From: Escherichia coli
GTDB lineage: Bacteria > Pseudomonadota > Gammaproteobacteria > Enterobacterales > Enterobacteriaceae
Assembly (NCBI RefSeq): GCF_013315695.1
Contig: NZ_CP054353.1
Reading direction: 5' to 3' (one strand)
DNA length: 64,000 nucleotides
Part shown: piece by piece, positions 1 to 64,000 of the stretch
Position numbering within the stretch: the first letter of the stretch is position 1
Layout of the letters: each line of letters opens with the position of its first letter
Program-made: the position numbers and the translations under genes
Notes under the pieces: model-generated
Told to the model about the DNA's origin: nothing
Databases searched by the model: none
The model's input: the letters and a program-made list of their open reading frames with translations, nothing else

Positions 1-10298: not shown

Positions 10299-10615
10299 TA
10301 CCGCTTTATCCGCAAGACCAGGTCGCCAGTATTCGTTTCTGTGTTTATGCTAGTACAAAAGTTTTACATTTTATATGCGAATTGCTCATAAAGTGACGTA
10401 AAGGCGGATAATTTGCGCAACTGCGTATAACAATTTTTACCTTGTATAAAACTGATCAACGTAATTTGCCACCGGGAATTCTTCGTCAACAATTAACTCT
10501 GAGCGCGCGGCAACGCTATTCGACTGGTATCAGGCGGATGAAATCCCTATAATTGCCGCGTTTGGCGCTTCGTCGCCCCCTTCCTAACATCCAGGTTAAT
10601 CAGGTCGCTAAATAT

Positions 10616-11257
10616 ATGACTGATCAGTCTCATCAGTGCGTCATTATCGGTATCGCTGGCGCATCGGCTTCCGGCAAGAGTCTTATTGCCAGTACCCTTT
10701 ATCGTGAATTACGTGAGCAAGTCGGTGATGAACACATCGGCGTAATTCCCGAAGACTGCTATTACAAAGATCAAAGCCATCTGTCGATGGAAGAACGCGT
10801 TAAGACCAACTACGACCATCCCAGCGCGATGGATCACAGCCTGCTGCTTGAGCATTTACAAGCATTGAAACGCGGCTCGGCAATTGACCTGCCGGTTTAC
10901 AGCTATGTTGAACATACGCGTATGAAAGAAACGGTGACGGTTGAGCCGAAGAAAGTCATCATTCTCGAAGGCATTTTGCTGCTAACGGATGCGCGTTTGC
11001 GTGACGAACTTAACTTCTCAATTTTCGTTGATACCCCGCTGGATATCTGCCTGATGCGCCGCATCAAGCGTGACGTTAACGAGCGTGGGCGTTCAATGGA
11101 TTCAGTGATGGCGCAATATCAAAAAACCGTGCGCCCGATGTTTCTGCAATTCATTGAGCCTTCTAAACAATATGCGGACATTATCGTGCCGCGCGGCGGG
11201 AAAAACCGCATCGCCATCGATATATTGAAAGCGAAAATAAGTCAGTTCTTTGAATAA
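10616..11257 (+). CDS. udk: Uridine/cytidine kinase
   Basis: ORF track starts at 10553; trimmed to ATG 10616 ([22 protein letters not shown]..., P-loop), 213 aa. Confidence 0.95.
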
Positions 11258-11348
11258 GCTTGATAAATTGTGTACCGTTCAGTGATAACCTGGTATGCCC
11301 TTGACGTAATTGGCGTTAAGGGAGTGATGCGCGAAAGGAGAAAATGCC

Positions 11349-11930
11349 ATGCGTCTGTGTGACCGAGATATTGAAGCCTGGCTTGATGAAGGCCGTTTGT
11401 CGATCAACCCACGTCCGCCAGTGGAGCGTATTAACGGCGCGACGGTGGATGTGCGCCTGGGCAATAAATTTCGTACCTTCCGTGGTCACACGGCAGCGTT
11501 TATCGATCTGAGCGGTCCCAAAGATGAAGTGAGCGCCGCGCTTGACCGCGTGATGAGCGATGAGATCGTTCTCGATGAAAGCGAGGCGTTCTATCTTCAC
11601 CCAGGAGAGCTGGCGCTGGCGGTGACGCTGGAGTCGGTGACGCTGCCAGCCGATCTGGTGGGCTGGCTGGACGGGCGTTCTTCACTGGCGCGTCTGGGGC
11701 TGATGGTGCACGTCACCGCGCACCGCATCGATCCGGGCTGGTCTGGCTGCATTGTGCTGGAGTTCTACAACTCCGGTAAGCTGCCGCTGGCGCTGCGTCC
11801 GGGCATGTTAATTGGTGCGCTGAGCTTTGAGCCGCTTTCCGGCCCGGCGGCGCGACCTTACAACCGCCGTGAAGATGCGAAATATCGCAACCAGCAGGGC
11901 GCGGTAGCCAGCCGAATCGATAAAGACTAA
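11349..11930 (+). CDS. dcd: dCTP deaminase
   Basis: 193-aa [26 protein letters not shown]..., recognised as Dcd. Confidence 0.95.
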
Positions 11931-11951
11931 TTCAGGCCCATTGAGGATACC

Positions 11952-13805
11952 ATGAGACGATTTCTGACGACGCTGATGATACTCCTGGTCGTGCTGGTGG
12001 CCGGGTTATCTGCGTTAGTGTTGCTGGTGAATCCGAATGATTTCCGCGACTATATGGTCAAGCAAGTTGCTGCACGTAGCGGTTATCAATTGCAGCTCGA
12101 CGGGCCACTGCGTTGGCACGTCTGGCCGCAGCTTAGTATCCTCTCCGGGCGAATGTCTCTCACCGCCCAGGGCGCGAGCCAGCCACTGGTTCGCGCCGAC
12201 AACATGCGTCTGGACGTGGCGCTTTTACCACTACTGAGTCATCAACTGAGCGTTAAGCAGGTGATGCTAAAAGGGGCTGTGATCCAACTGACGCCGCAGA
12301 CGGAAGCGGTGCGCAGTGAAGACGCTCCGGTTGCACCGCGCGACAATACCTTGCCGGATCTGTCAGACGATCGCGGATGGTCGTTTGATATATCCAGTCT
12401 TAAGATGGCGGACAGCGTGCTGGTGTTCCAGCATGAAGATGACGAGCAGGTGACAATCCGCAATATCCGCCTGCAAATGGAACAAGATCCCCAACATCGT
12501 GGCTCATTTGAGTTCTCCGGGCGGGTTAATCGCGATCAGCGCGACCTCACGATATCCCTTAACGGTACGGTAGATGCTTCTGATTATCCGCATGATTTAA
12601 CGGCGGCTATTGAACAAATTAACTGGCAGTTGCAGGGTGCCGATTTACCAAAACAAGGTATTCAGGGGCAGGGGAGTTTCCAGGCCCAGTGGCAGGAGTC
12701 ACATAAACGCCTTTCATTTAACCAAATTAGTTTGACCGCCAATGACAGTACGCTGAGCGGGCAAGCACAGGTCACGTTGACAGAGAAACCGGAATGGCAG
12801 CTGAGACTGCAATTCCCGCAACTGAATCTTGACAACCTCATCCCGCTTAAAGAAACAGCGAACGGTGAAAACGGTGCCGCGCAGCAAGGGCAGAGCCAAT
12901 CCACGTTGCCGCGCCCGGTCATTTCTTCGCGTATTGATGAACCGGCCTATCAGGGATTGCATGGCTTTACGGCTGATATTTTGTTGCAGGCCAGTAACGT
13001 GCGCTGGCGCGGAATGAATTTTACAGACGTTGCCACGCAAATGACCAACAAGTCGGGTTTGCTGGAAATTACTCAACTGCAGGGCAAGCTTAACGGTGGA
13101 CAGGTTTCGCTGCCGGGCACGCTGGACGCGACATCAATAAATCCGCGGATAAACTTCCAGCCACGGCTGGAAAACGTTGAGATTGGTACCATTCTGAAGG
13201 CGTTTAACTATCCGATTTCGTTGACCGGAAAGATGTCACTGGCTGGTGATTTCTCCGGTGCTGACATAGATGCCGACGCATTCCGCCACAACTGGCAAGG
13301 ACAGGCACATGTCGAAATGACCGACACACGCATGGAAGGGATGAACTTCCAGCAGATGATTCAGCAAGCGGTAGAACGTAATGGTGGTGATGTGAAGGCC
13401 GCTGAAAACTTTGATAACGTGACGCGTCTTGACCGCTTTACCACCGATTTGACGTTGAAGGATGGCGTCGTGACGTTAAACGACATGCAAGGTCAATCGC
13501 CAGTGCTGGCGCTGACAGGGGAAGGCATGTTGAATCTGGCAGATCAAACCTGCGACACCCAGTTTGACATTCGTGTGATTGGTGGCTGGAACGGAGAAAG
13601 CAAACTGATTGATTTCCTCAAAGAAACGCCAGTACCGCTGCGGGTTTATGGCAACTGGCAGCAACTCAATTACAGCCTGCAAGTGGATCAGTTACTGCGC
13701 AAACATCTACAGGACGAAGCGAAACGTCGCCTGAATGACTGGGCCGAGCGGAATAAAGATTCCCGCAATGGCAAAGATGTGAAGAAGTTGCTGGAGAAGA
13801 TGTAA
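11952..13805 (+). CDS. asmA: Outer membrane assembly protein AsmA
   Basis: 617-aa ORF with N-terminal signal/anchor (MRRFLTTLMILLVVLVAGLSALVLL), recognised as AsmA. Confidence 0.93.
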   Translation: MRRFLTTLMILLVVLVAGLSALVLLVNPNDFRDYMVKQVAARSGYQLQLDGPLRWHVWPQLSILSGRMSLTAQGASQPLVRADNMRLDVALLPLLSHQLSVKQVMLKGAVIQLTPQTEAVRSEDAPVAPRDNTLPDLSDDRGWSFDISSLKMADSVLVFQHEDDEQVTIRNIRLQMEQDPQHRGSFEFSGRVNRDQRDLTISLNGTVDASDYPHDLTAAIEQINWQLQGADLPKQGIQGQGSFQAQWQESHKRLSFNQISLTANDSTLSGQAQVTLTEKPEWQLRLQFPQLNLDNLIPLKETANGENGAAQQGQSQSTLPRPVISSRIDEPAYQGLHGFTADILLQASNVRWRGMNFTDVATQMTNKSGLLEITQLQGKLNGGQVSLPGTLDATSINPRINFQPRLENVEIGTILKAFNYPISLTGKMSLAGDFSGADIDADAFRHNWQGQAHVEMTDTRMEGMNFQQMIQQAVERNGGDVKAAENFDNVTRLDRFTTDLTLKDGVVTLNDMQGQSPVLALTGEGMLNLADQTCDTQFDIRVIGGWNGESKLIDFLKETPVPLRVYGNWQQLNYSLQVDQLLRKHLQDEAKRRLNDWAERNKDSRNGKDVKKLLEKM

Positions 13806-13815
13806 GACAAGTTAT

Positions 13816-13853
13816 GCAGATGGCGGCGTCAATTTGTCGCCATCTGTATTTAT
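13816..13853 (+). terminator. Putative rho-independent terminator after asmA
   Basis: Hairpin GCAGATGGCG...CGCCATCTG followed by a T-rich run (TATTTAT). Confidence 0.5.
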
Positions 13854-13857
13854 AGCA

Positions 13858-14148
13858 CTAAGCAGCATGTGGATATTGAATTTCAATACGTTGAATATGC
13901 AATCCTGCATGAGCCATCATGGTGATCAATTTATCGATACTAAAGATCTGGATCTTACCTCTGGCAAGTTCAGATATGCGAGGTTGAGTGACCCCTAAAG
14001 CAGACGCTGCCTGAGCCTGGCTAAACCCTTGTTGTTCAATCCAGTTATTAATGATCGTTACAAGTTCGGCACGGATCCGCATATTTTCCGCTTGTTCAGG
14101 GGTGTCACTCACCGCATCCCACACACTATCAAAGGTTTCAATTTTCAT
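13858..14148 (-). CDS. XRE-family helix-turn-helix protein, putative antitoxin (HigA-like)
   Basis: ORF track 13858..14166; probable start is ATG 14148 (MKIETFDSVWDAV...) with AGGAGCGG RBS. HTH-like segment QAQAASALGVTQPRISELARGK. Overlaps the 3' end of the upstream toxin-like gene. Confidence 0.7.
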   Translation of the reverse strand: MKIETFDSVWDAVSDTPEQAENMRIRAELVTIINNWIEQQGFSQAQAASALGVTQPRISELARGKIQIFSIDKLITMMAHAGLHIQRIEIQYPHAA

Positions 14149-14475
14149 TTTTCCGCTCCTGAACAAGTTCTTTATAGCGTCGTTTGTCTAAATCAATATC
14201 CGATTGACTGGTAGTCTGTGTTTTCTTTTGAAAACAATGCAATACGTAAACCGCTTCTTCAAATTTTGCGATATACATGACGCGATAGATCCCATCAGCA
14301 TCGCGAGTACGAATCTCTCGCACACCAGGGCCGATAGTTGAAAAGGTTTCCAGTCGTATGGGTTTAACCCTTGTTGGATCCTGTCGAGTTGATAGCCAAT
14401 TTCCTGTCGAGACGATTCTGGAAATGCGCGTAAATCGTCAAGACTGGTATCAAGAAAAGCCAGCTTTTTTCTCAT
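14138..14475 (-). pseudogene. Gp49/HigB-like (RelE-fold) toxin gene, apparently frameshifted
   Basis: N-terminal part (MRKKLAFLDTSLDDLRAFPESSRQEIGYQLDRIQQGLNPYDWKPF) is in one frame; the rest (TIGPGVREIRTRDADGIYRVMYIAKFEEAVYVLHCFQKKTQ...) is in the -1 frame. The switch is at a T4/C2 homopolymer site near 14341-14346. Confidence 0.65.
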
Positions 14476-14549
14476 TACTCCATCCTTAGATTATACTAAA
14501 TTTTGTATAAATCAAATGCGCAGTTTGAACCTGCGCATTTGATGTTTTA

Positions 14550-16133
14550 TCACACTTCGTACTCCATCTCGCCATCCTTACGTAGCGGAATAATTTGCAC
14601 CTTCTGCACGCGATGGCTTTCCACCTGCAACGTTTTAAGCAAATAATCCCCCACCTGAACTTCTTCGCCAGGTTTTGGAATACGCTGCAAATATTCCATC
14701 AATAGCCCGGCAATGGTGTGATATTCACGTTTTTCATCCAGCGGCAGCGGCACATATTGCACCAGATCCTCCAGCGGCATATGACCATTCGCCGTCCAGG
14801 AACCGTCCGCATTTTTCTGAATATCATGGCGGGCGTCGATCTCTTCCACTTCGTTCGGTAAGTTACCGGCAATGGTTTCAGTGACGTCACTTAATGTCAC
14901 AATTCCTTCCACCGAGCCAAACTCATCCACTACAAAAGCAAAGTGCGTGCGGGCATTACGGAACTGCTCCAGGGCAGGTAACAACGGCAAGGTTTCCGGG
15001 AACACCAGCGGCTGGCGAATCAACACCCGCAGGTTGAGCGGTTCGCCGCGCAGAGACTGTTGTAGCAGGTCGATAACGTGAACAACACCGAGCAAATCTT
15101 CTGCGTCATCACCGTCGGTAACCACCAGCCGCGTATGCTGATTTCGCTCCAGCAACTGGCGGATTTCTTCTTCCGGTGCGTTGAGATCGATATGCTCAAT
15201 ATCGTGGCGCGACGTCATAATGCTGCTGACGGTGCGCTGGTTAAGATTAAGTACCCGCTCAATCATCCGCCGTTCCTGCGGATTAAAGATTTGCTGGTTA
15301 CCATGATCCACCAGCATAGACGCGGTTTCGGCGTCCAGTTCCGCATCTTCTTTTTGCCCGCTAAGCAGGCGCATTACCGCTTCGGTAGTCCGCTGGCGCA
15401 GCGTCTGGTTAGCGGAAAGAAAACGTCGCCGGTTAAAGATAGCCAACTGATTGAGCGCCTCGATCATCACCGAGAAACCAATAGCAGCGTACAGGTAGCC
15501 TTTCGGAATGACGAAGCCGAAACCTTCTGCCACCAGGCTAAAGCCAATCATCAACAGGAAGCTTAAGCAGAGAATAACGATCGTCGGGTGACTGTTAACA
15601 AATTGCGTTAATGGCTTGCTGGCCATCAACATCAGGCTGATAGCGATAACGACGGCGGCCATCATGACCAGTAAATGGTCGACCATCCCGACGGCGGTAA
15701 TCACCGAGTCGAGTGAGAAGATGGCGTCCAGTACCACAATTTGTGTCACCACCCCCCAGAACTTCGCACCTTTGCGTTGTGTGGGGTTATTGCTGTCTTT
15801 CCCCTCCAGCCGTTCGTTCAGCTCCATCGTGGCTTTGAACAGCAGGAAGAAACCACCAAACAGCATGATTAAATCGCGGGCGCTAAAGGTAAACGAGCGG
15901 AAGCTGAACAGCGGTTGAGTCAGGGTGACCAGCCAGGAGATTGACGCCAGCAGTAACAGGCGCATTAACATCGCCAGCAGCAGCCCGGTAACCCGTGCGC
16001 GGTCGCGCTGCTTCGGCGGTAGTTTTTCGGCGAGGATGGCAATAAAGACCAGGTTATCAATGCCGAGGACCAGTTCGATTACAATCAGCGTGATTAACCC
16101 GGCCCAGATAGACGGATCGGCAATCCATTCCAT
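14550..16133 (-). CDS. yegH: TerC-family/CBS-CorC domain inner membrane protein YegH
   Basis: ORF track 14550..16199; trimmed to [13 protein letters not shown]... start (527 aa). Confidence 0.9.
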
Positions 16134-16574
16134 AGTAAGTACAAAACCTATTCGTTGTATGACAAATGTCACAATTCGATCATGGATAAATCGGGGCAAA
16201 AATGCAATGTTGCAGCACTATTTATCTCATATTATTTGAGGGTAATAACCTCACATTATCCCTGAATTAAAAGTGGTAATAATAAAACATTATTTAAGAA
16301 ATATCGCATGTGGAGACACTATATTAAATATTGTCAACCTAAAGAAACTCCTAAAAACCATATTGAATGACACTTAATATAATTCTTAAAAATAGCCAAT
16401 TGCCGAATTGTTACCTTGCCTGCTATTCCGTTAGCTGTAACACTTCCTCCTGCATTATTGGAGAGCCAATATTCAATTACCATAATGTCACCTTATATTC
16501 GGAAGTTAATTTCCGCAATAACCCTTTCTCATCAACGACTGTATGTTGAGAGAGTTTTAAAAATTAAGCTAAAT

Positions 16575-16613
16575 CAGTGTATTGGTAGCTAAAAAGCCAG
16601 GGGCGGTAGCGTG
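16575..16613 (+). promoter_or_regulatory. JUMPstart element with ops site (GGCGGTAGCGTG) in the colanic acid operon leader; RfaH-dependent antitermination signal
   Basis: CAGTGTATTGGTAGCTAAAAAGCCAGGGGCGGTAGCGTG about 180 bp upstream of wza; nearly identical to a second copy upstream of rmlB. Confidence 0.75.
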
Positions 16614-16791
16614 TCTGGATGCCTGAAAGACCAGTCTGAATTATTCTGTCAATAGCCTGCGGATGAAATCAATTTTTTTAGGACTGATGCCAGTTAAATT
16701 TTTATTCAATTAACTGCAAGGTAAATGTGCATGGCGACATTGCTATTAATAGTGCACAGGATAATTACTCTGCCAAAGTGATAAATAAACA

Positions 16792-17931
16792 ATGATGAAA
16801 TCCAAAATGAAATTGATGCCATTATTGGTGTCAGTAACCTTGATAAGCGGTTGCACAGTACTTCCGGGCAGCAATATGTCGACGATGGGGAAAGACGTCA
16901 TCAAACAGCAGGACGCTGATTTCGATCTCGACAAAATGGTGAATGTTTATCCGCTGACCCCGCGCCTGATTGATCAATTACGCCCACGCCCCAACGTAGC
17001 GCGCCCCAATATGACGCTGGAAAGTGAGATCGCGAATTATCAGTATCGCGTCGGGCCGGGGGACGTTCTTAATGTCACCGTCTGGGATCACCCGGAACTC
17101 ACCACGCCAGCTGGTCAGTACCGCAGCTCCAGCGACACCGGCAACTGGGTACAGCCTGACGGCACCATGTTCTACCCGTATATCGGCAAGGTTCACGTCG
17201 TGGGGAAAACGCTCGCTGAAATCCGCAGTGATATTACCGGGCGCTTAGCGACGTACATCGCTGACCCGCAGGTGGACGTTAATATCGCCGCCTTCCGCTC
17301 ACAAAAGGCCTATATCTCCGGACAGGTGAATAAATCCGGCCAACAGGCGATCACCAACGTGCCACTGACCATTCTCGATGCCATCAACGCCGCGGGTGGC
17401 CTGACTGATACCGCTGACTGGCGCAACGTGGTGCTAACACACAATGGTCGTGAAGAGCGCATTTCTTTGCAGGCGCTGATGCAAAACGGCGACCTCAATC
17501 AGAACCGACTGCTTTACCCCGGCGATATTCTTTACGTGCCGCGTAATGATGATCTGAAAGTATTTGTGATGGGTGAAGTGAAGAAACAGAGCACCCTGAA
17601 AATGGACTTTAGCGGCATGACCCTGACTGAAGCCCTGGGCAATGCTGAAGGCATCGACATGACCACCTCCAACGCCAGCGGCATCTTTGTCATTCGTCCG
17701 CTGAAAGGCGAGGGCGGGCGTAATGGCAAGATTGCCAATATCTACCAGCTGGATATGTCCGATGCCACGTCGCTGGTGATGGCGACAGAATTCCGCCTGC
17801 AACCTTATGACGTGGTGTATGTCACCACCGCCCCGGTTTCCCGCTGGAACCGTCTGATCAATCAGTTGCTGCCAACTATTAGCGGTGTCCGTTACATGAC
17901 GGATACAGCCAGCGACATTCATAACTGGTAA
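16792..17931 (+). CDS. wza: Colanic acid outer membrane polysaccharide export lipoprotein Wza
   Basis: 379-aa ORF, lipoprotein signal (LISGCTV), recognised as Wza. Confidence 0.95.
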
Positions 17932-17936
17932 TCGTC

Positions 17937-18380
17937 ATGTTTAACAACATCTTAGTTGTCTGTGTCGGCAATATTTGCCGCTCCCCGACGGCGGAACGCT
18001 TACTGCAACGTTATCACCCGGAGCTGAAAGTGGAGTCCGCTGGACTCGGCGCGCTGGTCGGTAAGGGCGCTGACCCTACTGCTATCAGCGTCGCCGCAGA
18101 ACATCAACTGTCTCTGGAAGGTCACTGTGCACGGCAAATCAGCCGCCGTCTGTGTCGCAACTACGACCTGATTTTGACCATGGAAAAGCGCCATATCGAA
18201 CGCTTATGCGAGATGGCACCCGAGATGCGCGGCAAAGTGATGCTGTTTGGTCACTGGGATAACGAATGTGAAATCCCCGATCCGTATCGCAAAAGCCGGG
18301 AAACGTTTGCAGCGGTGTACACATTACTTGAACGGTCTGCCCGCCAGTGGGCGCAGGCATTGAACGCAGAGCAGGTATAA
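17937..18380 (+). CDS. wzb: Low molecular weight protein-tyrosine phosphatase Wzb
   Basis: 147-aa ORF with the CVGNICRSP active-site motif. Confidence 0.95.
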   Translation: MFNNILVVCVGNICRSPTAERLLQRYHPELKVESAGLGALVGKGADPTAISVAAEHQLSLEGHCARQISRRLCRNYDLILTMEKRHIERLCEMAPEMRGKVMLFGHWDNECEIPDPYRKSRETFAAVYTLLERSARQWAQALNAEQV

Positions 18381-18382
18381 GA

Positions 18383-20545
18383 ATGACAGAAAAAGTAAAA
18401 CAACATGCCGCTCCGGTAACGGGCAGTGATGAAATCGATATTGGTCGCCTGGTCGGCACCGTCATTGAAGCGCGCTGGTGGGTAATTGGCATCACCGCCG
18501 TATTTGCCCTCTGTGCCGTGGTTTACACCTTCTTCGCCACGCCGATTTATAGTGCCGACGCACTGGTACAAATCGAGCAAAACAGCGGCAATTCGTTAGT
18601 GCAGGACATTGGTTCGGCATTAGCCAACAAACCGCCAGCATCGGACGCCGAGATCCAGTTGATTCGTTCGCGTCTGGTGCTTGGTAAAACGGTGGACGAT
18701 CTCGACCTCGATATTGCAGTGAGCAAAAACACGTTCCCGATTTTCGGTGCGGGCTGGGATCGCCTGATGGGACGCCAGAACGAGACGGTAAAAGTGACCA
18801 CCTTTAACCGCCCGAAAGAGATGGCGGATCAGGTGTTTACGCTTAATGTGCTGGACGATAAAAACTACACTCTGAGCAGCGATGGCGGCTTTAGCGCCCG
18901 TGGGCAAGCGGGCCAGATGCTGAAAAAAGAAGGCGTCACGCTGATGGTTGAAGCCATTCACGCCCGCCCGGGCAGTGAGTTTACCGTCACCAAATACTCC
19001 ACGCTGGGGATGATCAATCAACTGCAAAACAGCCTGACGGTAACGGAGAACGGCAAAGACGCAGGCGTACTGAGCCTGACTTATACCGGTGAAGATCGCG
19101 AACAGATCCGCGACATTCTTAACAGCATCGCCCGTAACTATCAGGAACAAAATATTGAGCGCAAATCCGCGGAAGCGTCGAAAAGCCTCGCCTTCCTCGC
19201 GCAACAGTTACCGGAAGTACGTAGCCGCCTTGATGTTGCCGAAAATAAATTGAATGCCTTCCGTCAGGATAAAGATTCTGTTGATCTGCCGCTGGAAGCG
19301 AAAGCGGTGCTCGATTCGATGGTGAACATCGACGCACAATTGAACGAACTGACCTTTAAAGAAGCGGAAATCTCCAAGCTGTACACCAAAGTTCACCCGG
19401 CGTATCGCACGCTGCTGGAGAAACGGCAGGCGCTGGAAGACGAAAAAGCCAAACTTAATGGTCGCGTAACGGCGATGCCGAAAACCCAGCAGGAGATTGT
19501 CCGTCTGACCCGCGATGTCGAGTCTGGTCAGCAGGTCTATATGCAGCTGCTGAATAAAGAGCAGGAGCTGAAAATCACCGAAGCCAGCACCGTCGGCGAT
19601 GTGCGCATTGTTGACCCGGCAATCACCCAGCCAGGTGTACTGAAACCGAAGAAAGGGCTGATTATCCTCGGCGCGATTATCCTTGGCCTGATGCTCTCTA
19701 TCGTGGGTGTACTGCTGCGCTCGTTGTTTAATCGTGGCATCGAAAGCCCGCAGGTGCTGGAAGAACACGGTATCAGCGTCTATGCCAGCATCCCGTTGTC
19801 GGAATGGCAGAAAGCGCGCGATAGCGTCAAAACCATCAAAGGAGTTAAACGCTATAAACAGAGCCAGCTACTGGCGGTAGGGAATCCAACCGATCTGGCG
19901 ATTGAAGCCATCCGCAGTCTGCGTACCAGTCTGCACTTCGCGATGATGCAGGCGCAGAACAATGTGTTGATGATGACCGGGGTTAGCCCGTCAATCGGTA
20001 AAACCTTTGTCTGCGCTAACCTGGCGGCGGTGATCAGTCAGACCAATAAACGGGTGTTGTTGATCGACTGCGATATGCGCAAAGGCTACACCCACGAGTT
20101 GTTGGGCACCAATAACGTCAATGGCCTGTCGGAAATTTTGATTGGTCAGGGCGATATTACTACCGCTGCTAAACCGACCTCTATTGCCAAATTTGATCTG
20201 ATCCCGCGCGGTCAGGTGCCGCCAAATCCTTCTGAACTGTTGATGAGCGAACGCTTTGCCGAACTGGTGAACTGGGCGAGTAAAAACTACGACCTGGTGT
20301 TGATTGATACGCCGCCGATTCTGGCAGTGACCGATGCGGCAATTGTTGGTCGTCATGTCGGAACCACGTTAATGGTGGCGCGTTATGCGGTCAACACATT
20401 GAAAGAAGTGGAAACCAGTCTGAGCCGCTTTGAGCAAAACGGTATTCCGGTGAAAGGGGTGATTCTGAACTCCATCTTCCGCCGCGCCAGCGCGTATCAG
20501 GATTATGGCTATTACGAATACGAATATAAGTCGGATGCGAAATAA
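18383..20545 (+). CDS. wzc: Tyrosine autokinase / polysaccharide co-polymerase Wzc
   Basis: ORF track starts at 18347; trimmed to ATG 18383 (MTEKVKQH...), 720 aa, C-terminal Tyr-rich tail (YQDYGYYEYEYKSD). Confidence 0.95.
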   Translation: MTEKVKQHAAPVTGSDEIDIGRLVGTVIEARWWVIGITAVFALCAVVYTFFATPIYSADALVQIEQNSGNSLVQDIGSALANKPPASDAEIQLIRSRLVLGKTVDDLDLDIAVSKNTFPIFGAGWDRLMGRQNETVKVTTFNRPKEMADQVFTLNVLDDKNYTLSSDGGFSARGQAGQMLKKEGVTLMVEAIHARPGSEFTVTKYSTLGMINQLQNSLTVTENGKDAGVLSLTYTGEDREQIRDILNSIARNYQEQNIERKSAEASKSLAFLAQQLPEVRSRLDVAENKLNAFRQDKDSVDLPLEAKAVLDSMVNIDAQLNELTFKEAEISKLYTKVHPAYRTLLEKRQALEDEKAKLNGRVTAMPKTQQEIVRLTRDVESGQQVYMQLLNKEQELKITEASTVGDVRIVDPAITQPGVLKPKKGLIILGAIILGLMLSIVGVLLRSLFNRGIESPQVLEEHGISVYASIPLSEWQKARDSVKTIKGVKRYKQSQLLAVGNPTDLAIEAIRSLRTSLHFAMMQAQNNVLMMTGVSPSIGKTFVCANLAAVISQTNKRVLLIDCDMRKGYTHELLGTNNVNGLSEILIGQGDITTAAKPTSIAKFDLIPRGQVPPNPSELLMSERFAELVNWASKNYDLVLIDTPPILAVTDAAIVGRHVGTTLMVARYAVNTLKEVETSLSRFEQNGIPVKGVILNSIFRRASAYQDYGYYEYEYKSDAK

Positions 20546-20563
20546 CGAGATCCGTTGTCGGAT

Positions 20564-20612
20564 GCGATGCTGACGCATCTTATCCGACCTACGTTCACGC
20601 CGCATCCGGCAA
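20564..20612. repeat. REP-like palindromic element downstream of wzc
   Basis: GTCGGATGCGATGCTGACGCATCTTATCCGAC...GCCGCATCCGGCAA, REP-type sequence. Confidence 0.5.
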
Positions 20613-20673
20613 CAGAACCCGTAAACAAGCTTATAAACCGGCAGAACATCTCGACACTCCGGGAGAACAACCT

Positions 20674-21513
20674 ATGAAAGACAATCCGCTGATCTCAATC
20701 TATATGCCGACCTGGAACCGCCAACAACTGGCGATTCGGGCGATAAAATCGGTCCTGCGCCAGGACTACAACAACTGGGAGATGATTATCGTGGATGATT
20801 GCTCCACCTCCTGGGAACAACTACAACAGTACGTCACCGCCCTCAACGATCCGCGCATCACTTACATTCACAACGACATTAACAGCGGGGCGTGCGCGGT
20901 ACGTAACCAGGCGATTATGCTGGCGCAAGGGGAATACATCACCGGGATCGATGATGATGATGAATGGACACCCAACCGCCTGAGCGTCTTCCTCGCCCAT
21001 AAACAGCAACTGGTCACTCACGCCTTTTTGTACGCTAACGACTACGTTTGCCAGGGCGAAGTCTATTCCCAACCGGCAAGCTTGCCGCTGTATCCCAAAT
21101 CGCCGTATTCACGCCGCCTGTTCTACAAACGCAATATCATTGGCAATCAGGTTTTTACCTGGGCATGGCGTTTCAAAGAGTGTTTGTTCGATACCGAACT
21201 GAAAGCGGCACAGGATTACGACATCTTCCTGCGGATGGTGGTGGAGTACGGCGAACCGTGGAAAGTGGAAGAGGCGACGCAGATCCTGCATATCAATCAC
21301 GGCGAAATGCAGATCACCTCGTCACCGAAAAAATTCTCCGGATACTTCCACTTTTACCGCAAGCACAAAGACAAATTCGACCGCGCCAGCAAAAAATATC
21401 AGCTGTTTACCCTCTACCAGATCCGCAATAAACGCATGACCTGGCGCACTTTGCTGACGCTGCTGTCGGTGCGTAACGGCAAACGTCTGGCTGATGGTAT
21501 TCGGGGGCGCTAA
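20674..21513 (+). CDS. wcaA: Colanic acid biosynthesis glycosyltransferase WcaA (GT2)
   Basis: 279-aa ORF, recognised; colanic acid cluster synteny. Confidence 0.93.
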   Translation: MKDNPLISIYMPTWNRQQLAIRAIKSVLRQDYNNWEMIIVDDCSTSWEQLQQYVTALNDPRITYIHNDINSGACAVRNQAIMLAQGEYITGIDDDDEWTPNRLSVFLAHKQQLVTHAFLYANDYVCQGEVYSQPASLPLYPKSPYSRRLFYKRNIIGNQVFTWAWRFKECLFDTELKAAQDYDIFLRMVVEYGEPWKVEEATQILHINHGEMQITSSPKKFSGYFHFYRKHKDKFDRASKKYQLFTLYQIRNKRMTWRTLLTLLSVRNGKRLADGIRGR

Positions 21514-21515
21514 AG

Positions 21516-22004
21516 ATGCTGGAAGATCTGCGCGCCAACAGCTGGAGTTTACGCCCGTGCTGCATGGTTCTTGCCTATCGCGCCGCTCATTTTTGTTCGG
21601 TGTGGCGCAAAAAGAACGTCCTCAACAATCTGTGGGCGGCCCCGCTGCTGGTGCTGTATCGCATTATCACCGAATGCTTTTTCGGTTATGAAATCCAGGC
21701 CGCCGCGACCATAGGCCGACGCTTTACTATCCATCACGGTTACGCCGTGGTGATCAATAAAAACGTGGTCGCGGGGGATGATTTCACCATTCGTCACGGC
21801 GTCACTATCGGCAATCGTGGTGCCGATAACATGGCATGTCCACACATTGGCAATGGCGTCGAACTCGGTGCCAACGTCATTATTCTTGGTGATATCACGC
21901 TTGGTAACAACGTCACCGTGGGCGCGGGCAGCGTGGTGCTCGACTCTGTCCCGGACAACGCGCTGGTGGTGGGAGAAAAAGCGCGAGTGAAGGTAATTAA
22001 ATGA
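21516..22004 (+). CDS. wcaB: Colanic acid biosynthesis acetyltransferase WcaB (hexapeptide repeat)
   Basis: 162-aa ORF, hexapeptide-repeat acyltransferase; synteny. Confidence 0.93.
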   Translation: MLEDLRANSWSLRPCCMVLAYRAAHFCSVWRKKNVLNNLWAAPLLVLYRIITECFFGYEIQAAATIGRRFTIHHGYAVVINKNVVAGDDFTIRHGVTIGNRGADNMACPHIGNGVELGANVIILGDITLGNNVTVGAGSVVLDSVPDNALVVGEKARVKVIK

Positions 22005-23218
22005 ATATTCTGCAATTTAATGTGCGACTGGCGGAAGGCGGGGCAGCAGGTGTGGCGTTAGATCTCCACCAGCGTGCGCTGCAACAGGGGCTGGCATCAC
22101 ATTTTGTCTACGGCTACGGCAAAGGCGGCAAAGAGAGCGTCAGTCATCAAAACTATCCGCAGGTCATCAAACATACGCCGCGGATGACCGCGATGGCGAA
22201 CATTGCGTTGTTTCGTCTGTTTAATCGCGATCTGTTCGGCAATTTCAATGAGTTATATCGCACCATTACTCGCACACCGGGTCCGGTGGTCCTGCATTTT
22301 CATGTGCTGCACAGCTACTGGTTGAATCTTAAGAGCGTGGTGCGCTTTTGCGAAAAAGTGAAAAACCATAAACCGGATGTCACTCTGGTCTGGACACTGC
22401 ACGACCACTGGAGCGTTACCGGACGCTGCGCCTTTACCGACGGTTGCGAAGGCTGGAAAACGGGCTGCCAGAAATGCCCGACCTTAAATAATTATCCGCC
22501 GGTGAAGATTGATCGCGCACACCAACTGGTGGCGGGCAAACGGCAGTTATTCCGCGAGATGCTGGCACTGGGCTGTCAGTTTATTTCCCCCAGCCAGCAT
22601 GTGGCAGACGCTTTCAATAGTCTGTACGGTCCAGGGCGTTGCCGGATTATCAATAACGGTATTGATATGGCAACCGAAGCGATTCTGGCGGACTTGCCTC
22701 TGGTGCGCGAAACCCAGAACAAGCCGAAAATCGCGGTGGTGGCGCATGATCTGCGTTACGACGGCAAAACTAACCAGCAACTGGTACGCGAGATGATGGC
22801 GCTGGGCGACAAAATCGAACTGCATACCTTTGGTAAGTTCTCGCCGTTCACCGCTGGCAACGTGGTTAATCACGGCTTTGAAACTGACAAGCGCAAGTTG
22901 ATGAGCGCGCTCAATCAGATGGATGCGCTGGTATTCAGTTCTCGCGTCGATAACTACCCGCTGATTTTGTGTGAGGCGCTATCGATTGGCGTGCCGGTGA
23001 TTGCCACCCATAGCGACGCGGCGCGTGAAGTGTTGCAAAAATCCGGCGGTAAAACCGTCAGCGAAGAAGATGTGCTGCAACTGGTGCAGTTAAGCAAACC
23101 GGAAATCGCACAGGCGATATTTGGTACCACGCTGGCTGAGTTCAGCCAGCGCAGCCGCGCCGCCTACAGTGGACAACAGATGCTGGAGGAGTATGTCAAC
23201 TTCTATCAGAATCTGTAG
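22001..23218 (+). CDS. wcaC: Colanic acid biosynthesis glycosyltransferase WcaC (GT4)
   Basis: 405-aa ORF; synteny. Confidence 0.93.
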   Translation: MNILQFNVRLAEGGAAGVALDLHQRALQQGLASHFVYGYGKGGKESVSHQNYPQVIKHTPRMTAMANIALFRLFNRDLFGNFNELYRTITRTPGPVVLHFHVLHSYWLNLKSVVRFCEKVKNHKPDVTLVWTLHDHWSVTGRCAFTDGCEGWKTGCQKCPTLNNYPPVKIDRAHQLVAGKRQLFREMLALGCQFISPSQHVADAFNSLYGPGRCRIINNGIDMATEAILADLPLVRETQNKPKIAVVAHDLRYDGKTNQQLVREMMALGDKIELHTFGKFSPFTAGNVVNHGFETDKRKLMSALNQMDALVFSSRVDNYPLILCEALSIGVPVIATHSDAAREVLQKSGGKTVSEEDVLQLVQLSKPEIAQAIFGTTLAEFSQRSRAAYSGQQMLEEYVNFYQNL

Positions 23219-24413
23219 CTACCTGCTGCTGCCGCTGATCTACCTGCTGGTTAACGTCAAAATCGCCCAGCTTGGCGAAAGTTTCCCCATCACCATCGTC
23301 ACTTTTTTACCTGTCTTGTTACTGCTGTTTTTAGAACGCATCAGCGTTAAAAAATTGATGATTGCCTTAGGGATTGGCGCGGGACTCACGGCGTTTAACT
23401 ACCTGTTTGGTCAGTCGTTGGATGCCAGTAAATACGTCACTTCAACCATGCTTTTTGTCTATATTGTGATCATTATTGGCATGGTGTGGAGTATTCGTTT
23501 TAAAACAATTTCGCCACACAACCATTGCAAGATATTACGTTTTTTTTATCTGGTGGTCGGGCTGGTGGTGGCGCTGGCGGCGGTGGAGATGGCGCAAATT
23601 ATCCTCACCGGCGGCAGCAGTATTATGGAGTCGATTTCGAAATATCTGATTTACAGCAACAGCTATGTGCTGAATTTCATTAAATTCGGCGGCAAGCGCA
23701 CGACAGCACTTTATTTCGAACCGGCATTTTTCGCTCTGGCATTAATCTCAATTTGGCTCAGCATCAAACAGTTTGGTATCAAAACGCCTAAAACCGATGC
23801 TATGATTCTCGCAGGGATAATATTATCCGGATCGTTTTCAGGGGTTATGACCTTTATCCTGTTTTATTTGCTGGAGTGGGCATTTCAATATCTGAATAAA
23901 GAGGCGATTAAGAAAAGGTTACCGTTAGCATTGATTTCTCTGGCTGTATTCCTGGTTGGTGTGGTAATTGCATTTCCTTATATTTCCACCCGTCTGGGCG
24001 ATTTAGGTACAGAAGGATCGTCATCATATTATCGTATTGTCGGTCCGCTGGTGATGGTCGGTTATTCTTTGACCCATATTGACGGTGTAGTCAGATTTGG
24101 CTCACTTTATGAATATGTCGCATCATTCGGAATATTTAACGGTGCGGATGTCGGAAAAACCATAGACAATGGTTTGTATCTGCTGATTATTTATTTTTCC
24201 TGGTTCGCGGTGTTTTTATCACTGTGGTACATGGGGAAAGTGATAAAAATGATGATCAACGCTTTTGGTGATAACCGCAATTTTCGCGTGCAATTATATC
24301 TTTTTACTCCGGTATCGCTGTTTTTTACCGGTTCGATATTTAGCCCGGAATATGCATTTTTAATCGTCTGTCCGTTTATTTTGCGAAAAGCGTTAAATAT
24401 ACACCCTAAATAA
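23193..24413 (+). CDS. wcaD: Putative colanic acid polymerase WcaD (multi-pass membrane protein)
   Basis: ORF track starts at 23121; trimmed to ATG 23193 (MSTSIRICSYLLLPLIYLL...); overlaps the wcaC 3' end. Confidence 0.9.
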   Translation: MSTSIRICSYLLLPLIYLLVNVKIAQLGESFPITIVTFLPVLLLLFLERISVKKLMIALGIGAGLTAFNYLFGQSLDASKYVTSTMLFVYIVIIIGMVWSIRFKTISPHNHCKILRFFYLVVGLVVALAAVEMAQIILTGGSSIMESISKYLIYSNSYVLNFIKFGGKRTTALYFEPAFFALALISIWLSIKQFGIKTPKTDAMILAGIILSGSFSGVMTFILFYLLEWAFQYLNKEAIKKRLPLALISLAVFLVGVVIAFPYISTRLGDLGTEGSSSYYRIVGPLVMVGYSLTHIDGVVRFGSLYEYVASFGIFNGADVGKTIDNGLYLLIIYFSWFAVFLSLWYMGKVIKMMINAFGDNRNFRVQLYLFTPVSLFFTGSIFSPEYAFLIVCPFILRKALNIHPK

Positions 24414-24493
24414 TTCGAGTTGCAGGAAGTTGGTGAGCGAGGAAAACCAACGCACATGCAGTTTGAAGTATGACGGGTATTACGAGGTAAAAC

Positions 24494-25240
24494 ATGTTGC
24501 TTAGCATAATCACTGTCGCGTTTCGTAACCTCGAAGGGATAGTCAAAACACACGCCTCGCTGGCGCATCTGGCGCAGGCGGACGATATCAGCTTCGAATG
24601 GATTGTTGTCGATGGCGGTTCCAATGACGGCACCCGTGAGTACCTGGAAAATCTCAAGGGTATCTATAACCTACGCTTTGTCAGCGAACCAGATAACGGT
24701 ATCTACGACGCCATGAACAAGGGCATTGCGATGGCACAAGGCAAGTTCGCGTTGTTTCTCAACTCGGGCGATATTTTTCATCAGGATGCCGCATATTTTG
24801 TCCGTAAGTTAAAAGTGCAAAAAGATAACGTGATGATCACCGGCGATGCGCTGCTGGATTTTGGCGACGGGCATAAAATTAAACGTAGCGCCAAACCGGG
24901 CTGGTATATTTACCACAGCCTGCCCGCCAGTCATCAGGCGATATTTTTCCCGGTGTCCGGCTTGAAGAAATGGCGTTATGACCTGGAATATAAAGTTTCG
25001 TCCGACTACGCGCTGGCGGCCAAAATGTATAAAGCTGGTTATGCATTTAAAAAACTCAATGGCCTGGTGTCTGAATTTTCTATGGGTGGGGTATCAACCA
25101 CCAATAATATGGAATTGTGTGCTGACGCCAAAAAAGTCCAACGGCAGATATTGCACGTGCCTGGCTTTTGGGCTGAATTATCCTGGCATTTACGCCAACG
25201 TACGACCTCAAAGACGAAAGCCTTATATAACAAAAGCTGA
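24494..25240 (+). CDS. wcaE: Colanic acid biosynthesis glycosyltransferase WcaE (GT2)
   Basis: 248-aa ORF; synteny. Confidence 0.93.
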
Positions 25241-25255
25241 ATATAAGGGAAAACG

Positions 25256-25804
25256 ATGCAGGATTTAAGTGGATTCTCGGTGCCGAAAGGGTTCCGGGGT
25301 GGCAACGCTATTAAAGTGCAATTGTGGTGGGCAGTACAGGCAACAATATTTGCCTGGTCGCCACAAGTATTGTATCGCTGGCGGGCATTTTTATTACGTT
25401 TATTCGGCGCAAAAATAGGAAAAAACGTAGTGATTCGTCCGTCAGTAAAAATTACCTATCCGTGGAAATTAACCTTAGGTGATTACGCGTGGGTCGGCGA
25501 TGAGGTCAATTTATATACCCTCGGTGAAATAACCATTGGCGCACATTCGGTGATATCGCAAAAAAGTTATTTATGCACCGGTAGCCACGACCATGCAAGT
25601 CAACATTTCACCATTAACGCCACGCCTATTGTGATTGGCGAGAAATGCTGGCTGGCAACCGATGTCTTTGTTGCCCCTGGCGTCACGATCGGCAACGGCA
25701 CCGTCGTGGGTGCGCGAAGCAGTGTTTTTAAATCGCTTCCGGCAAATGTGGTTTGCCGGGGGAATCCCGCAGTGGTGATACGCGAACGCGTTGAAACTGA
25801 ATAA
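25256..25804 (+). CDS. wcaF: Colanic acid biosynthesis acetyltransferase WcaF (hexapeptide repeat)
   Basis: 182-aa ORF; synteny. Confidence 0.93.
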   Translation: MQDLSGFSVPKGFRGGNAIKVQLWWAVQATIFAWSPQVLYRWRAFLLRLFGAKIGKNVVIRPSVKITYPWKLTLGDYAWVGDEVNLYTLGEITIGAHSVISQKSYLCTGSHDHASQHFTINATPIVIGEKCWLATDVFVAPGVTIGNGTVVGARSSVFKSLPANVVCRGNPAVVIRERVETE

Positions 25805-25830
25805 ATTCAAAAAATACAGAGGAATAAGAC

Positions 25831-26952
25831 ATGTCAAAAGTCGCTCTCATCACCGGTGTAACCGGACAAGACGGTTCTTACCTGGCAGAGTTTCTGCTGG
25901 AAAAAGGTTACGAGGTGCATGGTATTAAGCGTCGTGCATCGTCATTCAACACCGAGCGCGTGGATCACATTTATCAGGATCCGCACACCTGCAACCCGAA
26001 ATTCCATCTGCATTATGGCGATCTGAGTGATACCTCCAACCTGACGCGCATTTTGCGTGAAGTACAGCCGGATGAAGTGTACAACCTGGGGGCAATGAGC
26101 CACGTTGCGGTTTCTTTTGAGTCACCGGAATATACCGCTGACGTTGATGCGATGGGTACGCTGCGCCTGCTCGAGGCGATCCGCTTCCTCGGTCTGGAAA
26201 AGAAAACCCGTTTCTATCAGGCTTCCACCTCTGAACTGTACGGTCTGGTGCAGGAAATTCCGCAGAAAGAAACCACGCCGTTCTACCCGCGATCTCCGTA
26301 TGCGGTCGCCAAACTGTACGCCTACTGGATCACCGTTAACTACCGCGAATCCTACGGCATGTACGCCTGCAACGGTATTCTCTTCAACCATGAATCCCCG
26401 CGCCGTGGCGAAACCTTCGTTACCCGCAAAATCACCCGCGCAATCGCCAATATCGCCCAGGGGCTGGAGTCGTGCCTGTATCTCGGCAATATGGATTCCC
26501 TGCGTGACTGGGGCCACGCCAAAGACTACGTAAAAATGCAGTGGATGATGCTGCAACAGGAACAACCGGAAGATTTCGTTATTGCCACCGGCGTTCAGTA
26601 CTCCGTGCGTCAGTTCGTGGAAATGGCGGCGGCACAGCTGGGCATCAAACTGCGCTTTGAAGGCACGGGCGTTGAAGAGAAGGGCATTGTGGTTTCCGTC
26701 ACCGGGCATGATGCACCAGGCGTTAAACCGGGTGATGTGATTATCGCCGTTGACCCGCGCTACTTCCGTCCTGCTGAAGTAGAAACACTGCTCGGCGACC
26801 CGACCAAAGCGCACGAAAAACTGGGCTGGAAACCGGAAATCACCCTCAGAGAGATGGTGTCTGAAATGGTGGCTAATGACCTCGAAGCGGCGAAAAAACA
26901 CTCTCTGCTGAAATCTCACGGCTACGACGTGGCGATCGCGCTGGAGTCATAA
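25831..26952 (+). CDS. gmd: GDP-mannose 4,6-dehydratase
   Basis: 373-aa [34 protein letters not shown]..., recognised as Gmd. Confidence 0.96.
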
Positions 26953-26954
26953 GC

Positions 26955-27920
26955 ATGAGTAAACAACGCATTTTTATTGCTGGCCATCGCGGGATGGTCG
27001 GTTCCGCCATCAGGCGGCAGCTCGAACAGCGCGGTGATGTAGAGCTGGTATTACGCACCCGCGATGAACTGAACCTGCTGGACAGCCGCGCCGTGCATGA
27101 TTTCTTTGCCAGCGAACGTATTGACCAGGTCTATCTGGCGGCGGCGAAAGTGGGCGGCATTGTTGCCAACAACACGTATCCGGCGGATTTCATCTATCAG
27201 AACATGATGATTGAGAGCAACATCATTCACGCCGCGCATCAGAACGACGTGAACAAACTGCTGTTTCTCGGATCGTCCTGTATCTACCCGAAACTGGCAA
27301 AACAGCCGATGGCAGAAAGCGAGTTATTGCAGGGTACGCTGGAGCCGACTAACGAGCCTTATGCTATTGCCAAAATCGCCGGGATCAAACTGTGCGAATC
27401 TTACAACCGCCAGTATGGACGCGATTACCGCTCGGTCATGCCGACCAACCTGTATGGCCCGCATGACAACTTCCACCCGAGTAATTCGCATGTGATCCCT
27501 GCATTGCTGCGTCGCTTCCACGAGGCGACGGCACAGAATGCACCGGACGTGGTGGTGTGGGGCAGCGGTACACCGATGCGCGAATTTCTGCACGTCGATG
27601 ATATGGCGGCGGCGAGCATTCATGTGATGGAGCTGGCGCACGAAGTCTGGCTGGAGAACACCCAACCGATGCTGTCGCACATTAACGTCGGCACGGGCGT
27701 TGACTGCACTATCCGCGAGCTGGCGCAAACCATCGCCAAAGTGGTGGGTTACAAAGGTCGGGTGGTTTTTGATGCCAGTAAACCGGATGGTACGCCGCGC
27801 AAACTGCTGGATGTGACGCGCCTGCATCAGCTTGGCTGGTATCACGAAATCTCACTGGAAGCGGGGCTTGCCAGCACTTACCAGTGGTTCCTTGAGAATC
27901 AAGACCGCTTTCGGGGGTAA
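26955..27920 (+). CDS. fcl: GDP-L-fucose synthase
   Basis: 321-aa [22 protein letters not shown]..., recognised as Fcl. Confidence 0.96.
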
Positions 27921-27922
27921 TG

Positions 27923-28402
27923 ATGTTTTTACGTCAGGAAGACTTTGCCACGGTAGTGCGCTCCACTCCGCTTGTCTCTCTCGACTTTATTGTCGAGAAC
28001 AGTCGCGGCGAGTTTCTGCTTGGCAAAAGAACCAACCGCCCGGCGCAGGGTTACTGGTTTGTGCCGGGAGGGCGCGTGCAGAAAGACGAAACGCTGGAAG
28101 CCGCATTTGAGCGGCTGACGATGGCGGAACTGGGGCTGCGTCTGCCGATAACAGCAGGCCAGTTTTACGGTGTCTGGCAGCACTTTTATGACGATAACTT
28201 CTCTGGCACGGATTTCACCACTCACTATGTGGTGCTCGGTTTTCGCTTCAGAGTAGCGGAAGAAGAACTGTTACTGCCGGATGAGCAGCATGACGATTAC
28301 CGCTGGCTGACGCCGGACGCGTTGCTCGCCAGTGACAATGTTCACGCTAACAGCCGCGCCTATTTTCTCGCTGAGAAGCGTGCCGGAGTACCCGGATTAT
28401 GA
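27923..28402 (+). CDS. gmm: GDP-mannose mannosyl hydrolase (Nudix)
   Basis: ORF track starts at 27920 (MMFLRQ...); second ATG at 27923 gives the 159-aa form. Confidence 0.93.
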
Positions 28403-29622
28403 AAATACTGGTCTACGGCATTAACTACTCGCCGGAGTTAACCGGCATCGGCAAGTACACCGGCGAGATGGTGGAATGGCTGGCGGCACAAGGTCATGAG
28501 GTGCGGGTTATTACCGCACCGCCTTACTACCCGCAATGGCAGGTGGGCGAGAACTATTCCGCCTGGCGGTACAAACGAGAAGAGGGGGCCGCCACGGTGT
28601 GGCGCTGCCCGCTGTACGTGCCAAAACAGCCGAGCACCCTGAAACGCCTGTTACATCTCGGCAGTTTTGCCGTCAGCAGTTTTTTCCCGTTGATGGCGCA
28701 ACGTCGCTGGAAGCCGGATCGCATTATTGGCGTAGTGCCAACGCTGTTTTGCACGCCGGGAATGCGCCTGCTGGCGAAACTCTCTGGTGCGCGTACCGTG
28801 CTGCATATTCAGGATTACGAAGTGGACGCCATGCTGGGGCTGGGCCTTGCCGGAAAAGGCAAAGGCGGCAAAGTGGCACAGCTGGCGACGGCGTTCGAAC
28901 GTAGCGGACTGCATAACGTCGATAACGTCTCCACGATTTCGCGTTCGATGATGAATAAAGCCATCGAAAAAGGCGTGGCGGCAGAAAACGTCATCTTCTT
29001 CCCCAACTGGTCAGAAATTGCCCGTTTTCAGCATGTCGCAGACGCCGATGTTGATGCCCTTCGTAACCAGCTTGGCCTGCCGGATAACAAAAAAATCATT
29101 CTTTACTCCGGCAATATTGGTGAAAAGCAGGGGCTGGAAAACGTTATTGAAGCTGCCGATCGCCTGCGTGATGAACCGCTGATTTTTGCCATTGTCGGGC
29201 AGGGCGGCGGCAAAGCTCGGCTGGAAAAAATGGCGCAACAGCGTGGTCTGCACATCATGCAATTTTTTCCGCTGCAATCGTATGACGCTTTACCCGCACT
29301 GCTGAAGATGGGCGATTGCCATCTGGTAGTGCAAAAACGCGGCGCGGCAGATGCCGTATTACCGTCGAAACTGACCAATATTCTGGCGGTAGGCGGTAAC
29401 GCGGTGATTACTGCTGAAGCCCACACAGAACTGGGACAGCTTTGCGAAACCTTTCCGGGCATTGCGGTTTGCGTAGAACCGGAATCGGTCGAGGCGCTGG
29501 TGGCGGGGATCCGTCAGGCGCTCCTGCTGCCCAAACACAACACGGTGGCACGTGAATATGCCGAACGCACGCTCGATAAAGAGAACGTGTTACGTCAATT
29601 TATAAATGATATTCGGGGATAA
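28399..29622 (+). CDS. wcaI: Colanic acid biosynthesis glycosyltransferase WcaI (GT4)
   Basis: 407-aa ORF; synteny. Confidence 0.93.
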
Positions 29623-29624
29623 TT

Positions 29625-31061
29625 ATGGCGCAGTCGAAACTCTATCCAGTTGTGATGGCAGGTGGCTCCGGTAGCCGCTTATGGCCGCTTTCCCGCGTAC
29701 TTTACCCCAAGCAGTTTTTATGCCTGAAAGGCGATCTCACCATGCTGCAAACCACCATCTGCCGCCTGAACGGCGTGGAGTGCGAAAGCCCGGTGGTGAT
29801 TTGCAATGAGCAGCACCGCTTTATTGTCGCGGAACAGCTGTGTCAACTGAACAAACTCACCGAGAACATTATTCTCGAACCGGCAGGGCGTAACACTGCA
29901 CCTGCCATTGCGCTGGCGGCGCTGGCGGCAAAACGTCATAGCCCGGAGAGCGACCCGTTAATGCTGGTCTTGGCGGCGGATCATGTGATTGCCGATGAAG
30001 ACGCGTTCCGTGCCGCCGTGCGTAATGCCATGCCATATGCCGAAGCGGGCAAGCTGGTGACCTTCGGCATTGTGCCGGATCTACCTGAAACCGGATATGG
30101 CTATATTCGTCGCGGTGAAGTGTCTGCGGGTGAGCAGGATACGGTGGCCTTTGAAGTGGCGCAGTTTGTCGAAAAACCGAATCTGGAAACCGCCCAGGCC
30201 TATGTAGCAAGCGGCGAATATTACTGGAACAGCGGCATGTTCCTGTTCCGCGCCGGATGCTATCTCGAAGAACTGAAAAAATATCGCCCGGATATTCTCG
30301 ACGCCTGTGAAAAAGCGATGAGCGCCGTCGATCCGGATCTCGATTTTATTCGTGTGGATGAAGAAGCGTTTCTGGCCTGCCCGGAAGAGTCGGTGGATTA
30401 CGCGGTCATGGAACGAACGGCAGATGCCGTTGTGGTGCCGATGGATGCAGGCTGGAGCGATGTCGGCTCCTGGTCCTCTTTATGGGAGATCAGCGCCCAC
30501 ACCGCCGAGGGCAACGTTTGCCACGGTGATGTGATTAATCACAAAACCGAAAACAGCTATGTGTATGCCGAATCTGGCCTGGTCACCACCGTCGGGGTGA
30601 AAGATTTGGTGGTAGTGCAGACCAAAGATGCGGTGCTGATTGCCGACCGTAACGCGGTTCAGGATGTGAAAAAAGTGGTCGAGCAGATCAAAGCCGATGG
30701 TCGCCATGAGCATCGGGTGCATCGCGAAGTGTATCGCCCGTGGGGCAAATATGACTCTATCGACGCGGGCGATCGCTACCAGGTGAAACGCATCACCGTG
30801 AAACCGGGCGAAGGTTTGTCGGTACAGATGCATCATCACCGCGCGGAACACTGGGTAGTGGTCGCAGGAACGGCAAAAGTCACCATCGACGGTGATATCA
30901 AGCTGCTTGGTGAAAACGAGTCCATTTATATTCCGCTGGGGGCGACGCATTGCCTGGAAAACCCGGGGAAAATTCCGCTCGATTTAATTGAAGTACGCTC
31001 CGGCTCTTATCTCGAAGAGGATGATGTGGTGCGCTTCGCGGATCGCTACGGACGGGTGTAG
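29625..31061 (+). CDS. cpsB: Mannose-1-phosphate guanylyltransferase
   Basis: 478-aa [27 protein letters not shown]..., recognised as ManC/CpsB. Confidence 0.95.
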
Positions 31062-31162
31062 CAGTTGCATAATCAACCGGATTAATTCTTCGGTAAATAA
31101 CGACAAAAACAAAATTGGCCGTTTCGGTCAGGGCCAACTATTGCCTGAAAAAGGGTAAAGAC

Positions 31163-32533
31163 ATGAAAAAATTAACCTGCTTTAAAGCCTATGATATTCG
31201 CGGGAAATTAGGCGAAGAACTGAATGAAGATATTGCCTGGCGCATTGGTCGCGCCTATGGCGAATTTCTCAAACCGAAAACCATTGTGTTAGGCGGTGAT
31301 GTCCGCCTCACCAGCGAAACCTTAAAACTGGCGCTGGCGAAAGGTTTACAGGATGCGGGCGTCGATGTGCTGGATATTGGCATGTCCGGCACCGAAGAGA
31401 TCTATTTCGCCACGTTCCATCTCGGCGTGGATGGCGGCATCGAAGTTACCGCCAGCCATAACCCGATGGATTACAACGGCATGAAGCTGGTGCGCGAAGG
31501 GGCTCGCCCGATCAGCGGCGATACCGGACTGCGCGACGTCCAGCGTCTGGCAGAAGCCAACGACTTTCCTCCCGTTGATGAAACCAAACGCGGTCGCTAT
31601 CAGCAAATCAACCTGCGTGATGCATACGTTGATCACCTGTTCGGTTATATCAATGTCAAAAACCTTACGCCGCTCAAGCTGGTGATCAACTCCGGGAACG
31701 GCGCAGCGGGTCCGGTGGTGGACGCCATCGAAGCCCGTTTTAAAGCCCTCGGCGCACCGGTGGAGTTAATCAAAGTGCATAACACGCCGGACGGCAATTT
31801 CCCCAACGGTATTCCTAACCCGTTGCTGCCGGAATGCCGCGACGACACCCGTAATGCGGTCATCAAACACGGCGCGGATATGGGCATTGCCTTTGATGGC
31901 GATTTTGACCGCTGTTTCCTGTTTGACGAAAAAGGGCAGTTTATTGAGGGCTACTACATTGTCGGCCTGCTGGCAGAAGCATTCCTCGAAAAAAATCCCG
32001 GCGCGAAGATCATCCACGATCCACGTCTCTCCTGGAACACCGTTGATGTGGTGACTGCCGCAGGCGGCACCCCGGTAATGTCGAAAACCGGACACGCCTT
32101 TATTAAAGAACGTATGCGCAAGGAAGACGCTATCTACGGTGGCGAAATGAGCGCCCACCATTACTTCCGTGATTTCGCTTACTGCGACAGCGGCATGATC
32201 CCGTGGCTGCTGGTCGCCGAACTGGTGTGCCTGAAAGGAAAAACGCTGGGCGAACTGGTGCGCGACCGGATGGCGGCGTTTCCGGCAAGCGGTGAGATCA
32301 ACAGCAAACTGGCGCAACCCGTTGAGGCGATTAACCGCGTGGAACAGCATTTTAGCCGTGAGGCGCTGGCGGTGGATCGCACCGATGGCATCAGCATGAC
32401 CTTTGCCGACTGGCGCTTTAACCTGCGCTCCTCCAACACCGAACCGGTGGTGCGGTTGAATGTGGAATCGCGCGGTGATGTGCCGCTGATGGAAGCGCGA
32501 ACGCGAACTCTGCTGACGTTGCTGAACGAGTAA
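31163..32533 (+). CDS. cpsG: Phosphomannomutase
   Basis: ORF track starts at 31115; trimmed to ATG 31163 ([17 protein letters not shown]...), 456 aa, phosphohexomutase motif TASHNP. Confidence 0.95.
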
Positions 32534-32587
32534 TGTCGGATCTTCCCTTACCCCACTGCGGGTAAGGGGCTAATAACAGGAACAACG

Positions 32588-33982
32588 ATGACAAATCTAA
32601 AAAAGCGCGAGCGAGCGAAAACCAATGCATCGTTAATCTCTATGGTGCAACGCTTTTCAGATATCACCATCATGTTTGCCGGGCTATGGCTGGTTTGCGA
32701 AGTGAGCGGACTGTCATTCCTCTACATGCACCTGTTGGTGGCGCTGATTACGCTGGTGGTGTTCCAGATGCTGGGCGGCATCACCGATTTTTATCGCTCA
32801 TGGCGCGGTGTTCGGGCAGCGACAGAATTTGCCCTGCTGCTACAAAACTGGACCTTAAGCGTGATTTTCAGCGCCGGACTGGTGGCGTTCAACAATGATT
32901 TCGACACGCAACTGAAAATCTGGCTGGCGTGGTATGGGCTGACCAGTATCGGACTGGTGGTTTGCCGTTCATGTATTCGCATTGGGGCGGGCTGGCTGCG
33001 TAATCATGGCTATAACAAGCGCATGGTCGCCGTAGCGGGGGATTTAGCCGCCGGACAAATGCTGATGGAGAGCTTCCGTAATCAGCCGTGGTTAGGGTTT
33101 GAAGTGGTGGGCGTATACCACGACCCAAAACCGGGCGGCGTTTCTAACGACTGGGCGGGCAATCTGCAACAACTGGTCGAGGATGCGAAAGCGGGCAAGA
33201 TTCATAACGTCTATATCGCGATGCAGATGTGCGACGGCGCGCGAGTGAAAAAACTGGTCCATCAACTGGCGGACACCACCTGTTCGGTGCTGCTGATCCC
33301 CGATGTCTTTACCTTCAACATTCTCCATTCACGCCTCGAAGAGATGAATGGCGTACCGGTGGTGCCGCTGTATGACACGCCGCTTTCCGGGGTTAACCGC
33401 CTGCTCAAACGTGCGGAAGACATTGTGCTGGCGACGCTTATCCTGCTGCTGATCTCCCCGGTGCTGTGCTGCATTGCGCTGGCGGTGAAACTGAGCTCAC
33501 CGGGGCCGGTTATTTTCCGCCAGACTCGCTACGGCATGGATGGCAAACCGATCAAAGTGTGGAAGTTCCGATCCATGAAAGTGATGGAGAACGACAAAGT
33601 GGTGACTCAGGCGACGCAGAACGATCCGCGCGTCACCAAAGTGGGGAACTTTCTGCGCCGCACCTCGCTGGACGAATTGCCGCAGTTTATCAATGTGCTG
33701 ACTGGCGGGATGTCGATTGTCGGTCCACGTCCGCACGCGGTGGCGCATAACGAACAGTATCGACAGCTCATTGAAGGCTACATGCTGCGCCATAAGGTGA
33801 AACCGGGCATTACCGGCTGGGCGCAGATTAATGGCTGGCGTGGCGAAACCGACACGCTGGAGAAAATGGAAAAACGCGTCGAGTTCGACCTTGAGTACAT
33901 CCGCGAATGGAGCGTCTGGTTCGATATCAAAATCGTTTTCCTGACGGTATTCAAGGGCTTCGTTAACAAAGCGGCATATTGA
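32588..33982 (+). CDS. wcaJ: UDP-glucose:undecaprenyl-phosphate glucose-1-phosphate transferase (colanic acid initiating enzyme)
   Basis: 464-aa ORF, polyprenyl glycosylphosphotransferase family; synteny. Confidence 0.93.
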   Translation: MTNLKKRERAKTNASLISMVQRFSDITIMFAGLWLVCEVSGLSFLYMHLLVALITLVVFQMLGGITDFYRSWRGVRAATEFALLLQNWTLSVIFSAGLVAFNNDFDTQLKIWLAWYGLTSIGLVVCRSCIRIGAGWLRNHGYNKRMVAVAGDLAAGQMLMESFRNQPWLGFEVVGVYHDPKPGGVSNDWAGNLQQLVEDAKAGKIHNVYIAMQMCDGARVKKLVHQLADTTCSVLLIPDVFTFNILHSRLEEMNGVPVVPLYDTPLSGVNRLLKRAEDIVLATLILLLISPVLCCIALAVKLSSPGPVIFRQTRYGMDGKPIKVWKFRSMKVMENDKVVTQATQNDPRVTKVGNFLRRTSLDELPQFINVLTGGMSIVGPRPHAVAHNEQYRQLIEGYMLRHKVKPGITGWAQINGWRGETDTLEKMEKRVEFDLEYIREWSVWFDIKIVFLTVFKGFVNKAAY

Positions 33983-33983
33983 T

Positions 33984-35462
33984 ATGAGCTTACGTGAAAA
34001 AACCATCAGCGGCGCGAAGTGGTCGGCGATTGCCACGGTGATCATCATCGGCCTCGGGCTGGTGCAGATGACCGTGCTGGCGCGGATTATCGACAACCAC
34101 CAGTTCGGCCTGCTTACCGTGTCGCTGGTGATTATCGCGCTGGCAGATACGCTTTCTGACTTCGGTATCGCTAACTCGATTATTCAGCGAAAAGAAATCA
34201 GTCACCTGGAACTTACCACGTTGTACTGGCTGAACGTCGGGCTGGGGCTTGTGGTGTGCGTGGCGGTGTTTTTGTTGAGTGATCTCATTGGTGACGTGCT
34301 GAACAACCCAGACCTGGCACCGTTGATTAAAATATTGTCGCTGGCGTTTGTGGTGATCCCCCACGGACAGCAGTTCCGCGCGTTGATGCAAAAAGAGCTG
34401 GAGTTCAACAAAATCGGCATGATCGAAACCAGCGCGGTGCTGGCGGGCTTCACTTTTACGGTGGTTAGCGCCCATTTCTGGCCACTGGCGATGACCGCGA
34501 TCCTCGGTTATCTGGTCAATAGTGCGGTAAGAACGCTGCTGTTTGGCTACTTTGGTCGCAAAATTTATCGCCCCGGTCTGCATTTCTCGCTGGCGTCGGT
34601 GGCACCGAACTTACGCTTTGGTGCCTGGCTGACGGCGGACAGCATCATCAACTATCTCAATACCAACCTTTCAACGCTGGTGCTGGCGCGTATTCTCGGC
34701 GCGGGCGTGGCAGGGGGATACAACCTGGCGTACAACGTGGCCGTTGTGCCGCCGATGAAGCTGAACCCAATCATCACCCGCGTGTTGTTTCCGGCATTTG
34801 CCAAAATTCAGGACGACACCGAAAAGCTGCGCGTTAACTTCTACAAGCTGCTGTCGGTAGTGGGGATTATCAACTTTCCGGCGCTGCTGGGGCTGATGGT
34901 GGTGTCGAATAACTGTGTACCGCTGGTCTTTGGTGAGAAGTGGAACAGCATTATTCCGGTGCTGCAATTGCTGTGTGTGGTGGGGCTGCTGCGCTCAGTG
35001 GGGAACCCGATTGGTTCGCTGCTGATGGCGAAAGCGCGGGTCGATATCAGCTTTAAATTCAACGTATTCAAAACCTTTATGTTTATTCCGGCGATTGTTA
35101 TTGGTGGGCAGATGGCGGGCGCAATCGGCGTCACGCTTGGTTTCCTGCTGGTGCAGATTATCAACACCATTCTGAGCTATTTCGTGATGATTAAACCGGT
35201 GCTCGGTTCCAGTTATCGTCAGTACATCCTGAGTTTGTGGCTGCCGTTTTATCTCTCGCTGCCGACACTGGTGGTCAGTTATGCGCTGGGCCTATTGCTG
35301 AAAGGGCAACTGGCGCTGGGGATGCTGCTGGCGGTGCAAATAGCCGCGGGCGTGCTGGCGTTTGTGGTGATGATTGTGCTGTCGCGCCATCCGCTGGTGG
35401 TGGAAGTGAAGCGTCAGTTTTGTCGCAGCGAAAAAATGAAAATGCTTTTACGGGCGGGGTGA
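33984..35462 (+). CDS. wzxC: Colanic acid repeat-unit flippase WzxC
   Basis: 492-aa polytopic membrane ORF; synteny. Confidence 0.93.
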   Translation: MSLREKTISGAKWSAIATVIIIGLGLVQMTVLARIIDNHQFGLLTVSLVIIALADTLSDFGIANSIIQRKEISHLELTTLYWLNVGLGLVVCVAVFLLSDLIGDVLNNPDLAPLIKILSLAFVVIPHGQQFRALMQKELEFNKIGMIETSAVLAGFTFTVVSAHFWPLAMTAILGYLVNSAVRTLLFGYFGRKIYRPGLHFSLASVAPNLRFGAWLTADSIINYLNTNLSTLVLARILGAGVAGGYNLAYNVAVVPPMKLNPIITRVLFPAFAKIQDDTEKLRVNFYKLLSVVGIINFPALLGLMVVSNNCVPLVFGEKWNSIIPVLQLLCVVGLLRSVGNPIGSLLMAKARVDISFKFNVFKTFMFIPAIVIGGQMAGAIGVTLGFLLVQIINTILSYFVMIKPVLGSSYRQYILSLWLPFYLSLPTLVVSYALGLLLKGQLALGMLLAVQIAAGVLAFVVMIVLSRHPLVVEVKRQFCRSEKMKMLLRAG

Positions 35463-35474
35463 ATGGCTATCCCC

Positions 35475-35545
35475 GTAAGGTCGTGCGCATTTTCCCCCTC
35501 ACCCTAACCCTCTCCCCAGGGGGCGAGGGGACTGATCGAGCACAG
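35475..35545. repeat. REP-like interspersed element carrying the CCCTCACCCTAACCCTCTCCCC motif
   Basis: Sequence ...CCCCCTCACCCTAACCCTCTCCCCAGGGGGCGAGGGGACTG...; a related motif (CTCCCTAACCCTCACTCC) occurs in the sib repeat units at about 600-650 and 940-975. Confidence 0.4.
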
Positions 35546-35623
35546 CTTTGAATATGTCACCGGTTTAACTCTTAATCATCAACCATAGCACCGACGCAAT
35601 TTAGAACTCCTTTTGAGGTCATA

Positions 35624-36904
35624 ATGAAATTACTTATTCTGGGCAACCACACTTGCGGCAATCGTGGCGACAGCGCCATCCTGCGCGGCTTACTTGATGC
35701 CATCAACATCCTCAATCCACACGCCGAAGTGGACGTGATGAGCCGCTATCCGGTCAGTTCTTCCTGGCTGCTCAACCGCCCGGTAATGGGCGATCCGCTG
35801 TTCCTGCAAATGAAAAAACACAACAGCGCGGCGGGCGTTGTCGGGCGCGTTAAAAAAGTCCTCCGTCGCCGCTATCAGCATCAGGTATTGCTCTCACGCG
35901 TCACCGACACTGGCAAGCTGCGTAATATCGCCATCGCCCAGGGATTCACTGACTTCGTGCGCCTGCTGTCAGGTTACGACGCCATTATTCAGGTCGGCGG
36001 ATCGTTTTTTGTCGATCTCTACGGCGTGCCGCAGTTTGAACACGCGCTTTGCACTTTCATGGCGAAAAAGCCGCTATTTATGATTGGTCACAGCGTTGGT
36101 CCATTCCAGGATGAGCAATTTAACCAACTGGCGAACTACGTTTTTGGTCACTGCGACGCGCTGATCCTGCGCGAATCGGTCAGCCTTGAACTGATGAAAC
36201 GCAGCAATATCACCACCGCAAAAGTCGAACATGGCGTCGATACTGCGTGGCTGGTCGATCACCACACAGAAGACTTCACCGCCAGCTATGCCGTTCAACA
36301 CTGGCTGGACGTTGCCGCACAACAGAAAACGGTAGCAATTACCCTGCGCGAACTGGCACCGTTCGACAAACGTCTCGGCACCACTCAGCAAGCGTATGAA
36401 AAAGCCTTTGCCGGGGTGGTCAATCGCATTCTCGACGAAGGGTATCAGGTGATTGCGCTTTCCACCTGTACGGGCATCGACAGCTATAACAAAGACGACC
36501 GCATGGTGGCGCTCAATCTTCGCCAGCACATCAGCGATCCTGCCCGTTACCACGTGGTGATGGATGAACTCAACGATCTGGAAATGGGCAAAATTCTGGG
36601 GGCCTGTGAACTCACCGTCGGTACGCGCCTGCACTCTGCCATTATCTCGATGAACTTTGCCACTCCGGCGATTGCCATCAACTATGAACATAAATCCGCC
36701 GGGATTATGCAACAACTGGGGCTACCAGAGATGGCAATTGATATCCGTCATTTATTAGACGGCAGCCTGCAAGCGATGGTTGCGGATACCTTAGGCCAGC
36801 TTCCGGCACTGAACACGCGACTTAACGAAGCCGTCAGTCGCGAACGTCAGACGGGAATGCAGATGGTGAAATCTGTGCTTGAACGCATCGGGGAGGCGAA
36901 ATGA
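35624..36904 (+). CDS. wcaK: Colanic acid biosynthesis pyruvyl transferase WcaK
   Basis: 426-aa ORF; synteny. Confidence 0.93.
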   Translation: MKLLILGNHTCGNRGDSAILRGLLDAINILNPHAEVDVMSRYPVSSSWLLNRPVMGDPLFLQMKKHNSAAGVVGRVKKVLRRRYQHQVLLSRVTDTGKLRNIAIAQGFTDFVRLLSGYDAIIQVGGSFFVDLYGVPQFEHALCTFMAKKPLFMIGHSVGPFQDEQFNQLANYVFGHCDALILRESVSLELMKRSNITTAKVEHGVDTAWLVDHHTEDFTASYAVQHWLDVAAQQKTVAITLRELAPFDKRLGTTQQAYEKAFAGVVNRILDEGYQVIALSTCTGIDSYNKDDRMVALNLRQHISDPARYHVVMDELNDLEMGKILGACELTVGTRLHSAIISMNFATPAIAINYEHKSAGIMQQLGLPEMAIDIRHLLDGSLQAMVADTLGQLPALNTRLNEAVSRERQTGMQMVKSVLERIGEAK

Positions 36905-38121
36905 AGGTCGGCTTCTTTTTACTGAAATTTCCACTGTCGTCGGAAACCTTCGTCCTCAATCAAATTACCGCGTTTATTGATATGGGCTTTGAGGTGGAGA
37001 TTGTCGCGCTGCAAAAAGGCGACACACAAAACACCCACGCGGCATGGACAAAATATAACCTTGCCGCCAGAACCCGCTGGTTACAGGACGAGCCACAAGG
37101 CAAAGTGGCGAAACTGCGCCACCGCGCCAGCCAGACGTTGCGCGGTATTCATCGTAAAAATACCTGGCAGGCGCTTAACCTCAAACGCTATGGTGCTGAG
37201 TCGCGGAACCTGATTTTGTCTGCCATTTGCGGCCAGGTCGCAACACCGTTTCATGCCGATGTGTTTATCGCTCATTTTGGCCCTGCTGGGGTAACCGCGG
37301 CAAAACTACGCGAACTGGGTGTCATTCGCGGCAAAATTGCCACTATCTTCCACGGTATTGATATCTCCAGTCGGGAAGTGCTCAACCACTACACTCCCGA
37401 ATATCAACAACTGTTTCGCCGTGGCGACCTGATGTTACCAATAAGCAATCTGTGGGCCGGAAGGCTGCAAAAAATGGGCTGCCCGAGGGAAAAAATCGCC
37501 GTATCGCGCATGGGCGTGGACATGACGCGTTTTAGCCCGCGTCCGGTGAAAGCGCCCGCAACGCCGCTGGAAATCATCTCCGTCGCACGCTTAACCGAGA
37601 AAAAAGGCCTGCATGTGGCGATTGAAGCCTGCCGCCAGTTGAAAGAGCAGGGCGTGGCATTTCGCTATCGCATCCTCGGCATTGGCCCGTGGGAACGACG
37701 CCTGCGCACCCTCATCGAACAATATCAACTGGAAGATGTGATAGAGATGCCGGGCTTTAAACCGAGCCATGAAGTGAAAGCGATGCTCGATGACGCGGAT
37801 GTCTTCCTGTTGCCATCGGTTACAGGTGCGGATGGCGATATGGAAGGTATTCCGGTGGCGCTAATGGAAGCGATGGCGGTTGGCATTCCGGTTGTTTCTA
37901 CTCTGCACAGCGGAATACCGGAACTGGTGGAGGCCGATAAATCCGGTTGGCTGGTGCCTGAGAACGATGCCTGTGCACTGGCGCAACGACTGGCGGCGTT
38001 TAGCCAACTGGACACCGACGAACTTACTACGGTTGTCAAACGTGCGCGCGAAAAAGTCGAACACGATTTTAACCAGCAGGTGATCAATCGAGAACTCGCC
38101 AGCTTGCTGCAGGCTTTATAG
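36901..38121 (+). CDS. wcaL: Colanic acid biosynthesis glycosyltransferase WcaL (GT4)
   Basis: 406-aa ORF; synteny. Confidence 0.93.
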
Positions 38122-38131
38122 AGGAGAACGT

Positions 38132-39526
38132 ATGCCATTTAAAAAACTCTCCCGACGCACCTTCCTGACGGCAAGCTCGGCGCTTGCCTTCCTCCATACC
38201 CCTTTCGCTCGCGCGCTTCCCGCCCGACAAATCGTTAACATTAACGACTACAACCCACACGACTGGATCGCCTCATTTAAACAAGCCTTCAGCGAAGGGC
38301 AAACGGTCGTCGTGCCTGCCGGATTCGTTTGTGAAAATATCAACACCGGCATCTTCATTCCTCCTGGCAAAACGTTGCACATCCTTGGAAGCCTGCGCGG
38401 CAACGGCAGAGGGCGTTTTGTCTTACAAGACGGCAGCCAGGTGACAGGGGAGAAGGGCGGCCGTATGCATAACATCACCCTGGATGTGCGCGGTTCTGAC
38501 TGCATCATCAAAGGGTTGGCGATGAGCGGTTTTGGCCCGGTAACGCAGATTTATATCGGCGGCAAAAATAAACGCGTCATGCGCAACTTGACCATCGATA
38601 ACCTGACCGTCAGCCACGCTAATTACGCCATTTTACGCCAGGGATTTCATAACCAGATTATCGGTGCCAACATCACCAATTGTAAGTTCAGCGACTTACA
38701 GGGCGACGCCATTGAATGGAATGTAGCAATCAATGATCGCGACATTTTGATATCCGACCATGTCATCGAGCGCATCAACTGTACTAACGGCAAAATCAAC
38801 TGGGGTATTGGCATAGGACTGGCAGGAAGTACTTACGATAATAATTATCCGGAAAACCAGGCAGTGAAAAACTTTGTCGTTGCGAATATCACGGGATCAG
38901 ATTGTCGGCAACTGATCCATGTTGAAAATGGTAAACATTTTGTTATCCGTAATATCAAAGCTCGTAATATCACGCCGGATTTCAGTAAGAAAGCAGGTAT
39001 TGATAACGCCACAGTTGCTATTTATGGTTGTGACAACTTTGTGATTGATAATATTGAAATGATTAATAGTGCCGGGATGTTAATCGGCTATGGGGTAATT
39101 AAAGGCAAATATCTCTCGATACCGCAGAATTTCCGAGTGAATGATATTCAACTGGATAATACTCATCTTGCTTATAAATTGCGCGGCATCCAAATCTCCG
39201 CCGGGAATGCTGTCTCCTTTGTGGCGCTGACTAACATTGAGATGAAGCGTGCGTCGCTGGAGTTACACAACAAACCGCAACATCTTTTTATGCGAAATAT
39301 CAATGTGATGCAGGAATCCTCAGTTGGACCCGCATTGAGCATGAACTTTGACATGCGCAAAGACGTTCGCGGCGTGTTTATGGCGAAAAAAGAAACACTG
39401 CTGTCTCTTGCAAATGTTCATGCGGTGAATGAAAAAGGACAAATCTCCGTCGATATCGACAGGATTAATCACCATATTGTTAATGTGGAGAAGATTAACT
39501 TTAGATTGCCAGAACGGAGGGAGTAG
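38132..39526 (+). CDS. wcaM: Colanic acid biosynthesis protein WcaM (secreted, beta-helix-like)
   Basis: 464-aa ORF with twin-arginine-like signal ([15 protein letters not shown]); synteny. Confidence 0.92.
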
Positions 39527-39700
39527 ATTTGCGACCATTCCTGGAAAAATGGAGTCATACTTAGGAACAATGCTACTGCAATCCACAACGAAGCGGCGTA
39601 ACATCACAAGTAATTCAGTAATCAATTCAGGGTAATTGATGCTGGCGAAAAAAATCGAACAAGCTATAATTCAGCAACCATTTTACAGGTGGATGAAATA

Positions 39701-40594
39701 ATGACGAATTTAAAAGCAGTTATTCCTGTAGCGGGTCTTGGGATGCATATGTTGCCTGCCACTAAGGCGATTCCCAAAGAGATGCTACCGATCGTCGACA
39801 AGCCAATGATTCAGTACATCGTTGACGAGATTGTGGCTGCAGGGATCAAAGAAATCCTCCTGGTAACTCACGCTTCCAAGAACGCGGTCGAAAACCACTT
39901 CGACACCTCTTATGAATTAGAATCTCTCCTTGAACAGCGCGTGAAGCGTCAACTGCTGGCGGAAGTACAGTCCATTTGCCCGCCGGGCGTGACAATTATG
40001 AACGTGCGTCAGGGCGAACCTTTAGGTTTGGGCCACTCCATTTTATGTGCACGACCTGCCATTGGTGACAATCCATTTGTCGTGGTGCTGCCAGACGTTG
40101 TGATCGACGACGCCAGCGCCGACCCGCTGCGCTACAACCTTGCTGCCATGATTGCGCGCTTCAACGAAACGGGCCGCAGCCAGGTGCTGGCAAAACGTAT
40201 GCCGGGTGACCTCTCTGAATACTCTGTCATCCAGACCAAAGAGCCGCTGGACCGCGAAGGTAAAGTCAGCCGCATTGTTGAATTCATCGAAAAACCGGAT
40301 CAGCCGCAGACGCTGGACTCAGACATCATGGCCGTTGGTCGCTATGTGCTTTCTGCCGATATTTGGCCGGAACTGGAACGCACGCAGCCTGGTGCATGGG
40401 GGCGTATTCAGCTGACTGATGCCATTGCCGAACTGGCGAAAAAACAGTCCGTTGATGCCATGCTGATGACCGGCGACAGCTACGACTGCGGTAAAAAAAT
40501 GGGTTATATGCAAGCGTTCGTGAAGTATGGACTACGCAACCTCAAAGAAGGGGCGAAGTTCCGTAAAGGGATTGAGAAGCTGTTAAGCGAATAA
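39701..40594 (+). CDS. galF: UTP-glucose-1-phosphate uridylyltransferase regulatory paralogue GalF
   Basis: ORF track starts at 39689; trimmed to ATG 39701 ([43 protein letters not shown]...), 297 aa. Confidence 0.95.
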
Positions 40595-40851
40595 TGAAAA
40601 TCTGACCGGATGTAACGGTTGATAAGAAAATTATAACGGCAGTGAAGATTAGCGGCGAAAGTAATTTGTCGCGAATTTTCCTGCCGTTGTTTTATATAAA
40701 CAATCAGAATAACAACGACTTAGCAATAGGATTTTAGTCAAAGTTTTCCAGGATTTTCCTTGTTTCCAGAGCGGATTGGTAAGACAATTAGCGCTTGAAT
40801 TTTTCGAGTTAAGCGCGAGTGGGTAACGCTCGTCACATCGTAGGAATGCAT

Positions 40852-40891
40852 GCAGTGCTCTGGTAGCTGTAAAGCCAGGGGCGGTAGCGTG
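40852..40891 (+). promoter_or_regulatory. JUMPstart element with ops site (GGCGGTAGCGTG) in the O-antigen operon leader
   Basis: GCAGTGCTCTGGTAGCTGTAAAGCCAGGGGCGGTAGCGTG about 75 bp upstream of rmlB. Confidence 0.8.
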
Positions 40892-40966
40892 CATTAATAC
40901 CTCTATTAATCAAACTGAGAGCCGCTTATTTCACAGCATGCTCTGAAGTAATATGGAATAAATTAA

Positions 40967-42052
40967 GTGAAGATACTTGTTACTGGGGGCGCAGGATTTA
41001 TTGGTTCTGCTGTAGTTCGTCACATTATAAATAATACGCAGGATAGTGTTGTTAATGTCGATAAATTAACGTACGCCGGAAACCTGGAATCACTTGCTGA
41101 TGTTTCTGACTCTGAACGCTATGTTTTTGAACATGCGGATATTTGCGATGCTGCTGCAATGGCGCGGATTTTTGCTCAGCATCAGCCGGATGCAGTGATG
41201 CACCTGGCTGCTGAAAGCCATGTGGATCGTTCAATTACAGGCCCTGCGGCATTTATTGAAACCAATATTGTTGGTACTTATGTCCTTTTGGAAGCGGCTC
41301 GCAATTACTGGTCTGCTCTTGATGGCGACAAGAAAAATAGCTTCCGTTTTCATCATATTTCTACTGACGAAGTCTATGGTGATTTGCCTCATCCTGACGA
41401 AGTAAATAATAAAGAACAATTACCCCTCTTTACTGAGACGACAGCTTACGCGCCTAGTAGTCCTTATTCCGCATCAAAAGCATCCAGCGATCATTTAGTC
41501 CGCGCGTGGAAACGTACCTATGGTTTACCGACTATTGTGACTAACTGTTCGAATAACTACGGTCCTTATCACTTTCCGGAAAAATTGATTCCACTAGTAA
41601 TTCTTAATGCTCTGGAAGGTAAGGCATTACCTATTTATGGCAAAGGGGATCAAATTCGTGACTGGCTGTATGTTGAAGATCATGCGCGTGCGTTATATAC
41701 CGTAGTTACTGAAGGTCAAGCGGGTGAAACCTATAACATTGGCGGACACAACGAAAAGAAAAACATCGATGTTGTGCTGACTATTTGTGATTTGTTGGAC
41801 GAGATAGTCCCGAAAGAGAAATCTTATCGTGAGCAAATTACTTATGTTGCTGATCGCCCAGGGCATGATCGCCGTTATGCGATTGATGCTGAGAAGATTG
41901 GTCGCGAATTGGGATGGAAACCACAGGAAACGTTTGAGAGTGGGATTCGTAAAACGGTGGAATGGTATTTGGCTAATGCAAAATGGGTTGATAATGTGAA
42001 AAGTGGTGCCTATCAATCGTGGATTGAACAGAACTATGAGGGCCGCCAGTAA
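40967..42052 (+). CDS. rfbB: dTDP-glucose 4,6-dehydratase
   Basis: 361-aa ORF, GTG start, (M)[20 protein letters not shown]..., recognised as RmlB. Confidence 0.95.
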
Positions 42053-42951
42053 TGAATATCCTCCTTTTTGGCAAAACAGGGCAGGTAGGTTGGGAACTAC
42101 AGCGTGCTCTGGCACCTCTGGGTAATTTGATTGCTCTTGATGTTCACTCCACTGATTACTGTGGTGATTTTAGTAACCCTGAAGGTGTGGCTGAAACAGT
42201 CAAAAGAATTCGACCTGATGTTATTGTTAATGCTGCGGCTCACACCGCAGTAGATAAGGCTGAGTCAGAACCCGAATTTGCACAATTACTCAATGCGACT
42301 AGCGTTGAATCAATTGCAAAAGCGGCAAATGAAGTTGGGGCTTGGGTAATTCATTACTCAACTGACTACGTATTCCCTGGAAATGGCGACACGCCATGGC
42401 TGGAGATGGATGCAACCGCACCGCTAAATGTTTACGGTGAAACCAAGTTAGCTGGAGAAAAAGCATTACAAGAGCATTGTGCGAAGCACCTAATTTTCCG
42501 TACCAGCTGGGTCTATGCAGGTAAAGGAAATAATTTCGCCAAAACGATGTTGCGTCTGGCAAAAGAGCGTGAAGAACTAGCCGTTATTAATGATCAGTTT
42601 GGTGCGCCAACAGGTGCTGAACTGCTGGCTGATTGTACGGCACATGCCATTCGTGTCGCACTGAATAAACCGGATGTCGCAGGCTTGTACCATTTGGTAG
42701 CCAGTGGTACCACAACCTGGTACGATTATGCTGCGCTGGTTTTTGAAGAGGCGCGCAATGCAGGCATTCCTCTTGCACTCAACAAGCTCAACGCAGTACC
42801 AACAACTGCCTATCCTACACCAGCTCGTCGTCCACATAACTCTCGCCTTAATACAGAAAAATTTCAGCAGAATTTTGCGCTTGTATTGCCTGACTGGCAG
42901 GTTGGTGTGAAACGCATGCTCAACGAATTATTTACGACTACAGCAATTTAA
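42052..42951 (+). CDS. rfbD: dTDP-4-dehydrorhamnose reductase
   Basis: 299-aa [23 protein letters not shown]...; start overlaps the rmlB stop. Confidence 0.95.
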   Translation: MNILLFGKTGQVGWELQRALAPLGNLIALDVHSTDYCGDFSNPEGVAETVKRIRPDVIVNAAAHTAVDKAESEPEFAQLLNATSVESIAKAANEVGAWVIHYSTDYVFPGNGDTPWLEMDATAPLNVYGETKLAGEKALQEHCAKHLIFRTSWVYAGKGNNFAKTMLRLAKEREELAVINDQFGAPTGAELLADCTAHAIRVALNKPDVAGLYHLVASGTTTWYDYAALVFEEARNAGIPLALNKLNAVPTTAYPTPARRPHNSRLNTEKFQQNFALVLPDWQVGVKRMLNELFTTTAI

Positions 42952-43008
42952 TAGTTTTTGCATCTTGTTCGTGATGGTGGAGCAAGATGAATTAAAAGGA
43001 ATGATGAA

Positions 43009-43887
43009 ATGAAAACGCGTAAAGGTATTATTTTAGCGGGTGGTTCTGGTACTCGTCTTTATCCTGTGACTATGGTCGTCAGTAAACAGCTATTACCTAT
43101 ATATGATAAACCGATGATCTATTATCCGCTTTCTACACTGATGTTAGCGGGTATTCGCGATATTCTGATTATTAGTACGCCACAGGATACTCCTCGTTTT
43201 CAACAACTGCTGGGTGACGGTAGCCAGTGGGGCCTGAATCTTCAGTACAAAGTGCAACCGAGTCCGGATGGTCTTGCGCAGGCATTTATTATCGGTGAAG
43301 AGTTTATTGGTGGTGATGATTGTGCTTTGGTACTTGGTGATAATATCTTCTACGGTCACGACCTGCCTAAGTTAATGGATGCCGCTGTTAACAAAGAAAG
43401 TGGTGCAACGGTATTTGCCTATCACGTTAATGATCCTGAACGCTATGGTGTCGTTGAGTTTGATAAAAACGGTACGGCGATCAGCCTGGAAGAAAAACCG
43501 CTACAACCAAAAAGTAATTATGCGGTAACCGGGCTTTATTTTTATGATAACGACGTTGTCGAAATGGCGAAAAATCTTAAGCCTTCTGCCCGCGGTGAAC
43601 TGGAAATTACCGATATTAACCGTATCTATATGGAACAAGGGCGTTTATCTGTTGCCATGATGGGGCGTGGTTATGCGTGGTTAGACACGGGGACACATCA
43701 GAGCCTGATTGAGGCAAGCAACTTTATTGCAACAATTGAAGAGCGTCAGGGGCTGAAAGTTTCCTGCCCGGAAGAAATTGCTTACCGTAAAGGGTTTGTT
43801 GATGCTGAGCAGGTGAAAGTATTAGCTGAACCTCTGAAAAAAAATGCTTATGGTCAGTATCTGCTGAAAATGATTAAAGGTTATTAA
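43009..43887 (+). CDS. rfbA: Glucose-1-phosphate thymidylyltransferase
   Basis: 292-aa [60 protein letters not shown]..., recognised as RmlA. Confidence 0.95.
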
Positions 43888-43891
43888 TAAA

Positions 43892-44440
43892 ATGAACGTA
43901 ATTAAAACAGAAATTCCTGATGTACTGATTTTTGAACCGAAAGTTTTTGGTGATGAGCGTGGTTTCTTTTTTGAGAGCTTTAACCAGAAGGTTTTTGAGG
44001 AAGCTGTAGGCCGCAAAGTTGAATTTGTTCAGGATAACCATTCGAAGTCTAGTAAAGGTGTTTTACGCGGGCTGCATTATCAGTTGGAACCTTATGCACA
44101 AGGAAAATTGGTGCGTTGCGTTGTCGGTGAAGTTTTTGACGTAGCTGTTGATATTCGTAAATCGTCATCGACTTTTGGCAAATGGGTTGGGGTGAATTTA
44201 TCTGCTGAGAATAAGCGGCAATTGTGGATTCCTGAGGGATTTGCACATGGTTTTTTAGTGCTGAGTGAGACGGCGGAGTTTTTGTATAAGACGACAAATT
44301 ATTATCATCCTCAGAGTGATAGAGGAATAAAATGGGATGATCCAAGCATCAATATTTCATGGCCAGTCGATTCACAAGTGCTGCTATCAGCTAAAGATAA
44401 TAAGCATCCTCCATTAACAAAGATTGAAATGTATAGTTAA
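43892..44440 (+). CDS. rfbC: dTDP-4-dehydrorhamnose 3,5-epimerase
   Basis: 182-aa ORF; RmlC family. Confidence 0.93.
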   Translation: MNVIKTEIPDVLIFEPKVFGDERGFFFESFNQKVFEEAVGRKVEFVQDNHSKSSKGVLRGLHYQLEPYAQGKLVRCVVGEVFDVAVDIRKSSSTFGKWVGVNLSAENKRQLWIPEGFAHGFLVLSETAEFLYKTTNYYHPQSDRGIKWDDPSINISWPVDSQVLLSAKDNKHPPLTKIEMYS

Positions 44441-45710
44441 GATCACGATAAATCTTGGAAGGGTTGCAAAATTGAATAAAATAGTGAGCAAAAGTGAAAT
44501 AAGGAACGTAATCCACAATGCTGGCTATATGATGATTACTCAGATAGCTTTATATGTTGCACCATTATTTATACTGAGTTATCTGTTAAAAACACTGGGG
44601 GTTGCACAGTTTGGTAATTATGCCTTAATACTATCAATCGTTGCATATTTACAGATTATAACGGATTATGGTTTTTCTTTTAGTGCAAGTCGTGCGATCT
44701 CACAGAATAGAGAGGACAAAGAATATATATCAAAAATTTATCTGTCAACTATGACTATCAAGTTGGCGATATGCGCTTTCTTATTCTTATTGCTCATGCT
44801 ATTTTTAAATCTTTTGCCTGTGCAAGCTGAATTAAAACAAGGAATATTATATGGATATCTTCTTGTAATAGGAAATACTTTCCAACCACAATGGTTTTTC
44901 CAAGGTATCGAAAAATTAAAAATCATAGCCCTTTCTAATGTTATATCAAGATGCGCCGCGTGTTTACTTGTATTTATCTATGTGAGGAATAGCGAGGATT
45001 TACAAAAAGCACTTTTAGTACAGTCACTTCCATTAGTAATTTCTGCGATTGGATTAAATATATTTATATTGAAATATATCAATATTATTTTTCCGGAAAA
45101 AAAATTATTTAAGGTAATTTTAAAAGAAGGTAAGGATTTTTTTCTTGCATCACTTTATTCTGTTATTCTCAATAATAGTGGCATTTTTCTATTAGGGATT
45201 TTTACTAATCCTGTTATTGTTGGTGTATATGCCGCCGCTGAAAAGATAGTCAAGGCCGTATTGTCGCTATTTACACCACTGACGCAAGCTATATATCCTT
45301 ATAATTGTCGTAAGTTTTCACTATCCGTATTTGACGGCATTGAGGCAGCAAAAAAAACTGGTATACCAATTATAATTTTAGCATTTATAGCTGCTGTTAT
45401 CGTTGCAATTACCTTACCTGTTGCAATCGACTATCTTAATTTTCCAAAAGAAACAATTTTTGTAGGTCAAATATTAAGTGCATGGATCTTTTTTGGTGTT
45501 CTTAATAATGTATTCGGCATTCAGATATTGAGTGCATCAGGAAGAAGTAAAATATATAGTAGGATGGTATTCGTATCAGCGCTTATAACATTACTTTTGA
45601 TTACTCTATTATTGCAGTTTTGTAACGCCACTGGAGTGGCATGTGCAATATTATTGGGTGAAATGTTCTTATCAATATTGTTACTTAAGCGATATAAAAA
45701 AATAATTTAA
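44424..45710 (+). CDS. wzx: O-antigen flippase Wzx (polysaccharide transporter family)
   Basis: Polytopic membrane ORF, AT-rich. Start uncertain: ATG 44424 overlaps rmlC; alternatives are TTG 44472 (after GGAAGGG RBS) and ATG 44529. Confidence 0.8.
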   Translation: MKCIVKITINLGRVAKLNKIVSKSEIRNVIHNAGYMMITQIALYVAPLFILSYLLKTLGVAQFGNYALILSIVAYLQIITDYGFSFSASRAISQNREDKEYISKIYLSTMTIKLAICAFLFLLLMLFLNLLPVQAELKQGILYGYLLVIGNTFQPQWFFQGIEKLKIIALSNVISRCAACLLVFIYVRNSEDLQKALLVQSLPLVISAIGLNIFILKYINIIFPEKKLFKVILKEGKDFFLASLYSVILNNSGIFLLGIFTNPVIVGVYAAAEKIVKAVLSLFTPLTQAIYPYNCRKFSLSVFDGIEAAKKTGIPIIILAFIAAVIVAITLPVAIDYLNFPKETIFVGQILSAWIFFGVLNNVFGIQILSASGRSKIYSRMVFVSALITLLLITLLLQFCNATGVACAILLGEMFLSILLLKRYKKII

Positions 45711-45719
45711 GGAATAGTT

Positions 45720-46847
45720 ATGAAGAAGTTATTATTAGTGTTCGGTACTAGGCCTGAAGCAATAAAGATGGCCTCTATCATTGAATTATTAAAAAAAGAT
45801 TGTAGATTCGAATATAAAATATGTGTGACAGGCCAACATAAAGAGATGCTTGATCAAGTTATGCAAGTATTTGATGTTAAACCTGATTATAATTTACGGA
45901 TTATGCAGCCTGGGCAAACATTAGTATCTGTAGCAACAAATATACTCTCACGGTTAAGTGAAGTTTTAATTATAGAAAAGCCAGATATTATACTTGTGCA
46001 TGGGGATACAACGACTACCCTTGCTGCTACTTTAGCTGGGTATTACCACCAAATAAAAGTTTGTCATGTGGAAGCAGGATTAAGAACAGGGGATATTTAC
46101 TCTCCTTGGCCTGAAGAGGGCAATCGTAAAGTTACAGGGGCATTAGCATGTATTCATTTCGCCCCAACAGAGAGATCAAAAGATAATCTCCTGAGGGAGG
46201 GTGTCAAAGTAAATAATATATTTGTAACGGGTAATACCGTCATCGACTCTTTATTTATTGCAAAAGATATCATAGATAATGACCCTAATATAAAGAACGC
46301 TTTACATAATAAATTTAATTTTCTTGATAAAAGCCGACGAGTAGTACTTATAACAGGTCATCGAAGAGAAAATTTCGGGAAAGGTTTTGAAGATATATGC
46401 TTTGCAATAAAGGAATTAGCTTTCATTTATCCTAATGTAGATTTTATTTATCCGGTGCATCTTAATCCCAATGTAATGGAACCAGTACATCGTATATTAG
46501 ATAATATATGTAATATTTACCTTATTGAGCCCTTGGATTATTTGCCTTTTGTTTATTTAATGAATGAGTCATATTTAATATTGACTGATTCAGGGGGGAT
46601 ACAAGAAGAAGCGCCTTCGTTAGGTAAACCGGTTTTGGTTATGCGTGATACTACTGAACGCCCTGAGGCGGTTGAGGCTGGTACTGTTGTATTAGTGGGG
46701 ACTTCTAAGATAAAAATAGTAAATAAAGTAACGGAGCTATTAAACAATGCTGATATCTACAATGCTATGTCTCTGTTACATAATCCATATGGCGATGGAA
46801 CAGCTGCTCAAAAAATTCTTAATGTGCTCGCCCAAGAGCTAATTTAA
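45720..46847 (+). CDS. UDP-N-acetylglucosamine 2-epimerase (non-hydrolysing), WecB/MnaA-like
   Basis: 375-aa ORF MKKLLLVFGTRPEAIKMASII...HVEAGLRT...; typical 2-epimerase signatures. Confidence 0.85.
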   Translation: MKKLLLVFGTRPEAIKMASIIELLKKDCRFEYKICVTGQHKEMLDQVMQVFDVKPDYNLRIMQPGQTLVSVATNILSRLSEVLIIEKPDIILVHGDTTTTLAATLAGYYHQIKVCHVEAGLRTGDIYSPWPEEGNRKVTGALACIHFAPTERSKDNLLREGVKVNNIFVTGNTVIDSLFIAKDIIDNDPNIKNALHNKFNFLDKSRRVVLITGHRRENFGKGFEDICFAIKELAFIYPNVDFIYPVHLNPNVMEPVHRILDNICNIYLIEPLDYLPFVYLMNESYLILTDSGGIQEEAPSLGKPVLVMRDTTERPEAVEAGTVVLVGTSKIKIVNKVTELLNNADIYNAMSLLHNPYGDGTAAQKILNVLAQELI

Positions 46848-46861
46848 TTTAAGCTAAAAAT

Positions 46862-47926
46862 ATGTTATTAATTATTGCTGATTATCCAAACGAAATGAAT
46901 ATGCGCGAGGGAGCTATGCAACGAATAGATGCGATAGACTCTCTCATTCGAGATCGCAAGCGAGTGTATTTGAATATTTCATTCAAAAAGCATCTAGTTC
47001 GCTCAAATAGTTCCTTTAATAATGTTATAGTTGAAAATCTAAATGCAATTATTCACAGAAACATCATAAAACAGTACATGCAAAAATCAACAACTATATA
47101 TGTTCATTCTGTTTATAATTTATTAAAGGTTATAACGCTCATTGATCTAAAAAAAACAATTCTTGATATACATGGTGTTGTACCGGAAGAACTTTTGGCA
47201 GATAATAAAAAATTACTTAGTAAAGTATATAACATGGTGGAAAAAAAAGGTGTCCTTGGATGCAAAAAATTAATACACGTCAGTACAGAAATGCAAAAAC
47301 ACTATGAAGCAAAATATGGAGTAAACTTGGCTGAAAGGTCAATAGTGCTCCCGATTTTTGAATATAAAAATATAACCCAATCGCAAAACAAATGGACAGA
47401 AAATAAAATACGAAGTATCTATCTTGGAGGATTACAAACATGGCAAAATATTGATAAAATGATTCAAATTTGTGATGACACAGTGATAAACAATGAAGCA
47501 GGTAAGTATGAATTCAACTTTTTCATCCCACAGAGTAACTTGGAAGGGTTTATAGATAAATATTCGTTAAAATTACATAATATCAATGCTAATGCATCTA
47601 CGCTATCACGTGATGAAGTAATTCCCTTTCTAAAAGAATGTCATATTGGTTTTGTATTGCGCGATGATATAATAGTAAACAGAGTTGCGTGCCCTACAAA
47701 ATTGGTTGAATATTTAGAGTGTGGTGTCGTTCCAGTTGTGCTCTCCCCACTTATAGGTGATTTTTATTCGATGGGATATCAATACATTACTACAGAGGAA
47801 ATGGCTAACAGAAGTATAAGTTTGTTGGATCTTGAAAAAATGGCTGCACATAATTTACAAATTTTGACTTCTTATCAGAAGAGAACCTACAAGGCACAGA
47901 AAGAACTTATTGCTCAACTGTGCTGA
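46862..47926 (+). CDS. Putative O-antigen glycosyltransferase (family not resolved)
   Basis: 354-aa AT-rich ORF inside the O-antigen cluster; no firm family call from sequence alone. Confidence 0.55.
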   Translation: MLLIIADYPNEMNMREGAMQRIDAIDSLIRDRKRVYLNISFKKHLVRSNSSFNNVIVENLNAIIHRNIIKQYMQKSTTIYVHSVYNLLKVITLIDLKKTILDIHGVVPEELLADNKKLLSKVYNMVEKKGVLGCKKLIHVSTEMQKHYEAKYGVNLAERSIVLPIFEYKNITQSQNKWTENKIRSIYLGGLQTWQNIDKMIQICDDTVINNEAGKYEFNFFIPQSNLEGFIDKYSLKLHNINANASTLSRDEVIPFLKECHIGFVLRDDIIVNRVACPTKLVEYLECGVVPVVLSPLIGDFYSMGYQYITTEEMANRSISLLDLEKMAAHNLQILTSYQKRTYKAQKELIAQLC

Positions 47927-47977
47927 ATTTTTTACATATATAAAATTATGTAAGCATATCGCGGGTCAGGTAATTGT

Positions 47978-48982
47978 ATGCGTATCAAATATAAAGATAA
48001 CGGTTATATATTATGTTTTCTATTATGTTTCATTTTGAGCTACTTAGTTTTACTCAAATCTGACTACTTTCCTGCTGATTTTCTGCCATATACAGAAATA
48101 TACGATGGGACATACGGAGAAATCAATAATATTGAGCCTGCCTTTTTATATTTAACACGGTTGTTTCATTATTTAAATTTCCCCTATATATTTTTTGCAA
48201 TGTTAGTTTGTGCCTTATGTTTAAGTTGGAAAATAAAATATGCAAGAAAAATAATTAAAGATAGTTATATATATTTATTCTTGTATGTATATGTATCATT
48301 TTATGTGTTTTTGCATGAAATGACTCAATTGCGCATAGCAATTGCAGTCACTATGTGCTATGTGTCGGTTTATTATTACTTTTATAAAAATTGTATTAAA
48401 CATGCACTGCCATGGATGGTGTTGGCTATTTTGTTTCATTACAGCGCCTTGCTTTTATTTATGTCATTATTTATATACAGTTATAGGAGGTTATTAATAG
48501 TAATTATAGGGTTTGTAATATGTATGAGCTTTTTAAACGTGTATGCAGATACAATTGCACTATATTTGCCAAATGAAAAAATAGTAAATTATTTATATAG
48601 TATTTCATCATCATTAGACAATAGAAATGATTTGGCAATATTCAACCTGAATAATATAATATTTTTATCAATATTTATTTTGATCTTTTATCTTAGCCGA
48701 TATATAAAATTAAATGATAATGAGGCGAAGTTTATTAAGTATGTGCAATGTTCAGGAATATTAGCCTTTTGTATTTTCTTTCTGGCTAGTGGAGTCCCGG
48801 TCATTGCTTATCGAACTGCAGAGTTGCTGCGAATATTTTATCCGATGGCTTTAGTATTAATCCTTTCGCATATAAAAAATAATAATATGCGTTATTTTAT
48901 TGCAGTCATTATAGTTATCCTTTCAGGCTTAATGTTGTTTATAACACTAAGGGCTGTATCAATAGTTGGTCAAGGATTATAA
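47978..48982 (+). CDS. wzy: Putative O-antigen polymerase Wzy (EpsG-like multi-pass membrane protein)
   Basis: 334-aa highly hydrophobic, Phe/Tyr/Leu-rich, very AT-rich ORF; position and composition typical of wzy. Confidence 0.7.
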   Translation: MRIKYKDNGYILCFLLCFILSYLVLLKSDYFPADFLPYTEIYDGTYGEINNIEPAFLYLTRLFHYLNFPYIFFAMLVCALCLSWKIKYARKIIKDSYIYLFLYVYVSFYVFLHEMTQLRIAIAVTMCYVSVYYYFYKNCIKHALPWMVLAILFHYSALLLFMSLFIYSYRRLLIVIIGFVICMSFLNVYADTIALYLPNEKIVNYLYSISSSLDNRNDLAIFNLNNIIFLSIFILIFYLSRYIKLNDNEAKFIKYVQCSGILAFCIFFLASGVPVIAYRTAELLRIFYPMALVLILSHIKNNNMRYFIAVIIVILSGLMLFITLRAVSIVGQGL

Positions 48983-48983
48983 A

Positions 48984-49943
48984 ATGAATGTTGCTATTTT
49001 GTTGTCTACGTATAATGGCGAAAAATATTTAGAGGAACAACTGGATTCATTGCTGCTTCAAAGTTATCAGGATTTTGTAGTGTATATCCGTGATGACGGA
49101 TCATCTGATAGAACTGTAAATATAATAAACCAATACGTAATGAAAGATAACAGATTTATTAACGTGGGTAATTCAGAAAATCTTGGTTGTGCTGCTTCGT
49201 TTATTAATTTATTAAGAAATGCTTCAGCCGATATTTATATGTTTTGTGACCAAGATGATTATTGGCTTCCGAATAAATTACAGCGTGCTGTGGATTATTT
49301 TTCGGCTATTGATCCTTTACAACCTACCTTGTATCATTGCGATCTAAGCGTTGTTGATGAAAAACTTAATATTATACAAAATTCATTTTTGCAGCATCAG
49401 AAAATGTCAGCGTATGATTCAATGAGAAAAAATAATCTTTTCATACAAAATTTTGTTGTTGGTTGTTCATGTGCTGTTAATGCTTCACTTGCGGAATTTG
49501 TTCTTTCGCGAATTGGAGAGCAGCATGTAAAAATGATAGCTATGCATGACTGGTGGTTAGCCGTGACTGCAAAACTTTTTGGTCGAATCCATTTTGATAA
49601 TACTCAAACGATTCTTTATCGACAACATCAGGGCAATGTATTAGGTGCAAAATCATCAGGTATGATGCGTTTTATTCGATTAGGATTAAATGGGCAAGGG
49701 ATTTCGCGAGTAGTATCTTTTAGAAAAAAAGTTTGTGCGCAAAATAAGCTTCTTTTAGATGTCTATGATAAAGATTTAAATCTTGAGCAAAAAAAATCTA
49801 TCAGGCTTGTAATTGAGGGCCTTAAAGAGAACTCTTCAATTGCTGACCTTTTAAAATGTTTCTATCATGGTAGCTATATGCAAGGTTTTAAACGTAATCT
49901 TGCCTTAATATATTCAGTTCTTTACACAAAAAAAAGAAGATAG
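48984..49943 (+). CDS. Family 2 glycosyltransferase (rhamnosyltransferase-like)
   Basis: ORF track starts at 48966; ATG 48984 gives MNVAILLSTYNGEKYLEEQLDSLLLQSYQDFVVYIRDDGSSD, classic GT2 N-terminus. Confidence 0.8.
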   Translation: MNVAILLSTYNGEKYLEEQLDSLLLQSYQDFVVYIRDDGSSDRTVNIINQYVMKDNRFINVGNSENLGCAASFINLLRNASADIYMFCDQDDYWLPNKLQRAVDYFSAIDPLQPTLYHCDLSVVDEKLNIIQNSFLQHQKMSAYDSMRKNNLFIQNFVVGCSCAVNASLAEFVLSRIGEQHVKMIAMHDWWLAVTAKLFGRIHFDNTQTILYRQHQGNVLGAKSSGMMRFIRLGLNGQGISRVVSFRKKVCAQNKLLLDVYDKDLNLEQKKSIRLVIEGLKENSSIADLLKCFYHGSYMQGFKRNLALIYSVLYTKKRR

Positions 49944-49952
49944 TGTATCCTT

Positions 49953-51017
49953 ATGAAAAAAATTGCTATTATCGGTACTGTTGGCATACCAGCATCATAT
50001 GGCGGATTTGAAACATTAGTTGAAAATTTAACAAGATACAATTCCTCGGGAGTTGAATATAATGTTTTTTGTTCATCGTTTCACTACAAATCCCACCAAA
50101 AAAAACATAATGGGGCCCGTTTAATTTATATTCCGCTTAAAGCCAATGGATGGCAGAGCATTGCGTATGACATAATTTCGTTAGCATATTCTATTTTTTT
50201 GAAGCCTGATGTGATTCTGATTTTAGGGGTTTCTGGTTGTTCATTTTTGCCTTTCTTCAAACTCTTAACACGCGCTAAGTTTATTACTAATATTGATGGC
50301 CTGGAATGGCGAAGAGATAAATGGAATTCAAAAGTGAAACGTTTCTTAAAATTTTCAGAAAAAATCGCAGTTCAATATTCGGATGTCGTTATTACGGATA
50401 ATGAGGCAATTTCTGAGTACGTTTTTAACGAGTATAATAAAGATAGCCGAGTTATTGCCTATGGAGGGGATCATGCATGGTTAAATACTGAGGATGTATT
50501 TACAACAAGAAATTATAAAAGCGATTACTACCTTTCTGTATGTCGTATCGAACCCGAAAACAATGTAGAATTAATTTTAAAAACATTTTCAAAGCTAAAA
50601 TATAAAATAAAATTTATTGGAAATTGGAATGGCAGCGAGTTTGGAAAGAAACTTAGGCTGCATTATTCTAACTATCCAAATATTGAAATGATTGATCCGA
50701 TTTATGATCTTCAACAATTATTTCACTTACGAAATAATTGCATAGGATATATACATGGTCATTCGGCTGGAGGAACAAACCCTTCTTTAGTCGAGGCAAT
50801 GCATTTTAGTAAACCTATATTTGCATATGATTGTAAGTTTAATAGGTACACTACTGAAAATGAAGCATGTTATTTTTCTAATGAATCTGACCTCGCAGAG
50901 AAAATCATAATGCATTGTGAGCTATCATTAGGTGTCTCTGGCACGAAAATGAAAGAAATTGCTAACCAGAAATACACTTGGAGACGAATAGCAGAAATGT
51001 ATGAGGATTGCTATTAA
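49953..51017 (+). CDS. Family 1 (GT4-type) glycosyltransferase
   Basis: 354-aa ORF MKKIAIIGTVGIPASYGGFETLVENL..., typical of O-antigen GT1 enzymes. Confidence 0.8.
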   Translation: MKKIAIIGTVGIPASYGGFETLVENLTRYNSSGVEYNVFCSSFHYKSHQKKHNGARLIYIPLKANGWQSIAYDIISLAYSIFLKPDVILILGVSGCSFLPFFKLLTRAKFITNIDGLEWRRDKWNSKVKRFLKFSEKIAVQYSDVVITDNEAISEYVFNEYNKDSRVIAYGGDHAWLNTEDVFTTRNYKSDYYLSVCRIEPENNVELILKTFSKLKYKIKFIGNWNGSEFGKKLRLHYSNYPNIEMIDPIYDLQQLFHLRNNCIGYIHGHSAGGTNPSLVEAMHFSKPIFAYDCKFNRYTTENEACYFSNESDLAEKIIMHCELSLGVSGTKMKEIANQKYTWRRIAEMYEDCY

Positions 51018-51121
51018 CTCTGTTAAACTTCAAATCTTTTACAATATATGGCATGACTATAAGCGCATTAATTGTTTTTCAAGCCGCTCTCGCGGTGACC
51101 ACCCCCTGACAGGAGTAAACA

Positions 51122-52528
51122 ATGTCAAAGCAACAGATCGGCGTCGTCGGTATGGCAGTGATGGGGCGCAACCTTGCGCTCAACATCGAAAGCCGTGGTT
51201 ATACCGTCTCTATTTTCAACCGTTCCCGTGAAAAGACGGAAGAAGTGATTGCCGAAAATCCAGGCAAGAAACTGGTTCCTTACTATACGGTGAAAGAGTT
51301 TGTTGAATCTCTGGAAACGCCTCGTCGCATCCTGTTAATGGTGAAAGCAGGTGCAGGCACGGATGCTGCTATTGATTCCCTCAAACCATATCTCGATAAA
51401 GGTGACATCATCATTGATGGTGGCAATACCTTCTTCCAGGACACCATTCGTCGTAACCGTGAACTTTCTGCCGAAGGCTTTAACTTCATTGGTACCGGTG
51501 TCTCCGGTGGTGAAGAAGGCGCGCTGAAAGGTCCTTCTATTATGCCTGGTGGGCAGAAAGATGCCTATGAACTGGTTGCACCAATCCTGACCAAAATCGC
51601 CGCAGTAGCTGAAGACGGGGAGCCATGCGTTACCTATATTGGTGCCGATGGCGCAGGCCATTATGTGAAGATGGTTCACAACGGTATTGAATACGGCGAT
51701 ATGCAGCTGATTGCTGAAGCCTATTCTCTGCTTAAAGGTGGCTTGAACCTTTCCAACGAAGAACTGGCGCAGACCTTTACCGAGTGGAATAACGGTGAAC
51801 TGAGCAGCTACCTGATTGACATCACTAAAGACATCTTCACTAAAAAAGATGAAGACGGTAACTACCTGGTTGATGTGATTCTGGATGAAGCGGCTAACAA
51901 AGGTACCGGTAAATGGACCAGCCAGAGCGCGCTGGATCTCGGTGAACCGCTGTCGCTGATTACCGAGTCTGTGTTTGCACGTTATATCTCTTCTCTGAAA
52001 GATCAGCGTGTTGCCGCATCTAAAGTTCTCTCTGGCCCGCAAGCGCAGCCAGCAGGCGATAAAGATGAGTTCATCGAAAAAGTTCGCCGTGCACTGTATC
52101 TGGGCAAAATCGTTTCTTACGCTCAGGGCTTCTCTCAACTGCGTGCGGCGTCTGAAGAGTACAACTGGGATCTGGACTACGGCGAAATCGCGAAGATTTT
52201 CCGTGCTGGCTGCATCATCCGTGCGCAGTTCCTGCAGAAAATCACCGATGCTTATGCCGAAAATCCGCAGAGCGCTAACCTGCTGCTGGCTCCGTACTTC
52301 AAGCAAATCGCCGATGACTACCAGCAGGCGCTGCGCGATGTCGTCGCTTACGCGGTACAGAACGGTATCCCGGTTCCGACCTTCGCCGCTGCGGTTGCCT
52401 ATTATGACAGCTACCGCGCCGCTGTTCTGCCTGCGAACCTGATCCAGGCACAGCGTGACTATTTCGGTGCGCATACTTATAAGCGCATTGATAAAGAAGG
52501 TGTGTTCCATACCGAATGGCTGGATTAA
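51122..52528 (+). CDS. gnd: 6-phosphogluconate dehydrogenase (decarboxylating)
   Basis: 468-aa [45 protein letters not shown]..., recognised as Gnd. Confidence 0.97.
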
Positions 52529-52556
52529 TCTGATTTAATCAACAATAAAATTGAGG

Positions 52557-52586
52557 CCCGGCGTATATTATGCCGGGTTTTTTTTA
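52557..52586 (+). terminator. Rho-independent terminator after gnd
   Basis: Hairpin CCCGGC-GTATATTAT-GCCGGG followed by T9. Confidence 0.75.
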
Positions 52587-52766
52587 CCAATTATCTTATA
52601 GACTAAATTTCACTGCTTAATATTAACTTAATAAATATCAGCTATTCTTATAAAGAAATTCTGAATTGTTTTTCGTTGCGTTGACCATCTTACAACGTAG
52701 CGTTAAAACTTTTAACTCTTATCAGGATGCTAAAAACATCATGATTCACAGTTAAGTTAATTCTGA

Positions 52767-53942
<1,176 letters not shown>

Positions 53943-53951
53943 CATCCTGTT

Positions 53952-53983
53952 ATCAGGGCTATTTACGCCCTGATTGTCTTTTG
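53952..53983 (+). terminator. Putative rho-independent terminator after ugd
   Basis: Hairpin ATCAGGGC-TATTTAC-GCCCTGAT followed by a T-rich tract. Confidence 0.6.
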
Positions 53984-54087
53984 TTACTTGCGTAACAATT
54001 CATTATTTTTATCAATTATCCTATAGCATTCATGAGGATTATCGCTAAACTATGCGGACTTGGAAATTTCCGTCAGTTAGGGTAATG

Positions 54088-55068
54088 ATGAGAGTAGAAA
54101 ATAATAATGTTTCTGGGCAAAACCATGACCCGGAACAGATTGATTTGATTGATTTACTAGTGCAGTTGTGGCGTGGCAAGATGACAATCATCATTTCCGT
54201 CATTGTGGCTATTGCCCTGGCTATTGGATATTTGGCAGTAGCGAAGGAGAAATGGACGTCAACAGCAATTATCACTCAGCCCGATGTGGGGCAAATTGCT
54301 GGCTATAACAATGCCATGAATGTTATCTATGGTCAGGCTGCACCGAAAGTATCGGATTTGCAGGAGACGTTAATTGGTCGCTTCAGTTCTGCCTTCTCTG
54401 CATTAGCAGAAACGCTGGATAATCAGGAAGAACCAGAAAAACTTACCATCGAACCTTCTGTTAAGAACCAGCAATTACCATTGACTGTTTCTTATGTTGG
54501 GCAAACTGCAGAGGGCGCACAAATGAAGTTGGCCCAATACATTCAGCAAGTTGACGATAAAGTGAATCAAGAGTTAGAAAAGGATCTCAAGGACAACATT
54601 GCTCTGGGACGGAAAAACTTGCAGGACTCTTTAAGAACGCAGGAAGTGGTTGCGCAGGAGCAGAAAGATCTGCGTATCCGTCAGATTCAGGAAGCGTTGC
54701 AGTATGCGAATCAGGCGCAGGTGACAAAACCGCAGATTCAACAGACTGGCGAAGATATCACACAAGATACGTTGTTCCTTTTGGGGAGCGAAGCGCTGGA
54801 GTCGATGATTAAGCATGAGGCGACCCGTCCGTTGGTGTTCTCACCAAACTACTATCAGACTCGTCAAAACCTGCTTGATATCGAAAGCTTAAAGGTTGAT
54901 GATCTTGATATTCATGCTTACCGCTATGTAATGAAACCGACGTTACCTATTCGTCGTGATAGCCCGAAAAAGGCAATTACCTTGATTCTGGCGGTGCTGC
55001 TGGGTGGCATGGTTGGCGCGGGGATTGTGCTGGGGCGTAATGCTCTACGCAATTACAACGCGAAGTAA
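54088..55068 (+). CDS. wzzB: O-antigen chain length determinant (polysaccharide co-polymerase) WzzB
   Basis: ORF track starts at 54052; trimmed to MRVENNNVSGQNHDPEQIDLIDLLVQLWRGK..., 326 aa. Confidence 0.95.
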   Translation: MRVENNNVSGQNHDPEQIDLIDLLVQLWRGKMTIIISVIVAIALAIGYLAVAKEKWTSTAIITQPDVGQIAGYNNAMNVIYGQAAPKVSDLQETLIGRFSSAFSALAETLDNQEEPEKLTIEPSVKNQQLPLTVSYVGQTAEGAQMKLAQYIQQVDDKVNQELEKDLKDNIALGRKNLQDSLRTQEVVAQEQKDLRIRQIQEALQYANQAQVTKPQIQQTGEDITQDTLFLLGSEALESMIKHEATRPLVFSPNYYQTRQNLLDIESLKVDDLDIHAYRYVMKPTLPIRRDSPKKAITLILAVLLGGMVGAGIVLGRNALRNYNAK

Positions 55069-55090
55069 TCTTTTCGGTTTTAAAGAAAAA

Positions 55091-55122
55091 GGGCAGGGTG
55101 GTGACACCTTGCCCGTTTTTTT
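55091..55122. terminator. Bidirectional rho-independent terminator between the convergent wzzB and hisI
   Basis: Hairpin GGGCAGGGTGGTGACACCTTGCCC flanked by an A-run upstream and T8 downstream. Confidence 0.7.
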
Positions 55123-55163
55123 GCCGGATGCGGCAACAATATCGCATCCGCTTACCCCGCAAC

Positions 55164-55768
55164 TCACTGATGCCGTTTACGCAGGTTCTCAATTACCGTC
55201 GTTAAATCCAGCCCCTGATCCTGCAACAACACCAGCAGGTGATACATCAAATCAGATGCCTCGTTGGTCAGCTCAAAGCGGTCATGTACCGTCGCGGCCA
55301 GCGCGGTTTCCACGCCTTCTTCGCCTACTTTCTGCGCAATGCGTTTGGTGCCGCTGGCATACAGTTTGGCAGTGTAGGAGGTTTCCGGGTCGGCAGATTT
55401 ACGTTCGGCGAGCAGTTGTTCCAGTTGATACAGGAACAGCCACTGGTGAGCGGTGTCGCCGAAGCAGCTGCTGGTGCCTTTGTGGCAGGTTGGCCCGATG
55501 GGATTCGCCAGCACCAGTAACGTGTCGTTGTCGCAGTCCGGGGCAATACTCACCACATTGAGAAAATTGCCCGACGTTTCGCCTTTGGTCCACAGTCGCT
55601 GTTTAGTGCGCGAGAAGAAGGTGACTTTGCCGCTTTCGAGGGTTTTGTCCAGAGCTTCCGGGTTCATATAGCCCAGCATTAGCACTTCGCCGGATACCGC
55701 ATGTTGCACAATCACCGGCATCAGTCCGTCGGTTTTTTCCCAGTCCAGTTCGCGACGTTGTTGTTCTG

Positions 55769-55775
<7 letters not shown>
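55164..55775 (-). CDS. hisI: Bifunctional phosphoribosyl-AMP cyclohydrolase / phosphoribosyl-ATP pyrophosphatase
   Basis: 203-aa [29 protein letters not shown]..., recognised as HisI(E). Confidence 0.96.
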
Positions 55776-57853
<2,078 letters not shown>

Positions 57854-57854
<1 letters not shown>

Positions 57855-58920
57855 TACAGCACTCCTTTCGACGAGGGCAGGGTGTCGCCTTCCACGCGGA
57901 TGGCCTGGCGTAGGGTGCGGCCAAACGCTTTGAACAGGCTCTCTACACGGTGATGATCGTTTTTACCTTTGGTTTTCAGGTGCAGCGTCACGCCCATGGT
58001 GTAAGAGAGTGAGCGGAAGAAGTGTTCGATCATTTCAGTGCTGAGATCGCCCACACGCTGGTAGGTAAATTCAGCTTTATATTCCAGATGCGGGCGACCA
58101 GAGATATCCAGCGCGCAGCGGGCAAGGCATTCGTCCATCGGCAGCACAAAACCGAAGCGGCAAATACCGCGTTTGTCGCCAAGAGCTATTTTTAACGCTT
58201 CGCCCAGCGCCAGACCGGTATCTTCGACGGTGTGGTGATCGTCGATATAGAGGTCGCCTTTGACGTTGATTTCCATACGGAAACCGCCGTGGGTAGCGAT
58301 CTGATCCAGCATGTGATCAAAGAAGCCAACGCCGGTGTTAATCTTGCTGCCACCTTCGCGATCCAGCCACACCTGGACGTCAATTTGCGTCTCTTTGGTG
58401 TTGCGCACTACATGGGCGTAACGGTCTCGTTTCGTGAGTTGCTCGCCAATCATCGGCCAGTTCAGGATTTCGCGGTCGTAGCGTAAACCATTAATGCCCA
58501 TGTTTTCAGCGAGTTGAATATCGGTCGCGCGATCGCCAATCACATAACTATTGGCACGATCCATCGCTTGCTCAGCGAGATAACGCTCCACCAGTTTTAC
58601 TTTCGGCTTACGGCAGTCGCACTCATCGGCGGGCAGGTGCGGACAAATCAGCACTTCATCAAACTGCACGCCTTGCGAGGTGAAGATCTGCATCATCAGG
58701 TTGTGCGGGCCATCAAAATCCGCCTGCGGGAAACTTTGTGTTCCCAGACCATCCTGATTAGTGATCATCACCAGCTTGTAGCCCGCTTTTTGCAGCTTCA
58801 GCAGCTCCGGGATCACGCCTGGTTCAAAGGCGAGTTTGTCAAAACGGTCCACCTGAAAATCACTCGGCGGTTCGCTAATCAGGGTTCCATCGCGATCGAT
58901 AAAAAGATACTTCTGACTCA

Positions 58921-58921
<1 letters not shown>
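57854..58921 (-). CDS. hisB: Bifunctional histidinol-phosphatase / imidazoleglycerol-phosphate dehydratase
   Basis: ORF track ends at 58924 ([15 protein letters not shown]...); second ATG gives the 355-aa form. Confidence 0.95.
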
Positions 58922-61292
<2,371 letters not shown>

Positions 61293-61297
61293 GGCGA

Positions 61298-62197
61298 TCA
61301 CTCCATCATCTTCTCAATCGGCAGGACCAGGATTGAACTGGCACCCAACGCTTTCAGTTTTTCCATCGTTTCCCAGAACAGGGTTTCGCTACTCACCATG
61401 TGCATCGCTACGCGCTGTTGGTCACCCGCCAGCGGCAGAATGGTTGGGCGTTCGGCACCTGGCAGCAGGGCGATGACTTCATCCAGGCGTTCGGTCGGTG
61501 CGTGCATCATGATGTATTTTGATTCGCGCGCCTGGATCACACCCTGAATACGGGTCAGCAGTTTGTCGATCAGTTGCTGTTTGGATTCTTCCATTTCGCC
61601 ATCGCGCTGGATCAGGCAGGCTTTCGAGCGGTAGATAACTTCGACTTCGCGCAGGCCGTTAGCTTCCAGCGTGGCACCGGTGGAAACCAGATCGCAAATC
61701 GCATCCGCCAGTCCGGCACGCGGCGCAACTTCGACAGAACCGTTCAGTAAGCAGGATTTAAAAGAGATACCTTTCTGATCGAGATAACGCTTGAGCAGGT
61801 GAGGATAAGAGGTGGCGATACGTTTACCGTTTAAGGAGAGCGGACCGTCCCAGGCTTCATCAACCGGCGTTGCCAGTGAAAGTCGGCAGCCGCCGAAATC
61901 CAGACGACGCAGGGTAAAGTAGCGCGGATCTTCACCCTGGGCTCGGCGGTTAAGCAGCTCTTCTTCCAGCACGTTTTCGCCGATAATCCCAAGGTCTACC
62001 ACGCCGTCCATTACCAGACCGGGAATGTCGTCGTCACGCACGCGCAGAATATCAATCGGCATGTTTTCTGCCATCGCGATCAGGCGCTGGGTGTGAAGAT
62101 TGATTTTAATGCCACAGCGCGCCAGTAATTCGCGTGAGTCATCACTTAAACGGCCGGATTTCTGCATAGCTATGCGTAAACGAGTGTTGTCTGTCAT
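61298..62197 (-). CDS. hisG: ATP phosphoribosyltransferase
   Basis: ORF track ends at 62236; trimmed to [25 protein letters not shown]..., 299 aa. Confidence 0.96.
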
Positions 62198-62244
62198 TTT
62201 CTTATTCCTCTTTAAACCTGTCTGAACCGTTATCAACCGCGCAA

Positions 62245-62280
62245 TAAAAAAGCCCCCGGAAGGTGATCTTCCGGGGGCTT
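62245..62280 (-). terminator. his operon attenuator terminator (leader region)
   Basis: On the minus strand: GCCCCCGGAAGATCACCTTCCGGGGGC hairpin followed by TTTTTT, between hisL and hisG. Confidence 0.8.
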
Positions 62281-62342
62281 TCTCATGCGTTCATGCACCA
62301 CTGGAAGATCTGAATGTCTTCCAGCACACATCGCCTGAAAGA

Positions 62343-62393
62343 CTAGTCAGGATGATGGTGATGATGGTGGTGTTTAAATTGAACGCGTGTCAT
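62343..62393 (-). CDS. hisL: his operon leader peptide (MTRVQFKHHHHHHHPD)
   Basis: Minus-strand ATG at 62393; 16 codons including seven consecutive His codons, then TAG. Confidence 0.9.
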   Translation of the reverse strand: MTRVQFKHHHHHHHPD

Positions 62394-62642
62394 AAAAGTC
62401 TCTGTGAATGTTTATTCAACTGATGTCTTTTAACCTAAACCACTTTCACGTTAGAAAGCAAGGGCTTTTTTATATATTTTATGGCGATAGATTTGTTTAA
62501 TGAATGAGCGGGGAAAGAAGGGGGCTAAGAGGACTGTCCTCTAACTTGACAGCACCAAAAAGAGCAAAGTCTGATTTTTCGTCTCGCTGACAATGTCTTG
62601 ATCTACAAACTAATTAATAAATAGTTAATTAACACCCATCAT

Positions 62643-62660
62643 TGTACAATGAACTGTACA
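62643..62660 (+). promoter_or_regulatory. yefM-yoeB operator: palindromic TGTACA repeats
   Basis: TGTACAATGAACTGTACA just upstream of the AGAGGAG RBS of yefM. Confidence 0.6.
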
Positions 62661-62675
62661 AAAGAGGAGATTGAC

Positions 62676-62927
62676 ATGCGTACAATTAGCTACAGCGAAG
62701 CGCGTCAGAATTTGTCGGCAACAATGATGAAAGCCGTTGAAGATCATGCCCCGATCCTCATTACTCGTCAGAATGGAGAGGCTTGTGTTCTGATGTCACT
62801 CGAAGAATACAACTCGCTGGAAGAGACGGCTTATCTACTGCGTTCCCCCGCTAACGCCCGGAGATTGATGGACTCAATCGATAGCCTGAAATCAGGCAAA
62901 GGAACGGAAAAGGACATTATTGAGTGA
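62676..62927 (+). CDS. yefM: Type II antitoxin YefM
   Basis: ORF track starts at 62649; trimmed to [64 protein letters not shown]..., 83 aa. Confidence 0.93.
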
Positions 62928-63178
62928 AACTAATCTGGTCTGAGGAATCATGGGATGATTATCTGTACTGGCAGGAAACAGATAAGCGAATTGTTAAAAA
63001 GATCAATGAACTTATCAAAGATACCCGCAGAACACCATTTGAAGGTAAGGGGAAACCAGAACCCCTGAAACATAATTTGTCAGGTTTCTGGTCCCGACGC
63101 ATTACAGAGGATCACCGTCTGGTATACGCGGTTACTGATGATTCACTGCTCATTGCAGCATGTCGTTATCATTATTGA
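62924..63178 (+). CDS. yoeB: Type II toxin YoeB (RelE-fold mRNA interferase)
   Basis: 84-aa [36 protein letters not shown]..., overlapping the yefM stop. Confidence 0.93.
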
Positions 63179-63260
63179 AGAGATTCATTCATAGAATGAA
63201 TTGTCAGTTTTGATACGCTAGCGTAGCCTTATAGATCTAAGGTGTATCAGGAGATAACGG

Positions 63261-64000
63261 ATGAAAAAGGTCGCAATTGTCGGGTTAGGGTGGTTAGGCA
63301 TGCCGCTGGCGATGTCACTTTCAGCGCGAGGCTGGCAAGTCACCGGGAGTAAAACCACACAAGATGGTGTCGAAGCGGCCCGAATGAGTGGCATTGACAG
63401 CTATCTGCTTCGCATGGAGCCTGAGTTAGTTTGCGATTCTGACGATCTGGATGCCCTGATGGATGCCGATGCGCTGGTCATTACGCTTCCGGCACGTCGT
63501 AGCGGCCCCGGCGATGAGTTCTATTTACAAGCGGTACAAGAGTTAGTGGATAGCGCGCTGGCCCATCGTATTCCCCGAATTATTTTTACCAGCTCAACGT
63601 CTGTCTATGGCGACGCGCAAGGCACGGTGAAAGAAACCACCCCGCGTAATCCGGTAACCAACAGTGGACGAGTATTAGAAGAACTCGAAGACTGGCTGCA
63701 CAATTTACCCGGTACTTCGGTCGATATTCTGCGTCTTGCGGGTCTTGTCGGACCGGGACGTCATCCCGGACGCTTCTTTGCCGGAAAAACCGCCCCTGAT
63801 GGTGAACATGGTGTTAATTTAGTCCATTTAGAAGATGTTATTGGCGCTATCACTCTGTTGTTACAGGCACCTAAAGGCGGACACATCTATAATATATGTG
63901 CGCCAGCTCACCCTGCGCGTAATGTTTTCTATCCGCAGATGGCCCGTTTACTGGGGCTGCAACCTCCGCAGTTCAGAAATAGTCTGGACAGCGGCAAAGG
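63261..64000 (+). CDS. yeeZ: NAD-dependent epimerase/dehydratase family protein YeeZ, N-terminal part; runs off the window end
   Basis: ATG at 63261 after GGAGATAACGG RBS; MKKVAIVGLGWLGMPLAMSLSARGWQVTGSK... (Rossmann fold). No stop before the window end. Confidence 0.8.
   Translation, partial: MKKVAIVGLGWLGMPLAMSLSARGWQVTGSKTTQDGVEAARMSGIDSYLLRMEPELVCDSDDLDALMDADALVITLPARRSGPGDEFYLQAVQELVDSALAHRIPRIIFTSSTSVYGDAQGTVKETTPRNPVTNSGRVLEELEDWLHNLPGTSVDILRLAGLVGPGRHPGRFFAGKTAPDGEHGVNLVHLEDVIGAITLLLQAPKGGHIYNICAPAHPARNVFYPQMARLLGLQPPQFRNSLDSGK

Follow-up and report, generated by a model that had tools for sequence, protein, structure and literature searches.

A one-base frameshift in the Gp49-family toxin gene of a HigBA-like gene pair between asmA and yegH in Escherichia coli

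Gene organization of the asmA-yegH region

The window analysed here is a stretch of 64,000 nucleotides of an Escherichia coli chromosome, in which the convergent genes asmA (11952-13805, plus strand) and yegH (14550-16133, minus strand) are separated by a spacer of 744 bp. This spacer holds a minus-strand gene pair (13858-14475) with the toxin gene first, in a type II toxin-antitoxin layout, and the organization is of the HigBA type, i.e., two small, co-oriented and adjacent genes with the toxin upstream and an antitoxin with a DNA-binding domain downstream. In the intact allele, the two genes overlap by 11 nt, with the antitoxin ATG located within the 3' end of the toxin gene (ATGAAAATTGA). 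The pair is directly flanked by asmA and yegH, and prophage context is absent; a search of positions 13500-14900 against Rfam returned no RNA family at E<=1. The features of the spacer are as follows:

13814-13849, no strand: inverted repeat forming a hairpin between the stop codons of the antitoxin gene and asmA, with 12-nt arms that are 92% complementary
13858-14148, minus strand: intact antitoxin gene of the XRE-type HTH class (HTH_37), 96 aa, WP_000687871.1, with matches to PF13744 and HTH_3
14138-14475, minus strand: toxin pseudogene, Gp49/HigB-like, RelE/ParE superfamily, with the frame lost after codon 46 (ORFs 14188-14475 and 14138-14323)
14156-14159, minus strand: GGAG Shine-Dalgarno of the antitoxin gene, 7 nt upstream of its ATG, as read from the sequence (...CAGGAGCGGAAAAATGAAAATTGA...)
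14188-14190, minus strand: premature TAG that ends the shifted frame; the antitoxin ATG follows 40 nt downstream
14341-14344, minus strand: deletion site, with four Ts on the coding strand (T4) where the intact allele has five (T5), placed by alignment with UTI89
14490-14495, minus strand: TATAAT hexamer, a candidate -10 element, ending 14 nt before the toxin ATG
14491-14510, no strand: palindrome TTATAC-N8-GTATAA, an inverted repeat that shares bases with the TATAAT and is a candidate binding site (operator) of the HTH antitoxin
14511-14543, no strand: GC-rich hairpin that immediately follows the stop codon of yegH, an inverted repeat with a 13-pair stem

The hairpin between the antitoxin and asmA is probably a bidirectional terminator, shared with the end of asmA. 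For the hairpin next to yegH, a terminator-like call was obtained on the plus strand only, the sequel on the minus strand being GATTTAT; this terminator-like element sets yegH apart from the gene pair. With regard to transcription of the pair itself, the earlier note made from this DNA had read the TATAAT upstream of the toxin gene as a -10 element. The hexamer is indeed present (14495-14490), but a consensus scan called no sigma-70-like promoter on the minus strand and found no acceptable -35 element 16-18 nt upstream of it; furthermore, the leader of a transcript starting from this TATAAT would be about 8 nt long and would lack the best-placed Shine-Dalgarno of the toxin gene (AAGGA, 14487-14483). 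The antitoxin gene keeps its own GGAG, which would allow for translation without coupling to the toxin, and the antitoxin is therefore probably still made.

The window also contains other small toxin genes. An intact yefM-yoeB type II pair, with the antitoxin first and a 4-nt overlap, is located at 62649-63178 (plus strand) and adjoins the his operon; the window thus contains an intact RelE-superfamily module in addition to the decayed one between asmA and yegH. A gene for an Ibs-family type I toxin is located in each of two direct repeats, which are about 250 bp long and 86% identical (repeats 408-653 and 733-988; genes 547-603 and 876-935; ibsA and a paralogue), which is the known sib/ibs arrangement.

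The frameshift in the toxin gene

The N-terminal ORF of the toxin gene (14188-14475, minus strand) encodes MRKK...GLNPYDWKPF and is then out of frame, while the C-terminal part of the toxin (...STIGPGVREIRTRDADGIYRVMYIAKFEEAVYVLHCFQKKTQ...) is encoded in the -1 frame, with its end at 14138; the switch between the two frames occurs at CC-TTTT on the coding strand. A toxin gene split over two frames at a short homopolymer had been proposed from the sequence, and the ORFs, their coordinates and an alignment with UTI89 confirm it: the single difference in 372 columns is one missing T, which turns T5 into T4. The intact allele encodes the 112-aa protein WP_001227699.1 (found in UTI89, S88, and ATCC 11775), and the conceptually repaired toxin of the window, also 112 aa, is identical to this protein. 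Since an intact orthologous allele exists and the frame-breaking change from T5 to T4 is the sole difference from it, the gene is a frameshift pseudogene. When the whole 744-bp islet is compared with the intact ST95 allele, again only the missing T differs (matches at 99.9%). The lesion is already known to annotation, as PGAP calls the gene frameshifted; the label given in the genomes AF3 and MSB1_4I is 'type II toxin-antitoxin system RelE/ParE family toxin, frameshifted'.

Protein families and predicted structure

The repaired toxin matches the Pfam family Gp49 (PF05973) with an E value of 3.3e-28 over the full length of the model (1-90 of 90; residues 13-102 of the protein). Because this match runs from end to end, both fragments belong to one domain, in agreement with the earlier proposal that they derive from a single toxin of one family. 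The antitoxin matches HTH_37 (PF13744; E 4.9e-22, model positions 2-76 of 80) as well as HTH_3 (E 5e-7), and its nearest solved structure is 2A6C (E 3e-14); it is intact, as had been claimed, and identical to the partner of the intact toxins. Scores against NCBIfam models fell below the curated cut-offs, both for the toxin (23.3 bits against TIGR02683, the upstrm_HI1419 toxin; cut-off 62.85) and for the antitoxin (16.3 bits against TIGR02607, the HigA antitoxin equivalog; cut-off 47.7), and the pair was thus assigned to Pfam families only and not to equivalogs. A total of 6707 homologues of the toxin were found at E<=1e-5, including proteins from Salmonella, Erwinia, Pantoea, Photorhabdus, and Yersinia; among the matches listed, all toxin homologues carry PF05973 and many are named RelE/ParE toxin. 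Relatives of the toxin are also present on 575 plasmid records. In a cluster look-up, the 112-aa toxin and the 96-aa antitoxin, which are unrelated proteins, were placed in one 705-member '90% identity' cluster; an artefact of clustering or labelling is the probable reason, and it may stem from a read-through or fused gene call.

A search of the PDB with the toxin sequence gave just a marginal match to HigB (E 0.095). An AlphaFold model of the repaired toxin, built with 41 homologues (pLDDT 92.1, pTM 0.83), contains strand 4-7, helices 11-16 and 20-34, strands 42-44, 52-58, 64-71, and 75-84, and helix 91-111. As modelled, the protein would thus have the RelE/ParE (BECR) fold, with N-terminal helices on an antiparallel beta-sheet, and all of its top fold matches in the PDB are toxins of the RelE/ParE superfamily, namely HigB1 (7NBU), Streptococcus pneumoniae HigB, Vibrio cholerae HigB2, RelE, YafQ, and ParE2. 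Together with the Pfam assignments, these matches bear out the original reading of the pair as a Gp49/HigB-like toxin with a RelE fold placed upstream of an XRE-family HTH protein.

What remains of the toxin before the frame break after residue 46 are two short strands (the first one and that at 42-44) and both N-terminal helices. The strands at 52-58, 64-71, and 75-84, which are three of the five beta-strands predicted in the model, are lost together with the C-terminal helix. Among the 41 homologues, 21 residues are invariant, and 13 of these fall after the frameshift (G49, G51, E54, R56, R65, Y68, H80, C81, F82, K84, T89, D93, and R100). Given the loss of these strands, of the C-terminal helix and of 13 invariant residues, the frameshifted toxin is almost certainly inactive.

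Evidence that the deletion is genuine

Of 791 complete E. coli genomes with coverage of the site, two carry T4 (AF3 and MSB1_4I) and the other 789 carry T5. AF3 is from a UK blood culture and MSB1_4I from an Australian rectal swab; both carry the O1 antigen cluster, and both have a 7-bp ACGAATC expansion that frameshifts dgcE. The window differs by 1 SNP from AF3, which also has an IS1 in wcaM that is absent from the window, and by 6 SNPs and zero indels over 64 kb from MSB1_4I; as it is distinct from both genomes, one and the same clone has been sampled at least three times. The IS1A that splits wcaM (about 38726) in AF3 is absent from MSB1_4I as well and provides a marker separating isolates of the clone. 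When compared over 16.5 kb with S88 and ATCC 11775, the window shows ten SNPs and two tandem-repeat expansions in dgcE, of 6 bp and 7 bp, and the only 1-nt indel is the T deletion in the toxin gene; as no other homopolymer indel occurs in these 16.5 kb, the assembly is not error-ridden. Finally, the exact 95-aa frameshift product is encoded on 973 contigs in NCBI, JGI/IMG, ENA, and Logan; these include contigs of E. coli KTE69 and KTE143 (2013-era drafts) and a metagenome scaffold that shares 6288 bp with the window at 100% identity.

These data bear on whether the missing T could be a homopolymer sequencing or assembly error, with the toxin gene truly intact. Such an error would be consistent with the position of the lesion at a homopolymer and with the presence of T4 in just two complete genomes, at least one of which may be a long-read assembly. 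However, a run of four or five Ts is short for systematic long-read error, the indel stands alone in the comparison with S88, and the T4 genomes are mutually closest relatives with a common, unrelated expansion in dgcE. The sharing of the lesion within a clone, combined with the recovery of its exact product from four independent sources, makes a sequencing artefact very unlikely; we give this explanation next to no weight and dismiss it. The earlier note had named an extra base at the homopolymer in the reads as the sign of an intact gene, and this proviso effectively fails in view of the same independent contigs.

The dgcE gene (diguanylate cyclase; 6968-10298, minus strand) is also a pseudogene in this clone, where frame is lost through a 7-bp unit: ACGAATC is present in three copies in the region 8795-8822, versus two in S88 and ATCC 11775. 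An in-frame 6-bp duplication of CTTCTC (8528-8533) lies 280 bp from this repeat. Among the matches listed, full-length exact matches to the three-copy allele were those in AF3 and MSB1_4I; the allele was also found, over query positions 2-96, in one unrelated O111:H8 strain. The T4 allele and the 7-bp dgcE expansion together may be useful as a marker for the clone.

A genuine deletion might still be bypassed during expression, through -1 slippage of tRNA-Phe on CCU-UUU-C or through slippage in the T run, which would yield a low, tuned level of full-length toxin by recoding or phase variation. While a -1 slip from UUU to UUU would, judging from the sequence, re-pair perfectly and restore the exact wild-type ...KPFSTIG..., the site does not fit the X XXY YYZ pattern of a slippery heptamer (the base preceding CCU is A), and the Rfam search of the region found no RNA family or structure signal. 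A run of 4 nt is, in addition, far under the lengths associated with phase variation, and the in-frame T5 is the ancestral and overwhelmingly common state. We thus regard bypass of the frameshift as highly improbable.

Population distribution and other lesions at the locus

The gene pair is a common accessory locus, present in 910 of the 5426 complete E. coli genomes (about 17%, or one sixth), including ST95-type strains, UTI89, and O157:H7. It is absent from K-12 MG1655, which has an unrelated REP-like spacer of 273 bp at this position. The comparison of the asmA-yegH region across genomes that the earlier note had called for, which gave these counts as well as those of T5 at the deletion site, thus supports its view that K-12 lacks the pair and shows its suggestion of a strain-specific insertion to be overstated. 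One record labelled 'E. coli strain DH5alpha' (NZ_CP026085.1; 4.83 Mb) carries the pair that MG1655 lacks; the label may be wrong, or the strain may not derive from K-12.

For the 6.5-kb neighbourhood of the pair, 165 genomes are at least 99% identical to the window, and among the matches listed at this level all but AF3 and MSB1_4I show a match length that is 1 nt longer, i.e., T5. The existence of these near-identical T5 relatives indicates that the deletion is recent and confined to a sub-clone. Loss of the toxin gene by pseudogenization in this clone is thus both real and recent, and, because the lesion is recent, the intact antitoxin of this clone says nothing about selection.

Independent lesions that affect only the toxin gene were found in other lineages, including (i) a 23-bp deletion between two CTCGACAGGA repeats (AR202.2 and MSB1_8G), (ii) an IS1 insertion (ECONIH4), and (iii) loss of the 5' half of the gene beside an IS110-family element (O157:H16 strain 98-3133 and roughly 118 genomes). 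The antitoxin gene is annotated as intact in the records inspected (98-3133 and AR202.2). These three further lesions support a general pattern at the locus in which the toxin is lost first and the antitoxin is kept. The decay path of a domesticated module, which had been put forward for the window, therefore stands as far as the order of loss is concerned, but the lesion in the window is too recent to show selection.

The asmA-yegH spacer is also a rearrangement hotspot. In 98-3133, an IS110-family transposase and K-12-like sequence abut the 5'-truncated toxin gene, and in WB61 a K-12-type spacer is fused to the final 104 bp of the antitoxin region, with the 3' end of yegH lost. The K-12-type REP-like spacer, the WB61 hybrid and the IS110-associated form together suggest repeated rearrangement.

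Discussion

We consider it highly probable that the locus is best explained as a chromosomal type II module of the Gp49 (HigB-like)/HTH_37 (HigA-like) kind, the toxin of which was killed by a genuine deletion of one T. In the intact state, the 112-aa toxin with its RelE/ParE fold would cleave mRNA on the ribosome, and the 96-aa HTH protein would neutralise the toxin and act as a repressor of the operon, with the palindrome overlapping the TATAAT as its probable binding site. In the clone represented by the window, which has the O1 antigen and is ST95-like, deletion of a T from the T5 run has shifted the frame after residue 46 and left a toxin that is almost certainly dead, while the antitoxin gene, untouched and provided with its own ribosome-binding site, would persist as an orphan regulator.

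While the lesion and its authenticity, the family membership, the predicted fold and the population distribution are shown by the data, the functional steps of this model, from RNase activity of the toxin and its neutralisation to autoregulation and ongoing antitoxin expression, are what we infer from homology and sequence features. A 2025 survey of the RelE/ParE superfamily (PMC11980606) lists the gp49 family with about 22,000 entries, ribosome-dependent mRNA degradation as its activity and the gene order T/A; by analogy with this listing, and with the ribosome-bound HigB1 that the model resembles, the intact toxin would be a ribosome-dependent mRNA endonuclease. Literature searches by the protein accessions and by asmA/yegH combined with toxin-antitoxin found no experiment on this pair, and the paper by Norton and Mulvey on toxin-antitoxin systems of uropathogenic E. 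coli does not mention the locus; toxicity and neutralisation hence rest on family membership.

The same literature result is compatible with a different view, in which the pair does not function as a toxin-antitoxin system even when intact and consists of a phage-derived Gp49-like protein and a Cro-like regulator that have stayed behind in the chromosome, without toxicity. In PHROG, the toxin best matches a family of no known function (phrog_2523, E 7e-35) and its partner matches phage HTH families, and PADLOC returned only marginal matches (NsnC, E 0.003; PDC-M64C, E 7e-5 for the HTH protein), on which we base no claim of a defence system. Against a phage origin of this kind, however, asmA and yegH directly flank the pair, and against a lack of toxicity, catalytic-type residues (R56, R65, Y68, H80, and K84) are invariant in the 41 homologues, down to 53% identity, and the predicted fold is like that of HigB1 bound to the ribosome. 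In addition, the same toxin-first architecture of these two families is treated as a toxin-antitoxin module in PMC11980606 and in the relevant passage of PMC7157771, and repeated toxin-only lesions with the antitoxin kept would be expected if an unpartnered toxin were harmful. We therefore judge a pair without toxin-antitoxin function to be improbable and retain the module with a frameshifted toxin as the preferred explanation.

A further question is whether toxin loss at this locus has been recurrently selected for, with the HTH antitoxin kept for a job of its own. The finding of at least four independent types of toxin-only lesions, combined with the presence of related toxins on plasmid records, is the basis for this idea, which we regard as unlikely, if less so than the absence of any toxin-antitoxin function. 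If it were true, the orphan antitoxin might, for example, confer immunity (anti-addiction) against related plasmid-borne Gp49 modules or regulate other genes. The locus may thus offer a natural series for asking whether selection keeps orphan antitoxins. In itself, it shows, in a clean and verified case, how a chromosomal module of an extraintestinal-pathogenic E. coli clone decays by losing its toxin first; beyond correct annotation its significance is small.

Comparison with known systems

A survey of phylogroup B2 reported that toxin repertoires are reduced and orphan antitoxins abundant in ST95 and other lineages of this phylogroup (PMC10790755). Neither this locus nor its lesion is described in that survey; the locus provides one concrete example of the pattern.

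Among solved structures, the best match to the modelled toxin is Mycobacterium tuberculosis HigB1 (Rv1955, of the TAC system; 7NBU and 7AWK), with E 5e-4, TMq 0.67, and 20% identity. The TAC system is tripartite and includes a SecB-like chaperone. The pair in the window differs from TAC in that sequence identity between the toxins is low and no third gene accompanies the pair. HigB1 is nevertheless among the names given for the gp49 family, for which ribosome-dependent mRNA degradation is listed (PMC11980606). By toxin sequence, the closest PDB entry is HigBA of S. pneumoniae (6AF3 and 6AF4; E 0.095), which is also a fold match and whose antitoxin chain weakly matches the antitoxin of the window (E 0.24); this similarity is merely marginal, and the organism is Gram-positive.

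HigBA of E. coli K-12 (YgjN-YgjM) and HigB2-HigA2 of V. cholerae are likewise toxin-first pairs with a toxin of the RelE/ParE (BECR) fold and an HTH antitoxin, and V. cholerae HigB2 is a fold match to the model of the repaired toxin (TMq about 0.6). By contrast with the pair described here, their toxins belong to other Pfam families (PF09907 and PF06296, the latter for V. cholerae HigB2; PMC11980606), and they are located at other loci.

The pair is thus a module of a known kind, as the toxin-first pairing of Gp49 and HTH_37 is a described type of toxin-antitoxin system in the passage of PMC7157771 that deals with Tn3-family transposons. The modules of Tn4662a, TnDsu1, and Tn5501.12 described there consist of the same two Pfam families, with the toxin upstream and a similarly small size; they adjoin the res site of the transposon, whereas the pair in the window lies between core genes without transposition genes. 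According to the same passage, which does not give the toxin family in this case, Tn5501.5 carries a truncated toxin gene next to an intact antitoxin gene.

Follow-up and report, generated by a model that had tools for sequence, protein, structure and literature searches.

Results

The yegH-wza spacer and the colanic acid operon

The window, by which we mean the whole stretch of 64,000 nucleotides of Escherichia coli DNA analysed in our study, contains the gene yegH, which runs leftward from 16133, and, on the other side of a spacer, the rightward genes wza (from 16792), wzb, wzc and wcaA to wcaM. The gene names were taken from an annotated E. coli genome that is identical to the window over the leader. 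The region between yegH and wza comprises 658 bp (16134-16791) and has a GC content of 0.32-0.40, compared with 0.52-0.58 in its flanks. This organization is widespread in the species: a segment of 671 bp that includes the spacer and its edges matches E. coli NZ_CP030768 with 100% identity and a K-12-like record with about 98.5%, and 4818 of the 5426 complete E. coli genomes have the spacer with an identity of 95% or more, the annotation always placing it between yegH and wza. From the start of wza to the stop codon of wcaM (39526) the operon measures 22.7 kb, in agreement with the length of about 23 kb given by an earlier reading of the letters alone (hereafter the sequence-only reading), and within it wzc ends at 20545, followed by a gap of 128 nt before wcaA. 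The features of the leader and the operon to which our analysis refers are the following:

16575..16613 (+): JUMPstart, 39 bp, a full-length match to Rfam RF01707
16582..16600 (+): potential hairpin in the 5' half of JUMPstart, with a UUGGU / GCCAG stem and a 9-nt loop, according to the structure line of the Rfam model
16602..16613 (+, the non-template strand for wza): ops (operon polarity suppressor), GGCGGTAGCGTG, 12 nt, an exact match
16640..16791 (+): leader downstream of ops, in which the blocks 16640-16702 and 16745-16791 are very conserved, with a per-column identity mostly of 0.8-1.0
16792..39526 (+): colanic acid operon wza-wzb-wzc-wcaABCDEF-gmd-fcl-gmm-wcaI-cpsB-cpsG-wcaJ-wzxC-wcaKLM, from the ORF list, the unit on which ops acts
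20530..20610 (+): REP-like hairpin across the wzc stop codon and the wzc-wcaA gap, with a minimum free energy of -46.8 kcal/mol and z = -3.7, none of 200 shuffles being as stable

The gene wza has no canonical Shine-Dalgarno sequence; the sequence that precedes its ATG is ...CAAAGTGATAAATAAACA. A 49-aa "hypothetical protein" that PGAP places on the minus strand of the spacer (16334-16483) was rejected as a gene, given that only 2 of the 66 orthologous leaders have its ORF intact, even a second E. coli being among those in which it is interrupted. The annotation recurs in many genomes of the species and coincides in part with the conserved motifs of the cps promoter described below; it is probably a spurious gene call. 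On the far side of yegH, between this gene and asmA, the annotation of the leader-identical E. coli genome contains a pair formed by a RelE/ParE-family toxin and an HTH antitoxin (about 13857-14475, minus strand).

A JUMPstart element with an exact ops motif precedes wza

The 39-mer CAGTGTATTGGTAGCTAAAAAGCCAGGGGCGGTAGCGTG occupies positions 16575-16613 on the plus strand, where the sequence-only reading had proposed a 39-bp JUMPstart. We scanned the entire 64-kb window with Rfam 15 at its gathering thresholds, and RF01707 matches exactly these coordinates on the same strand with 57.3 bits, compared with a gathering score of 35 (E = 1.6e-10), over the full model (positions 1-38 of 38). When the leader was scanned alone, the same family was recovered with E = 2e-12, and no family other than RF01707 matched. 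Its last 12 nucleotides are an exact ops motif, as had also been claimed, and they agree with the consensus GGCGGTAGnnTG at every specified position, so that no mismatch at a critical position was found. The motif lies on the correct strand for wza, and every conserved promoter-like motif of the spacer, together with its only consensus promoter match, is located upstream of it. The ATG of wza is 190 nt away from the first base of ops and 178 nt away from its last, which is the distance of "about 180 bp" anticipated from the letters.

The motif is rare in its surroundings. Two copies of GGCGGTAGCGTG occur in the 64 kb, both on the plus strand, at 16602 and 40880, while dinucleotide shuffles give an expectation of 0.33 matches even when one mismatch is tolerated. 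The shorter GGCGGTAG has six copies on the plus strand of the window, for which the shuffles give 1.15 matches with both strands counted. Two of the sense-strand copies of this 8-mer, in wzc (19873-19884, GGCGGTAGGGAA) and in wcaI (29385-29396, GGCGGTAGGCGG), were considered as further ops elements and rejected, since they possess neither the 3' nnTG nor the 5' half of JUMPstart. The element before wza, in turn, lies on the sense strand in the 5' leader of a polysaccharide operon whose first gene is wza, exceeds the Rfam threshold over the full model and has the ops consensus at the specified positions; it is a true member of the JUMPstart/ops family and not a mere lookalike. We estimate a probability of about 0.9 that it is the JUMPstart/ops element of the E. 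coli colanic acid (cps/wca) operon.

The second copy of the motif belongs to another JUMPstart, at 40853-40891 on the plus strand (RF01707, 60 bits), with its ops GGCGGTAGCGTG beginning at 40880. It is located between galF (39689-40594) and rmlB (from 40967) and is the classical O-antigen (rfb) JUMPstart. The two elements are identical at 34 of 39 positions, contain the same ops 12-mer on the same strand and lie in the leaders of long polysaccharide operons. They differ in their surroundings, since the first gene is nearer to the O-antigen copy (about 75 nt, compared with 178 nt at wza) and the flanking leaders are unrelated, and also in their expression class: the O-antigen operon is constitutive, whereas the cps operon is Rcs-dependent and H-NS-silenced (PMC9765446).

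The scan of the window also identified RNA families in other places. Two SIB RNA genes (RF00113) lie at 532-674 and 861-1009, both on the minus strand, with 141.7 and 149.5 bits, and presumably constitute an ibs/sib type I toxin-antitoxin tandem. An algC RNA motif (RF02929, 78.2 bits) was found at 31109-31158 on the plus strand, between cpsB and cpsG, immediately before the phosphomannomutase gene, and a Histidine operon leader (RF00514, 131.6 bits) at 62244-62367 on the minus strand, at the far end of the window.

Conservation of the ops motif in the Enterobacteriaceae

A scan based on Wza, with one genome per species, provided 80 loci from about 25 enterobacterial genera, 79 of which include upstream DNA. 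In 76 of these 79 orthologous leaders an ops motif precedes wza by about 190 nt: 75 carry GGCGGTAG, and the remaining one carries GACGGTAG, which corresponds to the change G2A, in a leader (L005) that still scores 41.8 bits for JUMPstart. Counting the window, 77 leaders with ops entered the tally of 12-mers, which is given below by sequence and number of leaders:

GGCGGTAGCGTG: 63
ending in GCATG: 7
ending in GCCTG: 3
ending in GCGTA: 2
ending in GCATA: 1
beginning with GACGG: 1

The variation is thus concentrated at position 10, is rare at position 12 and occurs once at position 2, a pattern that fits the freedom allowed by the consensus. Positions 1-9 and 11 are essentially invariant across about 25 genera. 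Since the motif stays constant while the leader around it diverges, the comparison argues that ops has been held by selection and not by descent alone.

Special attention was given to the three of the 79 leaders in which neither JUMPstart nor ops was identified and for which RF01707 has no match anywhere in the 6-kb loci. These loci (L035, L036 and L039, with the leader at about 2080-2480 in each) come from Pseudescherichia vulneris, Escherichia sp. ESNIH1 and the metagenome-assembled genome UBA7338. In all of them about 60 nt spanning JUMPstart are cleanly absent, and the promoter-side motifs B to D, the distal leader blocks and the operon itself are preserved. To judge from the alignment, the leader of this Pseudescherichia clade is a natural ops deletion, and because the clade keeps both leader and operon without JUMPstart, ops is not indispensable for the retention of the operon.

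RNA structure and conserved blocks of the distal leader

The Rfam model describes JUMPstart as an RNA whose stem has 5 bp, and we therefore considered whether the element acts mainly as RNA, through the UUGGU/GCCAG hairpin or through pairing with a distal UGCCAGU (16688-16694), in which case it would act on the stability of the leader or on attenuation, whether independent of the loading of RfaH or in addition to it. The stem is compatible with this idea, as 99.2% of its cells are pairable in 48 sequences, with a closing pair that is U-G, U-A or C-G and never C-A, and RNAalifold pairs AUUGGUA with the distal UGCCAGU. Against it, the stem shows no compensatory double changes and its scores do not differ from those of shuffles; the fold of the leader as a single sequence is not significant with respect to shuffles either (z = -0.5). 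We found no covarying consensus structure in the leader, in which RNAalifold gives only a long-range pairing of 7 bp. Furthermore, the distal block stays conserved in the leaders that have lost JUMPstart, so it is not kept for the sake of pairing with it. A role mainly as RNA is consequently unlikely, and we maintain the reading of the element as an ops site that acts at the level of DNA.

The blocks at 16640-16702 and 16745-16791, the second of which extends into the first codons of wza, are about 80-100% identical over some 25 genera and persist in the JUMPstart-less leaders. There is a small chance that they form a cis-regulatory element, not described before, that acts on wza translation or on the fate of the leader. 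If this were true, the blocks could be a binding site for a protein or an sRNA, or a standby site, and such an element would work together with RfaH-mediated recruitment of the ribosome at a wza gene devoid of a Shine-Dalgarno sequence. The string GATGAAATC...TGATGCCA at 16662-16694 echoes the 5' end of wza, the observation from which the idea of a standby site comes. A leader peptide encoded by a 16-codon uORF that starts at 16664 was rejected, because it is not conserved and has an early stop in Citrobacter.

The promoter side of the spacer

Phylogenetic footprinting of 66 distinct leaders revealed four conserved blocks upstream of ops:

16295..16308 (+): motif A, TAAGAAATATCGCA (TAGGAAATATCGCA in most genera), with the best fit to the box consensus
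16331..16357 (+): motif B, TTGTCAACC-TAAAGAAACTCCTA-AAAA, with an invariant TTGTCAA and an RcsB-type right half-site TCCTA; its 14-mer is at 16340-16353
16374..16392 (+): motif C, CTTAATATAATTCTTAAAA, about 90-100% conserved, which contains the string TTAATATAATTCTTAA (16374-16389) of the sequence-only reading
16409..16450 (+): motif D, conserved across the 66 leaders, early leader or promoter-proximal, and kept in the JUMPstart-less Pseudescherichia

These motifs were compared with two descriptions of the Rcs operator: the RcsAB box consensus TaAGaatatTCctA of Wehland & Bernhard 2000, in the form in which later papers quote it, and the structure-based RcsB box TN(G/A)GAN4TC(T/C)NA (Huesa et al. 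2021), in which the (G/A)GA and TC bases are read by K180 of RcsB and mutations weaken or abolish binding. Known RcsB boxes lie at -53 to -33 in rprA and at -55 to -41 in Salmonella yciG (TAAGAAAACTCCTA), and an RcsAB site can also act from far upstream, about 170 bp in the case of rcsA. It is important to consider that a match to the degenerate RcsB box pattern is not evidence by itself: the window contains 44 matches where 61 are expected, which is at or below chance. We discarded such matches as stand-alone evidence, and for this reason we base the argument about the Rcs box on how well the motifs are conserved and where they lie. Motifs A, B and C each provide a conserved 14-mer that resembles the box, and none of the three is perfect with respect to the structure-based pattern.

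Motif A has all six capital positions of the RcsAB consensus (T1, A3, G4, T10, C11 and A14), is one mismatch away from the structure-based pattern (G at position 12) and retains at least 7 of the 8 specified positions in 54 of the 66 orthologs. On these comparisons it is the best candidate for a far-upstream RcsAB box, and we see about an even chance that it is the published RcsAB box of wza. In motif B only the right half looks like a box, with a conservation of 92-100%; the motif resembles the yciG box and, if the -10 element lies in motif C, it would be placed at about -50 to -37, as the RcsB boxes of rprA and yciG are. It is possible, with odds clearly below even, that motif B is the published box, and for motif C this identity appears improbable.

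The sequence-only reading had pointed to an AT-rich palindromic string near 16360-16390 as a possible RcsAB-type box. The string is indeed present, at 16374-16389, and the role suggested for it did not hold up in our comparison. A functional RcsAB operator of the cps promoter at this place would find some support in that the string is one mismatch from the structure-based pattern on either strand, fits the RcsAB consensus at 10 of 14 positions, has in TAAGAAT a perfect left half on the minus strand and is 90-100% conserved. The mismatch, however, hits precisely one of the (G/A)GA / TC bases read by RcsB K180. On the plus strand there is a T in place of G4, and box position 4 is T in 94% of the 66 orthologs and G in none of them; on the minus strand the perfect left half is accompanied by an A at position 11. 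The number of pattern matches in the window is, as stated above, no greater than chance, and motif A agrees with the consensus at its capital positions, at a distance that the far-upstream site of rcsA shows to be acceptable. Finally, motif C contains TAATAT (16375-80) and a perfect TATAAT (16378-83) in E. coli, for which the other genera have TAATAT or TATTAT. We consider an RcsAB operator at this string to be unlikely. Given the perfect TATAAT and the absence of G4 from every ortholog, motif C is more likely the -10 region of the core promoter or at most a half-site.

If motif C is the -10 element, the start of wza transcription would be at about 16387-16391, which would put ops near +212 and the centre of motif A near -88. 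Since the conserved promoter-like motifs sit at 16295-16450, the 5' UTR probably measures some 400 nt and would not comprise the whole 650-bp spacer. The earlier description of an AT-rich leader of about 650 bp is therefore right as regards the intergenic region, with its 658 bp and its low GC content, and not as regards the leader, whose transcribed part is probably about 400 nt. The only consensus promoter match in the leader is at 16459-16486, and inspection by eye of motifs B to D gave no convincing sigma-E-type or minus-strand promoters.

Two further observations concern these motifs. An inverted repeat, TTTAAGAAATAT / ATAATTCTTAAA, connects 16293-16304 with 16379-16390, with 92% complementarity at a distance of 74 nt, such that the right half of motif C repeats motif A's left half in inverted orientation; it may represent two TAAGAA half-sites that flank the core promoter. 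The gene ugd is Rcs-regulated, and the exact 14-mer of motif A, TAAGAAATATCGCA, occurs again at 53159-53172 (plus strand) inside its coding sequence (52776-53942, encoding ...HKKYRT...), which may be a coincidence or an effect of coding constraint.

RfaH and the transcription of the operon

The JUMPstart/ops element of the cps operon, its occupancy by RfaH and its role are already known. The literature that cites Stout 1996 attributes the cps JUMPstart to that work, and a 2023 article in JACS Au (PMC9976346) ascribes wca transcription to 'a JUMPStart-RfaH antitermination mechanism', with references to Stout 1996 and to Hobbs & Reeves 1994; Navasa et al. also count among the support for the JUMPstart/ops reading. 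In CFT073, RfaH ChIP signal was reported at eight loci, wza-wcaM among them (Hustmyer et al. 2022, PMC9765446). Data set S2 of that study places the wza ops, GGCGGTAGCGTG, on the non-template strand in the UTR at -190 from the first gene, with the wza transcription start given as NA. The occupancy at wza was confined to delta-hns delta-stpA cells, that is, it was seen once the silencing of initiation by H-NS and StpA had been lifted; the wza region is covered by H-NS, and the double mutant shows an upstream sigma70 peak. The same study lists 34 intragenic ops-like sites without RfaH signal. In addition, a published statement says that the genes downstream of wzc require RfaH.

The sequence-only reading predicted RfaH-dependent antitermination across the operon, and this prediction is supported by the Rfam match, the strand, the match to ops and the conserved distance to wza, together with the published ChIP signal at -190 and the published need for RfaH beyond wzc. 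Occupancy by RfaH and dependence on it come from the literature; what our analysis itself observed is the element, with the strand and position it occupies and the degree to which it is conserved.

It could be argued, on the contrary, that ops is an inactive relic, kept by descent from other polysaccharide loci, and that colanic acid expression depends on RcsAB-driven initiation alone. The Pseudescherichia clade, which still has the operon and the remaining leader blocks without the element, is consistent with this view, as is the fact that RfaH occupancy is limited to delta-hns delta-stpA cells. Nevertheless, the near invariance of ops positions 1-9 and 11 over about 25 genera amid a diverging leader indicates selection, the RfaH ChIP is positive at the wza ops and negative at the 34 intragenic ops-like sites, and the literature states a dependence on RfaH beyond wzc. 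We regard an inactive ops as very improbable and retain a functional RfaH-loading element as our reading.

RfaH binds and displaces NusG, with the result that Rho-dependent polarity is suppressed, and its refolded KOW domain recruits the ribosome. The ops motif is read as single-stranded non-template DNA in the paused elongation complex (Artsimovitch & Landick 2002 and later work). In the mechanism that we propose for the window, transcription would start at the Rcs-activated, H-NS-silenced promoter in the AT-rich spacer, at a predicted site about 210 nt upstream of ops. When the polymerase is over 16602-16613, the bases of ops would be exposed on the non-template strand and the enzyme would pause, and the exposed motif would recruit RfaH, the NusG paralog. 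RfaH would remain on the elongation complex and keep NusG out, with Rho-dependent polarity suppressed as a consequence; it would also counter roadblocks, presumably those formed by H-NS and StpA, and, if transcription and translation are coupled here, help to recruit the ribosome at the Shine-Dalgarno-less wza. In this way the polymerase could get past the wzc-wcaA hairpin to the distal genes, as far as wcaM 22.7 kb away.

The REP-like hairpin at 20530-20610 is, on the basis of its predicted folding, a candidate point of polarity or attenuation for the RfaH-modified polymerase, and its position fits the published need for RfaH in genes beyond wzc. A terminator scan gave no excess of intrinsic-terminator-like sites in the operon (24, compared with 23.7 in shuffles), and because this number is at the level of shuffles, the barriers that RfaH overcomes are probably of the Rho or H-NS type and not intrinsic.

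The element accounts for the full-length transcription of an AT-rich capsule operon of 23 kb, silenced by H-NS, after the Rcs envelope-stress system has turned it on, and it is of use for annotation and for the engineering of colanic acid production. As both occupancy and role have been published, the field gains nothing new from the element itself. The additions of our study are modest and comparative: the fixed distance between ops and wza across the Enterobacteriaceae, the natural loss of ops in one clade and the three-motif architecture of the promoter.

Comparison with known JUMPstart and RfaH systems

JUMPstart is reportedly due to Hobbs and Reeves in 1994, and the ops motif to Bailey, Hughes and Koronakis in 1997. 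The closest known system is the cps/wca JUMPstart of E. coli K-12 (Stout 1996), which shares with the window the yegH-wza spacer, the element of 39 bp, the operon, and the ops GGCGGTAGCGTG at 190 nt from wza. The two show no difference of substance; the window comes from a different strain of E. coli.

The wza leader also shares its arrangement, a non-template ops in the 5' leader, with waaQ (rfa), hlyCABD, kps region 3, F tra, the group 1 capsule (K30) and Klebsiella cps. These are long AT-rich operons, horizontally acquired or devoted to surface structures, in which RfaH counters polarity and H-NS, as is proposed here for wza. The wza operon is unlike the other RfaH/ops operons in that its initiation is gated by RcsA/RcsB and it is cryptic in rich medium. 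At the other RfaH/ops loci the distance from ops to the gene ranges from 60 to 634 nt (PMC9765446, Data set S2).

What the first reader, a model, noticed from the sequence alone, without database searches (positions are those of the whole stretch)
32534..32587. Stable hairpin inside the cps operon between cpsG and wcaJ
CCTTACCC-CACTGC-GGGTAAGG forms an 8-bp GC-rich stem directly after the cpsG stop, with no following U-tract. It is unlikely to be a full terminator. It could be an RNase-protective 3' structure that sets differential stability between the GDP-fucose pathway genes upstream and the downstream transferase/flippase genes.
Basis: inference. Interest (0 to 1): 0.2.

Follow-up and report, generated by a model that had tools for sequence, protein, structure and literature searches.

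The report
Conserved BoxC-derived hairpin between cpsG and wcaJ
The small GC-rich hairpin between two colanic-acid genes of E. coli is real and has been kept for a very long time, looks like the stripped-down remnant of a known repeated palindrome (BoxC), does not look like a terminator, and most likely just shields the upstream part of the messenger RNA from degradation, so it is a modestly interesting but essentially ordinary operon-internal structure.

Summary
The hairpin is real. It spans window 32544-32569: 9 Watson-Crick pairs (CCCTTACCC/GGGTAAGGG) plus a closing U.G, loop CACTGC, about -17 kcal/mol. It starts 10 nt after the cpsG stop, ends 18 nt before the wcaJ ATG, and has no U-tract.

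It is not a chance palindrome. In 75 of 76 Enterobacteriaceae wca loci this junction holds a strong stem-loop. E. coli alleles vary only in the loop and flanks. Citrobacter and Salmonella orthologues show compensatory pair changes. The sense strand usually folds better than the antisense.

Its likely origin is the BoxC (PIT/TMECO) repeat family. About 11% of E. coli genomes and many other genera carry a full BoxC, or an inverted BoxC pair, at the same spot. The window's stem matches the two outer BoxC blocks.

The mechanism is inferred, not shown. It is not an intrinsic terminator. It is most likely a barrier to 3'-to-5' exonucleases that defines or stabilises 3' ends of the upstream segment. 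Support comes from published Term-seq 3' ends 4-12 nt after BoxC hairpins at four K-12 loci. A published microarray shows only a 0.33 log2 drop from cpsG to wcaJ, so any effect on expression is probably small.

Interest is low to moderate.

The parts
32531..32533 (+). cpsG stop codon (TAA)
   Evidence: Sequence. RefSeq cpsG annotation mapped to the window.
32534..32543 (+). 10-nt spacer between the stop codon and the hairpin (TGTCGGATCT)
   Evidence: This stretch varies among E. coli alleles. Across 75 loci the structure starts a median of 10 nt after the stop, and within 15 nt in 63 of 75.
32544..32553 (+). 5' arm of the hairpin: U32544 (pairs with G32569) plus CCCTTACCC. Corresponds to the outer, antisense BoxC block CCCTCACCC.
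   Evidence: Fold. Comparison with the long E. coli allele and other genera.
32554..32559 (+). Hairpin loop CACTGC
   Evidence: The loop is hypervariable within E. coli (CATTGC, CTCTGC, CCACTGC) and between genera, while the stem stays paired.
32560..32569 (+). 3' arm of the hairpin: GGGTAAGGG plus G32569. Corresponds to the outer, sense BoxC block GGGTGAGGG.
32570..32587 (+). Single-stranded spacer holding the wcaJ ribosome-binding site (AGGA at 32578-32581, 6 nt before the ATG)
   Evidence: The block AACAGGAAC(A/C)ACG-ATG is nearly invariant among Escherichia, Citrobacter and Salmonella. The structure's 3' end lies mostly 18-23 nt before the ATG across genera.
32588..32590 (+). wcaJ start codon (ATG)

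Best explanation
The feature is a conserved stem-loop in the sense-strand RNA of the polycistronic wca (colanic acid) transcript. It sits in the 54-nt spacer between cpsG and wcaJ.

In evolutionary terms it is the minimal remnant of an inverted pair of BoxC (PIT/TMECO) palindromic repeats. Only the two outermost blocks remain (CCCTCACCC...GGGTGAGGG), and they now carry a compensatory C-G to U-A change. The inner blocks, still present in other strains and genera, are gone.

It does not terminate transcription: RNA polymerase reads through into wcaJ. The most likely role is a barrier to 3'-to-5' exonucleases (PNPase, RNase II). Decay that starts from downstream endonucleolytic cuts, or from premature Rho-dependent termination in wcaJ-wcaM, would stop a few nucleotides 3' of the stem. 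That would leave the upstream wza-cpsG segment with a defined, protected 3' end.

Shown here: the structure, its conservation, its covariation and its BoxC relationship. Inferred by analogy: the exonuclease-barrier role. Any resulting difference in steady-state expression is probably small.
For: **Structure**
- 10-pair stem, -17.1 kcal/mol, z = -3.2.

**Conservation**
- Of 76 cpsG-wcaJ spacers (75 recovered from the 80 loci fetched from other Enterobacteriaceae, plus the window), 75 hold an uninterrupted helix of at least 6 bp, and only one lacks one (Citrobacter sp. MGH106). Spacer folding energies range from -10 to -180 kcal/mol.

**Selection on pairing**
- The sampled E. coli alleles, taken at even steps down the ranking of all 4129 short-form genomes, vary only in the loop and flanks, never in the 18 stem bases.
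- In Escherichia, Citrobacter and Salmonella the loop is essentially randomised, yet the stem stays paired. Double-sided changes are seen at A-U to G-C, C-G to U-A (with U.G intermediates) and U-A to C-G.
- 97.6% of cells are paired, against 45-66% when the partner is slid. 0 of 500 shuffles reach the observed covariation score.

**RNA level, sense strand**
- The sense strand folds more stably than the antisense in 51 of 74 distinct spacers, against 20 the other way (Wilcoxon p = 3e-4). Wobble pairs are mostly U.G on the sense strand.

**BoxC origin**
- 509 E. coli genomes carry a 133-nt allele here, and its core is a multi-copy repeat with a median of 15 places per genome.
- That core fits the published BoxC/TMECO consensus CCCTCNCCC-N3-6-GGGNGAGGG-N3-GGGNGAGGG with 2 substitutions.
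- 27 of 76 spacers match the consensus at up to 3 substitutions, and 18 of them match in both orientations.
- Holder et al. describe the same 'palindrome effect': deletion of part of both inverted copies leaves a stable stem-loop.

**Mechanism by analogy**
- Stem-loops without U-tracts protect Rho-dependent transcripts from PNPase and RNase II.
- Term-seq 3' ends in K-12 lie 4-12 nt after BoxC 9-bp hairpins at 164636(+), 624567(-), 3781065(+) (the 'primary' end of lldD) and 3959467(-).
- My rough chance expectation for such coincidences is about 0.17 events.

**Not a terminator**
- No U-tract and no hit in the terminator scan.
- BoxC/PIT elements are reported to lack terminator and promoter activity.
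Against: - No 3' end or processing site has been mapped at this junction. Adams et al. list none for K-12 at 2121555-2121608, but the operon is not expressed in LB or M63, so this says little.
- In MG1655 induced with colicin M, the log2 ratios fall smoothly along the operon: cpsB 5.10, cpsG 5.15, wcaJ 4.82, wzxC 4.45. The step at the hairpin is only 0.33, so a strong differential-stability effect is not visible. The caveat is that these are array ratios, not absolute coverage.
- Complementarity in palindromes can also be kept up by template-switch (quasi-palindrome) mutation without selection on RNA.
- The sequences in the covariation test are related, so the shuffle control overstates significance.
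- Palindromic repeats tend to accumulate in any tolerated spacer. The wzxC-wcaK spacer of the same operon holds a BoxC in this strain and REP units in K-12.
Confidence: 0.4

Rival explanations
1. Neutral relic. The hairpin is just what remains of a selfish or recombinogenic BoxC palindrome pair in a spacer where insertions are tolerated because they fold back on themselves. Complementarity is kept up by palindrome-specific mutation (template switching) rather than by function.
For: - BoxC loci are hypervariable, and partial deletions that leave stem-loops are documented.
- The junction is dimorphic in E. coli, with 4129 short and 509 long alleles.
- Another spacer in the same operon holds a BoxC in this strain and REP units in K-12.
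- One lineage (Citrobacter sp. MGH106) has lost the hairpin.
- The microarray shows no clear expression step.
Against: - The loop bases are randomised between genera while 9 stem pairs persist, with several independent compensatory changes.
- A stem-loop is present in 75 of 76 loci across more than 20 genera. Some lineages have unrelated palindromes in its place, such as the REP-like one in Cedecea and others in Siccibacter, Franconibacter and Mangrovibacter.
- The sense-strand bias of G.U pairs points to the RNA level.
Confidence: 0.25
2. Translation-level element. The stable hairpin lies 10 nt after the stop codon, and only 5-7 nt after it in many genera. That may be close enough to hinder the terminating ribosome and lower CpsG output through stalling and trans-translation, as reported for REP sequences within 15 nt of stop codons (Liang, Rudd & Deutscher 2015, recalled from memory). 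Alternatively, it may insulate or assist independent initiation at wcaJ, whose Shine-Dalgarno sequence lies a fixed 8-10 nt downstream of the stem.
For: - The structure starts within 15 nt of the stop in 63 of 75 loci (median 10).
- Its 3' end sits mostly 18-23 nt before the ATG, whatever the spacer length (39-357 nt).
- The G-rich arm is Shine-Dalgarno-like (UAAGGGG, GGAGG) in all forms.
Against: - No direct data exist.
- The fixed spacing is also expected if the ribosome-binding-site block is simply conserved and the palindrome abuts it.
- In 12 of 75 loci the structure starts more than 15 nt from the stop.
- The supporting paper could not be retrieved here.
Confidence: 0.15
3. 5'-end protector or processing signal. 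RNase E cuts in the A/U-rich spacer just after the stop codon. The hairpin then sits at the new 5' end of the wcaJ-wcaM RNA and slows its 5'-end-dependent decay.
For: - The spacer between stop and stem is short and often A/U-rich (UAUUUA, UCAUUG, CGUUUA) in many genera.
- 5'-terminal stem-loops are known stabilisers (the ompA paradigm, from general knowledge).
Against: - No mapped 5' ends.
- In E. coli the spacer is UGUCGGAUCU, not strongly A/U-rich.
- Downstream genes show lower, not higher, induction ratios.
Confidence: 0.08
4. Partial transcription attenuator or pause site, analogous to the stem-loop after wzc in group 1 capsule clusters that RfaH helps polymerase read through (recalled from memory: Rahn & Whitfield 2003).
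For: - The operon carries a JUMPstart/ops element upstream of wza.
- Induction ratios decline gradually along the operon.
Against: - No U-tract, and no hit in the terminator scan.
- BoxC/PIT elements showed no terminator activity.
- The cpsG-to-wcaJ step is only 0.33 log2, no larger than elsewhere in the operon.
Confidence: 0.05
5. DNA-level element (cruciform, intrastrand triplex or protein-binding site), as proposed for BoxC/PIT motifs.
For: BoxC oligonucleotides form intrastrand triplexes in vitro, and BoxC loci are recombination-prone or variable.
Against: - The window's form has only two blocks and cannot form the three-block intrastrand triplex. All 36 spacers of 70 nt or less lack a full BoxC match, and 35 of them still hold a helix of at least 6 bp.
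- Triplex formation was not supported in vivo.
- The sense-strand G.U bias favours RNA.
Confidence: 0.05

Closest known systems
BoxC / PIT / TMECO repeats of E. coli (Bergler 1992; Bachellier 1999; Hoyne & Maher 2000; Holder et al. 2015)
   Same: - The same block sequences (CCCTCNCCC / GGGNGAGGG).
- Strictly intergenic.
- The same junction holds bona fide BoxC copies or inverted pairs in 11% of E. coli genomes and in many genera.
- The 'palindrome effect', in which partial deletion leaves a stable stem-loop, is already described for BoxC pairs.
   Different: - The window's form has two blocks, not three.
- Each block departs from the consensus by one base, and the two departures are compensatory.
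- It is single-copy in the genome.
- It cannot form the proposed intrastrand triplex.
REP/BIME intercistronic mRNA stabilisers (malE-malF paradigm; Newbury et al. 1987, from general knowledge)
   Same: - A GC-rich stem-loop without a U-tract, in an intercistronic spacer.
- It lies between genes for abundant soluble enzymes upstream and membrane proteins downstream.
- The proposed action is a 3' exonuclease barrier.
- REP units occupy the neighbouring wzxC-wcaK spacer in K-12.
   Different: - The sequence is unrelated to the REP consensus (GCCGGATGCGGCG...).
- No experimental half-life data exist here.
- The visible expression step is small.
Protective 3' stem-loops of Rho-dependent transcripts (Dar & Sorek 2018)
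   Same: An energetically stable stem-loop not followed by U-rich sequence. BoxC hairpins of the same size coincide with Term-seq 3' ends in K-12.
   Different: Those structures sit at the ends of transcription units. This one is inside an operon, 18 nt upstream of the next start codon, and must be read through for wcaJ-wcaM to be expressed.
Intrinsic (Rho-independent) terminators
   Same: A GC-rich hairpin of 9-10 bp with a short loop.
   Different: No U-tract follows it, and it is not detected by the terminator scan.

Membership tests
BoxC / PIT / TMECO repeat | Three-block motif CCCTCNCCC-N3-6-GGGNGAGGG-N3-GGGNGAGGG | tested here: not met
   A regex with up to 4 substitutions finds no match at 32534-32587. 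The only match in the window is at 35496-35529 on the minus strand. The hairpin has two blocks, CCCTTACCC and GGGTAAGGG.
BoxC / PIT / TMECO repeat | Multi-copy, dispersed in the genome (23 in MG1655) | tested here: not met
   The 54-nt spacer is single-copy (median 1 place per genome, 4129 genomes). By contrast, the core of the long allele has a median of 15 places per genome.
BoxC / PIT / TMECO repeat | Intergenic location | tested here: met
   It lies between the cpsG stop and the wcaJ start.
BoxC / PIT / TMECO repeat | Descent from a BoxC copy (orthologous position occupied by consensus BoxC elsewhere) | tested here: met
   - The long E. coli allele carries a BoxC (2 substitutions from the consensus).
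- 27 of 76 orthologous spacers match the consensus at up to 3 substitutions, 18 of them in both orientations.
- The window's arms align with the outer blocks.
- Descent is inferred from this pattern, not proven.
Intrinsic terminator | GC-rich stem-loop | tested here: met
Intrinsic terminator | U-tract (at least 5 U in 8) directly after the stem | tested here: not met
   The downstream sequence is CUAAUAACAGG. No site is reported at this position.
REP / BIME | REP consensus sequence (GCCGGATGCGGCG...CGCCTTATCCGGCCTAC) | tested here: not met
   The spacer sequence bears no resemblance to it. True REP-like units, seen in the K-12 wzxC-wcaK spacer, look different.
Protective 3' stem-loop / mRNA decay barrier (functional class) | Stable stem-loop without a U-tract on the transcribed strand | tested here: met
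Protective 3' stem-loop / mRNA decay barrier (functional class) | Steady-state RNA 3' ends immediately downstream of the stem, sensitive to PNPase or RNase II | not testable with these tools
   No 3' ends are listed for this junction in Adams et al. 2021, because the operon is not expressed in those conditions. Related BoxC hairpins do show such ends.
Any Rfam family | Match at the gathering threshold | tested here: not met
   The window scan gives no hit at 32534-32587. Long-form orthologues give only spurious sub-threshold microRNA-type hits.

The most novel reading that the evidence does not exclude
BoxC elements have had no assigned function since the early 1990s. They may be selected as sense-strand RNA hairpins that define or protect RNA 3' ends (or otherwise punctuate operon transcripts), not as DNA triplexes. 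The cpsG-wcaJ junction would be the clearest case. A stem-loop has been kept at one orthologous site across more than 20 genera, while its form switches between inverted BoxC pair, fused palindrome, inner-block hairpin and outer-block hairpin. This shows that the hairpin is the constrained feature, not the triplex-forming third block.
Probability: 0.3. Interest if true: 0.5.

Novelty: new member of a known kind. Interest (0 to 1): 0.3.

Why it matters
If the hairpin really acts as a decay barrier, it is one more example of operon-internal RNA punctuation. Here it would separate the nucleotide-sugar enzymes from the membrane-bound assembly and export proteins of colanic acid synthesis.

The wider value is as a test bed for BoxC repeats, whose role has been unknown for three decades. 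This one orthologous site offers natural 'minimal' and 'full' alleles: 4129 versus 509 E. coli genomes, plus many genera. It also shows covariation. Allele swaps and compensatory mutants could therefore test directly whether the RNA hairpin, rather than a DNA triplex, is what matters. The practical effect on colanic acid expression is likely modest.

Tried and rejected
- **Rfam.** No family covers the hairpin. Long-form orthologues gave only spurious sub-threshold microRNA-like hits.
- **Terminator and promoter scan.** Nothing at the junction.
- **Recalled BoxC location.** I looked for a BoxC downstream of fabI (envM) from memory. That region holds only an ordinary terminator. The BoxC is upstream of fabI, at 1351205-1351239.
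- **Literature searches.** Searches for 'box C' together with BIME, IRU, RSA or Bergler found nothing. 'boxC' led to Holder et al. 2015.
- **Papers not held.** Stevenson et al. 1996 (the colanic acid cluster paper) is not in the library. Liang, Rudd & Deutscher 2015 was not found, so it is cited from memory only.
- **Term-seq tables.** Adams et al. 2021 list no 3' end at cpsG-wcaJ or wzxC-wcaK in K-12. This is uninformative because the operon is silent in LB and M63.
- **Supplements not held.** None are held for Dar & Sorek 2018 or for the 3'-UTR valve paper.
- **Alignment problem.** MAFFT misplaced gaps in two Citrobacter rows, so I re-derived the pair register by hand in a script.
- **RNase III site, rejected as the conserved mechanism.** A 10-bp stem is too short, although the long alleles could be substrates.
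- **Antisense-strand terminator, rejected.** No T-run follows the stem on the minus strand.

Full report
**1. The observation**

The window is 100% identical over the 301-nt query around the junction to E. coli ATCC 11775 (NZ_CP033092.2). RefSeq annotates cpsG (window 31163-32533) and wcaJ (32588-33982) in the colanic-acid (wca) operon. The 54-nt spacer reads TAA-TGTCGGATCT-U-CCCUUACCC-CACUGC-GGGUAAGGG-G-CUAAUAACAGGAACAACG-AUG.

RNAfold gives a 10-pair stem, U32544.G32569 plus nine Watson-Crick pairs, with a 6-nt loop. The energy is -17.1 kcal/mol, and z = -3.2 for the hairpin region.

No U-tract follows, and the terminator scan finds nothing here. Rfam has no family at this position.

As a bare sequence feature it is only mildly unusual. 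Five distinct perfect hairpin sites of at least 9 bp occur in the window (nine overlapping hits by the script's count), against a mean of 2.0 hits per dinucleotide shuffle.

**2. Population and comparative evidence**

*Within E. coli*
- Among 5426 complete E. coli genomes, 4129 carry this short spacer as a single-copy sequence.
- 509 carry a 133-nt allele at the same junction.
- Together these make 4638 genomes, essentially all of the 4639 that cover at least 80% of the junction query.
- Alleles sampled at even steps down the ranking of all short-form genomes differ only in the loop (CATTGC, CTCTGC, CCACTGC) or in the flanks. None differs in the 18 stem bases.

*Across Enterobacteriaceae*
- One genome-collection scan with WcaJ returned 80 loci from more than 20 genera. 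I extracted 75 cpsG-wcaJ spacers from them and added the window's own.
- 75 of the 76 hold an uninterrupted helix of at least 6 bp. Spacer folding energies run from -10 to -180 kcal/mol.
- The structure starts a median of 10 nt after the stop, and within 15 nt in 63 of 75.
- It ends mostly 18-23 nt before the ATG, although spacer length ranges from 39 to 357 nt.
- Only Citrobacter sp. MGH106 has lost it.

**3. Covariation**

In the Escherichia, Citrobacter and Salmonella group, loop sequences are unrelated between species. The nine stem pairs persist with compensatory changes:
- A-U to G-C at pair 6 (8 versus 8 sequences);
- C-G to U-A at pair 3, with U.G intermediates;
- U-A to C-G at pair 5.

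On the MAFFT alignment, 97.6% of cells are paired, against 45-66% when partners are slid by 1-3 columns. Two pairs show double-sided changes (13 cells). 0 of 500 shuffles reach the observed covariation score. The sequences are related, so this is supportive rather than conclusive.

The mRNA-sense strand folds more stably than the antisense in 51 of 74 distinct spacers, against 20 the other way (Wilcoxon p = 3e-4). Wobble pairs are mostly U.G in the sense orientation. This points to an RNA-level structure on the transcribed strand.

**4. What it is derived from**

The long E. coli allele reads CCCCTCACCC...CTCCCCCTCGCCCCTTTGGGAGAGGGCCGGGGTGAGGGG. Its core is a dispersed repeat with a median of 15 places per genome.

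Holder et al. 2015 (PMC4666352) give the consensus of the BoxC / PIT / 'TMECO' element as CCCTCNCCC-N3-6-GGGNGAGGG-N3-GGGNGAGGG. They report:
- 23 copies in MG1655, always intergenic and often as inverted pairs;
- no promoter or terminator activity;
- hypervariable loci;
- a 'palindrome effect', in which part of both inverted copies is lost so that a stable stem-loop remains.

The long allele fits this consensus with 2 substitutions, and it also holds a decayed inverted copy.

Across genera the junction holds:
- an inverted BoxC pair or a fused palindrome (Enterobacter, Kluyvera, Buttiauxella, Lelliottia, Pseudenterobacter and others);
- a short inner-block hairpin, CCCCTCTCCC/GGGGAGGGG (Leclercia, Lelliottia, Silvania, Kosakonia, Yokenella, E. 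mori, E. soli);
- the short outer-block hairpin, CCCTTACCC/GGGTAAGGG and covarying variants (Escherichia, Citrobacter, Salmonella);
- in a few lineages, unrelated palindromes, including a REP-like one in Cedecea.

The window's hairpin therefore fails the formal BoxC tests: it has two blocks and is single-copy. It is best read as a relic of a BoxC pair. Because the two-block forms cannot make the proposed intrastrand triplex, the hairpin is the constrained feature at this site, not the triplex.

**5. Mechanism**

An intrinsic terminator is unlikely, for three reasons:
- there is no U-tract;
- BoxC/PIT elements lack terminator activity;
- a published microarray of MG1655, which has the identical spacer, shows a smooth decline along the operon 60 min after colicin M treatment. 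The log2 ratios are wza 7.12 ... wcaI 5.92, cpsB 5.10, cpsG 5.15, wcaJ 4.82, wzxC 4.45, wcaK 4.45, wcaL 3.63, wcaM 2.71, so the step across the hairpin is only -0.33.

The same data argue against a large differential-stability effect.

Two results favour a role as a 3'-exonuclease barrier.
- In the curated Term-seq table of Adams et al. 2021, 3' ends lie 4-12 nt after BoxC 9-bp hairpins at four of the 18 MG1655 BoxC loci: 164636(+), 624567(-), 3781065(+) (the primary 3' end of lldD) and 3959467(-). I checked the register of the listed sequences on sgrS and the coordinate system on the fabI-upstream BoxC.
- With about 2900 table rows and 46 strand-specific 12-nt windows, I expect about 0.17 such coincidences by chance. 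This is my own rough estimate.

No 3' end is listed at the cpsG-wcaJ junction. The operon is silent in those growth conditions, so the absence is uninformative.

My best explanation is a read-through, sense-strand stem-loop that stops 3'-to-5' decay and so protects the upstream wza-cpsG segment, with a modest quantitative effect. Confidence is about 0.4.

The rivals, in order, are:
- a neutral palindromic relic kept up by mutation bias (0.25);
- a translation-level role of a stop-proximal hairpin (0.15);
- a 5'-protective or processing role (0.08);
- a transcription attenuator (0.05);
- a DNA-level role (0.05).

**6. Novelty and verdict**

The structure class is known: REP-like and BoxC-like operon-internal stem-loops, and protective 3' stem-loops. 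The 'palindrome effect' has also been described. What is new here is:
- the identification of this particular hairpin as a BoxC relic;
- its dimorphism in E. coli;
- its deep, covarying conservation at one orthologous site.

I rate it a new member of a known kind, with interest about 0.3.

Noticed in passing
window 35496-35529 (minus-strand orientation), in the wzxC-wcaK spacer 35463-35623: An exact match to the BoxC/TMECO consensus sits in the next long intercistronic spacer of the same operon. Only 274 of 5426 E. coli genomes share this spacer form. K-12 MG1655 has a 275-nt spacer with four REP-like units there instead. Several Buttiauxella loci (L068-L070, L073) also have a BoxC right after wzxC.
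   Followed up: partly
window 31109-31158 (+): The Rfam algC RNA motif (RF02929; 78 bits against a gathering score of 33.8) lies 5 nt upstream of the annotated cpsG start. cpsG is therefore bracketed by a candidate cis-regulatory RNA upstream and the hairpin downstream.
   Followed up: no
window 16575-16613 (+) and 40853-40891 (+): Two JUMPstart (ops-containing) elements. One lies upstream of wza at the head of the wca operon. The other lies upstream of the O-antigen genes after galF.
   Followed up: no
window 532-674 (-), 861-1009 (-), 62244-62367 (-): Two SIB antitoxin RNAs and the histidine operon leader were detected by Rfam. The His leader terminator is the 9-bp perfect hairpin at 62252-62278.
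   Followed up: no
E. coli K-12 NC_000913.3 position 624680 (-), not in the window: A very strong Term-seq 3' end (read counts 103563 and 243213) lies 4 nt upstream of BoxC #8 in the fepB 5' UTR. It is on the 5' side of the element, which an exonuclease barrier does not explain.
   Followed up: no
L054:1144-1500 (Enterobacteriaceae bacterium UBA5654) and L028:1254-1500 (Enterobacteriaceae bacterium RIT714): These cpsG-wcaJ spacers are expanded to 357 and 247 nt. The expansion comes from tandem copies of BoxC-related units: about three copies of a unit of roughly 75 nt in L054, and repeated GGGAGATCGCCCGGAGCGG...CCCTCGCCCC units in L028.
   Followed up: no
L078 (CACSKA010000001.1): This record is titled 'Chryseobacterium sp. 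18061' but carries an Enterobacteriaceae-type wcaJ locus (81% identity) with an inner-block hairpin. It is probably a contaminated or mislabelled assembly.
   Followed up: no
window 14514-14540, 23130-23151, 50715-50740: Other perfect hairpins of at least 9 bp in the window. 23130-23151 (CGCTGGCTG-AGTT-CAGCCAGCG) lies inside coding sequence, near the end of the ORF 22001-23218.
   Followed up: no

Follow-up and report, generated by a model that had tools for sequence, protein, structure and literature searches.

The spacer between wzxC and wcaK raises the question of what the short G/C-rich element within it is, whether it shares a family with the ibs/sib units that lie about 35 kb away, and whether it does anything where it stands. 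A preliminary description, made from the sequence alone, had seen a closely related motif in both ibs/sib units and had proposed a small REP-like family distinct from the canonical REPs. We followed this up in the window, by which we mean the whole stretch of 64,000 nt that was analyzed, and in complete E. coli genomes and representatives of other genera. The explanation that we favor, and in which we have high confidence, is that the element is a copy of BoxC, most likely functionless here, that marks an unstable site, and that its likeness to the sib units is coincidental.

A BoxC copy between wzxC and wcaK

A string search placed the sequence quoted in the preliminary description, CCCTCACCCTAACCCTCTCCCCAGGGGGCGAGGGG, at 35496-35530, in the very spacer where it had been reported. 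This spacer is 161 nt long and lies between two plus-strand ORFs (33984-35462 and 35624-36904), which the RefSeq annotation of identical sequence names wzxC and wcaK, of the colanic-acid operon. The stop codon of wzxC, the upstream gene, is 27 nt ahead of the repeat unit delimited below, and wcaK downstream has a ribosome-binding site, GAGGTCATA-ATG, that fits the cross-genus consensus. A 104-codon ORF with a GTG start (35237-35551, plus strand) covers the end of wzxC in a different frame and crosses the element; it is almost certainly spurious. Read-through ORFs across BoxC also occur in several other genera, and they confounded the automatic calling of spacers there.

We identify the element as a complete BoxC copy; BoxC is a known small, G/C-rich intergenic repeat of E. 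coli and other enterobacteria. The repeat went by the name of BoxC in the 1990s, a study of 2000 called it PIT element and one of 2015 TMECO, and its consensus is 5'-CCCTCNCCC-N3-6-GGGNGAGGG-N3-GGGNGAGGG-3' (PMC4666352). Written as a regular expression that recovers 23 of the 23 K-12 reference copies, this consensus has a single exact match in the 64 kb, on the minus strand at 35496-35529. A profile built from the 23 K-12 copies (nhmmer) aligns to the element over model positions 1-35 with 32.5 bits and E=5.7e-9. A search for the 22-mer CCCTCACCCTAACCCTCTCCCC that tolerated three mismatches found a single occurrence in the window, with none expected by chance. We see practically no prospect that the element is a C/G-rich stretch of low complexity that arose by chance and belongs to no family: the composition is simple, with CCCTC repeats, but no match in the window would be expected by chance, and both the profile score and the tens of thousands of E. 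coli copies with conserved flanks speak against it. The suggestion of a new family also falls away, as this one has already been described as BoxC/PIT/TMECO (PMC4666352, PMC2267715).

Read on the minus strand, the element runs CCCTCGCCC-CCTG-GGGAGAGGG-TTA-GGGTGAGGG-G. The C-block CCCTCGCCC (35521-35529; GGGCGAGGG on the plus strand) forms one hairpin arm according to the regular expression and the profile alignment, and it is followed by a first loop of 4 nt, CCTG (35517-35520), which was delimited by the regular expression and compared with Table 1 of the TMECO study (PMC4666352). The first G-block, GGGAGAGGG (35508-35516), identified by regular expression, profile and reading of the sequence, pairs with the C-block apart from a single G.A mismatch, the hallmark of the 'mm' type. 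The second loop, TTA (35505-35507), is the marker of type A, and the second G-block, GGGTGAGGG (35496-35504), delimited by the regular expression, could supply the third strand of a purine-motif triplex. By the published scheme, the copy is therefore typed as A with one hairpin mismatch ('A mm'), the commonest class among the 23 BoxC copies listed for K-12 (PMC4666352).

The limits of the unit were drawn from a comparison of flanks at eleven K-12 loci and in six copies from other genera. The 5' flank GTGCTCGATCAGTC (35530-35543, minus strand) and the 3' flank GGAAAA agree with the 11 K-12 copies and with five type-A copies of other genera. Type-A copies have about 14 nt in common on the hairpin side (consensus ~GYGCWCnnnCnGTC) and GRAA on the opposite side; the two flanks are present in the window copy. 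This conservation with type-A copies places the unit at ~35490-35543, a type A ('A mm', one mismatch) unit of ~54 nt on the minus strand made of the 5' flank, a 34-nt triplex-motif core and the 3' flank; the span of 35475-35545 given in the preliminary description comes close to it. The delimitation agrees with the published unit lengths of 50 and 56 nt (PMC2267715) and with megablast matches to BoxC elsewhere in E. coli, which run from query position 19/25 to 72/82, that is, from 35481/35487 to 35534/35544 of the window. Cross-matches among BoxC copies extend over ~58-64 nt. In its general build, BoxC comprises three 9-nt blocks with ~14 nt and 6 nt of conserved flank.

The window copy resembles the reference family in its three-block consensus, TTA loop, one-mismatch hairpin, conserved flanks and intergenic chromosomal site. 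It differs in its first loop, which has 4 nt (CCTG) as against 5-6 nt in the K-12 'A mm' copies, and in its location, as MG1655 has no copy at wzxC-wcaK and Table 1 of Holder et al. shows none near 2.12 Mb. It is also a solo copy, whereas other genera have an inverted pair in the same spacer.

A genome-wide search for the motif, which the preliminary description had named as the check on its proposal, returned an interspersed family. By blastn with a 48-nt query, we counted 90,257 places in complete E. coli genomes, spread over 5425 of the 5426, with a median of 18 per genome (range 1-33); 74 of the 90,257 are plasmid-borne, and almost all are chromosomal. The K-12 copies fetched, from eleven loci, all lie between annotated genes. 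Earlier descriptions of BoxC/PIT are said to be those of Bergler/Bachellier in the 1990s and of Hoyne and Maher in 2000. The window copy itself is in the published catalog: a sequence search found the exact 35-mer in Table S8 of Holder et al. 2015 as no. 62, in APEC O1 (NC_008563, 2,205,660-2,205,694), and again as no. 293, in BL21-Gold. The gene names wcaK and wzxC had no match in the supplements of that study, and the copy was retrieved by its sequence. This copy has thus already been cataloged at exactly wzxC-wcaK, in a family known since the 1990s.

The O-antigen cluster of the window is 100% identical to that of O1 strains, which we take to be phylogroup B2, and the wzxC-wcaK spacer is 100% identical in the type strain DSM 30083, in B/BL21 strains and in strain C. 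Strict BoxC copies number 1-2 in the B2 strains APEC O1, UTI89, S88 and LF82, and 20-30 in K-12, B, W and similar strains of A/B1 (PMC4666352 supplement). Our blastn counts, 5-6 places in O1 genomes versus 19-23 elsewhere, fit this contrast. The low strict count in B2 makes the window copy one of about two intact copies in its own lineage. The difference in strict copy number between lineages is roughly ten-fold, and the window's lineage is on the poor side of it.

The REPs that the preliminary description cited near 6866 and 20564 are real: a pattern search allowing two mismatches located them at 6866-6949 and 20557-20610, along with others in the window. The same search, with two mismatches, found no REP core of the GCCGGATG/GCCTGATG type in 35463-35623. 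BoxC and REP/BIME are alike in being short, palindromic, interspersed, extragenic and found within operons, and a BIME array occupies the same spacer in most E. coli. They differ in that their sequences are unrelated, REPs have two arms and BoxC three blocks, and REPs reach a far higher copy number. For REPs, protein partners and an associated transposase are known (PMC2817692, PMC3333891, PMC6379681); for BoxC, neither was found in the literature consulted.

Resemblance to the sib units

The two sib-side strings lie on the plus strand at 623-643 and 958-978, where the preliminary description had put them. Its claim that they are closely related to the wzxC-wcaK element did not survive comparison, as the match is at chance level and the BoxC profile scores at noise. 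Compared with the rest of the window, the 58-nt element has its longest exact match, the 11-mer CCCTAACCCTC, in sibB, and a match of at least 11 was obtained in 50% of 300 composition-preserving shuffles of the window. With the BoxC profile, the sibB unit yields two sites, whose E-values of 0.38 and 1.7 rank second and third in the 64-kb window; the profile gives no match in sibA at E<=1000 and none in the K-12 sibC, sibD and sibE loci at E<=100.

We accordingly give scarcely any credence to the reading in which the wzxC-wcaK element and both ibs/sib motifs form one small REP-like family. Its best arguments are that sibB contains CCTCTCCC-TAA-CCCTCAC beside a G-block, which together make three BoxC-like blocks, and that the runner-up matches of the BoxC profile both fall in the sibB unit. 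However, these E-values were reached in a mere 64 kb, the other Sib copies score nothing at the thresholds given, and an 11-mer is equaled or exceeded in half of the shuffles. The block order is also permuted: on the plus strand, sibB reads G-block, C-block, C-block and BoxC reads C-block, C-block, G-block, and the sib sequences do not match the strict consensus. We also considered sibB as a circularly permuted triplex motif (G-C-C); this is possible on paper, and it was rejected because it has no counterpart in the four other Sib paralogs and scores at noise level.

The sib motif has an explanation of its own in the structure of the Sib RNAs. In the window, Rfam SIB_RNA (RF00113) matches the sib units only, on the minus strand at 532-674 and 861-1009, and its covariance model has no match over 35300-35800 even at E<=10. 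The sibB copy of the motif, ACCCTCACTCCT on the plus strand, occupies 968-979 (minus-strand feature; BoxC profile E=1.7), and the sibA copy of the same helix arm occupies 633-644 (minus strand; no profile match); neither is a member of BoxC. According to the Rfam consensus fold, the molecule is closed by a helix, and the reverse complement of ACCCTCACTCCT forms the 5' arm of that helix. The SibB arm at 968-979 pairs with model positions 134-143, corresponding to window positions 865-874, and these are the complement of the ibsB ribosome-binding region AGGAAAGGGT, just upstream of the start codon. The adjacent G-block and C-block form a local hairpin that keeps its pairing although its sequence varies from paralog to paralog (GGGAGAGG/CCCCTCCC in sibB, GCGGGG/CCCCGC in sibA and GGGAGGA/TCCTCCC in sibC), which is a further argument against a single family. 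The BoxC-profile match at 834-844 falls within a stem-loop that precedes a run of U's just past the 3' end of SibB, and from its sequence we read this as the putative SibB terminator.

The resemblance to the sib units is a coincidence of G/C-block composition. The chance-level match, the block order and the role of the motif in the SIB_RNA helix together indicate a by-product of G/C-rich RNA helices and not shared ancestry. Compared as systems, BoxC and Sib RNA (RF00113; QUAD repeats) are alike in G/C-block composition, and sibB has CCCTAACCCTC and a G-block that forms a hairpin by the second C-block. They differ in that the sib motif belongs to a transcribed RNA, where it faces the ibs ribosome-binding site in the closing helix, that it departs from the BoxC consensus, and that K-12 has five Sib copies (two at this locus plus sibC, sibD and sibE) versus 23 of BoxC. 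What stands of the REP-like family reading is an interspersed family distinct from GCCGGATG-type REPs; the sib units are not members of it.

Two observations on the sib units are recorded here in their own right. Downstream of each ibs ORF, ACCCTCACTCCT is complementary to the ibs ribosome-binding region (968-979 with 865-874, and 633-644 with its sibA equivalent), so that, judging from the base complementarity, it may serve as an anti-Shine-Dalgarno sequence in the ibs mRNA; its role on the Sib strand is to close the RNA. The sequence that aligns with positions 1-28 of the SIB_RNA model (minus strand, 982-1009 and 647-674) reads TTGACA-N13-GACATAAT. As this looks like the sib promoter, the Rfam model appears to include untranscribed sequence.

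Alleles of the spacer in E. coli and other genera

Alignment of the window to K-12 by blastn halts at 35468, 6 nt past the wzxC stop, and restarts at 35611, 13 nt before the wcaK start. The segment in between (35469-35610) is specific to this allele and has no homology to the K-12 spacer. Since the homology breaks only in the spacer and the coding flanks are 94-99% identical to K-12 on either side, the polymorphism is confined to the spacer. Further dips in identity to K-12 occur at 20535-20835 (78%), which coincides with the REP at 20557-20610, at 42211-42510 (86%) and at 43411-43710 (85%); identity elsewhere is 94-99%.

The wzxC-wcaK junction was present in 4645 genomes, and its span ranges from 671 to ~1263 bp, mostly in ~97-bp steps; intermediate spans of 745 and ~778 bp also occur. 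The shortest allele is an 'empty' spacer of 72 nt (positions 300-372 of locus L002). A K-12-like strain has two REP-pair units in the spacer (L001, 300-575), and another strain has about six (L003, 300-961), for which Tandem Repeats Finder reports a period of 96 and 5.9 copies. The three spacers read in this way account for the span variation by 0 to ~6 units of a 96-nt REP pair and, with its unit number variable, the BIME array behaves like a variable-number tandem repeat. Most E. coli, K-12 included, have a REP/BIME array at this junction instead of BoxC. The BoxC-bearing spacer of 161 nt was found in 274 genomes at 97.5-100% identity.

We then looked at the wcaK loci of 80 species-representative genomes. 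Most genera have a bare spacer of 14-32 nt with the form (gaacccc)tttaagaggtcatt. BoxC directly adjoins the wzxC stop, with a type-A copy first and an inverted type-B copy second, in Pseudenterobacter, Pluralibacter, a Lelliottia, 'Enterobacter' kpr-6 and three other Enterobacteriaceae. Decayed BoxC remnants are present in six further genomes, namely a Citrobacter, a second Lelliottia, a MAG, Phytobacter, Kosakonia and Mangrovibacter. In six genomes the pairs are arranged head-to-head and share a central GTGCAC (loci L011, L016, L039, L044, L064 and L077, at ~1070-1200 in each). In the K-12 pairs examined the copies lie the other way around, tail-to-tail (e.g., 3,045,989-3,046,087), so that two kinds of composite BoxC palindrome exist.

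The window spacer aligns to the pair-bearing spacers at three points, which are BoxC, a sequence like the type-B flank, and the ribosome-binding site GAGGTCAT. A search of the window spacer for a second, degenerate BoxC gave no core, only the likeness to the type-B flank. From these alignments we infer, as a reading that is not proven, that the window allele may descend from a pair-bearing spacer in which the first copy was kept and the second lost. On the same unproven reading, the common E. coli allele would have lost both copies and gained a BIME. Alternatively, a permissive site may have received separate, independent insertions. A bolder version, which we consider highly improbable, makes the wzxC-stop junction an ancient and conserved home of BoxC across Enterobacteriaceae, with an inverted pair in their common ancestor of which half was kept in about 5% of E. 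coli and which was replaced by BIME elsewhere. If it were true, it would imply selection for a structured element at this site, for example one by which the late colanic-acid genes are uncoupled in mRNA stability or in translation, and this would be the first locus-specific function for BoxC.

How the copy arrived can be explained in another way, doubtful but worth weighing: it would be the surviving half of a MITE-like mobile BoxC inverted pair that was inserted behind wzxC by an unidentified transposase, and not the product of vertical decay. In its favor, the six genomes with head-to-head type-A and type-B copies around a central GTGCAC have terminal inverted repeats of ~21 nt, and catcaaccatagcacc in the window resembles the right flank of type B, catcaggccgcacc, in the absence of the type-B core. 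The ten-fold difference in copy number between phylogroups (1-2 in B2 versus 20-30 in A/B1) points the same way. However, no target-site duplication can be defined, as the occupied and unoccupied sites of E. coli and Lelliottia give no clean alignment, and the K-12 pairs examined have the tail-to-tail arrangement. We know of no transposase for BoxC. The near-absence of plasmid-borne places (74 of 90,257) also counts against mobility of this kind, and Holder et al. saw no tie to transposons, phages or plasmids (PMC4666352). MITEs such as ERIC/IRU resemble BoxC in being small, non-coding and interspersed, and BoxC pairs provide terminal inverted repeats; BoxC differs in that no target-site duplication could be called for it and no parent transposon is known, and its pairs come in two opposite arrangements.

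Folding, function and spacer turnover

No promoter-like or terminator-like site was found on either strand of 35300-35800. The hairpin is followed by GACTGATCGAGC, and the combination of a hairpin and a T run that characterizes intrinsic terminators is not present. Over the element, Rfam gave no match at gathering thresholds and nothing meaningful at E<=10; no family scored at E<0.3, and the best match, with E=0.35, was to a eukaryotic antizyme frameshift element and is noise. Other Rfam features of the window are an algC RNA motif inside the colanic-acid cluster (31109-31158, plus strand), two JUMPstart elements (16575-16613 and 40853-40891, both plus strand) and the histidine operon leader (62244-62367, minus strand). 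The RNA structure prediction that the preliminary description had put forward gave ordinary stability: the spacer RNA folds with z=0.19 relative to shuffles, and the Watson-Crick folds of the element on the two DNA strands, with z=-0.5 and -1.45, are unexceptional. A fold no more stable than shuffled sequence weakens the simple argument for a stable RNA hairpin.

This bears on the proposal, made by analogy with REP/BIME, that the element is a functional RNA feature whose hairpin might guard the upstream message from 3' exonucleases or tune the translation of wcaK. We regard this as distinctly unlikely. The element would be transcribed as C-block, C-block, G-block, and a G/C hairpin of 8-10 bp is possible; the same spacer is filled by a BIME in the majority of E. 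coli and, in other genera, by BoxC pairs, and the allele is conserved at 97.5-100% in 274 genomes. Yet many genera do with a bare spacer of 14-32 nt and some E. coli with the empty 72-nt one, the spacer fold is no stabler than shuffles (z=0.19), and 90 nt separate the element from the wcaK ribosome-binding site. Published tests of PIT elements, moreover, detected no promoter, terminator or RNA-polymerase effect (PMC4666352).

The property for which the family has been studied is triplex formation. Read from the block sequences, the window copy has the potential for eight canonical triplets and one mismatch. Holder et al. applied circular dichroism and NMR to the 'type A mm' class, to which the window copy belongs by its blocks and TTA loop (PMC4666352). 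Such oligonucleotides form a triplex in vitro, and neither duplex DNA nor footprinting in vivo revealed a stable one (PMC4666352). E. coli loci with a BoxC element are markedly more variable than controls (PMC4666352).

In the mechanism that we propose, the BoxC copy would be non-coding DNA, co-transcribed in the colanic-acid operon between wzxC and wcaK, and the mRNA would carry its C-rich version with a G/C hairpin. Either strand of BoxC could form a hairpin, and on the G-rich strand, the minus strand of the window, the third block could fold back to give an intrastrand purine-motif triplex. The plus strand is the coding strand and has a positive GC skew, which suggests that the G-rich, triplex-capable strand would be the template for both transcription and leading-strand synthesis. 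The copy would thereby mark, and probably contribute to, a structurally unstable intergenic site. It is most likely a structure-prone repeat that is carried along passively, serves no dedicated purpose in the operon and has the turnover of the spacer as its visible effect. A causal role of BoxC in the instability is a matter of correlation only, both in the literature and here. The recurrence of BoxC after the wzxC stop in several genera could, alternatively, mean that the site benefits from a structured element; the junction also draws BIMEs and may hence simply be a permissive spacer.

The case shows how a G/C-block motif can seem related to another repeat, here sib, purely by composition. 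It also presents one operon spacer taken in turn by two unrelated repeats, BoxC and BIME, which fits the reported link between BoxC and turnover. The natural series of three alleles at a single junction, with BoxC, with an empty spacer and with a BIME of 1-6 units, would be a convenient test bed.

Follow-up and report, generated by a model that had tools for sequence, protein, structure and literature searches.

The element upstream of rmlB in the stretch of DNA analysed here (a 64-kb window from E. coli) is a JUMPstart/ops element, which in itself is ordinary textbook biology and already known. We consider it very probable that this element is the leader signal of the O1 O-antigen operon, that it is paired with an equivalent signal ahead of the colanic-acid genes, and that the pair acts by loading RfaH. 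Through the JUMPstart/ops signal, RNA polymerase acquires the anti-termination factor RfaH; JUMPstart was reportedly described by Hobbs and Reeves in 1994, the ops/RfaH mechanism has been solved at the structural level, and E. coli normally has a second copy ahead of its colanic-acid genes. What carries the identification here is sequence, family, position, strand, identity to verified sites, missing Shine-Dalgarno sequences and AT-richness; the loading of RfaH, with the consequences it would have, is taken from the literature. The practical value of the result is in annotation, since the element indicates the regulatory boundary at the 5' side of the O1 O-antigen and colanic-acid operons, and comparison of genomes makes small additions to this: the copies have stayed distinct, and no natural E. 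coli genome searched shows recombination between them.

Two JUMPstart elements in the window

By its sequence, the window holds the O1 O-antigen locus of E. coli, preceded by the colanic-acid cluster (Table 1), and its genes run in the order yegH, wza-wcaM, galF, rmlBDAC-wzx-wzy, gnd, ugd, wzzB and his. The galF-rmlB spacer is 100% identical to that of E. coli isolate AF3 (NZ_OZ547117.1), and positions 40595-55000 differ from the same record by 1 mismatch in 14,406 nt. The annotation of AF3 reads wcaA...wcaM, galF, rfbBDAC, O1 wzx, wecB, a glycosyltransferase, O1 wzy, GT2, DUF1972, gnd, ugd, wzzB and his, and the O-antigen operon of the window comprises rmlB, rmlD, rmlA, rmlC, O1 wzx, a wecB-like epimerase, a glycosyltransferase, O1 wzy, a GT2 gene and a DUF1972 glycosyltransferase. 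The wcaM gene (38132-39526, plus strand) is intact here and is split by an IS1A insertion in AF3, an otherwise near-identical O1 isolate. The Rfam search also returned RNA features outside the leaders: the tandem SIB RNA genes are the sibA/sibB antitoxin RNAs, opposite ibs toxin ORFs and inside a 330-bp tandem duplication; the algC RNA motif occupies the cpsB (manC)-cpsG (manB) spacer within the colanic-acid operon; and the histidine operon leader stands where it is expected, upstream of the his genes.

Table 1. Features of the 64-kb window, with positions counted from its first nucleotide
Feature	Position	Strand	Basis
SIB RNA genes, tandem	532-674, 861-1009	-	Rfam RF00113, 142 and 150 bits
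JUMPstart element, colanic-acid (wza-wcaM) operon leader	16575-16613	+	Rfam RF01707, 57.3 bits
ops site, colanic-acid leader	16602-16613	+	exact match
Colanic-acid operon wza-wzb-wzc-wcaA...wcaM	16792-39526	+	ORFs; annotation of homologous records
algC RNA motif	31109-31158	+	Rfam RF02929, 78 bits (gathering score 33.8)
galF terminator-like hairpin and T-run	40652-40682	+	terminator scan; K-12 alignment
Nearly invariant 43-nt block CAGGATTTTCCTTGTTTCCAGAGCGGATTGGTAAGACAATTAG	40749-40791	+	conserved in 7/7 E. coli genomes compared
JUMPstart element, O-antigen (O1 rfb) operon leader	40853-40891	+	Rfam RF01707, 60 bits
5-bp stem CUGGU/GCCAG with 9-nt loop	40860-40878	+	Rfam model structure line
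ops site GGCGGTAGCGTG, O-antigen leader	40880-40891	+	exact match, non-template (coding) strand
O-antigen operon	40967-51017	+	ORFs; names from NZ_OZ547117.1 annotation
Histidine operon leader/attenuator	62244-62367	-	Rfam RF00514, 132 bits

The original prediction had placed an element at 40852-40891. The 40-mer quoted for it, GCAGTGCTCTGGTAGCTGTAAAGCCAGGGGCGGTAGCGTG, occurs there on the plus strand with zero mismatches and had 0 matches in shuffled windows, but the canonical 39-bp element and the Rfam match begin at 40853, so that the sequence was exact and the interval one 5' base too long. In an Rfam search of the whole window, both 39-mers match the JUMPstart model RF01707 (gathering score 35 bits) over its full length, model positions 1-38 of 38. 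The 39-bp consensus with two GGTAGC repeats and GGCGGTAGCGTG at its 3' end is present in both copies, which share the reading CAGTG...TGGTAGC...AAGCCAGGGGCGGTAGCGTG. The ops 12-mer itself has exactly two exact occurrences in the 64 kb, at 16602 and 40880, both on the plus strand; at up to one mismatch its expected count is 0.33, and at least two occurrences were obtained in 4 of 100 shuffles. Both elements are intergenic and on the strand of the operon that they precede, one between galF and rmlB, 75 nt 5' of the rmlB GTG (40967), and the other 178 nt 5' of the wza ATG (16792).

Compared position by position, the rmlB and wza copies are identical at 34 of 39 positions (87%), with the layout CAGTG-(TAT/CTC)-TGGTAGCT-(AA/GT)-AAAGCCAGGGGCGGTAGCGTG; the five substitutions, wza copy against rmlB copy, are TAT for CTC at positions 6-8 and AA for GT at positions 17-18. 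The claim that the whole 3' core is common to both holds, as the 21-nt block AAAGCCAGGGGCGGTAGCGTG, ops included, is exact in each, and so does the placing of the copies about 24 kb apart in one orientation (24,278 bp, both on the plus strand). To call them nearly identical was slightly generous at 87%, although the likeness and the 21-nt exact block stand. The pairwise alignment that had been proposed as a check thus extends the likeness well past the 12-bp ops core. A repeat search joins the copies over 50 nt at 80% identity, at the same spacing, in a stretch that runs 11 nt beyond the 3' end of the element; outside it the flanks are unrelated.

Both copies were followed through seven E. coli genomes (the window, K-12 MG1655, CFT073 (O6), an O103 strain, an O2:K1 APEC and two further strains). 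The wza copy is identical at 39/39 positions in all seven; the rmlB copy matches at 39/39 those of K-12, CFT073 and O103, at 38/39 those of two strains and at 36/39 that of one. A scan of one genome per species returned 72 stretches with the element, nearly all from Enterobacterales, where it again occupies two sites, one behind galF and the other in the yegH-wza spacer. With one exception the yegH-wza copies have T at position 8, and with two exceptions, both of them Salmonella with close variants, they contain GCTAAAAAGCC; the copies downstream of galF nearly always have C at position 8 and mostly read GCTGT(T/A/C)AAGCC. Escherichia and Citrobacter show these signatures in both copy types, and Salmonella shows its own in the wza copy; on six contigs both copies are present in the same orientation. 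As a separate observation, six short contigs filed under other taxa (Arthrobacter sp., Erysipelotrichia MAG, Peptococcaceae MAG, uncultured Tenericutes, Bacillus sp. and Lachnospiraceae MAG) carry galF-JUMPstart-rmlB of the E. coli type, with proteins that are 97-100% identical, which is almost certainly contamination or mis-binning in those six assemblies.

Chance, recombination and cassette exchange

Could the likeness between the copies be fortuitous, or be confined to ops, without a longer JUMPstart element around it? Nothing favours this except the short length of the element, and we give it practically no credence: the copies agree at 34 of 39 positions, each matches the entire Rfam model with a score far over the gathering threshold, no shuffle matched the 40-mer, and dozens of species have this 39-mer at the orthologous place, on which grounds chance resemblance was rejected. 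A different use of the same repeat had been put forward in the original prediction, which saw in the two copies a potential substrate for recombination. As directly oriented repeats spaced by 24,278 bp, with a 21-nt exact block, they could be a working substrate for intrachromosomal exchange, leading to deletion of the 24-kb colanic-acid/galF segment, to its duplication or to gene conversion of the leaders. We regard this as very improbable. Junction queries were built for the deletion (left flank of the wza side, shared core, right flank of the rmlB side) and, reciprocally, for the duplication, and were compared with 5,426 complete E. coli genomes, a hit being a single place that covers at least 80% of the query. 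Neither the deletion junction nor the duplication junction was found in any of the 5,426 (0/5,426), the deletion query being one that detects only genomes with rmlB as the first O-antigen gene, and the halves of the queries occur separately in more than 4,800 genomes. In addition, seven diverse E. coli all show the same five differences between the copies, Citrobacter and Salmonella retain the wza-type and galF-type signatures, with no homogenisation of the copies, and the exact block is shorter than the roughly 23-27 bp that efficient RecA-dependent recombination in E. coli needs as a minimum. Recombination as a frequent event was rejected on the lack of junctions in the genomes searched and the maintained differences, and this part of the prediction found no support; the two copies appear to have remained different for a long evolutionary time and show no trace of gene conversion.

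Exchange between strains is another matter. JUMPstart may serve as the left-hand crossover point at which O-antigen cassettes are exchanged, and may be conserved in part as the boundary between common flank and serogroup-specific DNA; we hold this to be possible but rather unlikely. When CFT073 (O6) is compared with the window, 252/263 positions agree upstream, 39/39 in the element and then 44/116, the drop in homology beginning 1-2 nt past the element. Among the 20 matches listed in the search of the 5,426 genomes, 5 are partial matches to the galF-rmlB spacer that end at query positions 296-298, which are window positions 40890-40892, and the element is conserved enough to be a standard PCR primer site for O-antigen clusters (PMC3715488). 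However, in FDAARGOS_772 the homology ends upstream, just past the promoter-like block, and this strain has its own variant of the element; moreover, homology would be expected to break off at the border of a functionally constrained element even if it had no dedicated role in recombination. A role at the cassette edge does not, in any case, compete with the loading of RfaH, which remains the reading that we prefer for the element.

The O-antigen leader and the proposed loading of RfaH

Several features of the galF-rmlB spacer bear on how the O-antigen operon would be transcribed. The terminator-like hairpin behind galF (40652-40672 without the T-run) is still paired in K-12, where G-C pairs of the stem have become A-T by changes in both arms, which suggests that the hairpin is a real terminator insulating the O-antigen operon from upstream transcription. 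Beyond it, the 43-nt block at 40749-40791 is kept even in genomes whose flanks diverge on either side: in FDAARGOS_772 all similarity is lost immediately after it, and in the APEC O2 strain the block is kept in a spacer that is merely 69% identical upstream (183/264). From its conservation, this block is probably the O-antigen promoter. Its putative parts are a -35 TTGTTT (40760-40765), a 17-nt spacer and a -10 GACAAT (40783-40788), which agree with the sigma-70 consensus at 7/12 positions, a poor match; scans of both intergenic regions for consensus promoters gave nothing convincing near the elements and did not call the block. The covarying hairpin followed by an invariant promoter-like block points to a separate transcription unit that would start upstream of the element, and the ops site at 40880 is intergenic and downstream of both. 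Upstream of wza, no RcsAB box was found with the consensus TAAGAATATTCCTA at up to 3 mismatches. Folding of the leader RNA over 40795-40975 gave no unusual stability (z = -1.58) and no sign of a larger structured leader.

There is no AGGAG-like Shine-Dalgarno sequence at proper spacing before wza or rmlB, the first genes of the two operons, and there is one before the internal genes rmlD and rmlA and before gnd, a separate gene downstream, a distribution consistent with recruitment of the ribosome through RfaH. The GC content of the serogroup-specific part of the O-antigen operon is 28-36% over 44-51 kb, which would make it the kind of H-NS target that RfaH is reported to counter-silence; in AT-rich, H-NS-bound DNA, RfaH has been described as counteracting silencing and driving elongation (PMC9765446).

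The sequence of events that we propose is as follows. Transcription would start at a promoter between galF and the element, probably in the conserved block described above, and RNA polymerase would transcribe the untranslated leader and pause at ops, the T11 of which is position 40890. The exposed non-template strand would fold there to a small hairpin in which RfaH would read G5 and T6; RfaH would then remain on the polymerase, with NusG excluded. Across the long AT-rich operon, pausing, Rho-dependent termination and the blocks to elongation set by H-NS/StpA would be suppressed, and the refolded C-terminal domain of RfaH would bring in the ribosome at a first gene without a Shine-Dalgarno sequence. 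The rfaH gene is absent from the 64-kb window; in E. coli its place is elsewhere on the chromosome. RfaH is a known virulence determinant, and the prediction that follows is that O-antigen expression in this strain depends on it.

The ops sequence is a consensus pause at which the polymerase stops at U11; a small hairpin forms in the non-template strand, and T6 is flipped into RfaH; the bases C3, G4, G5, T6, A7 and G8 are required for the recruitment of RfaH, with G4, G5, A7 and G8 essential, and T11/G12 drive the pause; and RfaH remains bound to the polymerase, keeps NusG off it and brings the 30S subunit to leaders without a Shine-Dalgarno sequence (PMC5995543). All the bases reported there for recruitment and pausing are present in both copies, and the 12-nt GGCGGTAGnnTG that defines an ops site is found on the non-template strand at 40880 and at 16602. 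In CFT073, ChIP-seq has located RfaH at eight loci with ops in a non-template leader, and the signal is gone in an rfaH deletion (PMC9765446). The O-antigen operon (wzx) is among those bound in the wild type, whereas at wza-wcaM, the promoter of which is normally silenced, RfaH was seen only in an hns stpA mutant (PMC9765446). With full-length Rfam matches and 39/39 identity to the leaders of CFT073 that carry RfaH in ChIP (PMC9765446), the claim that both polysaccharide operons of the window are built for RfaH control appears well supported, and such control was already known, being stated for the rfb and wca operons in earlier literature that cites the original work. As the colanic-acid promoter is normally silent, RfaH would act there only after Rcs-type activation of initiation, and its appearance only in the hns stpA mutant suggests that the wza copy is idle under ordinary conditions. 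Four other GGCGGTAG 8-mers occur in the window, at 6125, 16015, 19873 and 29385 (plus strand), all of them inside ORFs, without the T11/G12 pause bases and without JUMPstart context. In CFT073 34 intragenic ops-like sites bound no RfaH (PMC9765446), which suggests that these four do not load it either. Most of the genomes compared also have the 8-mer in wcaI (29385).

The RfaH-ops model by itself does not account for what the 27 nt preceding ops do. The stem in this half of the element pairs positions 8-12 with 22-26 (window 40860-40864 and 40874-40878); the rmlB copy forms 5/5 pairs and the wza copy has U-G for one C-G. Over 39 distinct variants, 97.9% of stem cells are paired, a figure for which the search pattern itself fixed 3 of the 5 pairs; at pair 9-25, 4 double changes preserve the pairing (three A-U, one G-C) and 3 cases are unpaired. 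From the 3' end of the stem (G26 of the element) to the ops pause position downstream of it (U38) the distance is 12 nt, and the loop has a signature that goes with position, UAAAAA at wza and UGU(A/U/C)AA after galF, and that persists across Escherichia, Citrobacter and Salmonella. At his-type pauses, nascent-RNA hairpins act on the paused polymerase at 12-nt spacing. From this distance and the position-specific loop one may speculate that the hairpin could tune the ops pause: the dwell time at ops, and hence the efficiency of RfaH loading, might not be the same in the O-antigen operon, which is constitutive, as in the colanic-acid operon, which is stress-induced, an idea to which we attach little probability. 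If it were true, the 5' half of JUMPstart would be more than padding. The stem-loop itself has been reported earlier (PMC2864571).

Comparison with known leaders

The closest counterpart of the O-antigen leader is that of the K-12 rfb operon, in which the same element (39/39) lies about 260 nt downstream of galF and, as here, 75 nt upstream of rmlB, with flanks that agree with the window at 247/263 positions upstream and 108/110 downstream. The O6 leader of CFT073 has the same 39/39 element at the same position, about 260 nt downstream of galF. In the comparison with these K-12 and CFT073 leaders, the only difference is in the serogroup cassette downstream, which is O1 here, O6 in CFT073 and, in K-12, what we take to be the remnants of O16. 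The ops sites of the rfa/waaQ, hly, kps and tra operons, which lie outside this window, are alike, as described in the literature, in having a common 12-nt ops in a non-template leader and in the loading of RfaH at the paused polymerase (PMC5995543, PMC9765446). The JUMPstart of the colanic-acid leader, attributed to Stout 1996 as cited in PMC9976346, belongs to the same family as that of the O-antigen leader and shares with it the 21-nt 3' block, the orientation and the 5-bp stem. It differs in its five substitutions, of which one makes the first stem pair U-G instead of C-G, and in the length of the leader, which spans 178 nt up to the start codon, compared with 75 nt in the O-antigen operon; it also differs in its promoter, which is H-NS-silenced and Rcs-dependent, so that RfaH acts there only on induction.

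Follow-up and report, generated by a model that had tools for sequence, protein, structure and literature searches.

Which O antigen does the region downstream of rmlBDAC specify in this Escherichia coli chromosome (NZ_CP054353.1), and which of its enzymes would form which linkage? The window, a 64,000-nucleotide stretch of that chromosome, carries at this site the serogroup-specific portion of the O-antigen gene cluster of E. coli O1A, a Wzx/Wzy-dependent locus between rmlBDAC and gnd (probability about 0.97). The sequence-only reading had proposed that an O-antigen variable region unlike that of K-12 follows rmlBDAC, which gene content and O1A identity bear out, and had tentatively named serogroup O1, which is right and can be sharpened to O1A on the strength of Wzx and Wzy identity to ATCC 11775 (100% at the amino acid level), RefSeq names, and qPCR oligonucleotides. 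The features of the locus, in window coordinates, are:

40853-40891, plus strand: JUMPstart element (Rfam RF01707) in the galF-rmlB spacer, with the ops core GGCGGTAGCGTG at 40880-40891
40967-44440, plus strand: rmlBDAC, dTDP-L-rhamnose synthesis, open reading frames (ORFs) directly upstream of the variable region
40967-42052, plus strand: rmlB
42052-42951, plus strand: rmlD
43009-43887, plus strand: rmlA
43892-44440, plus strand: rmlC
44484-45710, plus strand: wzx, O1 O-unit flippase of 408 aa (PF01943, 4e-41; RefSeq "O1 family O-antigen flippase")
45720-46847, plus strand: mnaA (wecB paralog), non-hydrolysing UDP-GlcNAc 2-epimerase making UDP-ManNAc (TIGR00236, PF02350)
46862-47926, plus strand: wekM, GT-B fold glycosyltransferase, predicted β-1,2-ManNAc transferase on the distal L-Rha
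47978-48982, plus strand: wzy, O1A O-antigen polymerase (PF14897 EpsG, 1.2e-30; RefSeq "O1 family O-antigen polymerase")
48984-49943, plus strand: wekN, GT2 (GT-A, inverting) glycosyltransferase (PF00535, 2.2e-24; PDB sequence matches to GT2 enzymes)
49953-51017, plus strand: wekO, DUF1972 plus GT1 enzyme of the GacB/WchF family (PF09314, PF00534, NF046071)
51122-55068, plus strand: conserved downstream flank gnd, ugd, wzzB (ORFs; colinear RefSeq annotation)
51122-52528, plus strand: gnd
52776-53942, plus strand: ugd
54088-55068, plus strand: wzzB, chain-length regulator

Six consecutive plus-strand ORFs fill 44424-51017 in the order wzx, mnaA, wekM, wzy, wekN, wekO, separated by gaps of 9, 14, 51, 1, and 9 bp. 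Family scans agree with the flippase, epimerase, polymerase, and three glycosyltransferases first read from the sequence. The order rmlB-rmlD-rmlA-rmlC-wzx-mnaA-wekM-wzy-wekN-wekO between galF and gnd is that of the O1A cluster, whose operon is described as running from rmlB through wekO (PMC11237799), and all ten genes are intact in the window. RefSeq rfbB/D/A/C of ATCC 11775 and APEC E16002 are colinear with the window's rmlBDAC. The JUMPstart element matches its Rfam model at 60 bits against a gathering score of 35 (E 7e-12), and its ops core is an exact match; this leader of the O-antigen operon is the expected RfaH loading site. Matches to PF01943 and PF14897, with wzzB downstream, identify a Wzx/Wzy-dependent pathway, and the ORFs from galF to gnd include no ABC transporter genes wzm/wzt.

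E. coli K-12 O16 (rfbBDAC-rfbX-glf-wbbHIJK-wbbL::IS5) has the same site, rmlBDAC block, and Wzx/Wzy logic, but its variable region is entirely different and disrupted by IS5, whereas the cluster in the window is intact. The K-12 content initially given for this site, glf-wbbHIJKL with an IS5, was correct as far as it went and left out only rfbX, the K-12 wzx. The segment start first given, 44424, stands as the TTG that opens the longest wzx ORF, which overlaps rmlC; RefSeq places the start at GTG 44484, in line with the 412-aa Citrobacter ortholog.

The O1A identity rests on near-complete sequence agreement. The O1A reference U5-41/G1632 (GenBank GU299791; also ATCC 11775, NZ_CP033092.2 1951203-1957796) agrees with the window in gene set, gene order, and location, and differs from it by three SNPs, one conservative WekM substitution, and a chromosome 3-4% divergent outside about 4-57 kb. 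Against ATCC 11775, 6,591 of 6,594 bases are identical, as are five of the six variable-region proteins; the sole change is WekM I203 (window) versus V203 (ATCC 11775). A wekM I202V polymorphism is reported among O1a isolates (PMC11237799), and the I203/V203 difference corresponds to it, within one residue of numbering. In silico, both published wzyO1A qPCR primers and the probe align at 48765-48854 with 0 mismatches, and the O1non-A (wzxO1non-A), O2, and K1 oligonucleotides have no match within 3 mismatches; the window is thus wzyO1A-positive and wzxO1non-A-negative in silico, the qPCR definition of O1A (Delannoy 2017). By megablast, 91 of the 5,426 complete E. coli genomes searched carry the full 6.6 kb at 99% identity or more, and the DNA is at least 99% identical to 101 genomes annotated as O1 family. 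Megablast carriers have wzx/wzy annotated "O1 family" and include O1:K1:H7 APEC strains and ATCC 11775; comparison of wzx and wzy with references returned the O1 family and no other serogroup.

The polymer made by near-identical clusters is established. MALDI of the O1A unit from ATCC 11775 gives 844 Da (PMC11148006), and for isolates of ST95, ST38, and ST59 with this cluster, NMR confirmed O1a (PMC11237799). In ATCC 11775 and in those isolates, whose clusters are near-identical, agglutination by O1 antiserum and the Rha3-GlcNAc-ManNAc unit of 844 Da are on record. These clusters produce →3)-[β-D-ManNAc-(1→2)]-α-L-Rha-(1→3)-α-L-Rha-(1→3)-β-L-Rha-(1→4)-β-D-GlcNAc-(1→, and by analogy with them the present strain would make the same O1A product. 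The repeat unit containing L-Rha and ManNAc that was anticipated from gene content agrees with this published structure (PMC11148006).

Wzx has about 12 hydrophobic segments and, like Wzy, 0 amino acid differences from ATCC 11775; in the inferred pathway, Wzy forms the β-D-GlcNAc-(1→3)-L-Rha bond between units. MnaA reaches 503.7 bits with TIGR00236 (equivalog cutoff 210) and matches PF02350 at 3.8e-120, and it scores 108.8 bits with the hydrolysing NeuC model, under the cutoff of 235.9. Its WecB-type, non-hydrolysing class is thereby confirmed.

WekO falls in the GacB/WchF β-1,4-rhamnosyltransferase family. It matches PF09314 (DUF1972; 4.6e-34) at residues 1-173 and PF00534 at 186-319, so that its original label of GT1 is accurate for one domain and is refined to the DUF1972 (GacB/WchF) type. 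GacB of Streptococcus pyogenes and WchF/Cps2T of S. pneumoniae share with it the DUF1972 plus GT1 architecture and GGTNPSL(L/V)E; the WchF/GacB motif is GGTNPSLLE/GGTNPGLLE, and these enzymes are biochemically proven (PMC6802508). WekO has GGTNPSLVE at 273-281, one conservative L to V change from GGTNP(G/S)LLE. GacB makes Rha-β-1,4-GlcNAc-PP-Und, the linkage that O1A requires; WekO differs in being a Gram-negative O-antigen enzyme of predicted activity. Across its full length it scores 229.6 bits with the Cps2T model NF046071, below the equivalog cutoff of 500, and is therefore a Cps2T homolog rather than an equivalog; its acceptor is expected to be GlcNAc, unlike the Glc of Cps2T. WekO is accordingly predicted to be a retaining β-1,4-L-rhamnosyltransferase acting on GlcNAc-PP-undecaprenol, the first committed step.

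WekN is a GT2 enzyme by its PF00535 score (86.7 bits, cutoff 23.3) and carries a DXD-type motif, DQD, at residues 89-91. It is probably an α-1,3-L-rhamnosyltransferase that adds both α-linked rhamnoses. Double addition by a single enzyme is already suggested in the literature: according to a review, the Rha-Rha linkages in O1 are probably the work of one glycosyltransferase, which it does not name (PMC7685785).

RefSeq names WekM "glycosyl transferase family 2" (WP_000924431.1), a name that its GT-B model and lack of a PF00535 match do not support. Its sequence has no match in Pfam, NCBIfam, or PDB sequences, so the description of this transferase as unclassified holds at the level of sequence families; the structural model refines it to the GT-B fold. 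Among 40 aligned sequences, PF13439 is found in 26 and PF00534 in 10, and a GT2 match is absent from WekM and from all 40. The AF2 model (pLDDT 94.6, pTM 0.89) is a two-domain GT-B fold with 331 Foldseek matches in the PDB at E<=1e-3, the top matches (TM 0.55-0.66) being GlgM, glycogen synthase, OtsA, BshA, MshA, and WaaG. Of the canonical GT4 motif EX7E, only K280/E283 are conserved, with P291 at the second E position. In 11 of 11 loci the gene just upstream of the WekM homolog encodes an Epimerase_2 protein. The loci span several phyla and come from Enterobacterales, Aeromonas, Iodobacter, Comamonas, Acinetobacter, Neisseria, Pedobacter, and a Chloroflexi MAG; given this position, directly after a UDP-GlcNAc 2-epimerase, WekM is probably the ManNAc transferase. 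In structure it lies closest to retaining GT-B enzymes, whereas every O1A linkage left for it is inverting. We slightly favour a broader view in which WekM represents an uncharacterised GT-B family whose members pair obligately with a UDP-GlcNAc 2-epimerase, often with coupled translation, in surface-polysaccharide loci that range from Proteobacteria to Bacteroidota and Chloroflexi. On this view the RefSeq name "family 2" is wrong, and WekM would act as an inverting β-ManNAc transferase despite its likeness to retaining GT4 enzymes.

The two roles might instead be exchanged, with WekN as the β-ManNAc transferase and WekM as the α-1,3-rhamnosyltransferase adding one or both rhamnoses. GT2 enzymes are inverting and could form the β-ManNAc linkage, the enzyme meant in the review is unnamed, and no biochemical characterization of WekM, WekN, or WekO was found in the literature. 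The exchange is nonetheless unlikely: the epimerase-WekM pairing includes six loci (L010, L011, L012, L014, L017, and L018) whose flanks, read over 5-7 kb, contain no rml genes, and the accompanying GT2s are not conserved, those of Salmonella and Rahnella having no significant similarity to WekN. The O1 variant A47, a mosaic, keeps wzx-mnaA and the adjacent glycosyltransferase while its other glycosyltransferases are swapped, and ManNAc on Rha forms the epitope common to O1 (PMC5293828).

That variant also belongs to a different question, whether the cluster is an O1 non-A (O1B/O1C-type) or A47-like mosaic locus rather than O1A. The O1 non-A clusters CB13533 (KY115224) and A47 (KY115226) likewise read rmlBDAC-wzx-mnaA-GT-wzy-GT-GT and share the ManNAc-β-(1→2)-Rha epitope (PMC5293828); gene order being common to both, gene content alone cannot separate them. 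Their genes, though, are just 41-55% identical to the O1A reference at the nucleotide level (PMC5293828), and the three SNPs and the oligonucleotide matches already refute a non-A identity, leaving it a negligible chance. The last glycosyltransferase agrees: it is of the DUF1972 type expected for β-L-Rha-(1→4)-GlcNAc, not a classical GT4. The O1 non-A (O1B/O1C) polymer has α-D-Gal where O1A has β-L-Rha (PMC11148006, PMC11237799), and O1non-A-like clusters of Salmonella and Rahnella carry a classical GT4 in place of the DUF1972 enzyme, a swap that matches this replacement. An O1A cluster could also be present here but silent or defective, giving a rough phenotype. Rough variants occur commonly, the cluster is interrupted by IS elements in other O1A genomes of the collection (ISApl1 in H19), galF is frameshifted in one, and the genes needed in trans (wecA, waaL, rfaH) lie outside the 64 kb window. 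With all rml-to-wekO genes and the JUMPstart leader intact, and the only protein change being conservative and of a reported type, such silence seems very improbable.

For the functional O1A cluster, assembly may then proceed as follows. The operon would be transcribed from upstream of rmlB through the JUMPstart/ops leader, implying RfaH antitermination. WecA, whose gene is outside the window, would place GlcNAc-1-P on undecaprenyl phosphate, with dTDP-β-L-Rha supplied by RmlBDAC and UDP-ManNAc by MnaA. WekO, as a GacB/WchF-type retaining enzyme, would add the β-1,4-Rha; WekN, as an inverting GT2 enzyme, the two α-1,3-Rha residues; and WekM, the GT-B enzyme always paired with MnaA, the β-1,2-ManNAc side branch. 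We infer these individual assignments of WekM, WekN, and WekO. Wzx would flip the pentasaccharide, Wzy would polymerise it via GlcNAc-β-(1→3)-Rha, and WzzB would set chain length.

Outside the species, a Citrobacter (freundii-type) locus (L007), compared by its genes, is fully syntenic, rmlBDAC-wzx-mnaA-wekM-wzy(EpsG)-GT2-DUF1972 GT-gnd, and equally low in GC (0.31-0.38). It is from a different genus, with proteins 53-74% identical (Wzy 53%, WekM 61%, Wzx and GT2 63%, WekO 66%, MnaA 74%).

The finding of an O1A cluster is correct but ordinary and already known, because the cluster is essentially identical to that of the O1 reference strain. Sequencing of the O1A cluster dates from 2010, all serotyping databases include it, and NMR has already confirmed the product in several lineages. 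O1A counts among the main O types of extraintestinal pathogenic E. coli and is a component of O-antigen conjugate vaccines under development; its correct recognition matters for typing. The analysis adds modestly to this: it corrects a database name, WekM being GT-B and not GT2, and it offers a linkage-by-linkage transferase assignment that is testable and would aid glyco-engineering of O1A production strains. A third modest addition is a clean case of O-antigen locus exchange as a recombination block of about 51-53 kb:

4775-55104, strand not applicable: recombination block spanning the O1A locus and the colanic acid cluster, from per-kb profiles of differences from ATCC 11775 and NCTC86

Horizontal acquisition, suspected from an AT-rich and codon-atypical segment, is borne out on two time scales. 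The composition is as described: 44424-51017 has a lower GC than any other 6.6 kb stretch of the window, at 0.322 (32%) versus 0.511 (51%) in the remainder, and GC3 per variable-region gene is 0.24-0.27 versus 0.53 in gnd and 0.54-0.59 in wcaL, wcaM, and galF. The rmlBDAC genes have a GC of 0.39-0.46. The low-GC variable genes entered long ago from a source that was itself low in GC. The later event is visible in the flanks: the block around the cluster is almost the same as in the O1:K1:H7 reference strain, and the chromosome elsewhere is 3-4% divergent, which points to recent exchange of the O1A locus between E. coli lineages by homologous recombination. Within 4,100-57,000, only 43 positions differ from ATCC 11775 (30 scattered and 13 from two dgcE indels), and the breakpoints fall within 3,996-4,775 and 55,104-57,058.

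Downstream of rmlBDAC and upstream of gnd, ugd and wzzB, ORF calling in the window places six consecutive plus-strand ORFs, with spacers of 1-51 bp, at 44424-51017. The Pfam and NCBIfam families assigned to them match the gene list proposed by the sequence-only reading: a flippase, a WecB/MnaA-type epimerase, an unclassified ORF, a Wzy polymerase, a GT2 and a GT1. The six ORFs fill the span it gave, but 44424 is only the longest-ORF start, and RefSeq begins wzx at a GTG at 44484.

Genes of the O-antigen variable region, in order
wzx: 44484 (GTG start, RefSeq; longest-ORF start 44424), plus strand; Wzx-type flippase (PF01943, 4e-41)
mnaA: second ORF, plus strand; non-hydrolysing UDP-GlcNAc 2-epimerase (TIGR00236, 503.7 bits vs cutoff 210)
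wekM: 46862-47926, plus strand; no family match in Pfam or NCBIfam
wzy: fourth ORF, plus strand; polymerase of the EpsG family (PF14897, 1e-30)
wekN: 48984-49943, plus strand; GT2 with a DQD motif
wekO: 49953-51017, plus strand; DUF1972 + GT1

The mnaA product scores 108.8 against the hydrolysing NeuC model of NCBIfam, under its cutoff of 235.9. K-12 MG1655 holds rfbBDAC-rfbX-glf-wbbH-I-J-K-wbbL::IS5 at the same site, in keeping with the proposal of a non-K-12 region downstream of rmlBDAC. The AT-richness and atypical codon use noted by eye are borne out as well: GC is 0.322 in the variable region, the lowest of any 6.6 kb stretch in the window, vs 0.511 in the remainder, and GC3 is 0.24-0.27 in the variable genes vs 0.53 in gnd and 0.54-0.59 in wcaL, wcaM and galF.

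Of 5,426 complete E. coli genomes searched by megablast, 101 contain the region; 91 of them have its whole length, each at 99% identity or above. The matching genomes are annotated with an "O1 family O-antigen flippase/polymerase" and include O1:K1:H7 APEC strains and ATCC 11775, the O1 reference strain U5/41. The window differs from ATCC 11775 by 3 SNPs over the 6,594 bp and by one amino acid, in WekM (I203 in the window, V203 in ATCC 11775). Serogroup O1 is genetically heterogeneous, in that O1non-A clusters (O1B/O1C types) keep the O1A gene order at only 41-55% identity to the O1A reference; Delannoy et al. designed qPCR assays that discriminate the two (PMC5293828). All three wzyO1A oligonucleotides (forward primer, probe, reverse primer) match exactly in silico at 48765-48854, while the O1non-A, O2 and K1 oligonucleotides have no match in the window within three mismatches. 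Because the wzyO1A oligonucleotides match exactly and the O1non-A ones do not, the cluster is, by sequence, O1A, which sharpens a tentative O1 assignment that proved right. The observation is thus real and was correctly interpreted, and the O1A cluster is already known, being published as GU299791, included in typing schemes and used as a vaccine antigen. The "reverse primer" for wzyO1A is printed in sense orientation in Table 1 of PMC5293828, matching the plus strand at 48,830-48,854, like the forward primer and probe.

The predicted repeat unit containing L-Rha and ManNAc agrees with the published O1A structure, ->3)-[beta-D-ManNAc-(1->2)]-alpha-L-Rha-(1->3)-alpha-L-Rha-(1->3)-beta-L-Rha-(1->4)-beta-D-GlcNAc-(1-> (PMC11148006). 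MALDI of ATCC 11775 gave an 844 Da repeat, made up of three deoxyhexoses and two HexNAc, which was recognised as O1A (PMC11148006). In isolates of ST95, ST38 and ST59, NMR verified O1a polysaccharide; their rmlB-wekO operons show conservative substitutions only, wekM I202V among them (PMC11237799). This substitution corresponds to the I203/V203 polymorphism of WekM, within one residue of numbering. The published polymorphisms map to the window ORFs within ±1 residue (exactly for wekN, off by one for wzx, wekM and wekO), a mapping consistent with that study as agreement rather than proof.

Horizontal acquisition, also proposed from the sequence, appears on two timescales. A Citrobacter freundii-type locus (L007; contig ERR7450997_29, 1099-11170) is fully syntenic with the O1A cluster and equally low in GC, with variable-region proteins 53-74% identical to their O1A counterparts; it probably encodes a related Rha/ManNAc O antigen. 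Low GC common to both clusters at that protein identity fits an old acquisition of the variable genes from a low-GC source. At the recent end lies a block of ~51-53 kb (3,996-57,058, with breakpoints within 3,996-4,775 and 55,104-57,058) that takes in yegD, the colanic acid cluster, the O1A locus and hisA. From 4,100 to 57,000 the window differs from ATCC 11775 at 43 positions (30 scattered and 13 from two dgcE indels), vs 178 differences in 1-4,000 and 197 in 57,000-64,000, or 3-4%. Near-identity inside and 3-4% divergence outside therefore place the O1A locus in a block that the window shares with the O1:K1:H7 reference lineage, on another chromosomal background. NCTC86 matches the left flank at 100% identity, has its O-antigen locus occupied by an O15 cluster and departs from the window from about 11.7 kb onward; in OZ547117, OZ546925, OZ546911, LR898874 and CP146670, both flanks and the cluster match at about 100%. 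Judged from these alignments, the capsule/O-antigen region is one exchanged whole by recombination in a recent event. Such a block on a different background fits the reported occurrence of O1a in ST95, ST59, ST38 and ST648 (PMC11237799).

The repeat unit has four intra-unit linkages and the cluster three transferases; O1 is listed among clusters where one transferase probably forms Rha-Rha linkages (PMC7685785). With dTDP-beta-L-Rha and UDP-alpha-D-ManNAc as donors, only beta-L-Rha-(1->4)-GlcNAc needs retention. WekO aligns along the entire Cps2T/WchF model (229.6 bits, under the equivalog cutoff of 500) and carries GGTNPSLVE at 273-281. GacB and WchF, biochemically proven retaining beta-1,4-L-rhamnosyltransferases, have the motif GGTNPGLLE or GGTNPSLLE, and the GacB product is exactly Rha-beta-1,4-GlcNAc-PP-Und (PMC6802508). 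By analogy, the DUF1972 + GT1 architecture, the Cps2T alignment and the GacB/WchF-like motif make WekO the predicted beta-1,4-Rha transferase of the first committed step. O1B/C units carry alpha-D-Gal where O1A has beta-L-Rha (PMC11148006, PMC11237799), and O1non-A-like clusters of Salmonella and Rahnella have a classical GT4 in place of wekO; both are consistent with this role. WekN (GT2, DQD) would take the remaining two alpha-1,3-Rha additions. In the literature, no linkage-level assignment was found for WekM, WekN or WekO, or for an MnaA-paired Acinetobacter Gtr.

The WekM family, a misannotated GT-B paired with MnaA in all sampled loci, is the only mildly novel thread. WekM is the transferase that the sequence-only reading left unclassified, and its fold is recognised solely through a structure model: phmmer against PDB sequences gives 0 matches at E<=10, and a profile search of the same sequences gives only matches at E~0.2, to unrelated glycan-binding proteins. 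Among 40 aligned sequences (WekM and 39 homologs), the GT4-type N-terminal domain PF13439 is found in 26, PF00534 in 10 and GT2 in none. The AlphaFold model built from this alignment is of high confidence (pLDDT 94.6, pTM 0.89) and has 331 PDB structural matches at E<=1e-3, among them the GT-B enzymes GlgM, glycogen synthase, OtsA, BshA, MshA and WaaG. Because the homolog domains and the model give GT-B and the GT2 signal is nil, the RefSeq name of WP_000924431.1, "glycosyl transferase family 2" (or "glycosyltransferase family protein"), is a misnomer for a GT-B enzyme. The second Glu of the EX7E motif is missing from WekM. Structurally it stands closest to retaining enzymes, yet all linkages left to it are inverting.

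Genomic context suggests a role for WekM. Eleven homologs (61-32% identity), picked for taxonomic spread before their context was known, come from Citrobacter, Rahnella, Salmonella, Aeromonas, Iodobacter, Comamonas, Acinetobacter, Pedobacter, a Chloroflexi MAG, Neisseria and a 2.2 Mb metagenomic contig. A PF02350 epimerase gene lies directly upstream on the same strand in all 11 loci, its stop often overlapping the start of the homolog gene; no rml genes were seen in the flanks read for several of these clusters. The mosaic O1 strain A47 keeps wzx-mnaA-GT with its other transferases swapped, and the epitope common to every O1 subtype is ManNAc on Rha (PMC5293828). From the 11/11 epimerase pairing, the trio kept in A47 and the common epitope, we infer that WekM is a predicted beta-1,2-ManNAc transferase.

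Wzx, Wzy and then the downstream WzzB would complete the pathway, with Wzy forming GlcNAc-beta-1,3-Rha; WecA, WaaL and RfaH are encoded outside the window. Upstream of rmlB, at 40853-40891, lies a JUMPstart/ops leader (60 bits), implying RfaH-dependent read-through. Consensus scans of 40.5-52.9 kb show no excess of promoter-like sites (48 vs 45.4 in shuffles) or terminator-like sites (8 vs 8.6). The ops-containing 12-mer (GGCGGTAGCGTG) has a second exact occurrence at 16,602-16,613, at the head of the colanic acid cluster and ~180 bp upstream of wza; this copy is known by 12-mer match, the Rfam scan having covered 39,000-56,000 only.

The cluster varies elsewhere. A plasmid-borne O1A copy was considered and rejected: the single "plasmid" match is a 5,269 bp record from APEC 16-1068 (megablast matches H50/H52) that holds O1A cluster sequence only, in a genome that also has a chromosomal copy, and is most likely an assembly artefact. 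Strain 19AR1321 (H19) has ISApl1 inserted within its O1A cluster, and galF is frameshifted in APEC E16002 (locus L001, 3312-4171). E. coli wlxctx60 from a Japanese black bear (NZ_AP045833.1; L016, 12001-14360) has a different O-antigen cluster, of dTDP-3-acetamido-sugar type. Beside its gnd, between two IS1 copies, lies a 99.4% identical relic of the O1A wekN 3' end and a truncated wekO, which looks like the footprint of a replaced earlier O1A cluster.

Elsewhere in the window, the diguanylate cyclase gene dgcE is split into minus-strand ORFs at 6968-8824 and 8814-10298, with indel sites at 8,528-8,533 and 8,809-8,815. Relative to ATCC 11775 and NCTC86, the window has an in-frame 6-bp duplication and a frameshift from a 7-bp tandem repeat, ACGAATC, present three times rather than twice. 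Internal repeats of the mdtA-yegL spacer (404-988) are the counterpart of the tandem Ibs type I toxin loci found in the annotation of both ATCC 11775 and NCTC86.

Follow-up and report, generated by a model that had tools for sequence, protein, structure and literature searches.

The question raised by the region ahead of the histidine biosynthesis genes in the window, as we call the whole 64,000-nt stretch of DNA analysed here, is what kind of element it represents and how it would control the genes behind it. The original prediction described it as a classical device of ribosome-mediated attenuation. Our analysis leads to the same reading, and we hold it as nearly certain, with a probability of about 0.97, that the element is the ribosome-mediated transcription attenuator of the Escherichia coli hisLGDCBHAFI operon.

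The most direct evidence comes from comparison with known leaders. In an Rfam covariance-model scan, the model RF00514 (His_leader) matched 62367-62244 on the minus strand with a score of 131.6 bits (threshold 49; E = 3e-22), over positions 1-126 of its 126 positions and thus without truncation, and its consensus could be aligned to the leader of the window without gaps except for two single-base deletions. It was the single Rfam match at gathering thresholds within 50000-64000. When the segment 62650-62150 was compared by megablast with complete E. coli genomes, five 100% matches were obtained, which bear the RefSeq labels "hisL: his operon leader peptide", "His leader region" and hisG. Likewise, an alignment showed 62485-62150 to be the same as in E. 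coli K-12 MG1655, with a single mismatch at 62201, and in the comparison with the published his leader the promoter region, the ORF, the helices and the terminator are all equal to those of K-12. With an Rfam model matched from end to end and a sequence equal to the experimentally studied K-12 leader, the earlier reading as classical attenuation stands, and the analysis of the locus brought up no evidence contradicting the identification. The E. coli hisL attenuator is already known, and there is nothing new in this copy. The coordinates of all features are collected in Table 1.

Table 1. Features of the his leader region and the his operon in the window. Percentages give the share of cells paired in the alignment of 105 leaders.
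Feature	Position	Strand	Remarks
Likely his promoter	62461-62432	-	-35-like TTGCTT 62461-62456, -10-like TAGGTT 62437-62432; identical to K-12
Putative transcription start (+1)	62424	-	calculated backwards from the positions given for DnaA boxes 3 and 4 (nt 126-134, 187-195) in PMC10989985
hisL leader peptide ORF	62393-62343	-	ATG 62393, UAG 62345-62343, 16 codons, MTRVQFKHHHHHHHPD; RefSeq calls the identical sequence hisL
Seven consecutive His codons (codons 8-14), regulatory codons	62372-62352	-	CAC CAC CAT CAT CAC CAT CAT
A:B helix	62360-62347 / 62338-62325	-	-12.7 kcal/mol; 95.6%
his pause hairpin, inner part of A:B	62351-62334	-	CCUGA/UCAGG; role from PMC9291695
B:C helix	62343-62333 / 62327-62316	-	-12.1 kcal/mol; 98.4%; excludes A:B and C:D
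Transcription pause site	62323-62322	-	U-1 = 62323, G+1 = 62322, G-10 = 62332; sequence reads CGAUGUGUGCU, then G
C:D helix	62325-62317 / 62308-62300	-	-12.6 kcal/mol; inverted repeat I3; 98.6%
D:E antiterminator helix	62310-62297 / 62278-62265	-	-16.7 kcal/mol; inverted repeat I2; 94%
E:F intrinsic terminator (attenuator)	62286-62244	-	stem 62286-62268 / 62262-62244, loop AUCAC; inverted repeat I1; 3' end of the Rfam match
hisG, ATP phosphoribosyltransferase, 299 aa	62197-61298	-	TIGR00070 and TIGR03455 above cut-offs
hisD	61292-59988	-	NCBIfam equivalog
hisC	59991-58921	-	NCBIfam equivalog
hisB	58921-57854	-	NCBIfam equivalog
hisH	57854-57264	-	NCBIfam equivalog
hisA	57264-56527	-	NCBIfam equivalog
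hisF	56545-55769	-	NCBIfam equivalog
hisIE	55775-55164	-	NCBIfam equivalog
Hairpin with flanking A-run and T-run after hisIE	55091-55114	.	GGGCAGGGTGGTGACACCTTGCCC; likely two-way terminator

Within the species, the 198-nt leader was found in 5423 of 5426 complete E. coli genomes, with at least 99% identity in 4811 of them. A separate observation concerns 28 complete genomes, for example NZ_CP046416.1, in which the his leader is just 90-95% identical to that of the window, compared with the species norm of at least 99%; a possible reason is that these genomes acquired the his / O-antigen region from a different species. The same search also returned one match borne on a plasmid and one genome with six copies.

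The leader ORF of 16 codons with seven histidines, expected on the minus strand, is present, and it reads, after the ATG, ACA CGC GTT CAA TTT AAA, the seven His codons, CCT GAC and TAG. Seven CAY codons in a row are found at a single place in the 64 kb window, and 100 dinucleotide-preserving shuffles produced no such run. Among related loci the leader peptides end in HHHHHH(H)PD, while the N-terminal half varies freely; the end, HHHHHHPD-stop, is fixed, as it belongs to segment A and to the pause hairpin as well, segment A covering His codons 12-14 together with the Pro and Asp codons. With respect to the number of His codons among the 120 loci of the comparative scan described below, seven were mainly limited to the Escherichia, Enterobacter, Kluyvera and Pseudocitrobacter group, and six were found in most other genera, such as Yersinia, Serratia, Pantoea, Erwinia, Pectobacterium, Proteus, Aeromonas and Pasteurella, in a search whose pattern demanded at least six.

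Upstream of the ORF, the promoter is likely to lie at the hexamers TTGCTT and TAGGTT, a placement that draws on the putative transcription start and on what we take to be the his promoter of Salmonella and E. coli. A start at that position puts the pause U at +102 and gives a terminated transcript of ~180 nt, presumably the values of the older literature. Both the likely promoter and the putative start fall outside the interval 62236-62400, to which the original prediction had assigned the attenuator. The pause site conforms to the consensus G-10 Y-1 G+1, which can be read directly from the sequence, with the end of the hairpin 11 nt upstream, and its exact position is what we take to be that of the his pause in the literature. 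The his pause, the role of the pause hairpin and the pause consensus are documented (PMC9291695). A consensus scan reported no sigma-70-like site at the putative his promoter, whose two hexamers fit the consensus poorly; this result fits a weak promoter, in agreement with the reported requirement of ppGpp plus DksA for activating the hisG promoter in E. coli (PMC4010833).

At the other end of the leader, a GC-rich hairpin and a U-run had been predicted between hisL and hisG, and both are there on the minus strand. The core of the terminator, GCCCCCGGAAG-ATCAC-CTTCCGGGGGC, occupies 62278-62252 and is followed by the U-run UUUUUU at 62251-62246, and the E:F fold reaches -31.7 kcal/mol. The U-run had been placed immediately upstream of hisG, which proved inaccurate: the actual distance is ~48 nt, because hisG starts with the ATG at 62197, preceded by a ribosome-binding site GAGG at 62210-62207. 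Position 62236 is merely the first in-frame TTG of a mechanically delimited ORF, and the analysis of the attenuator thus corrects the start of hisG. The consensus promoter/terminator scan did not report the terminator of the attenuator (62244-62286), which is probably an artefact of the tool, as G-U pairing can extend the stem into the U-run and leave too few T behind it. The attenuator terminator is one of the strongest intrinsic terminators of E. coli, and negatives from a consensus terminator scan call for caution.

The core of the argument lies in the structures that the leader RNA can form between these two ends. The 161-nt leader folds at -68.4 kcal/mol, compared with a mean of -36.8 kcal/mol for shuffles (z = -8.1). 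When neighbouring segments were folded in isolation, five successive helices were obtained, each with an arm common to the next one. Three of them, E:F, D:E and C:D, were recovered independently by a repeat finder as the inverted repeats I1-I3 with overlapping arms. D:E uses 62278-62265, bases that are also part of E:F, so that the 5' arm of the terminator is tied up when the antiterminator forms. Mutually exclusive hairpins, on which the earlier claim depended, are therefore both predicted from folding and seen as overlapping inverted repeats; the location, the sequence and the alternative pairings of the attenuator are what is shown for this DNA.

Which of the alternative helices is preferred depends on the part of the RNA that is available. 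The naked full-length leader RNA folds as A:B + C:D + E:F. When segment A is masked and F is absent, the minimum-energy fold of 62345-62262 becomes B:C + D:E, with -28.8 kcal/mol (z = -3.0 against shuffles), and it beats the best fold containing C:D by 3.8 kcal/mol; the best fold thus changes from A:B + C:D to B:C + D:E once A is masked. In a ribosome scan, the A site was placed at each codon in turn and the RNA downstream of the ribosome was folded without F. With the A site at His codons 8-13, B:C + D:E formed and the probability of the E core being paired upstream was ~0.81 (0.68-0.81 with a longer footprint), compared with 0.24 in the absence of both ribosome and F, where A:B + C:D formed and E was largely free.

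Equilibrium folding accounts for one branch of the decision only. In the full-length RNA the terminator is the minimum-energy fold wherever the ribosome mask is placed, and for this reason ribosome masks on the full-length leader were dropped as a discriminator; with the ribosome at the stop codon and F absent, D:E still wins at equilibrium. Since equilibrium folds do not reproduce the terminating branch, that branch depends on the order of synthesis. The choice of fold is kinetic: C:D would form before E is made and F would nucleate on free E, a step for which we draw on published experiments with the same leader design. Judged from the structure, the loop-proximal bases of E, at which nucleation of the hairpin must begin, would be precisely the ones that D occupies in D:E. 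Snapshot folding, in which the polymerase retained the last 11 nt, was also tried and dropped as evidence, on account of re-equilibration and long-range pairs with the 5' leader, B:C being just transient in these folds.

The steps of the mechanism, as we envisage them for this copy, draw on published work and are in part inferred. Transcription would start ~31 nt upstream of hisL, and RNA polymerase would pause after the A:B pause hairpin, allowing a ribosome to catch up on hisL. If His-tRNA is plentiful, the ribosome would translate all seven His codons, reach the stop codon and cover part of B; C:D would then pair, E would remain free, and E:F together with the U-run would terminate the transcript before hisG. 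If His-tRNA is scarce, the ribosome would stall at the His codons and cover A, whereupon B:C and D:E would form, the terminator could not nucleate, and the polymerase would continue into hisG-hisIE. Without any translation, A:B, C:D and E:F would form and lead to termination. In Salmonella enterica, whose leader has the same design, a stall within the His codons de-attenuates the operon, a translation block or an early nonsense codon leads to termination and low hisG mRNA, and deletion of E:F relieves termination and restores hisG mRNA (PMC4046918). Read-through of the his leader in the same organism rises when charged tRNA-His falls, and it requires translation of the leader (PMC4046918).

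An additional requirement for DnaA has been proposed in a 2023 paper describing a DnaA-dependent riboswitch model (PMC10989985), according to which DnaA would bind 'rDnaA boxes' of the leader RNA, obstruct the ribosome and tip the balance from D:E towards E:F. Such binding would represent an extra layer over ribosome sensing, an add-on and not a replacement. The model draws on raised hisG transcription without DnaA and on in vivo RNA immunoprecipitation of the leader (PMC10989985), and as the leader of the window is identical to the K-12 sequence used in that work, any layer acting in K-12 would apply here as well. On the other hand, every proposed box carries two mismatches, and sites with at most two mismatches to TTWTNCACA number 1202 in the 64 kb window compared with 1135 +/- 32 in shuffles. 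At such a density, about one site per 53 bp, four boxes in a leader region of ~250 nt correspond to the chance rate, and the sequence by itself thus gives them no weight. Binding in vitro was not observed by the authors themselves (PMC10989985), and the genetics is already explained by the classical model (PMC4046918). We therefore consider a DnaA layer unlikely, and ribosome-mediated attenuation remains the reading followed below.

Conservation was assessed in a comparative sample from one DNA-pattern scan of species-representative genomes, in which six His codons followed by Pro, Asp and a stop were searched for. The scan gave 120 loci (L002-L121), nearly all from Enterobacterales, Aeromonas or Pasteurella. 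The alignment consisted of the window and 105 distinct leaders with a downstream T-run, which came from other Gammaproteobacteria, namely further Enterobacterales, Aeromonas and Pasteurella; four of the 120 loci were left out for having no such run, namely L004 (Burkholderiales), L014 (Verrucomicrobiia), L022 (Marinilabiliales) and L120. Across the 105 leaders, 93.0% of cells were paired in the terminator conformation (44-53% in slid controls) and 92.8% in the antiterminator conformation (40-51% in slid controls), values that are to be read with the bias over slid versions that arises from deriving the structures from one aligned sequence, and with many invariant pairs being uninformative. The E:F helix was paired in 97.1% of cells, with compensatory changes of C-G to U-A in 34 sequences and of G-C to A-U in 19. 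A change of C to U in segment E is tolerated as G-U with D in 30 sequences, and in 34 it is matched by a G to A change in F; after a change of A to G in segment C, the base still pairs with U in B as well as in D (26 sequences each). Wobble-only changes are seen at bases with two partners, and these bases vary only in ways acceptable to both, the signature to be expected of a two-state RNA.

These data bear on the simplest alternative, namely that the hairpin is a plain constitutive terminator or insulator next to a coincidental His-rich mini-ORF, with no regulated choice of fold. The preference of the full-length RNA for the terminator at equilibrium is what such a reading would predict. It would leave unexplained, however, a seven-His run found just once in the window and not to be expected by chance, as well as the conservation of the HHHHHH(H)PD end and of both alternative pairings across the 105 leaders. 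Moreover, the hairpin has no upstream gene to end, as yefM-yoeB is divergent, the element lies directly before the histidine biosynthesis genes, and the published genetics contradicts this reading (PMC4046918). We regard a constitutive terminator as close to impossible.

Another potential explanation is that the ~180-nt RNA ending at the terminator, or the HisL peptide, would have a further, independent function in trans. Small RNAs derived from leaders are known for other attenuators, and this general knowledge, with nothing added to it by the analysis of the locus, is what speaks for such a function. Against it, the two alternative folds and the regulatory codons fully explain the conservation, and relatives show free variation in the N-terminal half of the peptide; a second function in trans is thus very improbable. 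The chance that something undescribed is hidden here is likewise very slight, be it a trans role of the leader RNA or HisL, or a lesser variant in which the G/C difference at 62201 tunes hisG translation in this lineage. The analysis of the locus gave no pointer to a trans role, nor to an effect of 62201 on hisG translation.

In its organization the element is closest to hisL of E. coli K-12 (b2018, RF00514), with which it shares the promoter, the leader ORF, the five helices, the pause site, the terminator and the spacing to hisG, along with the order of the genes, hisLGDCBHAFI, and yefM-yoeB as divergent neighbours. The differences are confined to position 62201, where K-12 has C instead of the G of the window, and to scattered changes from 62486 upstream, in the yefM-hisL spacer. 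The his leader of Salmonella enterica, the model of which is reportedly that of Johnston, Barnes, Chumley, Bossi and Roth 1980, differs from the leader of E. coli in base substitutions in loops and spacers. It encodes the same 16-residue peptide with seven His and follows the same scheme of A:B/C:D/E:F versus B:C/D:E (PMC4046918).

More distant likeness is found in the leaders trpL, leuL, thrL, pheL and ilvL. According to two published accounts (PMC9291695; PMC1183508), they follow the same logic, with a leader peptide in which the cognate amino acid is abundant, together with a pause hairpin and an alternative antiterminator and terminator, and like his they are described there as working with no dedicated regulatory protein. 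They differ in their regulatory codons and in their unrelated sequences, the his leader being built as a chain of five helices. To our knowledge, the his leader has no repressor layer, unlike trp. T-box leaders, present in Gram-positive amino-acid operons, also sense tRNA charging and choose between terminator and antiterminator, but they bind uncharged tRNA directly, without a leader peptide or ribosome. The Rfam scan of 50000-64000 gave no T-box match, His_leader alone being returned.

Downstream of the attenuator, the eight structural genes had been described as intact and tightly packed with several overlaps, and this description was borne out. All eight have open frames without internal stops and exceed the curated cut-offs of NCBIfam profiles over essentially their full length, and six of the seven gene junctions overlap, by 4, 1, 1, 1, 19 and 7 nt, the exception being a 5-nt gap between hisG and hisD. 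Judging by its sequence, the hairpin found after hisIE is probably a two-way terminator common to the his operon and to the convergent gene at 54052-55068. The stretch after hisIE, within 55069-55163, also contains a GC-rich, REP-like repeat, GCGGATGCG...CCGCATCCGGC.

On the other side of the leader, the neighbours upstream of hisL are divergent and show the yefM-yoeB layout. Two overlapping small ORFs on the plus strand (62649/62676-62927 and 62924-63178) are arranged as in the yefM-yoeB toxin-antitoxin system of E. coli JP538 and K-12; the mechanically delimited yefM ORF starts at 62649, and the annotated YefM of 83 aa would begin at the second ATG, near 62676. Two TGTACA motifs, located directly upstream of the yefM start, look operator-like. 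The yefM-hisL spacer further contains a perfect 15-bp palindrome, AGAGGAC-A-GTCCTCT (62528-62542, minus strand), ~70 bp upstream of the likely his promoter, which is conserved in K-12 though the flanking bases differ. Its one-base centre rules out an RNA hairpin, and a protein-binding site is therefore the more likely interpretation. The single difference from MG1655 in the compared region, mentioned above, falls in the gap that separates the ribosome-binding site of hisG from its ATG, 4 nt upstream of the latter.

As a real regulatory RNA that was recognised from raw sequence in the original prediction, the element can be used as a positive control. The his attenuator belongs to the examples on which the concept of transcription attenuation was founded, and the copy in the window is the same as that of K-12 and has no discovery value in itself. 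It does, however, fix the window as part of the E. coli chromosome, at the locus yefM-yoeB / his / wzzB-ugd.

Follow-up and report, generated by a model that had tools for sequence, protein, structure and literature searches.

The yefM-yoeB Toxin-Antitoxin Operon between hisL and yeeZ in Escherichia coli: An Intact Accessory Cassette with a Natural Asp63 Allele of YoeB

The pair of small genes that lies beside the histidine leader in the window (the whole stretch of E. coli DNA analyzed, 64 kb in length) is, with high confidence, the chromosomal yefM-yoeB type II toxin-antitoxin (TA) operon of this species, intact and at the position it normally occupies, between hisL and yeeZ. The window runs from mdtA through the colanic-acid cluster, the O1 O-antigen cluster, and the his operon to yeeZ. 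The yefM-yoeB system is already known and is a model type II TA system; it is among the best characterized of its class, and the published work on it extends to crystal structures, complexes with the ribosome, a footprinted operator, and activation that depends on Lon. No evidence contradicting the identification was found in the course of the analysis. The genes and their divergent neighbor are placed as follows.

62343-62393, minus strand: hisL, leader peptide gene, the divergent neighbor
62676-62927, plus strand: yefM, antitoxin and autorepressor, 83 amino acids plus stop (ATG at 62676, TGA at 62925-62927)
62924-63178, plus strand: yoeB, ribosome-dependent mRNA interferase toxin, 84 amino acids (GTG at 62924, TGA at 63176-63178)

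Gene lengths of 83 and 84 amino acids and an overlap of 4 bp had been proposed from the sequence alone (hereafter, the original prediction), and all three can be read directly in the DNA, where the overlap is the tetranucleotide GTGA at 62924-62927. Both open reading frames (ORFs) are free of frameshifts and internal stops, the defects against which the prediction was to be checked. The arrangement is that of a type II TA module: two small co-oriented genes, antitoxin first, overlapping, and served by one upstream promoter (62622-62650). Twenty-two independently assembled complete E. coli genomes match the window at 100% identity over an 859-bp segment containing the module (62403-63261), and a sequencing artefact is therefore of no concern. 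On DNA identical to this segment, for example in strains CU532-9 and MSB1_4I, RefSeq labels the genes yefM and yoeB.

Both products are recognized by family models well above their cut-offs. YefM matches Pfam PF02604 at 96.8 bits (cut-off 29.8, E = 6e-28) and the NCBIfam equivalog NF008499 at 186.6 bits (cut-off 121), and YoeB matches Pfam PF06769 at 144.6 bits (cut-off 27, E = 9e-43) and the equivalog TIGR02116 at 131.2 bits (cut-off 51.8). In alignment with the crystallized K-12 complex, YefM is identical to PDB 2A6Q chain A at 83 of 83 residues and YoeB to chain E at 83 of 84 (98.8%), the sole mismatch being E63D; residues E46, R59, R65, H83, and Y84 of the translated toxin ORF are all retained. 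These matches, together with the K-12 gene order, bear out the proposal of a yefM-yoeB type II module.

That the two ORFs might instead be the remains of a decayed module, or have come together by chance, gained not one supporting point, and we give this reading practically no credence. Both ORFs are full length, their products are 100% and 98.8% identical to crystallized proteins, the operator, promoter, and ribosome-binding site (RBS) are intact, and the same sequence recurs in 22 independent complete genomes; the intact ORFs and the protein identity refute it.

The intact operon corresponds to that of K-12 in nearly every respect (b2017/b4539; PDB 2A6Q, 2A6R, 2A6S, 4V8X, 6OTR, 6OXA, and 6OXI). 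It occupies the same hisL-yeeZ locus, and the K-12 gene order yeeZ, yoeB (b4539), yefM (b2017), hisL, hisG matches that of the window. Gene lengths, the 4-bp overlap, the GTG start of yoeB, and the 282 bp between the start codons of hisL and yefM are the same in both, and YefM, both parts of the operator, the -10 and -35 boxes, and the RBS are identical. At the DNA level, 62403-63261 is 96.7% identical between the window and K-12-derived strains; the differences comprise Glu63 (GAG) in K-12 YoeB, two single-nucleotide differences in the promoter spacer, and a few synonymous and upstream-leader changes. The alignment to K-12 for which the original prediction called thus returned the same layout, an identical antitoxin, and a toxin that differs by E63D only.

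The control elements of the operon are listed below. The promoter, pyy, was placed from its published description, and the hairpin downstream of yoeB was located by a repeat search and folding.

62622-62627, plus strand: -35 box TAGTTA of pyy (the yefM-yoeB promoter), matching the published box, with a 17-bp linker
62639-62652: L (long) operator palindrome TCATTGTACAATGA, perfect over 14 bp and overlapping the -10 box; the primary YefM binding site in K-12
62645-62650, plus strand: -10 box TACAAT of pyy
62655-62660: S (short) operator repeat with a TGTACA core, spanning the transcription start
62656, plus strand: transcription start G of pyy, placed from the published K-12 description, with the yefM ATG at +21
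62664-62669, plus strand: RBS GAGGAG for yefM, 6 nt 5' of the ATG
62910-62914, plus strand: AAGGA, putative RBS through which translation of yoeB would be coupled, in the 3' end of yefM and 9 nt before the GTG
63183-63201, plus strand: 8-bp hairpin ATTCATTC-ATA-GAATGAAT followed by TGTCAGTTTTG, starting 5 nt past the yoeB stop

In K-12, YefM and the YefM-YoeB complex have been footprinted on the L palindrome and the S repeat, which lie 12 bp apart center to center, and the transcription start has been mapped, putting the yefM ATG at +21 (Kedzierska et al., PMC1802561). The published pyy promoter consists of a -35 box 5'-TaGttA-3', a 17-bp linker, a -10 box 5'-TAcAAT-3', and a start G; L lies over the -10 box and S over the start site, such that bound repressor shuts out RNA polymerase (PMC7730913). 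Every one of these elements is identical in the window: L, S, their 12-bp spacing, both promoter boxes, the linker length, and the start G. The two spacer differences noted above (A for G at 62634 and C for T at 62636) are the only departures from K-12 in the control region. At the level of the sequence, then, the operon has the promoter-overlapping operator by which it would be predicted to repress itself. A scan for consensus promoters did not call pyy, whose -35 box matches the consensus at only 3 of 6 positions; the weakness of this box accounts for the omission.

The original prediction described the operator as an inverted TGTACA repeat preceding the RBS. The position is right; the wording needs amendment, because TGTACA is self-complementary and the element therefore comprises two copies of a palindromic hexamer, at 62643-62648 and 62655-62660, separated by a 6-bp spacer and 12 bp apart center to center. 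The 64-kb window contains the combination TGTACA-N6-TGTACA a single time, and none of 100 dinucleotide-preserving shuffles contains it.

A permissive Rfam search of 62200-63400 returned the His leader (His_leader, 62244-62367, minus strand, 131.6 bits) and sub-threshold noise, with no antisense or small RNA families in the module. Beyond yoeB, a 56-nt segment that includes the hairpin (63170-63225) folds at -13.2 kcal/mol (z = -2.35). The hairpin is part of the conserved flank rather than of the inserted DNA described below, and it is kept in genomes that lack the TA genes. It was not called by the terminator scan owing to its AT-rich stem; it may possibly act as a weak terminator.

From the K-12 literature we can propose how the operon would work. 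A weak sigma-70 promoter would give a single bicistronic mRNA beginning at G 62656, from which yefM would be translated by way of its strong RBS and yoeB from the GTG that overlaps the yefM stop, with the AAGGA 9 nt upstream suggesting translational coupling. Because of this overlapping start, toxin synthesis would be coupled to antitoxin synthesis and probably kept below it. A YefM dimer is expected to bind one YoeB and close its active site, leaving an inert YefM2-YoeB complex. YefM alone, and more avidly YefM2-YoeB, would bind the L and then the S palindrome; since the two sites lie across the -10 box and the start of transcription, RNA polymerase would be excluded and the operon autorepressed. 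Degradation of YefM would free YoeB, which would then bind the A site of the 70S ribosome and cleave mRNA after the second nucleotide of the codon. In K-12, YefM neutralizes the toxin and is Lon-labile, its Lon-dependent loss having been demonstrated both upon overproduction of Lon and at 42 C (PMC7167474). In YoeB, Glu46 serves as the general base and His83 as the general acid, and Arg65 and Tyr84 stabilize the transition state (PMC3814384, PMC6821326). Given 98.8% identity to the characterized protein, the toxin of the window would be expected to carry out ribosome-dependent mRNA cleavage and to inhibit growth, and YefM to neutralize this Asp63 form; we infer that the Asp63 allele and the two spacer differences at 62634 and 62636 leave the behavior of the operon like that of K-12.

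The more distant relatives of the operon include RelBE and Phd-Doc. YoeB shares with RelE the microbial RNase fold and the cleavage of mRNA in the A site, and gives weak matches to TIGR02385 and PF05016, whereas RelB is a ribbon-helix-helix antitoxin, unlike the Phd-like YefM. YefM in turn belongs to the Phd/YefM antitoxin family (PF02604, TIGR01552), but the Phd partner Doc is a kinase, unlike the RNase YoeB. A Glu-His catalytic pair like that of RNases T1 and Sa (PMC3814384) further sets YoeB apart from RelBE and Phd-Doc. Axe-Txe of the Enterococcus faecium plasmid pRUM has homologous proteins, paired TGTACA sequences 12 bp apart, and an identical -10 box, TACAAT; its operator, however, occupies the promoter spacer together with part of the -10 box, and repression is weaker and acts at a later step (PMC7730913). 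The Axe-Txe -35 box is also stronger, and its proteins are only distantly similar to YefM and YoeB.

The one amino acid difference from K-12 falls at a residue that contacts the substrate.

63110-63112, plus strand: codon 63 of yoeB, GAT (Asp); GAG in K-12 and GAA in E. whittamii (both Glu)

In structures of YoeB on the 70S ribosome, Glu63 and His83 sandwich the third A-site nucleotide when it is adenine, and this stacking is lost when the third position is U (PMC3814384, PMC6821326). The texts searched describe Glu63 solely as a stacking contact and assign it no catalytic role, and no experiments on variants at this position were found in either PMC3814384 or PMC6821326. Among 130 homologues at least 81% identical, 127 have Glu at position 63, and the window protein is alone in having Asp. 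As K-12 and E. whittamii both use Glu codons (GAG and GAA, respectively), Asp63 is the derived state, and it is a minority allele at a substrate-contacting residue. The Glu63 associated with the YoeB/Txe family is thus lacking in the window toxin. Among 150 diverse representatives (of clusters at 50% identity), however, the residues found at position 63 include Glu (98 sequences), Lys (12), Thr (10), Ser (9), Ala (8), and Asp (5); with Glu in only 98 of the 150, it is a common feature of the family rather than a defining one. Two of the five Asp63 representatives (P0165 and P0210) retain both the E46/R65/H83/Y84 set and the D-H-R motif.

The exact Asp63 protein occurs, with yefM intact, on at least 1,000 public contigs, and megablast finds exact matches to a 59-mer containing the GAT codon in no fewer than 59 complete genomes of E. 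coli from varied hosts, with no CFT073-labeled record among these 59 exact matches. The megablast search returned 3,402 matches, against 4,211 genomes that carry the module, and so missed about 800 of them, probably through other single-nucleotide differences that break its 28-base word; the frequency of Asp63 obtained from it is accordingly inexact.

The exchange could have attenuated YoeB or altered its specificity, leaving this lineage with a milder toxin. The Asp side chain is one methylene shorter than Glu, which could weaken purine stacking, cut cleavage efficiency, or shift codon preference; the residue contacts the third A-site base (PMC3814384, PMC6821326); and a derived minority allele stands where 127 of 130 close homologues have Glu. 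Yet E63D is conservative and retains the carboxylate, and Glu63 is not strictly required, to judge from its presence in 98 of 150 diverse representatives and from the five with Asp, two of which have the catalytic set intact. The persistence of the Asp63 protein on at least 1,000 contigs, and of its codon in the 59 complete genomes, speaks for tolerance of the change, but such persistence fits neutrality and attenuation alike. On balance we consider attenuation or altered specificity unlikely. A disabling effect of E63D was likewise downgraded, since Asp and other residues occupy position 63 in homologues with intact catalytic sets; because Asp is natural in distant YoeB homologues, the substitution is probably tolerated.

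Comparison with other genomes showed that the operon is carried on a discrete cassette, the edges of which were set by alignment with E. coli O157:H7 OK1, E. coli O7:H4 MIN14, E. albertii, and E. whittamii.

62532-63181, plus strand: yefM-yoeB cassette, 650 bp, with a GC content of 0.43 against 0.49 for the window; its right edge is 3 nt past the yoeB stop

With presence defined as a match to at least 80% of segment 62403-63261, the cassette occurs in 4,211 of 5,426 complete E. coli genomes (78%), the flanks being matched in 5,416 of the 5,426. The module is therefore an accessory cassette and not part of the core genome. About 1,200 E. coli genomes, including those of O157:H7, have between the same junctions a filler of approximately 215 bp that is unrelated to the cassette and carries a REP/BIME-like pair (GCCGGATGCGGCGTGAATGCCTTATC...); in O157:H7 OK1 and O7:H4 MIN14, for example, about 425 bp separate hisL from yeeZ, with no annotated TA genes in between. 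When species-representative genomes were scanned with the hisL sequence, the hisL-yeeZ spacer was found in the following states.

160-175 bp, carrying neither of the two inserts: genera outside Escherichia (Salmonella arizonae and diarizonae, Citrobacter, Enterobacter, Leclercia, Lelliottia, and others)
approximately 425 bp, with the REP filler: E. albertii and two other Escherichia species
approximately 866 bp, with yefM-yoeB: E. whittamii

On the simplest reading, the filler allele is the older one in Escherichia, the TA cassette replaced it once, and the cassette has since been spread or lost through recombination in the flanks.

Relatives of the module are also found on large plasmids, of IncF type and others, including an IncFIB/IncFII plasmid of Citrobacter sp. 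TSA-1 (between traT and traD), pEM148 of E. marmotae, and Salmonella plasmids. These copies are 82-86% identical to the window in DNA from the promoter (62612) through the yoeB stop, but their flanks differ on both sides, and the similarity does not extend into the leftmost 80 bp of the chromosomal copy's cassette (62532-62611). The two examined, from Citrobacter TSA-1 and pEM148, have genes of 252 and 255 bp, the 4-bp overlap, the GTG start, and Glu63. The Citrobacter plasmid preserves the L palindrome exactly, whereas pEM148 keeps only the TGTACA core and its two flanking bases; in each of them the S repeat is retained with a single mismatch. The plasmid relatives, the lower GC content, and the patchy presence are in line with a mobile origin for the cassette. 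The simplest interpretation is that a plasmid addiction module has become fixed at one chromosomal site in most E. coli, though not in all.

The distribution of the cassette also bears on the significance of its neighbor. The divergence of the module from the his leader is as the original prediction had it, with hisL on the minus strand and yefM-yoeB on the plus strand. A further reading would make this placement functional, with pyy transcription or YefM binding coupled to the his promoter and the TA system thereby linked to histidine supply. The start codons are indeed only 282 bp apart and the promoters are back to back. However, the same his leader and promoter region is present, with no TA module, in about 1,200 E. 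coli genomes as well as in E. albertii and other Escherichia; in Salmonella, Citrobacter, and Enterobacter, hisL and yeeZ are separated by only 160-175 bp; the left edge of the cassette (62532) falls outside the conserved his-proximal segment; and close relatives of yefM-yoeB reside in unrelated plasmid contexts. Since the same region is found in cassette-free genomes, the his control region works without the cassette, and because it is unchanged there, coupling to his regulation was rejected. We regard a functional link to histidine supply, for instance by way of supercoiling or shared upstream elements, as very improbable.

The physiological role of chromosomal yefM-yoeB is debated. The operon had no fitness effect at 42 C (PMC7167474), and its deletion from CFT073 caused a defect in bladder colonization in competitive infection only (PMC3464220).

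The original prediction also counted three TA loci in the window, and all three are present. Those other than yefM-yoeB are as follows.

532-674 and 861-1009, minus strand: two SIB_RNA copies (Rfam; 149.5 and 141.7 bits, respectively)
13858-14166, minus strand: HTH_37 antitoxin, intact, partner of the Gp49/HigB-like toxin
14138-14475, minus strand: Gp49/HigB-like toxin between asmA and yegH, split by a frameshift into two frames and labeled "frameshifted" by RefSeq

The first had been described as an ibs/sib pair. It is present, although in two tandem copies rather than one pair: ibsA and a second Ibs-family toxin are annotated opposite the Sib RNAs in a genome identical to the window over the 24-kb and 859-bp segments compared, and the locus comprises two type I modules in tandem. 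The HigB-like pair is decayed, as had been proposed, with a frameshifted toxin beside an intact HTH_37 antitoxin; most listed copies of the locus measure 745 nt and that of the window 744, consistent with a 1-bp deletion. The description of the window as largely core genome holds in part, but it must be qualified for the O1 O-antigen cluster, for yefM-yoeB (in 78% of genomes), and for the HigB-like pair, which occurs in approximately 790-910 of the 5,426 complete E. coli genomes (about 15-17%).

The locus matters little beyond correct annotation. Modest by-products of the analysis are the precise boundaries of the 650-bp cassette and of the REP-filler allele that takes its place between the same junctions, and the hisL-yeeZ spacer provides a clean three-state marker (160-175, approximately 425, and approximately 866 bp). 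The plasmid relatives fit the view of chromosomal TA modules as domesticated or selfish addiction cassettes. The main item of note is the natural E63D variant at a substrate-contacting residue. There is a slight chance that the Asp63 allele, which this O1 lineage shares with no fewer than 59 complete genomes, is a natural variant of altered specificity or lowered activity; if so, the lineage would offer a ready-made test of the contribution of Glu63 to ribosome-dependent cleavage.

The spacer between hisL and yeeZ exists in two alternative states bounded by the same junctions, containing either the yefM-yoeB cassette (window 62532-63181) or an unrelated filler of about 215 bp that includes REP/BIME sequence. 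Either allele is flanked by ...GCTAAGAG at one end and by GATTCATTCATAG... at the other. The filler allele lies at about 1130-1345 of the comparison locus from E. coli O157:H7 OK1 (L003), and is also found in the loci of MIN14 (L004) and E. albertii (L008). Among complete E. coli genomes, approximately 78% carry the cassette and 22% the filler; outside Escherichia neither is present, and the hisL-yeeZ spacer is 160-175 bp long. Just beyond the toxin gene, a further element was identified:

Window 63183-63201: hairpin with an AT-rich 8-bp stem that begins 5 nt past the yoeB stop and leads into a T-rich run

This hairpin is kept whether or not a genome carries the cassette, and is partly retained in Salmonella and Citrobacter. 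It may be a terminator or, alternatively, a piece of the yeeZ control region.

In E. coli EC0026B_R4, an isolate of laboratory origin, the spacer contains an insertion of IS421 (IS4-like; L005 2791-3902) with a frameshifted transposase, at the usual place of the cassette or filler. The neighboring hisL gene of O157:H7 OK1 (L003 941-991) has CAG where the histidine run would begin with CAC, which leaves six consecutive His codons in the leader peptide rather than seven; its RefSeq protein accession differs from that of the peptide of the window and K-12. The chromosomal cassette was also found, at 97-99% identity, on three records listed as E. coli plasmids (CP061244.1, CP088875.1, and NZ_OL790696.1), of 0.39, 1.4, and 4.8 Mb, which look like chromosomal sequence wrongly labelled.

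The original prediction also named an ibs/sib pair and a decayed HigB-like pair in the window. Both loci are present:

532-674 and 861-1009, minus strand: Sib antitoxin RNAs in two tandem copies, scoring 141.7 and 149.5 bits against Rfam RF00113
13858-14475, minus strand: accessory Gp49/HigB-like toxin and HTH_37 antitoxin, between asmA and yegH

Opposite the Sib RNAs, the annotation of a genome that matches the window exactly over the compared segments has ibsA and an Ibs-family toxin; the first locus therefore comprises two type I modules and not a single pair. The HigB-like toxin is indeed frameshifted in the window (744 nt, versus 745 nt for the majority of the other copies listed). Of the complete E. 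coli genomes, only about 15-17% carry this pair; O157:H7 has it and lacks yefM-yoeB.

Other features mapped in the window, using in part the annotation of E. coli MSB1_4I (NZ_LR898874.1), are as follows:

About 6968-10298, minus strand: dgcE (mapped from NZ_LR898874.1 3270849-3274179)
16575-16613 and 40853-40891, plus strand: two JUMPstart elements (Rfam, gathering threshold)
31109-31158, plus strand: algC RNA motif (Rfam, gathering threshold)

In MSB1_4I, which is identical to the window wherever segments were compared, the diguanylate cyclase gene dgcE is annotated as a frameshifted pseudogene. Mapping from this annotation places the JUMPstart elements ahead of the colanic-acid cluster (wza) and the O-antigen cluster (rfb); the algC motif maps directly upstream of cpsG.

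Within the toxin itself, codon 63 of yoeB is GAT (window 63110-63112), so that Asp replaces Glu63, the residue which, together with His83, stacks on the third A-site nucleotide. The GAT allele is in the minority, with 59 exact matches to a 59-mer yoeB probe among complete E. coli genomes, and a few distant YoeB homologues also have Asp at this position. The Asp63 allele is derived.
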